Shown here one piece after another: positions 1 through 47,604 of a stretch of 47,604 nucleotides of DNA (positions are counted from its first letter, which is position 1; each line of letters opens with the position of its first letter). The stretch is from Nemertoderma westbladi. Lineage: Eukaryota > Animalia > Xenacoelomorpha. The position numbers were made by a program, and so were the translations under genes. The stretch covers positions 1 through 47,604 of the forward strand of contig JAUCBJ010003139.1 in assembly GCA_032718475.1 (NCBI GenBank), given 5' to 3'. The notes beneath the pieces are model-generated. The model searched no databases, had not been told where the DNA came from, and saw only the letters and a list, made by a program, of their open reading frames with translations.

Positions 1-381
1 AGGGGCAGTCCAAGTATGACGTCTGCACTTTTCCCCAAAATGTTGACCCCCTCCCTCCCCTAAATCAGATGTCATCAGATAGGCATTGACACCCCCCCCC
101 CCCCCCCCTAAATCAGATTAAAAAAATTTTCGCGTCCTAATCACTGAAACATGGTGACTGGTAACTGAAACAGAAGGTCGTGCTATGGGCCTTCGGGGGC
201 TTCGAACAATTAAAATAGGCAAGCTATTTACTCTTCTGCTATATCTCTTCTAGCACCTATAAATTAACATGCTGACGTCAGATTTTGGCTGACCCCCTCC
301 CCTCCCCTCATCAGCACGTCATCAGATTTTCCCAACCCCCTCCCCCCCCTAAAGTGCCGACGTCATACTTGGACGGCCCCT
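1..381. mobile_element. Non-autonomous DNA transposon (MITE) with 31-bp terminal inverted repeats
   Basis: 1-31 AGGGGCAGTCCAAGTATGACGTCTGCACTTT is the reverse complement of 351-381 AAAGTGCCGACGTCATACTTGGACGGCCCCT with 2 mismatches. It has C-rich subterminal repeats. The left TSD lies outside the window. Confidence 0.85.
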
Positions 382-1831
382 TATATGTTAGAGTTGTCAG
401 AATGGGAGCTGTATGTGGATACTGCCTGCAGATTAATCCCAGAAAACCGTCAACTACATCATCGTTAATCCATAGGTTTGCTGTATTTATAATTTCTTCT
501 TGTTTTTTGGGCTCACTGTAGTTTAACTCCAGACACTTCAGCGATTCTTTTGCTGGTACTGGGTAGTTAGGCGCTGTAGTGCAGATAGAGTCAATGAAGA
601 TTCTAATTTCAGATGGTATGTCACGTTCGCACATATTTAGATTGTTGTCTGGGTAAACATCATAACCAGTGCCGGCATCATTAGTTGCTTCATTGTAAGC
701 GTGGCGCACCTTAGGGTTTAAGTTTCCACCCAATGTAACATCGTCAATGACTACCACACTGTTGTCAAATGATACATGTTTGTGTTCAGGATCATCTTCA
801 GTAAGATCTATTGTTTCTGGAATAGTGATTTCAGGTTTATGTTTCTTCCTGAAGAAATCAGTTATCTTTGTTATATGAGTAGACTGATTCTTGTTGGAGG
901 GGTTCCCTGATACCGCGATCGAGGAAGGATCGACTCCGGTTAAACTCGAGGAAGAATCGACTTCGGTTAAACTCGAGGAAGGATCGACTCCGGTTAAACT
1001 CGAGGAAGGATCGACTCCGGTTAAACTCGATGAGGGATCGACTCCGGTTAAACTCGAGGAAGGATCGACTCCGGTTGAACTCGAGGAAGGATCGACTCCG
1101 GTTAAACTCGAGGAAGGATCGACTCCGGTTAAACTCGAGGAAGGATCGACTCCGGTTAAACTCGAGGAAGGATCGACTCCGGTTAAACTCGAGGAAGGAT
1201 CAACTCCGGTTAAACTCGGGGAAGGATCGACTCCGGTTAAACTCGAGGAAGGATCGACCCCGGTTAGACTCGAGGAAGGATCGACTCTGGTTAAACACGA
1301 GGAAGGATCGGCATCGGTTGAGGTCAAGGACGGATCGACTCCGGTTAAACTCGAGGAAGGATCGACACCGGTTAAACTCGAGGAAGGATCGACTCCGGTT
1401 GAACTTGGGGGAGGATCGACTCCAGTTGAAGTCGAGGAATGATCGGCACCGGTTGAGCTAGATGAAGGATCGACTCCGGTTGAAGTCGAGGAAGGATCGG
1501 CTCCGGTTAAGCTCGAGGGACGATCGACTCCGGTTAAACTCGAGGAAGGATCGACTCCAGTTGAAGTCGAGGAATGATCGGCACCGGTTGAGCTCGATGA
1601 AGGATCGACTCCGGTTGAAGTGAAGTCGTGCGTATCGGTGCACGATTGATCGGATGGAGTGCCTGAGTCCCGACGGAGGTCCTCTGGGAATATCGCTTTT
1701 CCTTTTAAATCTAAAAGGCGCATAGCACGCTTGAGTTTTTCTGGACGAGATCCCGTAGTGGTTAAATCGTTCTTGTCAAGGAACCGTTTCAGTGTCTCCG
1801 TGTTCATTTTACGGAGACGAGTGTAATCCAT
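382..1831 (-). pseudogene. ORF with SAP domain, 9-aa repeat and the start of a Ulp1/SENP-like SUMO protease domain; interrupted by the MITE at 381; probably transposon-derived
   Basis: The N-terminus RKMNTETLKRFLDKNDLTTTGSRPEKLKRAM fits the SAP pattern. WINDDVVDGFLGLI resembles the WLNDEVINFY motif that opens peptidase C48 domains. The last residues of ORF 311..1831 (KGPSKYDVG...) are read from the MITE TIR. Confidence 0.55.
918..1620. repeat. 27-bp coding minisatellite, about 26 copies, encoding (TGVDPSSSL)n
   Basis: The unit TCGAGGAAGGATCGACTCCGGTTAAAC is repeated head to tail with variants. Confidence 0.95.
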
Positions 1832-4523
1832 ATCCAGAAATACGTGGACGCTAGCACTCGTCTATACGCCCGTTCTGTCGATCCGAGGGATCGCTTGTTG
1901 AGGTCTCTGACGTGGTTGTAGGCTACGAACCCGGCCTCCAGCGAGTATTCTCTGCCAGAAACCTTCGCGCGCGTATTACAGTAGGTACAGCAAATAAAAT
2001 AAAATAAAATCGGAGATAAAATCTGGTTGAGTTGTGGTATCCAATGACGGCGTTAAGTAATATCCACTAGGGGGACATTACTTACGGTAAAATAAACTTA
2101 TCATATTCCGGGGAACGGTGTACTTGCGTATGCTTTACAGTACTGTAATGATGGCCATGGCCATGTATGCCTACAGTTTCGACAGAACACTGAAATATGT
2201 TTACACAGTATGTAGACCTACATATAACAGGTCTTGGGCCTTCTTGCAAAATAACTCACCGTAAAAGTGCATCGTAATTAAATAAACTAATTACCAATTG
2301 AGAAAATAAGTCAATTAAGGTAAAATAAAAAGTGCAGTGATACATGGCAGCCCTCAAAATGGCCACAACTTGGGGGGGGGGGTGTATCAGAATGCCCAAT
2401 CATTGGCTTTCGGAAATAACGCACACACACCCCCCAATTTGGAAAACCTCCCGAATTGCTGAAGCTGATAGCTCACTGTTCTGACTCGTCAGACATAATG
2501 TAGGTCTTATGAATTTATTTAAACTTTAATGATATTTTACCAGGATTTTATTCAGAACAATTTTAAATAGTAACAATTTTCCAAGCTAACCTGTCTGTCA
2601 GGATCGCCTAGGTAGACTGAATCCATTGGTTCCAAGTCCATTCGGGGGATGTATGAAGTCTGGCAGACAATAAAGAGGGTGAAGACGATGAATAAATAAA
2701 CCAATCGGGAATGCATACTTGTTAATCGAATTCTATGATGTAAAATATAAAGGGAGGAATGATAATTATATATACTGTATTTATGTTGGTAAAAAGTAAG
2801 GCGGTATTATTTATTGTTTCTTACCATAATCGGCAGCATTGCTGCTCTACGTTTTACGACGATGTGTGTTTATGACTCATATAAATGAATGGCCCACAGA
2901 TTTAATTATTCAAAGGCCCAATGTTTTTAATAAAAAAAAAAACAATAATGTTTACAAAACAACAATAGAAAATAGCAGCTTGTGAATAATCAATTGCAGA
3001 CAATATTGCAGTACGTGGGACGGCTAGTAAAAATTAATATATTGAGGATATGAGGCATTTAATATATCTAACTGATAAGTTTGAATTAACTTAAAAATCT
3101 AAATAAAATAAATACTGCATGTAATAATTACAGTAACTACTGTATGTACAAATCATTTAAAATAATTTAAAAGTTTTGGTTTGCTCAGAGGTTTTGACAT
3201 GGAGTCGAAATAGTTGGCTGCAAAATCAAGGCTTGGGCAGCGGATTGTGCGTTGAACCCACAGACAACGCACCTTTAGCGAACTAATCTTGTGGTGGAAG
3301 CCGTTGGATAATAACCATTCTACTTCGAAGGTACTTAAATCTAATGGGGAGTGGATATTGATTTAAAATATCAAACTCTTTCTGGGGAATCTCATTTAAA
3401 GTATACAGGTTGAAATATACTGCTACTTTTTCAATGTTCAGTATTTCAATTTCTATTTAGTGTAACTTCACAGCTTTGATGCTATCTAGAAACTCTTCAT
3501 TTAACACAATTCGCAAATTGTTATTGATTTCTCCCAAGAAAGCATTCCACAGGGCTTTGATAAGTAGCCTTGTTATTTGGACAGGGCTTTTAATGAAGTT
3601 GTGACCTGCATAAAGTCATTTACCGTACCTGCAGCTACACTCACTGACTGTACCGGAAAGGAAGGCCAAACCGCTGCAGCTAACAATCACGCGAATATAT
3701 AGTTAATATAATCATCATTAACACAGTTCACAGGAAGGAAATTTGATCAGAGTGCCTGAGAAGTGGTCAGTTTAGGGACTCTGGCCGGTATGCTGTTGAT
3801 TTAGGCAGGAAATCGTGTGGACTTTGTGTCGACGCTGTTGCACCTTCAAGTCGGATGTATACACCAGATCGAGATTTCCCACAACCTTTGTGGGTTTGAA
3901 AAGTTAAAAAGATTCAGCTACTCTCATTAAAACGTATTGTACACAGTACAGTAGGCTATTGGTTAATCTACTGTATAACGGTACAATTGTGATAGACGCA
4001 AGAGGTGGATATATTTTCAGGCCTACCAAAGGTAAACCTACAGAAAGTACTGTACCGTAGGCCACTATACTGTACTGTATATCTTATACAGGGGTACAAA
4101 GAAAGAAGTGGTTAAAAGAACGGTAGCATAGGAAATAAAATCCTGATTTAACATTCAAATCCTTTGATCTAGCTATCAAGAGTGACAGCTTCATTAACTT
4201 GCTTGTTTATATGATCTCATAAAAAATTTACAGCATGATATGATGTTTACAATAAGCACCTGGGCGCACGGGGGGGGGGGGGGGGGGGGGGGTTATAGAC
4301 TTATAGACGCAAGAAAATCTATCTGTATATATCAACAACAACAATGTAATTATCGATTAATAGAAAATAACGCGGTGCAGCAAGTTTTATTAGTTCTGCA
4401 GTAGTAATTAGCTGGTATTTCAGTAGTTTTCTGCGGGAGAGGGATAGGGTGTTAAATTACAGGAAAAAACTTGAAAAAATTATTAAGTAATTTATTTAAA
4501 CAGGACTTGCGAAAACATGAATT

Positions 4524-4595
4524 CGCCACCGGCGGGGATCGAACCCGCGTCTCCCGATAAACGTTCAGGTATGCTAACCACTACACCACGGAGGC
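4524..4595 (-). ncRNA. tRNA-like sequence (pseudo-tRNA or tRNA-derived SINE head; GTT at the anticodon position)
   Basis: The minus strand GCCTCCGTGGTGTAGTGGTTAGCATACCTGAACGTTTATCGGGAGACGCGGGTTCGATCCCCGCCGGTGGCG has A and B boxes and all four cloverleaf stems. The anticodon loop ACGTTTA lacks U33 and purine 37, and the acceptor stem has a T-T mismatch. Confidence 0.65.
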
Positions 4596-5277
4596 TCCTG
4601 CATCTTTCCGATTGATTTGCTATAGGTGGTAAGCTACCTTACGGTTGCTATTGAATACAGTCCGCCCTTACGGATGGATTTAATCTGTATCCTAATACAG
4701 TAGCAGTTATGACATGTACTGCAAACGAATCTTATTGTTTATATGTTTTAACATCCATAGATTGTATAAATTATTAAGTAATTAAACAGGACTAAGGATG
4801 ATCCAACTCTATAGCAAACTTGAAAAAAAGCACAGTAGTACAGTATTTTAAGATTAGCTATTTCCTTCAACGCTTTAAGACTTATATCTTATCTTATAAG
4901 CTTAAGATCAGAGCGTTATCAATAGAGGCAAGAATTGTAATCATATTTAAAATACTAGATTGTGGTTCAGAAGTGTACAGGGCTACAGTTTGCCGTGCCA
5001 TCTATATATTCAATATAATTATATTTAGATTGTAATAATACTCTACGTACAATTACATTTTGTTACGTTTAAATTTTTTATATTAGCTAGTTTTTGTTTC
5101 TTTTTTTAAATATTCTAGAACATATTATCTACTCACTTGATATAAAAATTTTGTTCTAGAACAAATATTTTTTGTTCTAGAAGAAAAAATAAAAAGCAGT
5201 AGTTATTTTCTTAATTTTTTATTGTATGTTATCTTTGTATAAATTTTTTATACTAGCTAGTTTTTGTTTCTTTTTTT

Positions 5278-6208
5278 GGCTAGAGTTCCGTACGTCCCCC
5301 CATTTTTAAAATGACTTGAATTGCCTTGAAATGACTTGTATTGTCATTTAATATTATGGAATATATTTTTTCTACCTATAATATATACTATATATACAAT
5401 ATATATATATATATTATATATATTATATAGTATATATAGATAGTATATATATATATATTATTTTTAAAATGACTTGAATTGCCTTGAAATGACTTGTATT
5501 GTCATTTAATATTATGGAATATATTTTTTCTACCTATAATATATACTATATATACAATATATATATATATATTATATATATTATATAGTATATATAGATA
5601 GTATATATATATATATTATTTTTAAAATGACTTGAATTGCCTTGAAATGACTTGTATTGTCATTTAATATTATGGAATATATTTTTTCTACCTATAATAT
5701 ATACTATATATACAATATATATATATATATTATATATATTATATAGTATATATAGATAGTATATATATATATATTATTTTTAAAATGACTTGAATTGCCT
5801 TGAAATGACTTGTATTGTCATTTAATATTATGGAATATATTTTTTCTACCTATAATATATACTATATATACAATATATATATATATATTATATATATTAT
5901 ATAGTATATATAGATAGTATATATATATATATTATTTTTAAAATGACTTGAATTGCCTTGAAATGACTTGTATTGTCATTTAATATTATGGAATATATTT
6001 TTTCTACCTATAATATATACTATATATACAATATATATATATATATTATATATATTATATAGTATATATAGATAGTATATATATATACTATATATATACT
6101 ATCTATATATACTATATACTAATATTTGATTAGTGTCGCTCAAGAAACATGGTGTTATGGTATAGTAAAAAAATCTCGCAAAATGGGGGGACGTACGGAA
6201 CTGTTCCC
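5278..6208. mobile_element. Nested MITE inserted in a poly-T tract and carrying an internal tandem array
   Basis: TIRs are GGCTAGAGTTCCGTACGTCCCCCCATTT (5278-5305) and AAATGGGGGGACGTACGGAACTGTTCCC (6181-6208), with a perfect 22-bp core. T runs flank both ends. Confidence 0.8.
5308..6090. repeat. Tandem repeat, ~158-bp unit x5, containing (TA)n
   Basis: AAAATGACTTGAATTGCCTTGAAATGACTTGTATTG... recurs at about 5308, 5466, 5624, 5782 and 5940 with near-identical units. Confidence 0.95.
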
Positions 6209-6813
6209 TTTTTTTTAATCTTCTAGAACATATTATATATTCAGTTAATATAAAAATGTTGTTCTAGAAGAAATATTTTTTGTTCTAGAACAAAAAATAA
6301 AAAGCACTAGCTAATTTGTTAATTTTTTTAATTTTATTGTATGTTATCTTTGTATAAATTTTTTACACTACCGGTAGCTAGTTTTTGTTACTTTTTTCTA
6401 AATGTTTAAAAACATATTATCTATTCATTTAACATAAAAATTATTTTGTTCTAGAATAAATATTTTAAGATCATTTTATTATATCAAGAAACATAATTGC
6501 TACAATGGCACGGCAAAGTGTAAGAGTCCCGAGTACAGTATGTGAAAATGATCATAGTAAAAAGTTCTTATATAGCACCTTGCGAGTTACATAATATTTC
6601 ACATTTACGAATAAAATACTTAATGTACTACAGAATCTGTACATACTGTATGTTATTTAAATTGGAAGGAGTTGGAAGGAGGGTTGTAGGAATTAATTAA
6701 GCAAGGTTGAGTAATTTGGTGAAGTGAAACTTTCTAATGAAAATTCTTGGTTTTAGGCTTTGACCCAGAAAAAAGGGTGGCTTTTCTACAAAAACCTGTG
6801 GGGCGAGTCAAAA

Positions 6814-6957
6814 CTGCGAGCCATCAGCGAACTGTTATAATTATACTATGGCCGTATTCTAAAAGTCTGTGTGTGTGTGTAGGTGTGTGTGTGTGTCGGA
6901 AGCCAATATATAACTAGCCATAGTATAATTATAATTGTTCGCTAAGATGGCTTGCAG
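6814..6957. repeat. Fold-back (inverted repeat) mini-element with (GT)n in the loop
   Basis: CTGCGAGCCATC-AGCGAAC..TTATAATTATACTATGGC pairs with GCCATAGTATAATTATAA..GTTCGCT..GATGGCTTGCAG. Confidence 0.7.
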
Positions 6958-7548
6958 CTTTTGCTGCACGACTGCGCGACTCTTTGCGGCCTCACTCGTG
7001 TAACTTTACAATTGATGATACAGTAAATGAAACAAGATTACTTCACAGTTACACTCGCTACACTCGCTACACTCTACAAGAGCACCAAAGCAGGGAATCT
7101 AAGAAAGACAACTTAAGAGTTACCAAAGAGCTCCACCTCTAATAACATTCGCACTCTTTAGAAATCATTGATGGACCAACCCTGAGGGACTTCCTTTCCA
7201 TTAGTGCTAACAAACCGCCGCACCTGACTAATGTTACTGTGTAGCTTATATTGGCTTACCAGAGACACGCCACATTTAATTACTTCAAGATTCAACGTAC
7301 AATACACAGCTGAAGCCCCTCTCAGTCAATTAGGCGAGTACATTTACCATGGAGACACGGACTTTGGCCCTCTACATAAATAGGTTAGCCTCCCGCTATG
7401 AATAATAAAACTTGCTGTACTTCAGTTTTAATGGCGTCAGTTTACTAACAACCTTCACATCATGGATATTTTCGATTACATTGACTGTAGAACAATGAAT
7501 TTCGAATTTTCAATTTGTAAACGGGGAACATGTTGTTATACAATACTA

Positions 7549-7779
7549 CGGGATGTTGTAGCATTGCTGGGTGCTGGGTGCACTCTCCCGGGATGTTGTA
7601 GCATTGCTGGGTGCATTCTCCCGGGATGTTGTAGCATTGCTGGGTGCTGGGTGCATTCTCCCGGGATGTTGCAGTATTGCTGTATGCTGGGTGCTGTGTG
7701 ATGGGTGCTGTGTGCTAGGTGCTGTGTGCTAGGTGCTGTGTGCTGGGTGCGGTGTGCTGGGTGCTGGGTGCACTCTCCA
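7549..7779. repeat. GT-rich minisatellite (~40-bp and 14-bp units)
   Basis: CGGGATGTTGTAGCATTGCTGGGTGC... occurs about 4 times, followed by (GCTGGGTGCTGTGT)n. Confidence 0.85.
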
Positions 7780-8737
7780 GTTACGAAATTTTACTTGAAT
7801 CCGTCCAGGATTGAACCCGCGGACTGTCCAGCTTGAGGTAAAAGGATTATTAACCCTTTTACCAGTCAGGTTACTTCCAGAATGGAAGTCTGGCAATCTA
7901 ACCATTCACATAGCGTCTAAGATAAAAGGTATACCTTGAACAATTACCTGATATCTTTTATGTCCGCAATCTTGGTCCTATTTTTTTCCTCCCAACTGTC
8001 AATATCATCATCTACAACCACTGTGCTCAATCCTACTGTACTTGGCAGTCTTTAACTACTCGCTTTGCAATGAAATGGTACTGTACTGTATAATAACCAT
8101 GAACCATCACAGCGACAAACGGTATAGTTATATGGTACACACTACTCTACATCTACCAATTTTGGCAGGACAATTACTGTAGGTCTACACTAATAGACAA
8201 AGTCGACCGGTATTTTTGAACCACGATATACTACAGAGATTCTAGTCTCAGACTGAGGGCGCATAATATGATCGGCGTACTCAGTTAGACATACGTGTAT
8301 CTAAGGCGCGCCCCACCTCGCCGGTCCTCAATTTTTACTGTGGACATGTTACCCAGGCCTGGGGGTTTACAAAACTTGGGGAAACACCTACTGTACTTTG
8401 CAAAATAAATTATTAGTTTCTTATGTAGGCCTATATCTAACAACCATACTGTCACTGATATACCACATGTTTTAGAAACCACTCCAACCAATTCGATTTG
8501 TTTATCCGAGTTTAGTAAAGTCGTTTGTGTTTACTATTGCTTCAGTTAAATGTTTTACTATAAAGTTCAGGCAGTTTGCGAATTCCGGAGTTGTAGTACA
8601 GTAAGTACATGTGAAGTACTGAGTAGTACACAGTTGTACCGAAGTACAGAATAGGAAAGTCAATGTGTTGGGATTACATATAAAGTCTGAGAGTGTCTCA
8701 TTGTTTATTAGAAAATACAATATTGTAAATTAAACAG

Positions 8738-9300
8738 TTTGAACGAGTTTGCATCATTCGGGGAAACAAAAAAAAATTACAAAAATCGCCGCTCAGGGCC
8801 ACCATGATGTTGGAATTAAGTGTTTAGGGAACCTTATAATTAGCAAGTCGTCAGACTTGATTAGGTCTACTATAAGAAAAAAAAGCTACTGACTACTGAC
8901 TACTGGCTACTGACTACTGGCTATTGACTACTAACTACTGGCTACTGACTACTGGCTACTGACTACTGGCTACTGACCTAGAGCAAAAACGGCGCTAACG
9001 ATTTTGATGAAATTTTGCATGAACCATGAAAATAGATTTCTATGGGTACTTGTGAAATCGCGGTTTAAATTGAAACATTTCAACTTGTTTTATTTCGAAA
9101 AATAGCCCCAAAACACGAAAATTGCCATAGGCGCAATGATAAAACACCAGGTGGCACTCATGAAAAAAATGTATAGAGATGGCCTGGTAAAGTAGCCCCA
9201 AAACTCGAAAATTGCCATAGGCGCAATGATAAAAACACCAGCTGGCACTCATGAAAAATGTATAGAGAGATGGCCTGGTAATGCATTCAATAGGAAGGGC
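8738..9300 (+). mobile_element. Helentron-associated (HINE/DINE-1-like) non-autonomous repeat
   Basis: The microsatellite (GACTACT/GGCTACT)n is followed by ACGATTTTGATGAAATTTTGCA and internal ~90-bp repeats. The block TTTGAACGAGTT.GCA..ATT.GGGAAACAA is shared with the element at 12310. Confidence 0.5.
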
Positions 9301-10826
9301 CAACTAACAAAGAAGTACTTTCTCTGCCAAGTATTATCACTCTACTCTACAACCCAGACAGTATGCAAACATTAACTGGTTTAGCTGGCTATTACAGTCT
9401 CAGCTGAATAACTCTTCCCAATGCGAGTGTGTTGGCTACACTATTGATTGTACTGTGCTCTCTAGCTCTCATCTAATAATAATTGTTTTATTTGGAAATC
9501 TTTGTGCCAACATTAATACTGTGGAGGCTGTATGCTAAGGCTGAATGTTTACTCAGCCTCATAATGATTCTCCATAAGGCTAACATAATCGTTTGAAATA
9601 TAAAAATCTGTTATAACAATAATATAATTGTTGTATTTAATTAATATCGTAGTTTACATTGAACGGTATAAATTGTTAATCGCGGTTTACATTGAAACAT
9701 CTCAACTTGTTTTATTTATTACAAAAATAAGAACGAATTTGTCTTATCACTTCTTGTGCGCGATTGTATTGAATTTATGACAACTGCTGTTATTATTATT
9801 AATCAATTGACACCTCGACTCCTCTGACTACTCTATCCGATAGAACAAAATAATCATTTCGCTAACTGCTCTCTATCTTCTATAATCACAACAGCTTTTA
9901 TAATTCATTAGATGATTACAACATAATAATTATAGTTTGAAGTTGTCTAGAAAATTTCTCGTACACCACCGGGGGACTACGCTCACACAAATTTATTATA
10001 TCAGACAGAACAAAAAGCTTTTACTTGACTCGAACTGTCTCCTACGACTTGCTTCACGGGCCGCTAGGACCGTCTCTAGTTAAAATAATACATTTAGGTA
10101 CTTACGTGTTCAGTTAATCTTCTTAATATTCAAATTAAGCGATATACGTATTAAACTTATTCGAGGAGTTACAACAAAATGCGCCCTATAAATGGTTAAT
10201 TAATCCGTCGGTTAACTTTTCAAGAAAAACATTCTAGGTATGGTCTCCGGGGCAATGACCAATGGAAGAAGTCCAAAAGTTGAATTGGTAGCCAATAGAA
10301 AGCTTGAATTCAACGCACACATCATTTTATTCCTACGCCGAGCAGTACATCAAAATTTTACTACGAATAGGGCCTATCCTTAAAAGCGTTGTATGGTAAT
10401 TAAGCAGTTATATATTATGTATTGGTAACAACAGAAACTGCGTTAACATTTCTGGGGCGGCAGCCGGCAGGGAGATGGAATTATTTGCCATTAAATACGA
10501 TAATTTATTCATTTACATCGGGGAAATTTTTACGCGATTTGGAAATTCATGTTACTAATTTGACTGTCAGGAAGAAAGCATCCAATTTGAACATGTCATG
10601 TAATACAGGGTGATTCATTCATACAGTAGGTAATCACTTTTGAATGGCATGAGGTATCTCGTTGAAATGCTTGGATAATGTTGAATAGTATAAAGGCTTT
10701 ATTGCGAGATGTGTCAGAAACATACAGTAATACAGTTACAGTACTGCTTTTTTTCAGTAAAAGTAATGTAAATTTATCATGATCATGAAACTCGAAATAT
10801 CGAATCTCTTCTCTCTTGGATGTTAC

Positions 10827-11008
10827 CTGTAAGGTAGCGATGGCATCACCTCAACCCCAAGGAGGAACACTCCGCAACTGTCTTTATTTACTCTGCCAAC
10901 AGATTGCTGGTTTGCCACACGGAACTGGAATTGACTCATCTCGGATAGAAACATGCACCAACCAAGCTTTAGGTGATATGAGTGAGTAGGGGCCTCATCA
11001 TTCACCAG
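10827..11008 (-). CDS. Candidate internal exon of an unidentified host gene (182 nt)
   Basis: Acceptor aattag|CTG and donor AG|gtaaca bound one open frame, LVNDEAPTHSYHLKLGWCMFLSEMSQFQFRVANQQSVGRVNKDSCGVFLLGVEVMPSLPY. GC content is higher than in the flanks. Confidence 0.4.
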
Positions 11009-11562
11009 CTAATTGGTTGATAATACAGAACCACTAATGGAACCATTTGTGAAACTCTAAAATAGAACTGCACGGGTACTATAGACGTTGTGTTAAAGTA
11101 AACTTAACACAGAAATGTTATATTTATTATCTTATAAGTGAAGTAATGTATAACCTAAAGGAGCAAGATATTAACATTAATTGAGAAATTGAAATTGACA
11201 CTGTAAATTTTAATGTACATAGTGGTATATTTACATATTACTTGTTGTATTGCCAGTTTAAATTCCGCCCGTCTATTAATAAGGAGCCATCCAATGAAGT
11301 CATTTTATACCTGGATTTATATCCCCTTTTCTCACTTTTTCACACTTTCTACTGTTCTGAGTTTTTTCTTTTAAACATAAGATAACTTCGTCATATAATT
11401 ATTTAGCAGGCAATCCATAATAAAGTTTAATTATTATTATCCAATTTACCTGAATTATTAAAAGCATGTATTAAGAATTCGAAGTCGGGTATTCTCAAAA
11501 CATTACAGCTTCTTTCTATGAAACACCAGACCTACTGTACGTACAGGCCTCTTGGGAAGTTA

Positions 11563-11685
11563 GGACAATTCCGACCCGGACAATTCCGGCCCACTCAGAG
11601 GTCGAATGAAATTTTCATGGGTCGGAATTGTCCGGGTCGGAATTGTTCTAGGTCGGAATTGTCTGGGTCGGAATTCTCCGGATCC
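11563..11685. mobile_element. Short fold-back MITE remnant built from inverted 15-bp repeats
   Basis: (GGACAATTCCGACCC)x2 faces (GGGTCGGAATTGTCC)x4. Confidence 0.6.
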
Positions 11686-12309
11686 AAATAATAATAGTAG
11701 GCTACGATTATTTTTTATATTTTTAGAATCATTATTCGATTTTCACAGAATATCACTACTTTATTATTTTTTTCCACAGAGTCTCTATGAGAGTTTTTAA
11801 ATTATTTTCTATCTTCCCCAGATGTATTTAATTTTACAACATGTAATAATTGAGTAGCGTTTATAAAAATATAATAGGCCTATTCATTCGTAACCATAAT
11901 AAGTGTCCTGCCACCACAAAATAATACCTGAAAGTTAAACATCATTATCTTTTATTAATTATATTTTATAACAAAGAAGTGATACAATACTATTATTGTA
12001 TATCAAATATACACATTAAATCTACTGTATAATAGCTAGTACGCCCTTATACTCCCAAATCTACTGGCCTACGTACTGAAGTCACATTTTTTATATGTAG
12101 CAAGTAGTCGAGTACAGTATCTATTTAGTAAGTGTTAACTAAATCCTAATTTCCACAATCAAATGATATTGAACTGTTCTTGACGAAAAGCACCACAATT
12201 GATCATAATCTGCAAATAAAATAAACAAATTTTAGCATTTTATCTTCTTATCACATCCCAAATCATAACAAAATAACAACTCTTAACTAACAAAGTTTTG
12301 AAAAGCCTT

Positions 12310-12600
12310 TTGAACGAGTTAGCAAAATTGGGGAAACAAATTTGATTGGATATTCTGTGGGGCGAGACAGGAGACACGTAGTCGGCGAGCCTTGACATAC
12401 GGTTTATATAGGGCAAATGGGGCATGTCCGTCCGTCCGTCTGTCTGTCTGGTAAATGTTTGAACGCGAATTTCTCGGCATCGCTGATTCGGAATTGAACC
12501 AAACTTAGTAGGTAAGTAGTAGAGGGAAAATTTAGAAAATTTGTAAAGTTTGGTGAAAAACTAATGTGGTTTTTTTTAATGTTAAATTTTGGTTGCTTGT
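12310..12600 (+). mobile_element. Helentron-associated (HINE/DINE-1-like) non-autonomous repeat
   Basis: The (GTCC)n(GTCT)n microsatellite is followed by ...GAATTGAACCAAACTTAGTAGG...AAAGTTTGGTGAAAA, a layout typical of DINE-1/HINE elements. Confidence 0.6.
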
Positions 12601-15139
12601 AGAGAATCATGAAGTCTATCTTTTACGAAGTGTAGGCTACTGTGCACTGGTAAGTACGAAATTGCAGAATAAGAATTTGACACCACCTAGCGGATTAATA
12701 TATGATTGTATATCGAATGAATACATTTATAGCATGGGGTATGGGGTACGAGCACGGTTTATGATAGAATTGCTCAATTATAATTTGTATCTCATAGCAG
12801 AGCCTCGTGTATGTTTGCAAATAAGTTTGCATACAAGTTTGAAAAAGTCTGTGTAACAAAAAAATAAATTACAAAACTGGATATCAAAATTTCAAAACAA
12901 ATAATTAATCAATTATTGTCGTGGAGTGAAATAGGCCTACTGCAATACTGTGAAATACTGGGATGTACAGTACCAAAATATAGTTTTTTATTTTATCAAT
13001 TATTTTCTGTAATTTTTATTATCTGGGCCGACTTTTTCGGGGCTCGAAGGATTTGACAATTTTGGACTGAAACATCCCGCAAATGACTACCGTTACAAGT
13101 TATTGGTAGGCCTACTGTACATACACCTATGAGACAATATTAAACACCTACATTCTGTTGACGTCACAGCTTACTGGTTTTTCACTGAACGAGCAGATGT
13201 ACATACAGTATATCTCATCCACAAACGATTCCTCGGCTAGTTTTTATACAAAATCCACGTTTTCTAATAACTTCAATTAATGAAGATGAAGGCTTCCAGT
13301 AGTTGTCTGAACCTTGAAATTTCTGCAATAATATAAGACTACTAGTATGACAGTATGAATAAGTAAATAAAGAATAACTTTGCCTACTGTACAGTGTAAA
13401 TAAGTGGCACTTTTCAGCGTTCTGATTTCAATTGGATATACCTACAATTTATTTATGCTCCTTAAATATACAATCTAATTAAGATTTATAGAGAGAGAGG
13501 GGGGGGGGGGGGGGTTGTCAAAATCCCTCAATTACGACACTACGTCCGTACTGTATATTCCAGGGCATGGGGTATACTAATGTTAAGGGAGGGGGTGGGT
13601 GGGGGGGGGGGGGTGGAAACCCAAATCTCACATTTGGGTGTATCTGGACCATAAATTTGGTGAAAATAATTTTTTGTGCTACTAAACATTGCGTGGGCTG
13701 TTTAAGAATAGCCAAACCCAAATATTTTTACAATTGGCACCAAAATAGCACTGTAATGGCCAAAAGTGCCTTTTTGCGCCAAAGGCTATTTCTTCACCAA
13801 TAGGTACTTTTTTTCGAAATTTAGAATATAATTTCTGAAGACATCGGCATCCAATTCTTCTGAACAAATTTTACCTGAAATGCTCTGGAGCCTTTTTAGA
13901 ACAAAAAGCCCTAAAAAGGCAAAACGTGGGCTTTTTTGATCTAAAAAGGATCCAGCCTTTTGTAAACTGTATCTATAAACTTTATAGGGGGCCTACTAAA
14001 GTTACATAATAAAGCAATACAATTTTAAATAGGCCTACGCCTACTCCATATACTGTACTGTACAACATAACTTACATCGTTTTTTACATCCCGAAGGGCA
14101 AACATTTGAGCCAGTAAAGTCGATGGTTCGTGCGCCGCCTCTGGGGCTGTCGCTGTTGCTATGACTACTGCCATACTTAGGATAAGCACGAAAAAGGCCA
14201 TGTCAAATAATAAATACAGTACCGTAGGTTTGTTTTGTCACAATTATTATTTAGTGAAATGTATATTAGACCTGCTTATTTGTTCTTATACTGTAATTCA
14301 GTGGTTCAATAGATTAAATAGGATATTAATTGGAATATTCGCTACAGAAATATATATAATAGGAATTTATTTATACAGTAGTCGATTTAATAATTAAAAA
14401 AAAATACATTAAAGAACATTATTTAGAGTGAGGAAAGAACAAAATAGTAAAGACTTTTACTTGGCAGAATCATTTAAATTTTTCAACCAGATATATTTTG
14501 AATTATTAGTTCGAACGGATGGAACCTCCTTAACTTCAGTATTTCCATTGTAAAAATCAAGGCAAAAGGCAGCAATACAGTATTTTGGATGAATAACTCC
14601 CAATAAATCAGGTAGTATACGTGCGTAATCTCTACTGATACCGGTATCACATCAGTCAAGGTTTTTATCGGTTTAAATGTCCCCCACTCCAATATAAATG
14701 GTATATTTTATAATACCAATTCTATGCCAATTTAATTGGATTTCTAATGAAACCATTGGTGCGTTCCGATAACATACATTTATGACGGATACACAAATTA
14801 TTTAAACTTTAAAATTAGATTGAGCCACAGACTCATTTGAAGTTACAAGTTACAGTACATATACAGTAGGCCTAGTAGAAGTGCCCAAAGCAATGCGTCC
14901 TAAACACTAAACAGTAAGGAGGCCTCGGTATATAATAGAGTTCGGTCGTACAGGGGCGCCACAAAAAACATGGAAAATACAATTAAGCGAGCGAACCAAA
15001 TGAACATGTTTCTAGTCATTACTGTACAATAGAAAAAAATTTGAGCTGGAATTTTTAATGTTTGACATAACAAATTGTTCTAAAAACTGGTATACTCTAG
15101 CCTTACAAAACTATTTAAATTACAGTAATATCCAATGTT

Positions 15140-15293
15140 CATATTAAGTATTCTAATATAAATATCCCAACAGTCTTTAAAATGTACAGGCCAAGAAATA
15201 TGGAATGAATTGCCTCACGAAATTAAAAATGCAAAGACCAAAAATTCACTTGTTATTCTGTTAAAAAATAAATATATTGATTCTCTATTATAA
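15140..15293 (+). mobile_element. 3' fragment of a CR1/L2-group LINE ORF2
   Basis: Translates as QQSLKCTGQEIWNELPHEIKNAKTKNSLVILLKNKYIDSLL*, matching the G..IWN.LP..IK C-terminal motif of CR1/L2 ORF2. Confidence 0.6.
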
Positions 15294-15550
15294 CAGTTCA
15301 CCATCCATTCCCGCTACACCAAATTATTTTCGTTTATTTCTCGTATTTCACTGGCAGCTGGCTTTGATGCCACTACGGCTCAAATTTTAGCGCCCCCTGG
15401 AAGGTGGCTCCCGTGACCGCCCCCCCCCCCCTCCCCTCCCCTTCTGCACGCCACTGGGGGGGGCAGCTATTTATAAGTAAATTGACTTAATATACAATCA
15501 CTTTAATGCGCGTTATTGCATTGATGGTTTTAATACATAGTTTGAGTGTC

Positions 15551-15641
15551 TACTGTACCGGTACTGTTACTGTACCGGTACTGTTACTGTACCGGTACTG
15601 TTACTGTACCGGTACTGTTACTGTACCGGTACTGTTACTGT
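15551..15641. repeat. 17-bp minisatellite (TACTGTACCGGTACTGT), about 5 copies
   Basis: Direct tandem repeat visible in the sequence. Confidence 0.9.
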
Positions 15642-16639
15642 TCTTGGTATAGCAGTAAACGTTTCTACTGTATATTAAGTTTTCTATCCCGATGGATGGC
15701 TAATAAAGCAAGCCCAACTTTAATCAAATTAATTTGGATAAATAATATAAAAATTAAATGGATAAACTCCAACCAATCTAGGCCTACTGTAAATAGCTGT
15801 TACAGTACATTATTGCTACGGAAAACCCATGTTGCTACAGTACAAATATGTTCATTAGACAATTTTACAGTGGGCTCTCATCAGTCTAATTTTAATAATG
15901 TTGAGGCGTTGTCTCATTACGTGGCTCGCCTCACTCCATGGCAGTACCTACTGAACGCAACAATATAAAATGGCCTGTTTAAAAATTCTTAAACAAATGG
16001 ATTGGATTGCATACCGTATGTCCCTTTAATACGCCTACCTTTAAACTCCGCAATGTAAATGAATATACAGTACATCATTGTAACAGCATGAATACTAATT
16101 AGCTTACAGTGGTTAACTTACTGCACAGTAGACGCTTTCAGCGTCAGGTTCAATTACCTGCAATGTTGGCTTTGACTTACTGTACTGTACGTACAGTAAG
16201 CCTTTTAAGTTGTATTGTAATTTCGAAAACATTAACTGAATGATCTTTGTGTAATCAGTAATCGAAGTCGCGGTGGTTATATTTTTGTAACCGTGTGATT
16301 CCGGAAATAATTACTAACATACACAATACGAACAGCGTATTTATTTAATTGGTAATTATAATGCATATAGGCCTACTGTACTGGAGTAAATTAGACGCGT
16401 GTTATATTGCATTCTGTATAGTGGCGGGGTTGAGAAACTGTATTTTACAATTCTACCAAAAACAACCTCTACCAGTCTAAAGTGAGACATACAGCATATA
16501 GGGCCGGATTTACTGTAGGAATAGGCCAAGATGACCTAGACTCCCTGCTCCCACAAATGTTGTACTACAGTCGAACAGTGGGACCTCCCGCAAAAATACA
16601 AAGAAAAAAACGACTCGAGTACCACACTATAATATCTTA

Positions 16640-17145
16640 CTACTACTAATACTGCTAGGATCGGCATGCTGCATTTTTAAAAATGGTGTGCCGGCTTATC
16701 GACAAAATTGCGCCGCCACAACTCCCAATTACCCATGACATTTGCTAGATCATCCGCATCTTCAAGCCCAGTGTCCTTAGATGCGTCTCAAGAAAGTCAT
16801 GGGCTGTCCACCATGCTTATTCACACCATGAGGATGCCACAGCACAAGACTATGCACGGGCTGGTCCTCACGGCGAAAGCAATGTCCAGCAAAACGGAGG
16901 CGGCTTTGTTCTAGTGTCAAGCTTGGGGGAACCATTGAGACACCTCCAATGTTATATAGTGTCTGGTTGGAGATGTGTGCATTGTACTTGACACAACGAA
17001 CCCGGCTTAGCATACTTGTGAATGTGGCATCCAGAGATTTGGTGTCCTCAGCAGTGCTCAGCACATAGAGGAATACTGGAACTACTGCTGCTCTAAATAA
17101 TCTGTCCTTAAGTTTCCGATGAATTCTATGTGACTTCCAAATCCT
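16640..17145 (-). mobile_element. 3' end of an RTE-like LINE (RT C-terminal region and (AGT)n tail)
   Basis: Translates as RIWKSHRIHRKLKDRLFRAAVVPVFLY...SRLRFAGHCFRREDQPVHSLVLW. The minus-strand tail is AGTATTAGTAGTAGTAAG. It is cut at 17145 by the BEL-A LTR. Confidence 0.8.
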
Positions 17146-17603
17146 TGTAAAGGCTTTTGCGGATATAACTAGTCATTTTCCTCGCAAAGTACTGTGTAGG
17201 TGTATTAGCGGACATAAAAAGCCATTTTTTCTGTATGTGTACTTTAGCGGACATAACAAGCCATTTTATGCCGCAATACGCCAAATACTCTTAATACAGT
17301 GTAGTTCCGATGACGAAATCTATCAGCTGATTTAATGTCGATGTGGAGCTTTCTTAACTTTCTTTGTTTGGCTCGCTCGACCAATCAGGGCGATTTTCAT
17401 TTTATCTTGTACAGAAGCCTACGGGAAATCGCGCAATGCATGACGGTCTTTGTTTACCTTTTCCTGAGCCTCAGAACATCGGCTTTGGAATTATTCTGAG
17501 TTTCAGACTTTAGCCAAACATTAGACGGCTTTGATTATAGGCACGTATAACTGTTATCAAACTGGACAAACCAGAACATACATACTTGTCCTACGCGCGA
17601 ACA
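17146..17603 (+). repeat. 5' LTR of BEL-A (458 bp, TGT...ACA)
   Basis: It begins TGTAAAGGCTTTTGCGGATATAACT and ends GCGCGAACA, matching the B LTR termini TGTAAAAGCTTTTGTGGGATAACT ... GCGCGAACA. Homology to the B leader starts immediately after it. Confidence 0.8.
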
Positions 17604-17614
17604 ATAACAGTTAT
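17604..17614 (+). promoter_or_regulatory. Non-tRNA primer-binding site of BEL-A (ATAACAGTTAT)
   Basis: It abuts the LTR, has no TGG and is the exact reverse complement of LTR positions 17547-17557 (ATAACTGTTAT). Confidence 0.65.
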
Positions 17615-17702
17615 TTTAGTTTCTTTATTGCAACGTAGGCAATAAAGTTGAATGTACCAGTCGACCGGTAACCTGGCCTAACTACCTAACCACCCGAACC
17701 GG

Positions 17703-18773
17703 TGTAACAGCGGATTCAGTCCCCCGAAGAATCGGTCCCCCCGGACCAGATCTGCTAGCGGATTTAGTCCCCCCGGACCCAATCCGCTAGCAGATTTGGT
17801 CTCCCTAGGACCAAATCTGCTAGCGGATTGGGTCCTCGTTCGCGGATTTGGTCCCCCCAATGTTATTGCAATAAATTCAAAATACACTGCCAGACTGCTC
17901 CGTTCCCTTCCTTATTGTCAATGGATACAATACTGGCAGACCGGTTGCCGGTTATTCAGTATGTATCGTTTATTGTTCTGGTTAGAAAACATTGTGTGTA
18001 TCCTGCTCCTCTCCAATTTCGTAGTACGATAAATTTATTGTAATGAGGTTATATTGTTTTAACCTTTTTATTATTAGAAAATTTATCCTCCCCACCTGCA
18101 AACTATAATAATATGAATGAACATGAATGAATATGAATAACTGTTACTCAGTTGGGTTTAGGTGTAACAGCTGAACTGAATATACCTGAATATACCGAAA
18201 TGACACCAACTGACCAATGACAAATCCAACCAAATACACCTGACAACTCGAACTACAGTATGATTATTTACTGTAATAGGGACAGTACAATATCTTCCTC
18301 CTCCTCATGTAATCATCCCTCATCCATAATGAATCTATAATGTTGAAATTAGCTCCTTTCCTGAGTATAGTTGCAACTTTGTTGAATTGACTGGATATGT
18401 GTCATCTCCCGAAATATAATTATAGACGGCTTGATAAAGCTGCGTCTCATCGAAGTTGGCCATAATAGCCTACTGTACTGATGCGACTATATCAGTATAT
18501 ACAGATGTGGGAATTTAGTTTAACGCAGTAGTGGTAGCTACTGCAGTTTTAATCAGTCTATAATTTAATGCATAAGCTACGCTGCTATGTCAGTACCAGT
18601 ACTGCTGCACTCAGCACTGTCTGACTGTACTGTAAAATTATAATTTAAGGGGGGACTCAATCTGCGGAGGGGGGACAGAATCCGCTAGCGGATTCGGTCC
18701 CCCCGGACTCAATCCGCTAGCGGATTCGGTCCCCCCGGACCATATCCGCGGGGGGACAGAATCCGCTGTTACA
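17703..18773 (-). mobile_element. Non-autonomous Ginger1-type DNA transposon
   Basis: CCGG|TGTAACAGCGGATT ... AATCCGCTGTTACA|CCGG gives TGT/ACA termini and the CCGG TSD characteristic of Ginger1. The equivalent site in the B leader is empty (AACCGGTACTT). It has subterminal AATCCGCTAGCGGATT palindromes and a minus-strand remnant MANFDETQLYQAVYNYISGDDTYP from 18463. Confidence 0.85.
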
Positions 18774-20569
18774 CCGGTACTTACAGTTACATCAGTATTA
18801 TTCGATTTTGATAATTATATACCGGTAGGTCTTGATATTTAATCAGGGACTGCAGCCCTGGTTTTTTATTGGGATTTTACTTATTTCTGTCAGTTTTATT
18901 TATCTGTAAGTTAATATTGAGCAGAAGGCGTGTAAGCCTGCTCAGATTGTACAAGTAATTTGTAGGCTGGATTGTTGTCTGGCTGTTGTCAGGTCTGAAG
19001 AGATTGCAGTGTGTGTAGAGTGTATGTCCGATAAAATACTAGTTAGGAAGGTGGGGGCATCCAGTGTTGTAAGGTAAATCCCCTCCGAAAGAATAAGTCA
19101 TACTACTCGGTTAGAACGCATACTAACTAACCATTTTGGAGTCTGCATATACTGTAGTTTATTTAGGCTTGATAGTAGTCTGTCAGCATTTGGTTTGTAT
19201 TTTGTTTGTGTAGTCTTTACGGGTAGCGTAATATTTATTATTCAGAGTTTATGCGATTATTCGCAACATACACAACCCCAAGTTTATTCCTACAGTAATT
19301 GTGCTTGTTATACATACTGTTATAGTTAAATCAACCCCGGTACTACATCAGAGCTGTTTGGCGTAGGTAAAGACTGGTGATTTTATGCTCTAGTCACTCC
19401 AACAGATACCTTGGTTCTTTTGGCTGTACAAGTATATTTAACTGCTGGTTATTTGTTGTATAAGTACTTGTACCTAATTTAGGGTTTAGTGTACAATACT
19501 TTCCGAAGGTAATTAGTGCGTAGGCAGTATATTTGTGTTGTAAAGTGGTTAATAGGCACGTTAGCTCTGGTTGGCTGCGGTAATTAACTTCTAGGTAGGG
19601 ACACTCCGGGTACATAACGTAGTACTTATAGAGCTGTAAAGCGTCAGCCGTCAGACAGTGGTATTTTCTTATCTAGACAATGCAATATATTTACAATTGC
19701 TTTATTATTTTCAAATACCGTAGTATCCTGTCCGTTTGTAATAACCAGAAATTCTAACCCTTGTTAGGCTGGTTTGTAGATCTCCTGTAAAATTACCCTA
19801 AAATTTGTACGTGTAATTTTTGTGTTTATTTAGAGATTGTAATCTCACCCCGTAATTATACGTAATTTGTAGTAATAAGTAACTTAGTCAAGTAGAATTA
19901 TTTGTTTTAGTGTCCAATAAGTAGCACTACACTGAGAGCGTTCAGCTTCTGTGAAGTGACTCCTTCCTAGAAATAATAACATTTATTTCAAATATTGTCA
20001 AAAACCCATTAAACGGGTATATATATATTATAAATCAACTCAAACCGATTTATAAAATAGTAGGCCTGTCATCCATCAATTAGGTCTTAATATCAGTTGG
20101 ACTACTGCTTAAATATCAGTAATAAAGTAAAGAAAAGTAACCCTAAAATTCAGAAATTCAGTTATTATAAAATAATTGACATACTGGTATTTACGATAGG
20201 CTTATTATATTTATTTCTATAAATTTAAGCTGAAATTATATACTGGTATTCTGTAATTAATTCTAGTTTATAATTATACTTATATATACTATAAGTGTAA
20301 GCTGTATACCGGTATTCACGGTAGGCTTATTATATATTTATATATATTTGTGCTGAAATTATATACCAGTATTCTGTGACAAACCCTAGTCTGTGATAAT
20401 ACTTATATATATACTATAAGTGTATACCGGTATTCTAATATATTGTATATAACACGTTACACTGAGTAACGGTATCGGTAATTAATTATTAGGCTTATAG
20501 TTGATACTGAATTACTAGACTTGCTTTAACTGTAGTTATAGTAGTAGACATTCAACTGTACAAACAAAC

Positions 20570-23500
20570 ATGGCTGACACAAAGCAAAATCTGTCAGATA
20601 GTCTCCTAGAAACAACAGTCTGCGATCCAGATAGGAGTGCAGAACGTTTGAGACCGAAGTTCAAGTCCCCTCCTACTGTAAGAAAGGTCATCCCTCCAGT
20701 AGTAGTATCCGACCCTAGGCTAGTAAAGTACCGTAGGTCTATCATAGGCACTCGGGCTCAAGTCAAGCGGGACCAAGAGGCAGCTGTTAAACAACAGCAA
20801 CATTCGAACCGAGAACTTATTTCTCAGCGGCCCGATAGCTCCAGTAGTTCAGATACTGTAGAGTTGCCACCCGAACGCGGAGCAAAGATGGCAGATGCAG
20901 TTTATTCGGATCCACTTCTCATTCTTCCTGAAGCCGTACTCACTAGAGTATTGATTGCGGTGGAGGAACATCAAATTGATTGGGCGAGAAGTAAGCGATC
21001 GACCAAGGACAGTTATGCGGGATACACGAAGGAGGAACTGAAGTCTATTGTCGAGACGCAATGGAACTTCCCCGGACCCGGACTCCCGTTTAACTTATCG
21101 GAAGCTGCCTGGGAGGACTTATACAGGATGGGAGTGGTAAAGGACACTAGAGATCCAGCTGTGTGGAAGAGGTCGGCAGCCGGATATGTACAGGGATTCT
21201 TCAGCTCTTTGGAGCAATTAGAGGAACAACTGTTTCAACAACCCCAAGGACCTCAAGAGCAGGGAGAGCTGCTATATCAAGTTCGAGAACGAATCCTAAG
21301 AATTAGACTAATCCTTTCGGCCTTTGAGGAAGCCTCGAAGAGAAGCCAAGACACGTCGTTGCAAGTTGCCGTAAAGACTTGGTTCCAACGGGTGAGTCTT
21401 AAAGTCCAAGGAACAACCCAATGGAAAATTCAGCTGGCTGAACGCTCAACCCATGGAGAATCAACAGACGCTACCTTTTCTCAAGTGGAAAGCGAAGCGA
21501 CATTGGAGAAACCTCAGAAGAAGGACACTATTGACATCTATCTGTCGGACTATCAACGATTTATAGGTGACAATGAGTTGAGGAGACGGCTGGCTGGACT
21601 TCGCCCTACTAGTGAAGGAGCCAAGTTTGTGTTGGACGCATTAGATGCGGAAATGTTAGCTGCGAACCAAGCTAAATTTGATGAAAGCATACGCATCGCT
21701 AGGGTCCAAGAAGAACAGGTAAAGAAAAAACGTATAGAAGACCGAAAGGCGGCAGCAGCGGCAGCGGCAGAAGTTGAAAGAAAAGCGGCAGCGGCAGAGG
21801 CTGAAAGAAAAGCGACAGAGGCAGAGGCTGAAAGAAAAGCGGCAGAGGCAGAGGCTGAAAGAAAAGCGGCAGAGGCAGAGGCTGAAAGAAAAGCGGCAGA
21901 GGCAGAGGCTGAAAGAAAGGTAGCAGCGGCAGAAGCTGAAAGAAAAGCGGCAGAGGCAGTGGCAGAAGCAGAATGGAGGGCGTCTGAAGAGACAACCCAA
22001 CTAGAGTTGGAAAATCTTCAAGAGAAGCAAGACTACATAGATAAACAGAGAACAGCTAGTCAGTGGCAGATGATAAGTCGATCTACTCCCAAGAGACAGG
22101 GATTTACATCATCTGATGAAGGCTATACAACAGATCCTGAAGGCGGAGGAAATAGATCTCGTCCCAGCAGGCGTAGAAGAACGCCCCACCGTCAAAAATT
22201 GCCTAATTTGCCCCCAGCTGTGAGAAGGCAACTAGCTAGCACAGACTTAGGTAGTACAGAACCCACAGACCAAATTATTAGAGTAGAAAGACTCCCTACT
22301 ATAGTAGATGAGCCTGAAATAATTAGGCCTGTTCTCGAAGCCACCCCTTCGGTGATAGAGACACCTGTACTCCCAGAACCTACCTCTAAATTCCCTTTGC
22401 ACAGTACTAAACTACCTGTGCCCAGTAGAACAGCCCCTGAGACAATTCCTGTCCTGGATGCCGAGCGAGACATCAACGATTTATCGCCCGTCGTCCCTCG
22501 TCTGCCCGCTACTATGTTGGCGGCTCCTGCTTCGGGTCGAGTGGGTGGATGAGGGACGGCGGGGGATGAATCTCCTGCTCGGGCAGATGCAGGAGACTGT
22601 TCAACAGTTCAAGGGAACAGTAAGGGAAGGTAGGTTAGAGTTGCAAGAAGTGCGGCAGAGTATCGCGTTAGAACGCGATAAATTAGTAAATATACAAAGG
22701 GGTATACCACCACCCCATGTAACAATGTGTCAACCTGTTAGGTCTGAAGTATTTCATGCGCAAGGTGTGGAGCCTACATGCATCTATACTGCTAGTGAGG
22801 TAGAAACTCCTATAGTAAACCCTATTAAGGGTAATTATAAACCTGTTGACAATGATATTCCATATAGACCTGATCCTAATCCGAGAAATTTATATACCGA
22901 TAACTCGATATTAAATAACACGATGGCCCAAGAAAGTTTTACGCGTCAAATGGCTAGAACCGAAGCCCGTCAAGCGGTAAAAGTGGGAGAGATCGTCAAA
23001 TTCAATGGAGATGAGATGAAATGGTTACCTTTTAATGAATATTACAAAGATAACATACAGAACTCTGTACTATCTAACGGAGAGAAACTTAGATTCCTCA
23101 TCGAGTGTTTGGAAGGACCTCCCAAGTTAATGGCGTTAAAGTTTATTGGACACCCAGATGGATTAAGACAAGTTTGGGATACACTAAACATCAGGTATGG
23201 TAATAGGACAAACATAGCTAGGTATTTGTATGCAAAATTGGTAGCGCCCCGAAAGTTCCTTAGCAGCGGGATTATAGAGTTTTCCGATGAGATTCAGGAG
23301 ATCTGTAGACAACTAGATTGGTTAGGTAAGTCTCATGAATATCAGAGTTCCATGGATTATGGATTATTGGAGCCGTAGCATCTACTTTGCCAAAGGGTGG
23401 AGTAGGTACTCGCTGGGATATATGGATTATTGGAGCCGTAGCATCTACTTTGCCAAAGGGTGGAGTAGGTACTCGCTGGGACAAGAAAGTGCTCTATATG

Positions 23501-24037
23501 ATGGACCAGCAACAAAGAGACCCTACCATGGCTGATCTCATGTCATTCTTAAATGGAGAGGTAAGATTACAGCTCCTAAAGCAGTCCCGAGAGAAGACAC
23601 CGGAAAATAAGGTAATTGAAAAACCCGTTTCTAGGAGAAAGGTCACCCCAGTGTGTTATACAGATGACGGCGAAAACCAAACCTCTCAAGAGGAGAACAG
23701 CGGAAAAGACACCGAAAGATCTTACTATGTCAACAAAGCACCTAAAGACGTAAGTAAATTTAAGTCTCGAACTAGTGACAGGAGAGAACAGGTAACAAAA
23801 ACTCCTCCTACGTCTCCTAAGAGAGTTCATGGAAGGAAGCCCGAGGAAAGAACGAGTGTGCACAACACTACCCAAGGTAAAGTAAGTAACATCAAACCAA
23901 AATGTGCGCTGTGCGACAGGCCCCATCGTTTAAGTGTGTGTGATGAATTCTTAAAGAAATCCCTAAAAGATAGACGCGAAGTCATGTGGGATAAGCGGTT
24001 GTGTTATAATCTGAAACCGATAGTGAGCTCCCCCTAA
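20570..24037 (+). pseudogene. gag: BEL-A gag, frameshifted (ORFs 20570-22552, 22458-23378, 23387-24037)
   Basis: It has the BEL gag motif KFNGDEMKWLPF...LSNGEKLRFLIECLEG...LNIRYG and the zinc knuckle CALCDRPHRLSVC followed by a truncated LCYN. Confidence 0.85.
21750..21970 (+). repeat. 27-bp coding repeat (AEAERKAAE)n in gag, predicted coiled coil
   Basis: GCAGAGGCTGAAAGAAAAGCGGCAGAG occurs about 7 times in tandem. Confidence 0.9.
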
Positions 24038-24105
24038 CTATTCCTGACCGACAACCATCTTGGAAAGCGCCAACTTCCAACGTAGGGATCCGAGAATTTC
24101 CCGTA

Positions 24106-24946
24106 GTGCAGTTGAGAGTCCACGGGTTAGAAAAGAGCTATATAGTGAACGCACTCCTTGACTCCGGCAGCACAGGAACATTCATCGACAAAGAACTAGC
24201 CGAAGACATCTTTGCTGGACAACCCAAGTTCCGAACTAGGTTGAACCTTTCAGGAATTATGCAGGTTTGGAAATCTACAGTAGCCACAGACTACTATGTA
24301 GGCGCGTTGTCCACCCCCCAGGATGAACTAGGAGAACACAGTATAAGGTCAGTAAAAATGGTGGCGATAAAGAACTTCGCTACCAGCCAAGTGGAACCTT
24401 ATAACTGGGATGAAGACGATTTCACCCAGCAGCATGAGATACCTAGATTCAACATCGACTACCCAGGGGTACAAATACTCATCGGCCAAAATGCGCATGA
24501 GGCGCTTGAGACATTAGAGAAACGGCCTGCTCAACCGCAACCACTGCAAACCTATGCGGGAAGAACTAGAGTAGGTTGGTACTTTACTGGACCTTCCCGT
24601 AGGACACTCATGGAAAGGCTACCTAAAGATCAAGTCCACCAGGTGAGTGAATGAGAAGAGGAAATCAGTGAGGGAGACGACACACCTGAGGGAACACCAT
24701 ACTCCTCAGATAATGACGATATTCATCAACTATTCGACGAGGAGAATACCATCGACCTCCTTACGGAAAATAAAACTTGGCAAAACCAAGTGAACCTGTG
24801 TCACCTCATCCATCCAGGTGGACAAGTCGATTACAACGACGAACTGAATGAAGTGATAGATCGTTACAACGCGAAGACTCGCGATGAACACGCCATACGA
24901 TTCTTTACTCAAGAAGCTGTAGAGCCTAATTCCTACGATGAGGCCC
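24106..24946 (+). pseudogene. pol: BEL-A aspartic protease and PR-RT linker, cut by the BEL-B insertion
   Basis: ALLDSGSTGTFI active site, VQILIGQN, and the TRVGWYFTGP motif typical of Pao proteases. There is an in-frame stop at 24652-24654. Confidence 0.85.
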
Positions 24947-26169
24947 TGTTCGCGCTTTCAGACCTTTGGCAGTTTAACCCGCCAAATTAAGATGTCTTCT
25001 AGATATTAAATCGCTTTTTAGCCTATGACAAGTATTTGATTCACTACACTAGTCGAAACCAATCTGTGCACGACCATTCACCCGCTGGATATTCCCGGGA
25101 GATTGGGTTCGACGGTTTAATTTTATTGCTATGTAAGCCTAATGTATTATTCGACTGACAGTATTATATAATCTCTGACAATATTATTCACCTTCGGGAA
25201 TATTAACAGTTCCTTTAGGACGTGGCGCTTTATCTATATAAACAGAGTTATGACTTAAACTACTCACAACGATATGGCTTAATTATAATTCACATATATG
25301 GCGCATTCTTTAGGAAATGCTTCTTTAACAGACTCACTCATAAGCAATGCTGCACAATACTGCACACTAATCTGCCAATCTTCACTGATTTTAGTCACAT
25401 ATAAAAGGAACACAGACTGACTCATGTAGGGTCTATCAAATAACATTAGATTCACTTCAAACCACTTTAACATAAGTCACAATCGTTATTGGTAACCTTT
25501 CTCTCTTACCTTCGGTATATCAAGAATATTGGGTGTCGGGGTTATTTTTCGTTATTCCAATATAATAATTAATCAACCAATATAATGAATAACCGACAAC
25601 AAATAGCAGTACACAGTATTGATTGAGCAGGTAAATTTTAGCAGATTCAGCAGTTATTAAAAGCCGTGTGGTACGGTGTGTCAAATGCGGTGTGCATTAA
25701 AATGCGAGTTAAATGCGTTAAAGGATATATGTCCTTATAATTAAACCTACTAGTGTTGAGCTAAAAAGCAGAAAACATAAAACACTACAAAGCCGTTCTT
25801 TCGTGGCTTTGAAAAACTCGTGACTACTGCTCTATACGATGATACCAACTACCCTTATTCCACGAAGCTCCCGTTCAACACAGAGAAAGAGCAGTGAGAT
25901 AGGAAAATTTCAGTTCAGTAGCTCTGTGATAGGTCAAAATCAAGGCTAACTCAAATTCTATTGGGAGATACAAAAATAAGGCTATGACGCAACCTTCCTA
26001 GGCTAGTTGGCCGATTAAACAGAGCCCAGATGCCTGCGTACAGCAAATCAGCCAATAAGCTGGTAGCTTGCACTATTTTAGCTATCGATCCCCTTGAGAG
26101 TATTCTAGCGACCGGGGGGGAACTGGCCAACAAGGCAAACGAATCAGTTATCCCACAAAAGCTTTTACA
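24947..26169 (-). repeat. 3' LTR of BEL-B
   Basis: It matches 36624-37846 except for 6 substitutions found by eye (~99.5%). It is preceded on the minus strand by the PPT-like CTGGGAGCGG. Confidence 0.95.
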
Positions 26170-26179
26170 CCGCTCCCAG
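26170..26179 (-). promoter_or_regulatory. Polypurine tract of BEL-B
   Basis: The minus strand reads CTGGGAGCGG|TGT directly into the 3' LTR. Confidence 0.7.
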
Positions 26180-26247
26180 AAAATGGGATTTAAGTCTATA
26201 AAATATACAAAATCACAGTTTCTAAAATATAAAAATACTCTAAACAG

Positions 26248-27928
26248 TTAGTCTTTCTTGCGCGGACGGTGTTTACCCAGTTTTTTAAAGCTAGCAAGAG
26301 TCATTTTCTCTTTGGGGCGAGCCACTTTACGAGGAGGGCTGTAGCTCCTAGGCGAAGGGTGCAATATAATTGCATCAGAAGGTGCAGGGTTACGATCGGT
26401 ATACCCGCCGGTCGAAGTACCTGGTTGATTAATATCAACCTCAGTGGAGTGAGGTCTAACGGCCTTTAGAGCGCGTCTCAGGACAGCAGCTCCTACGGGT
26501 CCTTGACGGGTCGTCTGGACACTAGCGGTGGGTGGACCGTGAGTGGTAAGGAACTTTCTCGGTTTAATGGTTCTCTCCAGCTCGCGTTCTCGGGTTCGAT
26601 ATTCATATGGTCGTCGAGATATTTCCTGTAGTTCAGGATGCGAGTTCACAAAGATGTCGCCATACTCCGGGTCCAACACGCTTTATTAACTCATAACTTG
26701 GTACGCGTGTTTTCTGTTCAATCGACGCGAATAGGTAAGGATGGAACGCGTAAACTCCCTCGTAAGCTCGTCCAGGGTAATAGCGATGTCTGGATTCGCA
26801 ATGTAAATCTGCGTTCGCTTCCCAAGCTCGGATGTATCGCAGGGTGATCATCTCGTCTACGCTCTCTAAATCGCGATTAAAGGGACAATTGTAACTTTCG
26901 TGTCCTTTAAGTTGGCAGTAATGACATTGAGTCATAAATTGTGGGCAGACGGCAAATATATGAGAGTTATTAAGCCGGCAATAAGCACAATATATTTCCA
27001 TCATCGGTTGTTCGAGGAAATAGGAACAAGGTACGCTCGAGTCTAGAGGAGTGAAGTGGTCTCTCGATGCGCATAATCGACAACGTTTTCGGGAAATGTA
27101 GTTGGCGTGTCGATAATCGTACGCTGTGAGACGCTGTGGACCTTGATACCACTCTATGACATAATCAGTGTCACTGCTCCGAGAAGTTGTAGGCTGAATC
27201 GCTTCTGATTCCAAGCACACTGGTTCATCCTCCAGTTGTATAGACGAAGTGGGTGCGTCTGTCTCAGTAAGTGGATCCACTGTCTGTATTTCCACGACAG
27301 AATAACCTGTAGGTATTCGGGGTCTTTGTATAACAGATGAATGTGAGTTCTGTATACAAACGTCTTGAAACACGGCAAATCCAGCGCTACTCAGTTTCTC
27401 CGCAGCTGAGTCTCTAAGACTGAGCTTGGTCAGCGCGCGATCCTTGAACTGACTATCGACGTTACGGAACGGAGTCAGAAAGCGCCGGAAACATTCGAAA
27501 CGTATGAACTTATTGTGTTCGTCTAACTTGGCGAGTTTAGTTCCAAGTATTAACGGGTGAGCGCGTATGGTACGACTGCACACATCGGCTAGCCAACCGG
27601 CAAGTGCTGCGTTTTCAAAGATCGTGTATATAGCTAAGGAAGGGCGAAGTGGAACACTCATAAAGCTATATACTGCACCAGGCGCAGTTAATGGTCCGTC
27701 AAAATATAAATGAGAGTAATGATCTCCATATACCTGCTGGTAATTGATAGGATTTCTAACTTTGAAGTTCCATCCATATTCTTGAAAGGCAAGATGTCCG
27801 ATGGATGTCCGTTGTACTTTAGTAATGCCGCTGGGTGTATTGGCATACATAGTGCGAAAGAAACCTCGGCCTTTGGCCCAAGGAGCAATCAGCTGAGTAT
27901 CAACGAAAGGGTATGGAATGTTCTCCAT
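26248..27928 (-). CDS. BEL-B accessory protein with a Cys/His zinc-knuckle cluster (ORF 26633-27928, probably continued by overlapping ORF 26248-26679)
   Basis: The 431-aa ORF has CRLCASRDH...C and CAYCRLNNSHIFAVCPQFMTQCHYCQLKGHESYNCP. The 143-aa ORF ends in a basic tail (KKLGKHRPRKKD) about 70 nt before the PPT. Confidence 0.7.
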
Positions 27929-28793
27929 ATTCCTGTTGTATGCCTAATATGTTCTCCGACAGCGATGGTAGAGCAGAGGAAAAACTATCGCATTCAATGA
28001 AATTATGAAATACGACTTCAATAGGAGGATTGTTACATTCGAATACTATCCTCAACCGAATTTATCCCCCAGTGTGATGAGGTAAACACCAGCTCAAAGA
28101 TATGTTTGCCTCAGTTGTTCTACATAAGATTTATATCCCTAATCATTAAGGGAGGTGAACAACCAGATTTATGACACATAATGGTACCAGTTGTTCACAA
28201 ACTATCCGCGTGTCCTTTCAGTCCTTGTTTCACGGTTGTGGACTTGAGGAAATTAGGAAGTGGTTGATTATCTAATCAAGAACGAGAGGGTGGAAGTTGA
28301 TATCATAAATATCAACAGAATATGACATGGACAGGAGGTGCGGACACCAATATTAGCATCCAGATGAACAGTAAGGAATGGGAGGTTTAGTATTCGTTTC
28401 CCGAAGCTCCGAGCGCGTTGGGAAGAGAAGGTGAGGAGATTTATTAGGATGAGGTATGATTCATACCACGATACCACTATGATTGGTCGATCGATGAAGG
28501 GAGTAAAGAGGAGGAAGGATATAGGGTAGTATCCATAAGACACCACAATGGACAAGTTTTCCATCACGTCATCATTCATTCTTGTCTTTTAATTGTGACA
28601 CTGATCACAATAATTACAGGAAAACGATGAAGGAAGAGAAATTTACAGCCTCCCGAAGGAGACCGCCCGCGAGCACCCGTGCCCCGGGGAAAACTATTCA
28701 CATTATGGACCCTGGACATTAACATATGTCTCTTCTCCAGTGGTTCTCCTTTATTTGTCCGCATCAACCTTCTTCCATGTTCTATCCTTCGAG

Positions 28794-29148
28794 TTAATTT
28801 CGTATAGGGTTCTCGTGTTCTATTCTCGATTTATCGTTTCGACTCCGCTGGGCATGATATTTAAATAAAACCATTTCCCTTTCGGTGTCTACATCGTCCG
28901 TATCGTGTAAATCAATAGGATGACCAGTGGTCAAGAAGTCCATATACGTACCATTACGATGCGTGTAGCTTTCTATAATCCAATTCACGCGTAAGTTGCT
29001 CCTGGGACATTGGCGGTTCGATATAACGACCATCGTCCTCTGTAGTAGTTGGATCAGCGTCGCCGCGTATCAAGCTATCGACAAACGCTTGTAAAGGTAG
29101 AGTATATCTCTCCCTGATACCAAGATCATCTTCTATTAATTCAGTCAT
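28794..29148 (-). pseudogene. BEL-B copy of accessory ORF3 (frameshifted, then divergent)
   Basis: MTELIEDDLGIRERYTLPLQAFVDSLI... and YTHRNGTYMDFLTTGHPIDLHDTDD... are nearly identical to ORF 43115-43924. Confidence 0.85.
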
Positions 29149-29639
29149 ATCTGCTATACAAGTTCACCAATATTATAATGAGTTTATATATCGTTAGGCG
29201 AGCGGGCGTCGCTGCCTATTTCTCCCTTGCCCCCGGACAGTAGGAGATTCTCAGCGCCGATGTACCGCTGTAGCTGTACTTTCGCCAACGACGTAGCCGT
29301 ACAACGACAACGACAACCGGCACAAGTCACTCCACTGTCCGTCCCAAAGGCTTAGATGTACTTCAGGTATTCCTTGGAGAGTTAGGTTATTTTTACGATT
29401 GCGACTAGCTACTGTAAACACACTTTAGCAGTAACATTCACCTATAAACTCACAAATACCACACAACTGGTCACAACTACGCACATTCGGGCCATTTGTC
29501 CGTTAGTCAATGCCTTCCAGAATGTCACTGTATTATTATGTATCCTTGGATACTAGCAGTGCGCTATTTATTCCCTATGCTATTCAATGGGACAAGCTTT
29601 CTATTGTTCGTTTAACTCAATTCTAATTCTAGCGTGGTT

Positions 29640-29653
29640 GTTGCTATGGTGAC
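29640..29653 (-). promoter_or_regulatory. RFX X-box motif (GTCACCATAGCAAC) upstream of accessory ORF3 in B
   Basis: It fits the GTNRCC-AT-RGYAAC consensus and is conserved in A at 42613. Confidence 0.5.
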
Positions 29654-30788
29654 ATTATGAAAAGCTAGCGGTAGAATTAGGGTGATTCCAATGCATACAG
29701 ATAAGGGATGTTATTTAATAGTAATTCTTTAATAGCCAATGTCCTGTTTATACATGACTTTACGAATTTTATCGGCTATTAACTATGTTTGGGAGACTTT
29801 CGTACACGCATACGCATAATAATATAAATCTCCGCTCCCTTGATCTATTAATTAATGGAATTTTGGGAATCGCGTAAAATGGCAATTTATTAAATTCATT
29901 AAAAGACATGAATTTAAATTTATTCCCTGAAATTTTATTATTTGATAACTAAATGGGCATATTTTGATTCTAGAACATGTCTAGGGACACCAGATCCTTA
30001 ATTCTAAGAAAATTGTCTCTTTAAGAATATCGGTAAATGCTACGATATCTTAATTGACTAGAATTGTTGAAGGATCTGAATTTTACAGATTTTGACTTAT
30101 TTGATTTGTAAATATTAACTAATTAATATTTGAGATGGGCACCGATTTATTCCAGAACTTGTCTGGGGACGTTAACCACTGATTCTATAATTTGTCTTTC
30201 AAGTATATCGGTGGGTGCCACGATATCTTAATCGACTAGAATTACAGATGGTCAAAGGGTTTAACAGATTTATTTTGCGTTATACGCTACTGTTAAAGAG
30301 ACATCACGCTACTATATGTATTATTTAATATACGGTATGAGAGCAATATCGCACGAAGCAATGTCAGTGTGAAGAGGCAAGTCGTTTCCAAGGTCTACCC
30401 AGAGCTTGGTTTAGCCGAGACACGAGGATCTGAACTTTGCATTCCTAATACTCTGCCTACCAATAATACTAAAATATAGTAGTGGCTTTATTGTACTTTA
30501 ATAAGTACGGACATTTCATCTTACTGTAGTTACGTATTTATAATATAATACGGACAGTAAGGAAAGAGAAAAATAATTATTTCTTCGCCGTCGCACTAAA
30601 TATAATATAAGTAATTACTTACGTAATAAACACAAATATATTGCACTATTCTACAAAATAATCGCTAAATAATATTCTACGAAATTAAATAAAACGATTA
30701 TAATAAAATTACATGGTAATACATACATAAATATAAAAATAATAAAATAATATAAAATAATAGAGTCACACGCCCACTCCGAACGATA

Positions 30789-33700
30789 TTAAGTTGGGGA
30801 GTCCCTAGATGTCGGTTGGATTAGGGAAGTGGTCGTGGGAAGAGTTTCTTGCCTTCCATAGTTTCCGGAGAGCTCTCTGTCTCTTTCCAGTAAACATAAA
30901 CGACCCACTGGGCGATTGAGCTGTTGAGTCTCAAAGACTATCCCTGGTTTCTTAAAGTTCCGCCGCATGACGACGAGCTCTACTGATCGCACCAAACCAT
31001 CGCTCGAGATATAAGTCTCGATGATACGTCCTGTTTGCCATCGCTTACGTGGGAGATCGGGGTCCACAATAAGCACCATGTCTCCAGCGCTGACGTTTTC
31101 TTGCTGCGCAAACCACTTAGTTCGAAGTTGTAGAGTGGGCAGGTAATGTTTCTCGAAATGGTCAGCGAAACGACGGGATAGCAACTGCATAAGTTGCCAG
31201 GTTCGACGGCAGTACTCGTCTCCGTCTGTGATCTCCGATCGCGGGAGCATGGCTACGGGTTTCTTCAGTAGAAAGTGCGCGGGTGTTAGCACTTCCAGGG
31301 AATCAGGATTTGAAGAGACTGGCATAAGCGGTCTTTCATTGAGATAGGCGGCGATTTCCTCCATTAACGTCCGCAATAGTTCGTCGGTGAGATAAGCGCG
31401 ACAAGGTACAATAAAGTGGAACGCAGTCTTCACGCTCCTAATCAATCTCTCCCAACTTCCTCCCCACCAAGGGGCGTCGGCGGCGTTGAAGGTCCAGCTA
31501 GACGCTGTTATCCTTAGCTGATCGTCCACCTGTCTTTTGTTCCAGTCCTTTACGTAAGCTTGAATTTCGTTGTTGGCGCCAATGAAGTTCGTTCCCTTAT
31601 CCGATCTCATCGTGTTACTGGTTCCGAAGCGAGCAATCTGTCGTCGTAAACTCAACACGAAGCTGTTGGTGGATAGATCGTTTACCATATCGAGATGAAT
31701 GGCCCTACAAGTCATACAAACGAAGATGACACACCATCTCTTGACTATAGTCCGGGCACGATATACTTCAATAGGGCCAAATAAATCCACACCGGTATTA
31801 GTAAAGGGTGGTTCATAGAAGCTTACTCTTTCCCTAGGTAATTCTGCCTCTCGCTGTGTCAAAGGCCTACTGAATGCTTTCCTACAGGGTATGCAGTTCC
31901 TAAGAACTTGGTTCAGAGCCCTACGGGGTTTATAAAAATAGTAGCGAGTTCGAATTTCGCTCAGAACTCGTTCTCTACCAGCATGATACAGTTTGCTATG
32001 AACATCCACAATTATCTTGATTTGTATATCAAGATTTCTAATGAGTATGGGAAATTTAGTGTCAAAGGATAACGGGGCGTTGGTGAGCCGACCTCCAACA
32101 CGTATTAACCTATCTATCATGGTACTAGAGAAGCGATCCCTTAAGCGCATCTGTGGATTTCTTAACAACAGGAAATACTTATCGGAATCCTCATAGCATT
32201 GTAGGAGTCTCAGCATCTGTTTGTTGGTTTCATCATGCTCCTGGTAACTGATCTTCTCCTTTAGAAACCTGTCGGATATCTTGTATTTGGGAAGATCTTT
32301 AACAACATGGACTCGTGCAGATGTTGATGGAGCATCATCACTATTGGTCTTCGTTCCGGAGTAACGATGATGAAAACATCGTTTCAAATAGGTAACAGCT
32401 TTACAGAGCCGATTCCAGGAACTGTAGTGACGTATCGCTCTCTGCAAGAGAGGTGAGAGTCCTTGCGAAATATCTGGTATTCCAGATTTCCAATCCTTGT
32501 CACGGATTTCCAAGACTTCTTTAGTCGTGGCGGTGGGTTTCTGATCCAAAGCATCCTCTCCGGAAGTAAATAATACAGATAGATCAACCGCAGGTTTAAA
32601 CAACTTCGATTTACTCGCTCGAGTTTTGGGTTTAACTTTCTCCGCTCCCTTGGCCTGTCTGATCTCTGCTGTTGTGAGATGAGGAGGCCATTCTTCTTCT
32701 TCCCTGTAGAGAAAGTCGGGTCCTCCTAACCATTCGGGAGTATTTACCAATTCTTTTGGAGTCGCTCCTCGGGACGCGATGTCTGCTGGATTAATCGTTC
32801 AGGGGCAATGTCTCCATTGGTCCATCGTCGTGCGACTAAGTATGATGGCTACCCTGTTGGTAACGAAGACGCTGAACTGACAGACTTCATTGGTTATATA
32901 CTCTAACACGAGTAAAGCGTCGGTCCAATAGACAGTTTTCTCTAATGGATAGTCAATCTGTTCGGTTACATTCCGGCCGATGGCTGTAGCGTATAGAGCC
33001 GCCTTTAACTCCGCTCGAGGAACTTTCAACTTGTTGTTGATTAATGCCTTAGAAGTAACCAAGGCGACTTTGATTCCATCCGGAGTTTCCACTCTTAGGT
33101 AGGCTACTATACCGATTCCCATATCGCTGGTGTCTCCAAACACATGGAGTTGATAGGAATACGTAGGGAGAACATGACCAAAATATGAACGGGAAATTAT
33201 AAAATCTTCGATAGCCGGCAGAGAATCTTCCCATTCCATCCACTTCTTCAATAATTCTCCCTTAAGTGGATCGTCCCATGAGTGGTTTTCAAGCCACATT
33301 TGTTGTACCAAACTACGAGCAATCAATATAACTGGGCTAATAAATCCCAATGGATCGAAATAAGTGCTCAGTATACTTAAGCAAATCCATTTGGTTCGAA
33401 CTGGATTATCTCGCTGTTTTAGTTGGAAAAACAGGATATCTCTCTCTGTGTCCCATTTCAAGCCGAGTGTCTTGGTCTCTGGCAGATCATCTTTGATCAA
33501 GTCGAGATCTTTCGCTCCTCGATCTTCCGCAGGGATCGACTCCAGAAACTCACGGGAGTTGCTGGTGAATTTCGTTAATCGAAACCCACCTCTTTTTAAG
33601 CACTCTACCGTTCCTTTAGCGACCTCAATGGCTTCCTCAACTGATGGAAGGGACTTCAGATTGTCGTCCATGTATATGTCTCTCTTGATGTTGTCGATCA

Positions 33701-33956
33701 CTTCCTTAGAGAAGGCCTCTCTGTTGTCCTCTGCAGTAGTACGCACTACCGAACAGGCATTGGAAGGGCTTGAGATTATCCCAAAGGCCTGGATGGTCAT
33801 CCAGTACTCCACCGGTTTCTGGTTGAGGTCTCCTTCGGGCCACCACAGAAATCGTAGACTATCTCGATCCCTATCTAACACCTTGACTTGTAAGAACATG
33901 CCTTCTATATCGGAGGCGAAAGCAATCGAATATTGTCTCAATCTTAAAAGAATTCT
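30789..33956 (-). pseudogene. pol: BEL-B pol: partial RT, RNase H, integrase and DUF5641-like tail
   Basis: RT motifs SDIEGMFLQV and IYMDD; RNase H motifs LHVFGD, PRAEL and YWTDA; integrase motifs H-H-C-C, GVDLFGP, SDKGTNF and GGSWERLIRSVK. There is one in-frame stop at 32799-32801. Confidence 0.92.
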
Positions 33957-33961
33957 ATAAC

Positions 33962-34354
33962 TCAATAACCAATCAATAACCTAGTGAGTACGGCTGCAGG
34001 AAGGATGAGAAGGGGATCCGAATAAACCGCATCCATCATCTTTGCTCCGCGTTCTGGTGTCAGTTCTACAGTATCCTCACTACTGGAGCTGTTGGGCCGT
34101 TGAGAAGTAAGTACTTGGCTCGCGGGTTGTTGCTGTTCTGCTGCTTCTTGGTCCCGCTTGACCTGAGCTCGAGTGCCTATGATAGACCTACGATGTTGGA
34201 CTAGCCTAGGTTCTGTTATTACTACTGGAGGGATGACCTTCCTCACAGTGGGAGGTGAACTGAACTTACGACCAGACGGTTGTACGTCTCTATCTGAGTC
34301 GCAGATAGTTACATCTAATAAACTGTCTGACAGGTTCTGCTTAGTATCAGACAT
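33962..34354 (-). pseudogene. gag: BEL-B gag N-terminus, truncated by a ~4.4-kb deletion
   Basis: MSDTKQNLSDSLL... is homologous to the first ~130 aa of ORF 20570. Confidence 0.9.
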
Positions 34355-35679
34355 GACTATGTATACCGTTGAATGTCTACTGCTGTATTACAGTCTGAGC
34401 AAGTCTAGTAACTCAGTATTAACTGCTAGCCTAATAATTAATTACCGGTACTGCTACTCAGTGTAGCGTGATATATAATATATTAGAATACCGGTATGCT
34501 TATAGTATATATAACTATTATTACAGACTAGGTTTATCACCGAATACCGGTATAATTTTAGCACAAATATATATAAATATATAATAGGCCTATCGTGGAT
34601 ACCGGTATGCAGTTTACACTTATAGTGTATATATATAAGTATAATTACAGACTAGAATCAATTACAGAATACCGGTATGATTTCAACCTAAAATTTATAG
34701 AAATAAATATAATAAGCCTATTGTAAATACCGGTATGTCAATTATTTTAGAATAATTGAATTTCTGAACTTTAGGGTTACTTGGTTACTTTAACTTACTT
34801 TATTACCGTTATTTAAGCAGTAGTCCAACTGATATTGAGACCTAATTGTTATATGGTAGGCCTACTATTTATAAATCGTTAGATTTGATTTATAATATAT
34901 ATATACCCGTTTGAATGGGTTTAGCCAATGTTTGAAATAAATGTTATTATTTCTGGGGTAATCACTACACAAAGCGGTACGCTTTCAGTGAAGTGTTACG
35001 TATAGGACACTAAAACAAATAATTCTAATTTACCTAAGTTACTTAATACTACAAATTACGTACAATTCGGGTGAGATTACAATCTCTAAATAAACACAAA
35101 AATTTACAAAAAACACAAAATACGAATTTTTAGGGTAATTTTACAAGAAGTCTACAAACCAGCCTAACAAAGGGTTAGAATTCTGGTTATTACAACGGAC
35201 AGGGTACTACGGTATTTGAAATAATAAGTAGTAGTAAATACACTGCGTTGTCCAGATAGAAAAATACCACCGCCTGACGACCTATAGCCGTATCGCTATA
35301 GGTACTACGTTATGTATCACGGAGTGTTCCTACCTAGAAGTTAATTACCGCGGACTACCAGATCCAACGTGCCTATCAACCACTTTACAACACAAATATA
35401 ATGCCTACACTAATTACTTTCGGAAAGCACTGTACACTAAACCCTAAATTAGGTACGAGTACTTGTATAACAGATAATCAGTAGTTAAATATACTTGAAC
35501 AGCTAAAAGAACCACGGCATCTGCTGGAGTGAACGATGCACAAAATCACCAGTCTTTACCTACGCCAAGCAGCCCGTGTAGTACCGGGGTTAATTTAACT
35601 ATAGCGGTATGTATAACAAACACAATTACTGTAGGAACAAACTTGGGGAATGAATGTTGCGAATAATCGCATAAACTCT

Positions 35680-36251
35680 GAATAATAAATATTACGCGAC
35701 GCGTACAAACTACTCAAACAAAATGCAGACCGAACACTGACAGACTACCATCAAGCCTAAACAAACTACAGGACATGCAGACTCCGAAATGATTAGGGAG
35801 TATGCGTTCTAACCCAGTAGTACGACTTATTCTTTAGTTGGGGGTTTACCTTACAGCGTTCGCTGCCCCTACTTCCTAACCGTACTTAATCGGACAAGTG
35901 ATCTACACACGCTGCAATCCGCTCAGGCCTAATAACAGCCAGACAACTATCCAGCCTACAAATTATCTAAATAAAATTATACGCTACCCGTACAGACTTA
36001 CACAAACAAAGTACAGACTAAACGATGACAGACTACTCTCAAGCCTAAATAAACTACAGGACATGCAGACTCCGAAATGATTAGGGAGTATGCGTTCTAA
36101 CCCAGTAGTACGACTTATTCTTTAGTTGGGGGTTTACCTTACAGCATTCGCTGCCCCTACTTCCTAACCGTACTTAATCGGACAGGTGATCTACACACAC
36201 TGCAATTCGTTCGGACTTAACAGCAATCAGACAACAGCTCAGCCTACAAAT
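35680..36251. repeat. ~288-bp tandem duplication in the BEL-B 5' leader
   Basis: GACAGACTAC..AAGCCTAAA.AAACTACAGGACATGCAGACTCCG occurs at 35739 and 36027. A has a single copy. Confidence 0.85.
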
Positions 36252-36611
36252 CGTCTGTACAATCTGATCAGGTTTACACGCCTTCTGTTCAATACTGGCC
36301 TACAAATAAATAAAACTTGACAGAAATAAGTAAACCATATAAAGGAGTAAGGGGTGATCAATCCCTAATCCCTTAAACAGCCTACCGGTATACAACAATC
36401 AAATCGAATAATACTAGTGTACTTATACGGAAGTACCGGTTAGGACAGCTAGGCCTACGGACCTACAGAAGTACCGGTTCTGGCAGTTGGGCCTACTGAC
36501 CTACGGCAGTACCGGTTCTGGCGGTTGGGCCTACTGACCTACAGATGTACCGGTTCAGGTTTACCGGTTGACCGGTACTTTCAACTTTATTGCTTACTGC
36601 AATAAAGAAGC

Positions 36612-36623
36612 TATATCCTTTAA
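36612..36623 (-). promoter_or_regulatory. Non-tRNA primer-binding site of BEL-B (TTAAAGGATATA)
   Basis: It abuts the 5' LTR, has no TGG and is the exact 12-nt complement of the LTR site at 37395-37406. Confidence 0.7.
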
Positions 36624-37846
36624 TGTTCGCGCTTTCAGACCTTTGGCAGTTTAACCCGCCAAATTAAGATGTCTTCTAGATATTAAATCGCTTTTTAGCC
36701 TCTGACAAGTATTTGATTCACTACACTAGTCGAAACCAATCTGTGCGCGACCATTCACCCGCTGGATATTCCCGGGAGATTGGGTTCGACGGTTTAATTT
36801 TATTGCTATGTAAGCCTAATGTATTATTCGACTGACAGTATTATATAATCTCTGACAATATTATTCACCTTCGGGAATATTAACAGTTCCTTTAGGACAT
36901 GGCGCTTTATCTATATAAACAGAGTTATGACTTAAACTACTCACAACGATATGGCTTAATTATAATTCACATATATGGCGCATTCTTTAGGAAATGCTTC
37001 TTTAACAGACTCACTCATAAGCAATGCTGCACAATACTGCACACTAATCTGCCAATCTTCACTGATTTTAGTCACATATAAAAGGAACACAGACTGACTC
37101 ATGTAGGGTCTATCAAATAACATTAGATTCACTTCAAACCACTTTAACATAAGTCACAATCGTTATTGGTAACCTTTCTCTCTTACCTTCGGTATATCAA
37201 GAATATTGGGTGTCGGGGTTATTTTTCGTTATTCCAATATAATAATTCATCAACCAATATAATGAATAACCGACAACAAATAGCAGTACACAGTATTGAT
37301 TGAGCAGGTAAATTTTAGCAGTTTCAGCAGTTATTAAAAGCCGTGTGGTACGGTGTGTCAAATGCGGTGTGCATTAAAATGCGAGTTAAATGCGTTAAAG
37401 GATATATGTCCTTATAATTAAACCTACTAGTGTTGAGCTAAAAAGCAGAAAACATAAAACACTACAAAGCCGTTCTTTCGTGGCTTTGAAAAACTCGTGA
37501 CTACTGCTCTATACGATGATACCAACTACCCTTATTCCACGAAGCTCCCGTTCAACACAGAGAAAGAGCAGTGAGATAGGAAAATTTCAGTTCAGTAGCT
37601 CTGTGATAGGTCAAAATCAAGGCTAACTCAAATTCTATTGGGAGATACAAAAATAAGGCTATGACGCAACCTTCCTAGGCTAGTTGGCCGATTAAACAGA
37701 GCCCAGATGCCTGCGTACAGTAAATCAGCCAATAAGCTGGTAGCTTGCACTATTTTAGCTATCGATCCCCTTGAGAGTATTCTAGCGACCGGGGGGGAAC
37801 TGGCCAACAAGGCAAACGAATCAGTTATCCCACAAAAGCTTTTACA
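36624..37846 (-). repeat. 5' LTR of BEL-B (1223 bp)
   Basis: Direct repeat of 24947-26169, reading TGTAAAAGC...GCGCGAACA on the minus strand. Confidence 0.95.
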
Positions 37847-37851
37847 GGCCC

Positions 37852-40800
37852 TATCGGTAGAAGAGGAAAGAGCCAAGCAGATACAGGAAACGACTACACG
37901 TTTTCTTAAAGATCAAGGTAGGTATGAGATTGGTCTACCTTTCCGACGGAGAGAACCCAATTTTATAAATAACCGACCCTTGGCGGAGAAGAGAATCGCG
38001 CAACTACATCGATGCCTTACGGCAAATGCTTCAGCTAAGGAGATGTACAAGACCCAGCTGAAGAAATTCATCGACAAGGGATATGCGGAGCGAGTACCGG
38101 AAGAAACACCCATAACTGAGAGAACGTACTATTTAACACATCATTACGTTCCCAAACCCGGTAAACCCAACGAAGTCCGGGTAGTATTTGACGGCTCTGC
38201 CCTCTACATGGGCCAATCCCTTAACTCCGAGTTGTTGCCGGGACCCAACTTACTCCAATCCTTGTTGGGAATACTCTTAAGATTACGACAATATTCGATT
38301 GCTTTCGCCTCGGATATAGAAGGCATGTTCTTACAAGTTAAGGCGCTGGATAGGGATCGAGACAGCCTACGATTTCTGTGGTGGCCTGAAGGAGACCTCA
38401 ACCAGAAACCGGCATCCAGGCTTTCGGGATCATCTCGAGCCCCTCAAACGCCTGCTCAGTAGTGCGCACCACTGCTGATGACAACCGGGACGCCTTCTCT
38501 AAAGCGGTTATCGACAACATCAAACGGGATATATACATGGACAACAATTTAAAGTCCCTCCCATCGGTGGAAGACGCCATTGATGTCGCCAAGGGAACAG
38601 TAGAGTGCTTGAAAAGAGGTGGATTTCGATTAACTAAATTCACCAGTAACTCCCATGAATTTCTGGAATCGATCCCGGTAGAAGACCGAGGAGTTAAAGA
38701 TCTAGACCTTATCAAGGACGATCTTCCAGAAACCAAGACGCTTGGTTTGAAATGGGACACGGAGAGAGATATCCTGTTTTTCCAGCTAAAACAGCGAGAT
38801 AATCCAATTCGAACTAAACGGATTTGTCTAAATATCCTGAGCACTTATTTCGATCCATTGGGATTTATTAGCCCAGTTATATTGATTGCTCGGAGTTTAG
38901 TACAACAAATGTGGCTTGAAAACCACTCGTGGGACGATCCACTTAAGGGAGAACTATTAAAGATGTGGATGAAATGGGAAGATTCTCTACCATCCATCGA
39001 GAATTTTACGATTTCCCGTTCTTAATTTGGTCATGTTCTCCCCACGTATTCCTATCAACTCCATGTGTTTGGAGACGCCAGCGACATGGGAATAGGTATA
39101 GTAGCCTACCTGAGGGTTGAAACTCCGGATGGAATTAAGGTCGCCTTGGTTACCTCTAAGGCCTTGATAAACAACAAGCTGAGAGTTCCTCGAGCGGAGT
39201 TAAAAGCGGCTCTATACGCTACAGCCATCGGCCGGAATGTAACAGAACAGATCGACTATCCACTGGAGAAAACTGTCTATTGGACCGATGCTTTACTCGT
39301 GTTGGAGTATATAACCAATGAAGTCTGTCAGTTCAGCGTCTTCGTTACCAACAGAGTAGCCATTATACTTAGTCGCACGAAGATAGATCAATGGAGACAT
39401 TGCCCTGGGACGATTAATCCAGCCGACATCGCCTCCAGAGGAGCAACTCCACAAGAACTGATAGACACTCCAGACTGGTTAGGTGGACCCGACTTCCTAA
39501 GCAAGGAAGAGGATGAATGGCCTCCTCATCTTACCACGGCTGAGATTAGACAAGCCAAGGGAGCGGAGAAAGTCAAACCTAAAACCCGGGCGAGTAAATC
39601 GAAGTTATTTAAACCCGTGATAGATCTGTCTGTACTACACATTTCCGGAGATGACGCTTTGGATCCAAAATTCCCCGCCACAAATAAGTCTGTTGTGGAA
39701 ATCAGAGAGAGAGATTGGAAATCTGGAACACCAGACGTCTCGCAGGGACTCTCACCCCTCCTGCAGAGAGCGATACATCACTATAGCTCCTGGAATCGGC
39801 TCTGTAAGGCCGTTGCATATTTGAAGCGATGCTTTCATTATCACTACTCCAGAAAGAAGATCGCTAGTGATACCGCTCCACTGACATCTGCGCAGGTCCA
39901 TGTTGTTAAAGATCTTCCCAAATATAAGATATCGGACAGATTTCTGAAGGAGAAGATCAGTTACCAGGAGCATGAAGAAACCAATAAGCAGATACTGAGA
40001 CTCCTGCAATGCTATGAGGATTCCGATAAGTATTTCCTGTTGTTGAGAAATCCACAGATGCGCTTAAGGGATCGTTTCTCTAGCACAATGATAGATGGGT
40101 TAATACGCGTTGGAGGAAGACTAACTAATGCTCCATTATCCTTTGACACTAAGTTTCCCATACTCATTAGAAATCTTGAAATACAAATCAAGATGATTGT
40201 AGATGTTCACAGTAAGCTTTATCATGCTGGTAGAGAACGAGTTCTTAGCAAAATTCGAACTCGCTATTATTTTCATAAACCCCGTAGAGCTCTGAACCAA
40301 GTTCTTAGGAACTGCATACCCTGTAGGAAAGCATTCAGTAGGCCTTTAACACAGCGAGAGGCAGAATTACCTAGGGAACGAGTAAGCTTCTATGAACCAC
40401 CCTTCACAAATACCGGTGTGGATTTATTTGGCCCTATTGAAGTATATCATGCTAGGACTATAGTCAAGAGATGGTGTGTCATCTTTGTCTGTATGACTTG
40501 TAGAGCTATCCATCTCGATATGGTGAACGATCTATCTACCAACAGCTTCATACTGAGCTTACGCCGACAGATCGCTCACTTTGGAACTAGTAACACGATG
40601 AGATCTGATAAGGGAATGAACTTCATTGGTGCCAACAATGAAATCAAGGCTTACGTCAAAGATTGGAACCAAAGACAGGTGGACGATCAGCTAAGGGTAA
40701 CAGCGTCTAGCTGGACCTTCAATGCCGCCGACGCCCCTTGGTGGGGAGGAAGTTGGGAGAGATTAATCAGGAGCGTGAAGACCGCATTTCACTTTATAGT

Positions 40801-41419
40801 GCCGTGCCGCGCGTATCTCACCGACGAAATTTTGCGGACGTTAATGGAGGAAATCGCCGCCTATCTCAACGAGAGACTGCTTATGCCAGTCTCATCGAGT
40901 CCCGATTCCCTGGAAGTGCTAACACCCGCGCACTTCCTACTGAAGAAACCTGTAGCCATGCTCCCACGATCGGAAATCACGGACGGAGACGAATACTGCC
41001 GGCAAACTTGGCAACTTATGCAGTTGTTATCCCGTCGTTTCGCTGACCATTTCGAAAAACATTATCTGCCTAAGCTACAACTTCGAACTAAGTGGTTTGC
41101 GCAGCAAGAAAACGTCAGCGCCGGAGACATGGTCCTTATTGTGGAATCAGATCTTCCACGTAAGCGATGGCAGACAGGTCGTATCATCGAGACTCATATC
41201 TCAGATGATGGTTTGGTGCGATCGGTAGAACTCGTCGTCATGTGACGTAACTTTAAGAAACCTGGAATTGTGTTCGAAACACAACAACTCAATCGCCCAG
41301 TTGGTCGTTTATGTTTACTGGCGAGAGACCGAGAACTGTCCGGAAACTATGGAAGGCAAGATACTCTTCCCACGACCACCTCCCTAATCCAGCCAACATC
41401 CAGGGACTCCCCAACGTAA
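37852..41419 (+). pseudogene. pol: BEL-A pol: RT, RNase H and integrase (frameshift near 38410, stops at 39023 and 41243)
   Basis: RYEIGLPF, YYLTHHYV, VRVVFDGS, SLNSELLPGPNL, SDIEGMF, FGDASD, PGTINPADIASRG and the integrase DDE motifs. It is collinear with B pol. Confidence 0.93.
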
Positions 41420-42612
41420 TGACGTCTGGAGTGGGTGTGTGACTGTATTATTTTATATATTTTTATTATTTTTATATTTATGTATGTATTATTATGTACT
41501 TTTATTATAATCATTTTCTTTAATTTTATGTAGTAGAATGTTATTTTAGCAATTATCTAGTAGATTAGTGCAATATATATTAGTCTTATTACTTAATTAC
41601 TTATATTATATATTTAGTGCAACGGCGAGAAATAATTATTTTTCTCTTTCCTTACTGTCCGTATCATATTATAAATACGTGACTACAGTAAGATGAAATG
41701 TCCGTACTTATTAAAGTACAATAAAGCTCCTACTATACTCAAGTATTATTGGTAAGTAGAGTATTAGGAATGCAAAGTTCAGATCCTCGTGTCTCGGCTA
41801 AACCAAGCTCTGGGTAGACCTTGGAAACGACTTGCCTCTTCTCACTGACATTGCTTCTTGCAATATTGCTCTCATACCGTATATTAAATAATACATATAG
41901 TAGCGTGATGTCCCTTTAACAGTAGCGTACGACGCAAAATAAATCTGTTAAACCCTTTGACCATCTGTAATTCTAGTCGATTAAGATATCGCGGCACCCA
42001 CCGATATACTTGAAAGACAAAATTCTAGAATCAATGGTTAACGAATGTTCTGGAATAAATCGGTGCCCATCTTAAATATTAACTATTAATATTTGTAAAA
42101 TCTGTCAAACAAATACAATAGAGTAAATACTTACAAGTTAACTCTAGAAAATCTATAAATTAAAATCTGTTAAATTTTAGATCCTTTAAAATTCTAGTCG
42201 ATTAAGATATCGTAGCACTTACCAATACTCTTAAAAGGACAAATTTCCTAGAATCAAGGATCACAGTCCCCAGACATGCTCTGGAATAAAATTGTGCTTA
42301 TTCCAACATTGAATAATAAAATTTACGGGAATAAATTTAAATTCATCTTTTTTAATGAATTTGATAAATTGTCATTTTTATACAATTTATAACATTCCCA
42401 AAATTCCAATAATTAATAGATCATGGGAGCGGAGATTCACCCTATTAAGTGTATTAGTGTGCGAGAATCTCCAATATATAGTCAATAGCTGATAAAAATT
42501 CATAAAATCATGTATAAAGGGGAATATTGACAATTAAAGAATTACTATTAAATAGCATCCCAGATCTGTATGCATGAGAATTACCCTAATTCTACTGCTA
42601 GCTTTCCATAAT

Positions 42613-42626
42613 GTCGCCATAGCAAC
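42613..42626 (+). promoter_or_regulatory. RFX X-box motif (GTCGCCATAGCAAC) ~490 nt upstream of accessory ORF3 in A
   Basis: It fits the X-box consensus and is conserved in B. Confidence 0.5.
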
Positions 42627-43114
42627 AACCACGTGAGAATTAGAAGCGAGTTAAAAGAACAATAGAAAGCTTGCCCCATTGAATAGCATAAGGAATAAAT
42701 AGCACACTGCTAGTATCCAAGGATACATAATAATAACGTGGCATTCTGGAAGGCACTTGACTAACGGACAAATGGCCCGAATGTGTACAATTTGTGACAG
42801 TTGTGTGGAATTTGTGCGTTTATAGGTGAATGTTACTACTAAAGTGTGTTTACAGTAGCTAGTCGCAGTTGTGAAAGTAGCCCTACCTCTGCAGTAAGAA
42901 CCTGAAGTAAATCTAAGCCCTTGGGACGGACAGTGGAGTGACTCGCGCTGGTTATCGTTGTCGTTGTGTAGCTACTACATTGGCGAAAAACACAGTGACG
43001 ACGGTACATCGGCGCTGAGGATCTTGCGCTGTCCGGGGGCCGTAAGGGGTAGGCAGCGACGCCCGCTAGCCTAATTATAACTAATTATAATATTGATAAA
43101 CTCATATAGCAGCT

Positions 43115-43924
43115 ATGACTGAGTTGATAGAAGATGATCTTGGTATCAGGGAGCGATATACTCTACCGTTACAAGCGTTTGTTGATAGCTTAATATGCGG
43201 CGACGCTAGTCCAACTACTACGGAGGACGATGGTCGTTATATCGAACCGCCAATGTCCCAGGAGCAACTCACGCGTGAATTGGACTATAGAAAATTCACC
43301 GCTCACTACACGCATCGTAATGGTACGTATATGGACTTCTTAACTACTGGCCATCCTATCGATTTACACGATACGGACGATGTAGACACCGAAAGGGAAA
43401 TGGTTTTATTTAAATATCATACTCAGCGGAGTCGGAACGATAAACAGAGAATCGCACACGAGAATTCTATTCGAAACCGACTCGAAAGAGAAGACGTTGA
43501 AGAGCCGGATAAACGCAGCGACTTCAATGATTATCTGGAATTCTTGAGAGAAACATATCTCAATATTGCCAGTCAACAGAATCTAGAAACTCGATATCCT
43601 CAAGGTATACATCATGACGCCATGATAGAACTCAAACGGCTCTATTTCACTATGATGTATCTTACCGCCGATCGACAGCTACATGTCGTCCCAGATAGCT
43701 TCGAACAGATGGAGGAATATTGTAAAACTGGAGAACGATCACCCGCATTTCCCCTGCAGGACGTGCGTCTTTGGTATTACTGTGATGAATGCCCTAGACC
43801 CAACCAGCAAACGGAAAGACATAAACATCCGCGGAGACGTTGCGCTAAACACAGTTTTACTCGTTATACCTATGGGAGTTTCAAGCGAAACTTGTTCGAC
43901 GACGTATCACCTACGCTCGCTTGA
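43115..43924 (+). CDS. BEL-A accessory ORF3, 269 aa, unknown function, possible C/H metal site (CDEC...H...C..H)
   Basis: Intact ORF whose start and first ~120 codons are conserved in B. It is preceded by the AG acceptor-like ATAGCAG. Confidence 0.7.
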   Translation: MTELIEDDLGIRERYTLPLQAFVDSLICGDASPTTTEDDGRYIEPPMSQEQLTRELDYRKFTAHYTHRNGTYMDFLTTGHPIDLHDTDDVDTEREMVLFKYHTQRSRNDKQRIAHENSIRNRLEREDVEEPDKRSDFNDYLEFLRETYLNIASQQNLETRYPQGIHHDAMIELKRLYFTMMYLTADRQLHVVPDSFEQMEEYCKTGERSPAFPLQDVRLWYYCDECPRPNQQTERHKHPRRRCAKHSFTRYTYGSFKRNLFDDVSPTLA

Positions 43925-44218
43925 CTCAAACGATCCTTGAATAAACCCATGATCAGAGTTCCGGAATACTCGGTCAGACCTCCTCATTCCTTAGTGAGAC
44001 CTCAAACGCTTGATCCTAATAGTATAACGGATCCCCCTGAACTGTACTCACTATTTAAAGATCTTGTGCTACCCGACAATTAATCAGTGGCACTCCGGTA
44101 GTGGGCTCGCTAGATATTCGCCCATCCTACCTAGCCGGATTGGGACGCGGGCATCTAATATCGCCGTTCAACCCGTACAATCATCCCGGTTTAACCCCGA
44201 TACAACCCGTCACCGAAG

Positions 44219-44992
44219 TTGAGGAGAGCGTTGTACGAAACGCGTAGACGCTATTCGGCAGAAGATCGGAAAAGGAACTTACGATTGTTTAGAGAAACGC
44301 AAATTGCAGCAACAAGTCCAAGCGGTGAAGGAATTGGCCTTACCCCAGTTCGATCGAGAAATCCAGAATCTCGAGGAAGACATCGAACTTGGACGAACCT
44401 ATTCTCTACAAGAGTTCTTAGACGAACGTTTACAACGACAAGCGGAGGAAAATCAGCTCGAGGAGAAGCACATCGAAATGGATGAGAGAGAAGAAGCAGC
44501 TTTAGCCCAGCCAGAAGCTCAAATCCTTATGACTGATCTCTATTCCAAAACCATCATTCACCCCTCGATGGTTCCCCATTTCGGAGACAAACTCTTCGCC
44601 ACGGTACAACCTAAGCTAAACTCTTCGCCACATATCAACCTAAGATCTCGAGATCTTATCGCTGACGCTCCTATGTTACAGCGTCCGCCAATCGAGGCTG
44701 CTCGTGTCGACGGTATACTCGTTGAACCTCCGGACAATCGAGCGGATCGTGTCCGTCGTATGGTACACGAGGTCAACATACACACTAGACCTTTACCGAA
44801 CTCGTTTTATGGGATCAAAGATCACCCTTATTATGTCAATCTAACTCAATATTACATGGTAAAACCGGAAGATCCTACACATAATCTAAGGTTTCTACCA
44901 CTAATAAATCCTCTCGATCTTGTCGAACTCGAACAACTGCAGAAACATCTGGATCAGTTAGTGAAAGTAAACTCATTCCGAAAACCCTACAA
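44219..44992 (+). CDS. BEL-A further accessory coding region, unknown function, truncated at the LINE junction
   Basis: ORFs 44219-44485 and 44304-45074 overlap, with a charged coiled-coil-like segment. The residues after about KPYN are antisense LINE sequence. Confidence 0.55.
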
Positions 44993-45068
44993 TGTCTTAA
45001 TGCTCTTTGCAGCAGCCTTCACTTCTGCAAAGGAGATATCACCAATGGGAATATCTGGGAGTACAGAC

Positions 45069-46571
45069 TCATGACACTTTTACTTCTATAAAGTTATCAG
45101 GCAATACCCTGTCATTATTGAGGAGCTTTACAAAGTGGGCCTTCCAACCATTGAGGCGATCGGCTGGTGATTCAGCCTTAACCTTGGTGGTTGGTTGGCC
45201 AGCAAGCAAGTTGATCGATCTCCATGCCTGGGATGATTGCCTGCTGTCGTCAGCATCATTGATGGCATCAACCTGTTGGTTTATTAGCTCCTGTAATTTA
45301 ACAGAGTACTGCCTGTTCAGGGACCTAGATGCAGCCTTAACTGCATTCTTGGCCGCTGTAGTCTGTTTGAGTCGGGACTCTTTCTGCGCCTTGTAGAGGT
45401 CATTTCGGCACTTCTGAATTTTGTTGTCAATCCAGGGGGCCCGTTTCCTGTTTCGAGGGTATACAGGAACTGTTTCTGCAGCTGCTAACTTAACTGCCTC
45501 TGTGAAGGCAGTATAGCCCTCACAGTGATCTGCCGCCTCAGAGGCAAGAACCTCATACCTGTTGCTCAGCTGTAGTGTGAAGCTGGATCTCACACTTGGC
45601 TGTTGCAACAGAGAGGACCAGTCATGCCGCGGCAAGGCAGATTTCGTTGTTCTGCTAGCACGCAGACTAAGTCTTACCTTGGCCACAATAAGGCGGTGAT
45701 CACTGGAGAAGGGTCGTAGTGTAAATGCATTACAGTCTTGTATAGAGCTCCTGTATTTCCTACGAAACAGGATATGGTCTATCTGGGACTTGTGACCACT
45801 GGGTCCACTATGAGTCCATAGCTTTCCAGTTCGCTTCTTGAACTGGGTTCCAGCCGAAAACAATCCATTTCCAGAGATAAAATCCTGAAGATGGACGGAA
45901 TTTCGGTTAACACTATTGCTATAGACCCAGGGCGATGTAGGTGATTGATGCAGACTTGCATTAAAGTCTCCCAGGGATGTTAAGAATGCATGCTGATCCA
46001 CTCCATCAGTAGCTGCTTGTAGATTCTGGTAGAAATTTTCCACCTCCTCTACAGGGGCAACACTAGTTGGAGAGTAGCACACAATCAGAACCACCTTAGG
46101 AAACTTCTTAGCCAGTCTTCCAGAACATGAGAAGTGGCAACGGATGATGCGGTTAGAGATTTGGTCTATTTTGTCCAATGCTGCATGTGCAGTTGGATTC
46201 ATCAATAGACCAATTCCACCATTGCCACTATCATCTGCTGAAGCGAGGGCGAGTCGCCAACCGCCCCCCATGTCCTTAATCAGAACCTCATCAGTCTGTC
46301 CAGTCTGCATTCGGTGCTCTTGAACACCCACTGCACTAAGAGAAAGCTTATCTGCCAAGGCAGTCAGCTCACCTTGTCGCATTGGGGACCCGAGTGTTAG
46401 GGTGTTTACTGAGGCTAGTCTAGTGACTTGCCTCAGATTCACCAATGGCTTTGTTGGTCGGGGTGGAACATGAGAGTAGCCTCCAACTCCAGAATCCCTC
46501 TCCCCCTCACAATCTGGCCTCCCTGGTGACCCAGGGTTTGGGCCAGAAAGGTCATCAGGAAAGGGGCTCAA
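45069..46571 (-). CDS. LINE ORF: apurinic/apyrimidinic-like endonuclease and linker
   Basis: 500-aa ORF with a full set of EEP/APE catalytic motifs. Confidence 0.88.
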   Translation of the reverse strand: MSPFPDDLSGPNPGSPGRPDCEGERDSGVGGYSHVPPRPTKPLVNLRQVTRLASVNTLTLGSPMRQGELTALADKLSLSAVGVQEHRMQTGQTDEVLIKDMGGGWRLALASADDSGNGGIGLLMNPTAHAALDKIDQISNRIIRCHFSCSGRLAKKFPKVVLIVCYSPTSVAPVEEVENFYQNLQAATDGVDQHAFLTSLGDFNASLHQSPTSPWVYSNSVNRNSVHLQDFISGNGLFSAGTQFKKRTGKLWTHSGPSGHKSQIDHILFRRKYRSSIQDCNAFTLRPFSSDHRLIVAKVRLSLRASRTTKSALPRHDWSSLLQQPSVRSSFTLQLSNRYEVLASEAADHCEGYTAFTEAVKLAAAETVPVYPRNRKRAPWIDNKIQKCRNDLYKAQKESRLKQTTAAKNAVKAASRSLNRQYSVKLQELINQQVDAINDADDSRQSSQAWRSINLLAGQPTTKVKAESPADRLNGWKAHFVKLLNNDRVLPDNFIEVKVS

Positions 46572-46796
46572 AGATATTGTTTGCCGCTCTCTCTCCAGTA
46601 GGGGGTGAGACAGGCAGCCGGTCAGGAGATAACTGACGCCTGTGAGGCCGATTGTGTCCAGTCATTCCACTGGCCTCTAGTGGCTGGACCTCCGCATTAC
46701 TAATGTAATCCATAGTGGGGGTTAGGGGGTGCTTTTTTGCCGAGTCAGCTCTCGGGGCAAATACCACACCCTGGTTTGCCATTCCACAGGGTGGGT

Positions 46797-47027
46797 GTCG
46801 CAGTGGGGTCAGATATGAGGCCCATCACCCATATCTACTCTGGCGCACATGACCCACCATTGGCTGTGCAGCTCATCTGCTGGGTCATGCCCTGTACCCC
46901 TGCTGCCAGGTGCAGGTCGCAGTGAAGTGCACTCAGAGTGGACATGAGAACACTCTACTCTTGACCAGCCATTGGTAGATCACCATCTGCCTGGCCAGGC
47001 CATATACCCCTGCAGCCAAGTATATGG
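46797..47027 (-). ncRNA. Two tandem copies of a three-hairpin structured RNA module in the LINE 5' UTR
   Basis: Stem sequences differ between the copies but still pair, while loops and linkers (TGGCWGCAGGG, GCAGATG..CCAATGG, AGAGT, CACTGCGAC) are conserved. Confidence 0.6.
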
Positions 47028-47604
47028 GTCCTTAATCCAGGACCAAGGGCGTCCTTATCCCAGAACGAAGGGGGTCCTAGTTACAGGACCAGATTTGCCC
47101 TAGTAAGAGGGTCTATGCAGCTACAGGTGGCACCTCCTTTATGCTGCATGGAGGTGGCAAGTTTTCTTGATCAATCAGTCAATGACCTAGAATACCTGAC
47201 CTGACCTAATTACATTACAGTATTATATTATATTATAATTATAATATAATTATATTACAGTATTAGCTCAACCTAACTGCCTAAGACTCTAACATAAATT
47301 CTGAAATTGCTATGACCAGCTGAGTGCTGCCTACCACTTTGTGGAAGCCGCCAACCACTTTAGTTATGTTGTATGTAGTTCATGTATAGTTTATGTATAG
47401 TTTATGCACTGTAGTTCTGTAGTTTGGAATGCGAATGGTAGATGTGTTAAGTACCGGTATTTTCATTAGATTCTTCAAGATTGTAACAGTGCTTAGATCC
47501 ATTCGTCATAAGCCACCGCTACTGAAACCTCCAGGGCCAAGACTCAATTTCAGACTGCAATTTATATGCCCAATCGGTCAGTTCCAGTTGTTAGCAGTTC
47601 CTGC

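What the first reader, a model, noticed from the sequence alone, without database searches (positions are those of the whole stretch)
17547..37406. Candidate tRNA-independent self-priming in BEL/Pao retrotransposons, supported by covariation between two sister elements
Seen: neither 5' LTR is followed by a TGG tRNA primer-binding site. In A, the 11 nt after the LTR (ATAACAGTTAT, 17604-17614) are the exact complement of LTR site 17547-17557 (ATAACTGTTAT). In B, the 12 nt after the LTR (minus strand TTAAAGGATATA, 36623-36612) are the exact complement of LTR site 37406-37395 (TATATCCTTTAA). The two LTR sites are homologous (A gctttgattataggcacgt-ATAACTGTTAT; B ggtttaattataaggacat-ATATCCTTTAA) and lie ~400 and ~440 nt from the LTR start. 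They differ at 4 of 11 positions, and all 4 changes are mirrored in the PBS. Pairing holds even though the spacing is ~46 nt in A and ~770 nt in B. The 3' end of the paired strand sits exactly at the LTR boundary. Established: S. pombe Tf1 and related chromoviruses self-prime through an 11-nt duplex between the mRNA 5' end and the PBS, cut by RNase H. Inference: a BEL lineage evolved a comparable mechanism independently; I am not aware of this being described for BEL/Pao. Caveats: only two elements are compared, and the A motif is itself nearly palindromic (the B motif is not).
Basis: partly seen in the sequence, partly recalled or inferred. Interest (0 to 1): 0.92.

Follow-up and report, generated by a model that had tools for sequence, protein, structure and literature searches.

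The report
Self-primed BEL/Pao retrotransposons without tRNA
Two related animal jumping genes lack the usual tRNA landing site and instead carry 11 letters that pair exactly with a spot in their own terminal repeat, and distant relatives show the same pairing, often across a predicted splice joint, so this group likely starts copying itself with its own RNA rather than a host tRNA.

Summary
Confirmed. In both BEL/Pao elements the 11 (A) or 12 (B) nt after the 5' LTR lack TGG and exactly complement a homologous LTR site; all 4 differences between A and B are mirrored (shuffles 7 and 6 of 20,000). Among 14 distant relatives with clean LTR ends, none of 8 TGG-type elements shows such pairing, while all 6 others do: 2 directly, 4 only across a predicted GT-AG intron inside the LTR. 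A partner that exists only after splicing points to RNA and to the primer being copied into the PBS. Best reading: Tf1-like self-priming from the element's own 5' leader. Not shown: transcription start, splicing, cleavage, priming. A TATA-like word 11 nt upstream of the site could place it in U3, the main rival; the Tf1 'pretzel' fold is not predicted. A's LTR end rests on homology to B. My nine literature searches found self-priming for Tf1/sushi gypsy and TAR copia elements, not BEL/Pao. The scan's unchecked notes had reported this, including the splice-joint form, on other DNA; I tested it on independent loci.

The parts
17146..17603 (+). Element A 5' LTR (458 bp, TG...CA); ends inferred from homology to B; no second copy in the window
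17536..17541 (+). TATA-like word TATAGG, 11 nt before the A site (TATAAG at 37416-37411 in B); role unknown
17547..17557 (+). A: LTR site complementary to the PBS (predicted self-primer)
17604..17614 (+). A: PBS without TGG
17623..17647 (+). A: 9-bp hairpin after the PBS, same stem as in B
   Evidence: pair probability 0.99
17703..18773 (.). Insert in A's leader with terminal inverted repeats starting TGT and CCGG on both sides; absent from B
20519..24946 (+). A gag (DUF1759) and aspartic protease, in several broken frames
24947..26169 (-). Element B 3' LTR (1223 bp, 6 differences from the 5' LTR), preceded by a short purine tract
26633..27943 (-). B extra 3' ORF, 436 aa, no family match (weak zinc knuckle E 0.089)
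30789..33980 (-). B pol remnant: end of RT, Peptidase_A17 (RNase H region), integrase, DUF5641; upstream part deleted near 33955-33970
36585..36607 (-). B: 9-bp hairpin after the PBS
36612..36623 (-). B: PBS without TGG
36624..37846 (-). Element B 5' LTR (1223 bp); AATAAA at 36804
36953..37021 (-). B: degenerate inverted copy of the site and its upstream flank, predicted to mask the site when upstream (U3) sequence is in the RNA
37395..37406 (-). B: LTR site complementary to the PBS (predicted self-primer)
37847..41329 (+). A pol continued: RT, Peptidase_A17, integrase, DUF5641, in broken frames
43100..45074 (+). A extra 3' ORFs (274 and 283 aa), no family match; first one partly shared with B
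45069..46661 (-). Endonuclease ORF of a LINE-type element where A's 3' end would be expected

Best explanation
These BEL/Pao retrotransposons carry an 11-nt site in the LTR that exactly complements the sequence after the LTR, and they likely prime reverse transcription with their own RNA: the transcript would start at or just before the site, fold back so the site pairs with the PBS, and be cut at the site's 3' end (17557 in A, 37395 in B) to free the primer. Extension from that end would run straight into the LTR's terminal CA, as a tRNA primer does. Plus-strand synthesis would then copy the primer into the new PBS, which explains why site and PBS change together. In many relatives the site is assembled only after an intron in the LTR is removed, so the spliced 5' leader is the predicted primer there; A and B are intron-free forms. 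B lacks RT and would be copied in trans, but must supply the pairing in cis. Shown: complementarity, register, covariation, absence in TGG-type relatives, splice-site words. Inferred: start site, splicing, folding, cleavage (enzyme unknown; RNase H by analogy with Tf1), priming.
For: Exact, LTR-anchored complement in A and B, far beyond shuffles; mirrored changes, swapped pairs do not bind. B is young (6 differences in 1223 bp, intact target duplication), so its priming site worked recently, and the primer must have bound at the LTR edge. Independent relatives at 30-40% protein identity: of 14 with a clean CA end, 7 TGG-type had at most 5 nt direct and 7 nt spliced complement; of 7 first called non-TGG, 2 had 11 nt direct (null 1 and 0 of 1000), 4 had 11-15 nt across GT-AG (null 0, 0, 2, 2 of 1000), and 1 (L114) had none and proved TGG-type behind a duplicated end. 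By hand, L088 (14 nt) and L094 (11 nt) also pair across an intron. The search asked only for GT[A/G], yet 5 of these 6 donors read GTAAG. The 15 tabulated PBSs differ at 5.5 of 11 letters on average but all have T second (offsets partly chosen by best match). A 23-row integrase tree splits the 8 TGG from the 15 self-complementary elements on one branch (82/76, not starred). Folding: B's site-PBS helix has probability 0.87-0.96 when the RNA starts 0-16 nt before the site and 0.00-0.01 at 20 nt or more. TATA-like words about 30 nt before the paired site in L030 (-31, exact), L084 (-29) and L094 (-32). Precedent: Tf1's first 11 bases pair with the PBS and are cut by RNase H (PMC7175516, passages).
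Against: No RNA data: start site, splicing and cut are unseen. No TATAWAW within one mismatch near -30 in A or B, and most of the 11 relatives' sites scored (7 of 11 rows) also lack one there. The conserved TATA-like word at -11 would put the start about 8-20 nt after the site; many contigs of the family carry one more A there, giving TATAAAG (insertion at 37411). The Tf1 three-duplex 'pretzel' is not predicted: no flanking duplex in A, one in B. The boundary-free scan was only modestly above its controls (8 of 19 against 1 and 4 of 19), and 11 of 19 gave nothing. A and B are a long branch; the 135-row tree left them in an open fork near TGG elements and put L030 on that side. If the start is at the site, spliced forms need a first exon of 3-9 nt and an intron that is spared in the 3' LTR.
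Confidence: 0.62

Rival explanations
1. Still self-priming, but the site lies in U3 behind the TATA-like word, so the primer is the 3' LTR copy: the RNA's 3' part is cut at the site and pairs with the PBS, and strand transfer uses the second packaged RNA.
For: TATAGG/TATAAG conserved 11 nt before the site in A and B; family contigs with TATAAAG; CCAAT at 17381 is the only other promoter word found in A; L052 has a TATA-like word at -22.
Against: In B the site is predicted to be masked by its inverted copy whenever 20 nt or more of upstream sequence are present, as in the 3' LTR; L030, L084 and L094 have TATA-like words about 30 nt before the site; cutting there removes the repeat needed for strand transfer; spliced forms would lose their intron readily.
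Confidence: 0.2
2. The pairing is a by-product or a regulatory hairpin (a fold-back copy made once during reverse transcription, or a leader switch) and priming uses something else.
For: B's LTR holds another, degenerate inverted copy of the same region, so fold-back copying happens here; A's motif is almost palindromic; both leaders are rich in hairpins.
Against: A one-off copy would decay, not track 4 changes between A and B; the length (11-15 nt) and register at the LTR edge recur in unrelated sequences; a complement to an exon-exon joint cannot come from DNA-level duplication; it occurs in elements without TGG and in none of 8 with it.
Confidence: 0.1
3. The primer is a host RNA such as a tRNA half or other small RNA, and the LTR site only mimics it.
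For: Half-tRNA primers exist in copia lineages (PMC6317226, passages); some relatives' PBSs begin GTTC(G)AA, like a tRNA T-loop word (likeness recalled). The host tRNA set was not available.
Against: The 15 PBSs differ widely, each matching its own LTR; no TGG for a CCA end; at most 4 nt complement to the one tRNA in the window.
Confidence: 0.05

Closest known systems
Tf1/Tf2/Tj1 and the Tf1/sushi group (Ty3/gypsy chromoviruses), self-primed
   Same: No tRNA PBS; 11-nt LTR segment complementary to the PBS at the LTR edge (PMC7175516, PMC4600332, bioRxiv 2022.12.06.519325; passages read).
   Different: BEL/Pao proteins, not gypsy; pretzel structure not predicted; start site unproven; loop of 46 or 771 nt; relatives build the site across a predicted intron.
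TAR lineage of Ty1/copia (Houba, Osr-1) and Tcn1 chromoviruses, predicted self-primers
   Same: Predicted by the same test, 10 or more nt complementary starting 0-5 nt after the LTR (PMC6317226, passages), which A, B, L052 and L084 pass.
   Different: Plant copia or gypsy elements; no splice-joint form mentioned in the passages read.
Belpaoviridae (BEL/Pao) as described by ICTV
   Same: Gag DUF1759, protease, RT, Peptidase_A17, integrase, DUF5641 in that order; LTRs of 0.46-1.2 kb; short purine tract.
   Different: The profile (PMC8742986, whole text) gives an 18-nt PBS for tRNA-Arg or -Gly and genomes of 4.2-10 kb; here no tRNA PBS, B is 12.9 kb despite a deletion, with extra 3' ORFs. Named clade not determined.

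Membership tests
BEL/Pao (Belpaoviridae) | BEL-type Gag/Pol domains (DUF1759, Peptidase_A17, integrase, DUF5641) in PR-RT-RH-IN order | tested here: met
BEL/Pao (Belpaoviridae) | TG...CA LTRs with target duplication and purine tract | tested here: met
   B; A has only one LTR in the window
BEL/Pao (Belpaoviridae) | 18-nt PBS complementary to a tRNA 3' end (ICTV profile) | tested here: not met
   no TGG after either LTR; filed as a variant lineage by protein evidence
BEL/Pao named clades (Sinbad/Sailor, Dan, Suzu, Flow, Tas, BEL, Pao) | Grouping with reference elements | not testable with these tools
Tf1/sushi group | Ty3/gypsy chromovirus proteins | tested here: not met
   only BEL-type domains found
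Tf1-type self-priming | About 11-nt LTR segment complementary to the PBS at the LTR edge | tested here: met
Tf1-type self-priming | Primer is the first 11 nt of the transcript | tested here: inconclusive
   folding favours a start within 16 nt in B; promoter words conflict; no RNA ends seen
Tf1-type self-priming | Three-duplex pretzel around the PBS | tested here: not met
   predicted folds show 0 of 2 flanking duplexes in A, 1 of 2 in B; folding omits pseudoknots
Tf1-type self-priming | Cleavage after the primer by the element's RNase H | not testable with these tools
   needs biochemistry

The most novel reading that the evidence does not exclude
A large, old branch of BEL/Pao retrotransposons abandoned tRNA priming once and primes with its own leader, which in many families is built by the host spliceosome from a first exon of a few bases and an exon inside the LTR; A and B are derived forms that lost the intron, B adding an RNA switch that frees the primer only at the 5' end.
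Probability: 0.4. Interest if true: 0.9.

Novelty: new variant of a known kind. Interest (0 to 1): 0.76.

Why it matters
BEL/Pao is the second most abundant LTR class in animal genomes (PMC3118150, passages) and is described as tRNA-primed with poorly understood replication (PMC8742986). Self-priming here would be a third independent origin, after gypsy Tf1/sushi and copia TAR, and the splice-joint form would tie the start of reverse transcription to host splicing. It predicts exact RNA ends that can be checked, frees these elements from control by tRNA fragments, and would explain why PBS-based annotation misses them.

Tried and rejected
No host genome is held, so copy-level covariation and a host tRNA scan were not possible. 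Pattern scan of viral contigs for the A/B LTR-end motif: 0; protein scan of viral contigs: no relative. No close protein relatives: best identities 28-40%. Sequencing runs: 6 holders, no RNA holder listed. Contigs laid on B's LTR: the 40 differences shown include none in the site or PBS, but 104 more were hidden and contigs are not phased, so this is inconclusive; four joints or loose ends fall at 37394-37396, right after the site, a weak hint of a boundary only. Copy-level variation around A's site and PBS was not obtained. Of 119 loci, 45 had a flanking repeat, 22 had both ends inside the contig, 14 a clean CA; the 8 dropped were L044, L070, L088, L094, L104, L105, L107, L119; five of them plus L114 were examined by hand: L088 and L094 positive, L044, L070, L105 no match; L114's 13-nt match lies outside its LTR. 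L044 and L085 hits are treated as chance; L064 is a near copy of L022 and L012 shares its PBS. Four loci were left out of the large tree as too short. No spliced complement in A or B (5 and 7 nt, at null level). The post-PBS hairpin of A/B is not recognisable in relatives. Atlas search of B's extra ORF: no usable hit. Look-alike windows in the scan's index: none.
Full report
Anatomy. Two related BEL/Pao elements are nested. B lies on the minus strand from 37846 to 24947, with 1223-bp LTRs that differ at 6 places and a GGCCC target duplication. It sits inside A's pol between protease and RT and lacks most of gag, the protease and the start of RT. A runs on the plus strand from 17146; its 5' LTR (458 bp) is recognised only by homology to B's ends, and no 3' copy is in the window, where a LINE-type endonuclease ORF starts at 45069. 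A's frames are broken in gag and pol.

Observation. The complement is longest at offset 0 from the LTR end, 11 nt in A and 12 in B, and was reached in 7 and 6 of 20,000 dinucleotide shuffles. The sites are homologous, differ at 4 of 11 letters, and the PBSs mirror all 4; swapped pairs do not bind. Because B transposed recently and its 3' LTR ends at the same base, its minus-strand primer had to sit at this edge (inference from the standard pathway).

Relatives. No host genome was held and no close protein relative exists in the database, so I used 119 distant loci from metagenome and genome contigs. After my first reading was logged, earlier unchecked notes of the scan suggested looking for a partner split by an intron; I tested that on these loci. 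Of the 119, 45 had a flanking repeat, 22 had both ends inside the contig and 14 a clean CA end. Seven TGG-type elements had at most 5 nt of direct and 7 nt of spliced complement. Of seven first called non-TGG, L052 and L084 had 11 nt direct; L015, L022, L030 and L087 had 15, 12, 12 and 11 nt only across a GT-AG intron of 76-511 nt in the LTR; nulls were 0-2 of 1000. L114 had none, and turned out to have TGG behind a duplicated end. By hand, L088 and L094 added 14 and 11 nt across introns, while L044, L070 and L105 gave nothing. Five of six donors were GTAAG although only GT[A/G] was required. A boundary-free scan of 19 more loci gave 8 hits against 1 and 4 in two controls; six look real. The 15 PBSs tabulated differ at 5.5 of 11 letters on average; all have T second and 14 have A sixth.

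Tree. With 23 labelled integrase segments, one branch separates the 8 TGG from the 15 self-complementary elements (82/76, not starred; 75% of bootstrap trees), and direct and spliced forms intermix. The 135-row quick tree did not resolve A/B, a long branch, and put L030 among TGG kin. One origin is allowed, not shown.

Mechanism. A PBS that matches an exon-exon joint cannot arise by DNA-level duplication; the simplest source is the spliced RNA acting as primer and being copied into the PBS during plus-strand synthesis (inference). The same copying explains the mirrored changes in A and B without double mutations. Which LTR copy supplies the primer depends on the start site. For the 5' copy: B's site-PBS helix is predicted at 0.87-0.96 when the RNA begins within 16 nt of the site and at 0.00-0.01 from 20 nt, because an inverted copy at 36953-37021 then masks it (that duplex beat 200 of 200 shuffles but was noticed after the fact); L030, L084 and L094 have TATA-like words about 30 nt before the site. 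Against: A and B have none there, a TATA-like word is conserved 11 nt upstream, and many family contigs read TATAAAG. The Tf1 pretzel is not predicted. I give 0.62 to the 5' primer, 0.2 to the 3' LTR primer, 0.1 to a by-product or switch, 0.05 to a host RNA; self-priming of either kind is about 0.8.

Literature. Searches. The ICTV profile (PMC8742986, whole text) describes tRNA-Arg/Gly priming. PMC6317226 (passages) lists self-priming for Tf1/sushi, Tcn1 and copia TAR. PMC7175516, PMC4600332 and bioRxiv 2022.12.06.519325 (passages) describe the Tf1 mechanism and pretzel. Word searches in four BEL/Pao surveys (PMC3118150, PMC554778, PMC6238403, PMC8556966) found no mention of PBS or tRNA; PMC3601003 passages gave nothing on BEL priming. 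I saw no report of self-priming in BEL/Pao, but subscription papers, Repbase Reports and the supplements of these papers were not seen and may bear on this.

Verdict. The feature is real, belongs to a wide BEL/Pao group, and most likely reflects tRNA-independent self-priming: a new variant of a known mechanism, with a possibly new splice-built form in relatives. The start site is the open point.

Noticed in passing
window 17703-18773: About 1.07-kb insert in A's leader with inverted ends starting TGT and CCGG on both sides; resembles a non-autonomous Ginger-type DNA transposon (likeness recalled, not tested).
   Followed up: partly
window 26633-27943 (-), 43100-43924 and 44223-45074 (+): Extra ORFs after pol; the last ORFs of A and B are unrelated to each other; no Pfam or Atlas match.
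   Followed up: partly
window 311-1861 (-): 516-aa open frame built on a 27-nt tandem repeat; no Pfam match. A's gag also holds a 27-nt repeat (21757-21967).
   Followed up: no
window 5302-6087: Five identical copies of a 158-bp, very AT-rich, partly palindromic unit.
   Followed up: no
window 4524-4595 (-): tRNA-Asn-like sequence called by ARAGORN; may be a SINE head.
   Followed up: partly
window 37186, 37014, 36944 (-) and 37438 (-): Splice-donor words in B's long LTR after the site and a strong acceptor 33 nt before it; no role found.
   Followed up: partly
window 36450-37880: The family is very abundant in its host's runs; the stretch just after the site varies in length among copies.
   Followed up: partly
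L081-L119: Many bacterial and archaeal genome records, including a Wolbachia chromosome (L098, L118), contain whole BEL/Pao elements, probably host contamination or misassembly.
   Followed up: no
L088 5897-6601: LTRs begin TA and end AA instead of TG...CA, identical in both copies.
   Followed up: no

Follow-up and report, generated by a model that had tools for sequence, protein, structure and literature searches.

At the 5′ end of a LINE in the window, as we call the whole 47,604-nucleotide stretch of DNA that was analysed, lies a fold with the letters and pairing pattern of the class 1a xrRNAs of flaviviruses, and further down the same leader stand two copies of a three-hairpin module whose loop and tail covary. 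We favour, as an evenly balanced judgement, a joint reading in which the LINE begins with a class 1a xrRNA fold and carries the modules as non-catalytic elements of cap-independent translation.

The LINE and the xrRNA-like fold at its 5′ end

A non-LTR retrotransposon (LINE) of the RTE clade is represented by its 5′ half at 45069..47207 on the minus strand, on which all features of the LINE described below lie. It was recognised by a Pfam domain, by its similarity to the protein P0001 and by its abundance in contigs. An APE-type endonuclease is encoded in the frame 46661-45069 (Pfam Exo_endo_phos, E 2e-7), and this frame is 48% identical to P0001, a full-length EN-RT protein of 1057 residues with an RT domain. 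The similarity stops at 45075, corresponding to residue 536 of P0001, and no RT follows within the window; the window copy breaks off past the endonuclease and linker region. The endonuclease and its closest RT-bearing relatives fit the single APE-RT ORF of the RTE type, the window copy ending before the RT. The clade name, for this LINE and its relatives, is a provisional assignment. In public runs of organism A, 8425 contigs of set X1 align on 46400-47400, and from these thousands of contigs the LINE is an abundant family in that organism; the summed contig depth of the family is not its copy number. Sets X1 and X2 represent one sample; no run listed as containing the stretch is identified as RNA, and X6 is one contig from a run that is possibly RNA.

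Other elements share the window. The sequence that comes after the LINE breaks off (43100-45074, plus strand) contains two open frames, 274 and 283 residues long, neither of which has a Pfam match. Inverted Pao/BEL-type LTR retrotransposon copies at 28771-33955 and 38269-43503, 86% alike over 5.3 kb, carry peptidase A17, an integrase zinc finger and DUF5641, and there are tandem arrays at 919-1625 and 5302-6087, the first built of a 27/54-base unit and lying within an open frame of 516 residues, the second consisting of identical copies of a 158-base unit.

The ORF of the LINE (45069..46782), delimited from sequence and contig variants, has in-frame AUGs at 46782 and 46713. Near 46575 the window copy has one base more than most family copies, which puts its AUGs in another frame than its endonuclease (46661-45069); in most copies, one base shorter there, both AUGs are in step with the endonuclease frame. 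Folding and sequence place two hairpins just before and around the start of the ORF (46736..46793), downstream of the second module, and the first of them holds AUG 46782 in its loop, 17 bases past the pseudoknot of that module. The word around this AUG is similar to words in published RTE 5′ parts (supplement of PMC5786205). Upstream of it, the leader contains 11 further AUGs.

The family's first 92 bases (47115..47206) are predicted to form the class 1a xrRNA-like fold, identified by a descriptor match, a feature table and an alignment. We drew the features of the class from the available text of PMC12081666, PMC7749634, PMC7527734 and PMC13161572, and those that can be read from letters are all found here. 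Two G-C pairs make PK1 (47206-47205 with 47129-47130; 1-3 pairs in the class). P1 joins 47203-47199 to 47128-47124 at a three-way junction by five Watson-Crick pairs, a number that defines class 1a (PMC7749634). P2, long at 41 bases (47198-47158), is separated from P3 by an unpaired C at 47157, which is likewise a mark of the class (PMC12081666). P3 has seven pairs (47156-47150 with 47137-47131; 4-8 in the class) and is capped by L3 (47149-47138), and the L3-S4 pseudoknot PK2 adds seven more (47149-47143 with 47121-47115). The letters of the base triple are present, with U 47204 placed for a presumed contact with A 47155-U 47132. The closing C-G pair of P2 and the U after P1 are also there. 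In a position-by-position feature table, the window fold has all contacts common to eight flavivirus sites, and its departures from the viral core are compensating pairs only: the fifth P1 pair changes from C-G to U-A, and the outer PK1 pair, A-U or U-A in seven of the eight viral sites, is G-C. Most family copies are without 8 of the 41 P2 bases, the window having 8 extra bases at 47171.

The genomic copies of the family begin close to where the fold begins. Loose contig ends and a fall in depth put their 5′ boundary at 47203..47209, with ends at 47203 (3 contigs), 47206 (7), 47207 (11, 10 and 13) and 47209 (8); contigs loose at 47175 continue with the letters of 47184-47205 and then diverge. 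Short of the 5′ end, X1 depth drops from about 0.8M to 0.19M, for which the 8 extra bases of the window at 47171 may account, as may partial truncation of copies. In published work Xrn1 stops either 2 or 4 bases ahead of PK1, or some 5 bases ahead of P1 (PMC12081666, PMC13161572, PMC7749634). Placed on the window, these distances give 47208-47210, next to the boundary, although DNA contigs cannot show an RNA end.

A strict class 1a descriptor, which finds three of eight viral sites and two weak others in 325 kb, has a single match in the 47.6-kb window (score 19), against 24 matches with a best score of 13 in 80 Mb of random sequence; a relaxed descriptor scored at best 17 in 60 Mb of random sequence. 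Both descriptors were composed after the sequences had been seen, so these random-sequence nulls overstate significance. The eight viral sites came from a pattern scan of viral contigs that returned 43 loci, five of them flavivirus 3′ ends carrying the sites. A covariance model built from these sites only (R1; P2 of 7-11 bases in training, pseudoknots unscored) ranked the window fold, with its P2 of 41 bases, seventh of 11 matches at 6.8 bits (E 6.6). Rfam gave no match at 47095-47215, yet a true viral xrRNA itself scores just 29.7 bits. The three-way junction, taken without its pseudoknots, comes to -26.8 kcal/mol and the best nested fold to -32.1 kcal/mol; PK2 taken as a duplex adds -9.6 kcal/mol, loop costs uncounted.

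The same viral model matched a second locus, L125, at positions 157-230 (19.4 bits, E 6e-4 by a rough calibration, with 20 of the 23 metagenome loci searched). The L125 fold (160-233) follows an AT-rich flank and precedes an RTE ORF 26% identical to the query; none of the contacts is lost in it, although three more pairs have changed and PK2 has six pairs, and its 5′ boundary is known from one copy. Its relaxed-descriptor score of 16 was attained twice in 60 Mb of random sequence; with the outer PK1 pair and the U as additional requirements, it was attained 0 times. In the endonuclease tree L125 sits on another branch than the window LINE, beside RTEs with twister-P1-like 5′ ends. The twister-P1-like ends of L136 and L137 score 49-51 bits in Rfam, below the gathering score of 67. 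Among 81 further loci and 20 genomes (at most 150 candidates scored in each), no more xrRNA-like folds were found at LINE 5′ ends. Two side observations concern these loci: twister-P1-like ends lie upstream of the ORF in L122, L123, L124, L126, L127, L128, L136, L137 and L141 (Rfam was run on L123, L136 and L137), and SECIS-like Rfam matches near the ORF start, at 46498-46563 in the window (minus strand) and at L125:356-422, reach 19.5 and 28.4 bits against a gathering score of 35 and are probably chance.

Duplicated modules in the leader

The first-pass annotation had described a duplicated structured RNA module in the 5′ UTR of a LINE, and both the setting and the parts it listed hold good: three hairpins, an AGAGT linker and a tail are present in each copy. 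Module 1 (46916..47027), defined by sequence, folding and a two-row alignment, consists of hairpin 1 at 47027-47000 with its loop at 47017-47010, hairpin 2 at 46997-46962 with a fixed internal motif, hairpin 3 at 46956-46935, and a tail at 46922-46916 that pairs with the loop of hairpin 1. Module 2 (46797..46916), for which contig variants were also available, has the corresponding parts at 46916-46891 (loop 46907-46900), 46887-46850, 46836-46811 and 46803-46797. Hairpin 1 had been described as too short and extends to 9-10 pairs around an 8-base loop; hairpin 2 holds a fixed irregular internal helix composed of G.G, C-G and a purine-pyrimidine pair, then G.A and A.A. Between the xrRNA-like fold and module 1, at 47027-47090, we also observed three 18-base hairpins in tandem with a spacing of 23 bases (47090-47073, 47067-47050 and 47044-47027; repeat family D3, folding), each of 6-7 pairs, the middle one with compensating stem changes.

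The two modules are paired by the repeat finder (79% over 38 bases, spacing 110) and by blastn inside the window (E 0.002). In the two-row alignment, 53 of the 55 cells of a 28-pair structure are standard pairs, with three double changes, and sliding the partners leaves 26-46% paired; with no more than two rows to draw on, a shuffle control did not reach significance (68/500). Hairpin 3 lacks common alignment columns and, read from its base, gives three more double changes. Folding z-scores are modest for the whole modules (-1.7 and -1.8) and strong for hairpin 2 alone (-3.0 and -4.0). When the whole UTR is folded without pseudoknots, P3, hairpin 2 of either module and hairpin 3 of module 2 are strong in the ensemble, whereas P1, hairpin 1 of either module and hairpin 3 of module 1 have a pair probability near 0, and the minimum-energy nested fold joins the end of the xrRNA to hairpin 1 of module 1. 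The helices absent from the nested fold reflect either a blind spot of the pseudoknot-free program or a real alternative state.

Family copies carry the signal further. The pseudoknot between loop and tail had been proposed blind, and in other copies position 46900, the last loop base of module 2, and position 46803, its first tail base, change together from G-C to A-U. The changed letters occur in 68%/71% (46900/46803) of X1, 54%/44% of X2, 71%/59% of X3 and 0%/0% of X5, and the sole X6 contig carries both; this compensation is one evolutionary event. Sixteen listed positions are changed in at least 20 X1 contigs, nine of them in stems and seven unpaired; eight of the nine stem positions keep pairing, the exception being 46938, and changes to G-U come easily. 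Covariation among homologous LINE copies is found at 46900/46803, and together with the two-row comparison it supports the earlier view that changed stems with retained loops point to selection on structure.

Relatives of the modules were sought in 23 metagenome loci, 80 genome loci and one viral locus, the genome loci being LINE contigs in prokaryote bins. As an aside, L187-L266 are eukaryote-type LINEs inside many prokaryote genome bins, likely host contamination. The clearest relative is an RTE 37% identical to P0001, L198, with a module-like stretch in its 5′ UTR. It was first found at L198:262-421 (E 0.16) with a two-row model, R2, in which hairpins 2 and 3 are mis-registered; L194 matched the same mis-registered model at E 0.007. 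At L198:266-420 the same loop stands on a different 8-pair stem, with one extra hairpin, an inner motif that has G-C in place of A-U, and the same tail. A module descriptor written afterwards returned, from the window and 267 loci, the two modules, one mis-started reading of module 1 and L198, and gave 0 matches in 80 Mb of random sequence. The L190-type family, seen in four copies, has a similar loop and tail, its inner motif not being in module order. If the variable fourth base of the loop bulges, an extended loop-tail pairing becomes possible; it contains C-G at three of the sites, and L190-type elements have A-U there. In an endonuclease tree of 26 rows, the window LINE, L198 and L190 fall in one branch (support 91/96, not starred), and the distance from tail to AUG is 17 or 87 bases in the window, 71 in L198 and 59 in L190. 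On the side we noted that the RTE 5′ UTRs at L190:4205-4400 and in L274, L282, L287 and L293 have the module loop and tail near their apparent 5′ end, that UTRs of this type offer further possible long-range pairings, and that L282 is without about 60 bases between loop and tail. L198:110-165, upstream of its module, has by eye an HDV-like layout for which the strict HDV descriptor and Rfam gave no confirmation.

Other searches returned no further module. The closest relative with UTR sequence, L121, had no module match in its 336 UTR bases, and two look-alike words in it were discarded, as they lie inside an inverted RT fragment (bases 1-123). Comparison of the UTR with L121-L143 by blastn and nhmmer gave nothing significant; none of 120 loci from a module pattern scan of viral contigs passed the module descriptor; and protein-seeded scans of viral contigs and a first genome scan yielded no module relative. 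A pattern search of 20 genomes pointed to five places, one of which was L198 again, and no hairpin 1 loop with a tail was found at the other four.

Proposed function of the leader

A 2011 paper reportedly described HDV-like ribozymes in RTEs. RTEs are described as having no promoters and as relying on 5′ ribozymes for their release from host transcripts (PMC6765202, PMC8501958, PMC5786205). We propose that in the window LINE the xrRNA-like fold fills the role that HDV-like and twister ribozymes have in other RTEs. The fold at 47115-47206, read from its letters, would very probably resist Xrn1/Xrn2 and so likely fix and protect the 5′ terminus of its RNA. We think it probable that the LINE is transcribed inside a host transcript whose decay halts at the fold, and that the uncapped product of this trimming, which would begin near 47208, is the template for insertion. 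With no cap and 11 AUGs before the ORF, internal ribosome entry would be needed or at least helpful, and the modules might, with prospects that we see as about equal either way, recruit a ribosome or an initiation factor at an internal site. Docking of the 8-base loop on the tail through four pairs, probably seven with one base bulged, would present the fixed internal motif of hairpin 2. More tentatively, and somewhat short of an even chance, this LINE lineage may have swapped its 5′ ribozyme for an xrRNA matured by Xrn1/Xrn2 and gained new modules that translate the uncapped product.

A translation role, putative though likely, is our preferred reading of the modules; protein binding is its main rival. 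A fixed irregular internal helix within variable stems is typical of a protein site, and the module stems have just that. The xrRNA reading could accordingly be right and the modules be binding sites of the element's own protein, used in RNP assembly, template choice or the second-strand step, which we regard as unlikely without being negligible. The words of the internal motif occur in swapped order in L291 and recur in RTE and SINE 5′ parts (supplement of PMC5786205); since SINEs encode no protein, a binding role fits them better than a translation role. The R2 protein, moreover, binds a 5′ UTR pseudoknot (PMC6765202). What argues against protein binding is that in three families the module keeps its position, 59-87 bases ahead of the main AUG.

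The first-pass annotation had offered a ribozyme as one of two functions, a translation element being the other. The selected structure and the pseudoknot behind that proposal were borne out by covariation, but the ribozyme itself is weakened by even coverage and by the want of a known catalytic core that fits. Core words of hammerhead, twister and pistol ribozymes have 0 matches in the modules. The twister word pattern agrees with Table 1 of PMC8501958, and twister-P1, which Rfam finds in L136 and L137, was not found in the modules. A strict HDV descriptor (nested double pseudoknot, pyrimidine-rich L3 of 7-8 bases, P1.1 and a catalytic C in J4/2), run without a positive control on a true HDV-like ribozyme, had 0 matches in 46690-47230, and a loose one had 203 unspecific fits. 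Hammerhead words at 0, the strict HDV descriptor at 0 and the lack of an Rfam match agree with the annotation, which had fitted the module to neither consensus.

A new class of self-cleaving ribozyme, perhaps slow or regulated and acting as the 5′ device of L190-type elements, is a doubtful alternative, even though the compact pseudoknot has a probably bulged, variable base flanked by fixed ones, 5′ ribozymes are frequent in RTEs and the L190-type loop lies close to the apparent 5′ end. Cutting within the UTR would strip the xrRNA and module 1 from each new copy, yet X1 depth is level over 46756-47155 (0.62-0.97M), the modules being covered as evenly as the rest of the UTR. Family contigs end about 180 bases upstream of the modules, and the loose ends among those listed form no cluster at the modules except at an indel. 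A ribozyme is unlikely, since copies continue across both modules and none of the known cores fits them. Two further identities were tried and rejected: a class 2 xrRNA, suggested by shared short words, whose features (a 4-pair P3 of fixed C/G pattern, a long PK1 and an A between P2 and P3) were not found at 46797-47027, and a captured flavivirus 3′ UTR making up the whole leader, for which the dumbbell model gave no match and the module has RTE relatives.

Slightly more doubtful still is an internal promoter, whereby the 5′ boundary would be a transcription start, the fold would only slow decay after decapping, and the modules would act as DNA, in the form of repeats to which factors bind, or aid re-initiation. 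A start site would yield an identical boundary, and PMC5786205 offers the speculation that transcription regulators bind to the conserved 5′ parts of RTEs; however, compensated stems with fixed loops point to RNA shape, and RTEs are described as lacking promoters (PMC6765202).

That the stems arose without selection, as side effects of a repeat's duplication and of template switching, is very improbable: reverse transcription can homogenise hairpin arms, and several helices are unpredicted in the fold of the whole UTR, but template switching leaves unexplained a compensating change between bases 97 apart, the distant copy L198 and the full set of xrRNA contacts in two lineages.

Comparison with known systems

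The leader has likenesses to several known systems. Its start region recalls HCV-type IRESs, in which an AUG stands in a hairpin loop soon after a pseudoknot, as it does after module 2; L198 and L190 have no such near AUG. Flavivirus dumbbells (RF00525) are likewise duplicated elements with a pseudoknot from loop to downstream sequence, following an xrRNA as the modules do in the LINE leader, but the RF00525 model, which scores 63-88 bits on viral loci, finds nothing on the modules. A counterpart among retroelements is a conserved domain of RTEs and RTE-derived SINE bodies (PMC5786205), which also lies mid-5′ UTR, sometimes in two copies, and has some short words in common with the modules. 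It is known as sequence only, the words 'hairpin' and 'stem-loop' occurring 0 times in the available text of that paper, and the Ceph-domain sequence shown in its supplement has no likeness to the modules by eye, one module word being absent there. No RTE module was found among the matches listed in a search of the literature on RTE UTR structure. Rfam returned only chance matches at E up to 5 or 10, and by this comparison the modules belong to an RNA family of RTE leaders that is not yet catalogued.

For the 5′ fold, the closest system is the class 1a xrRNA in the 3′ UTR of mosquito-borne flaviviruses, as presented in PMC12081666, PMC7749634 and PMC13161572, with nearly identical core letters. 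Common to both are the three-way junction, a P1 of five pairs, the unpaired C, the letters of the U-A-U triple, a PK1 of two pairs, the L3-S4 pseudoknot and the U after P1. Unlike the viral folds, that of the window heads a retrotransposon of a cellular genome, in a single copy, and differs in its P2 of 41 bases, its G-C outer PK1 pair, its U-A fifth P1 pair and the coding RNA downstream. In position and apparent task, the freeing of an RNA from a host transcript, the fold resembles the 5′ ribozymes of non-LTR elements, which are HDV-like in R2, RTE and L1Tc and twister variants in Perere-3 (PMC6765202, PMC8501958); it differs in having no catalytic core, as its end would come from a stalled host nuclease. 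Class 3 xrRNAs of plant viruses that head coding subgenomic RNAs, as far as described in PMC12397905 and PMC7527734, provide a precedent for the maturation of a translated, uncapped RNA by nuclease stalling, as proposed here; their fold is another one, they are viral, and their translation is ascribed to cap-independent enhancers.

As of 2025, according to the available text of PMC12081666, no analogous xrRNA structure had been identified in cellular RNAs, and our search of largely open-access literature for xrRNAs with retrotransposons or transposons returned, among the papers listed, engineering uses and reviews and no natural retrotransposon xrRNA. If our reading is true, an abundant LINE that begins exactly with a class 1a fold would supply such a cellular case. 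It would add to promoters and ribozymes a third route to the 5′ end of a retrotransposon, and it would pose a question as to the direction of the fold's transfer between viruses and retroelements. On the more tentative reading of a swapped ribozyme, cellular genomes would naturally contain class 1a xrRNAs, with at least two deep RTE branches carrying them, and these would have been exchanged with the viral ones or be ancestral to them. The modules would offer a direct handle on the translation of uncapped LINE RNAs. RTE UTRs are under engineering for gene insertion (PMC13708176), and natural parts for 5′ protection and translation would be useful for gene insertion based on RTEs.
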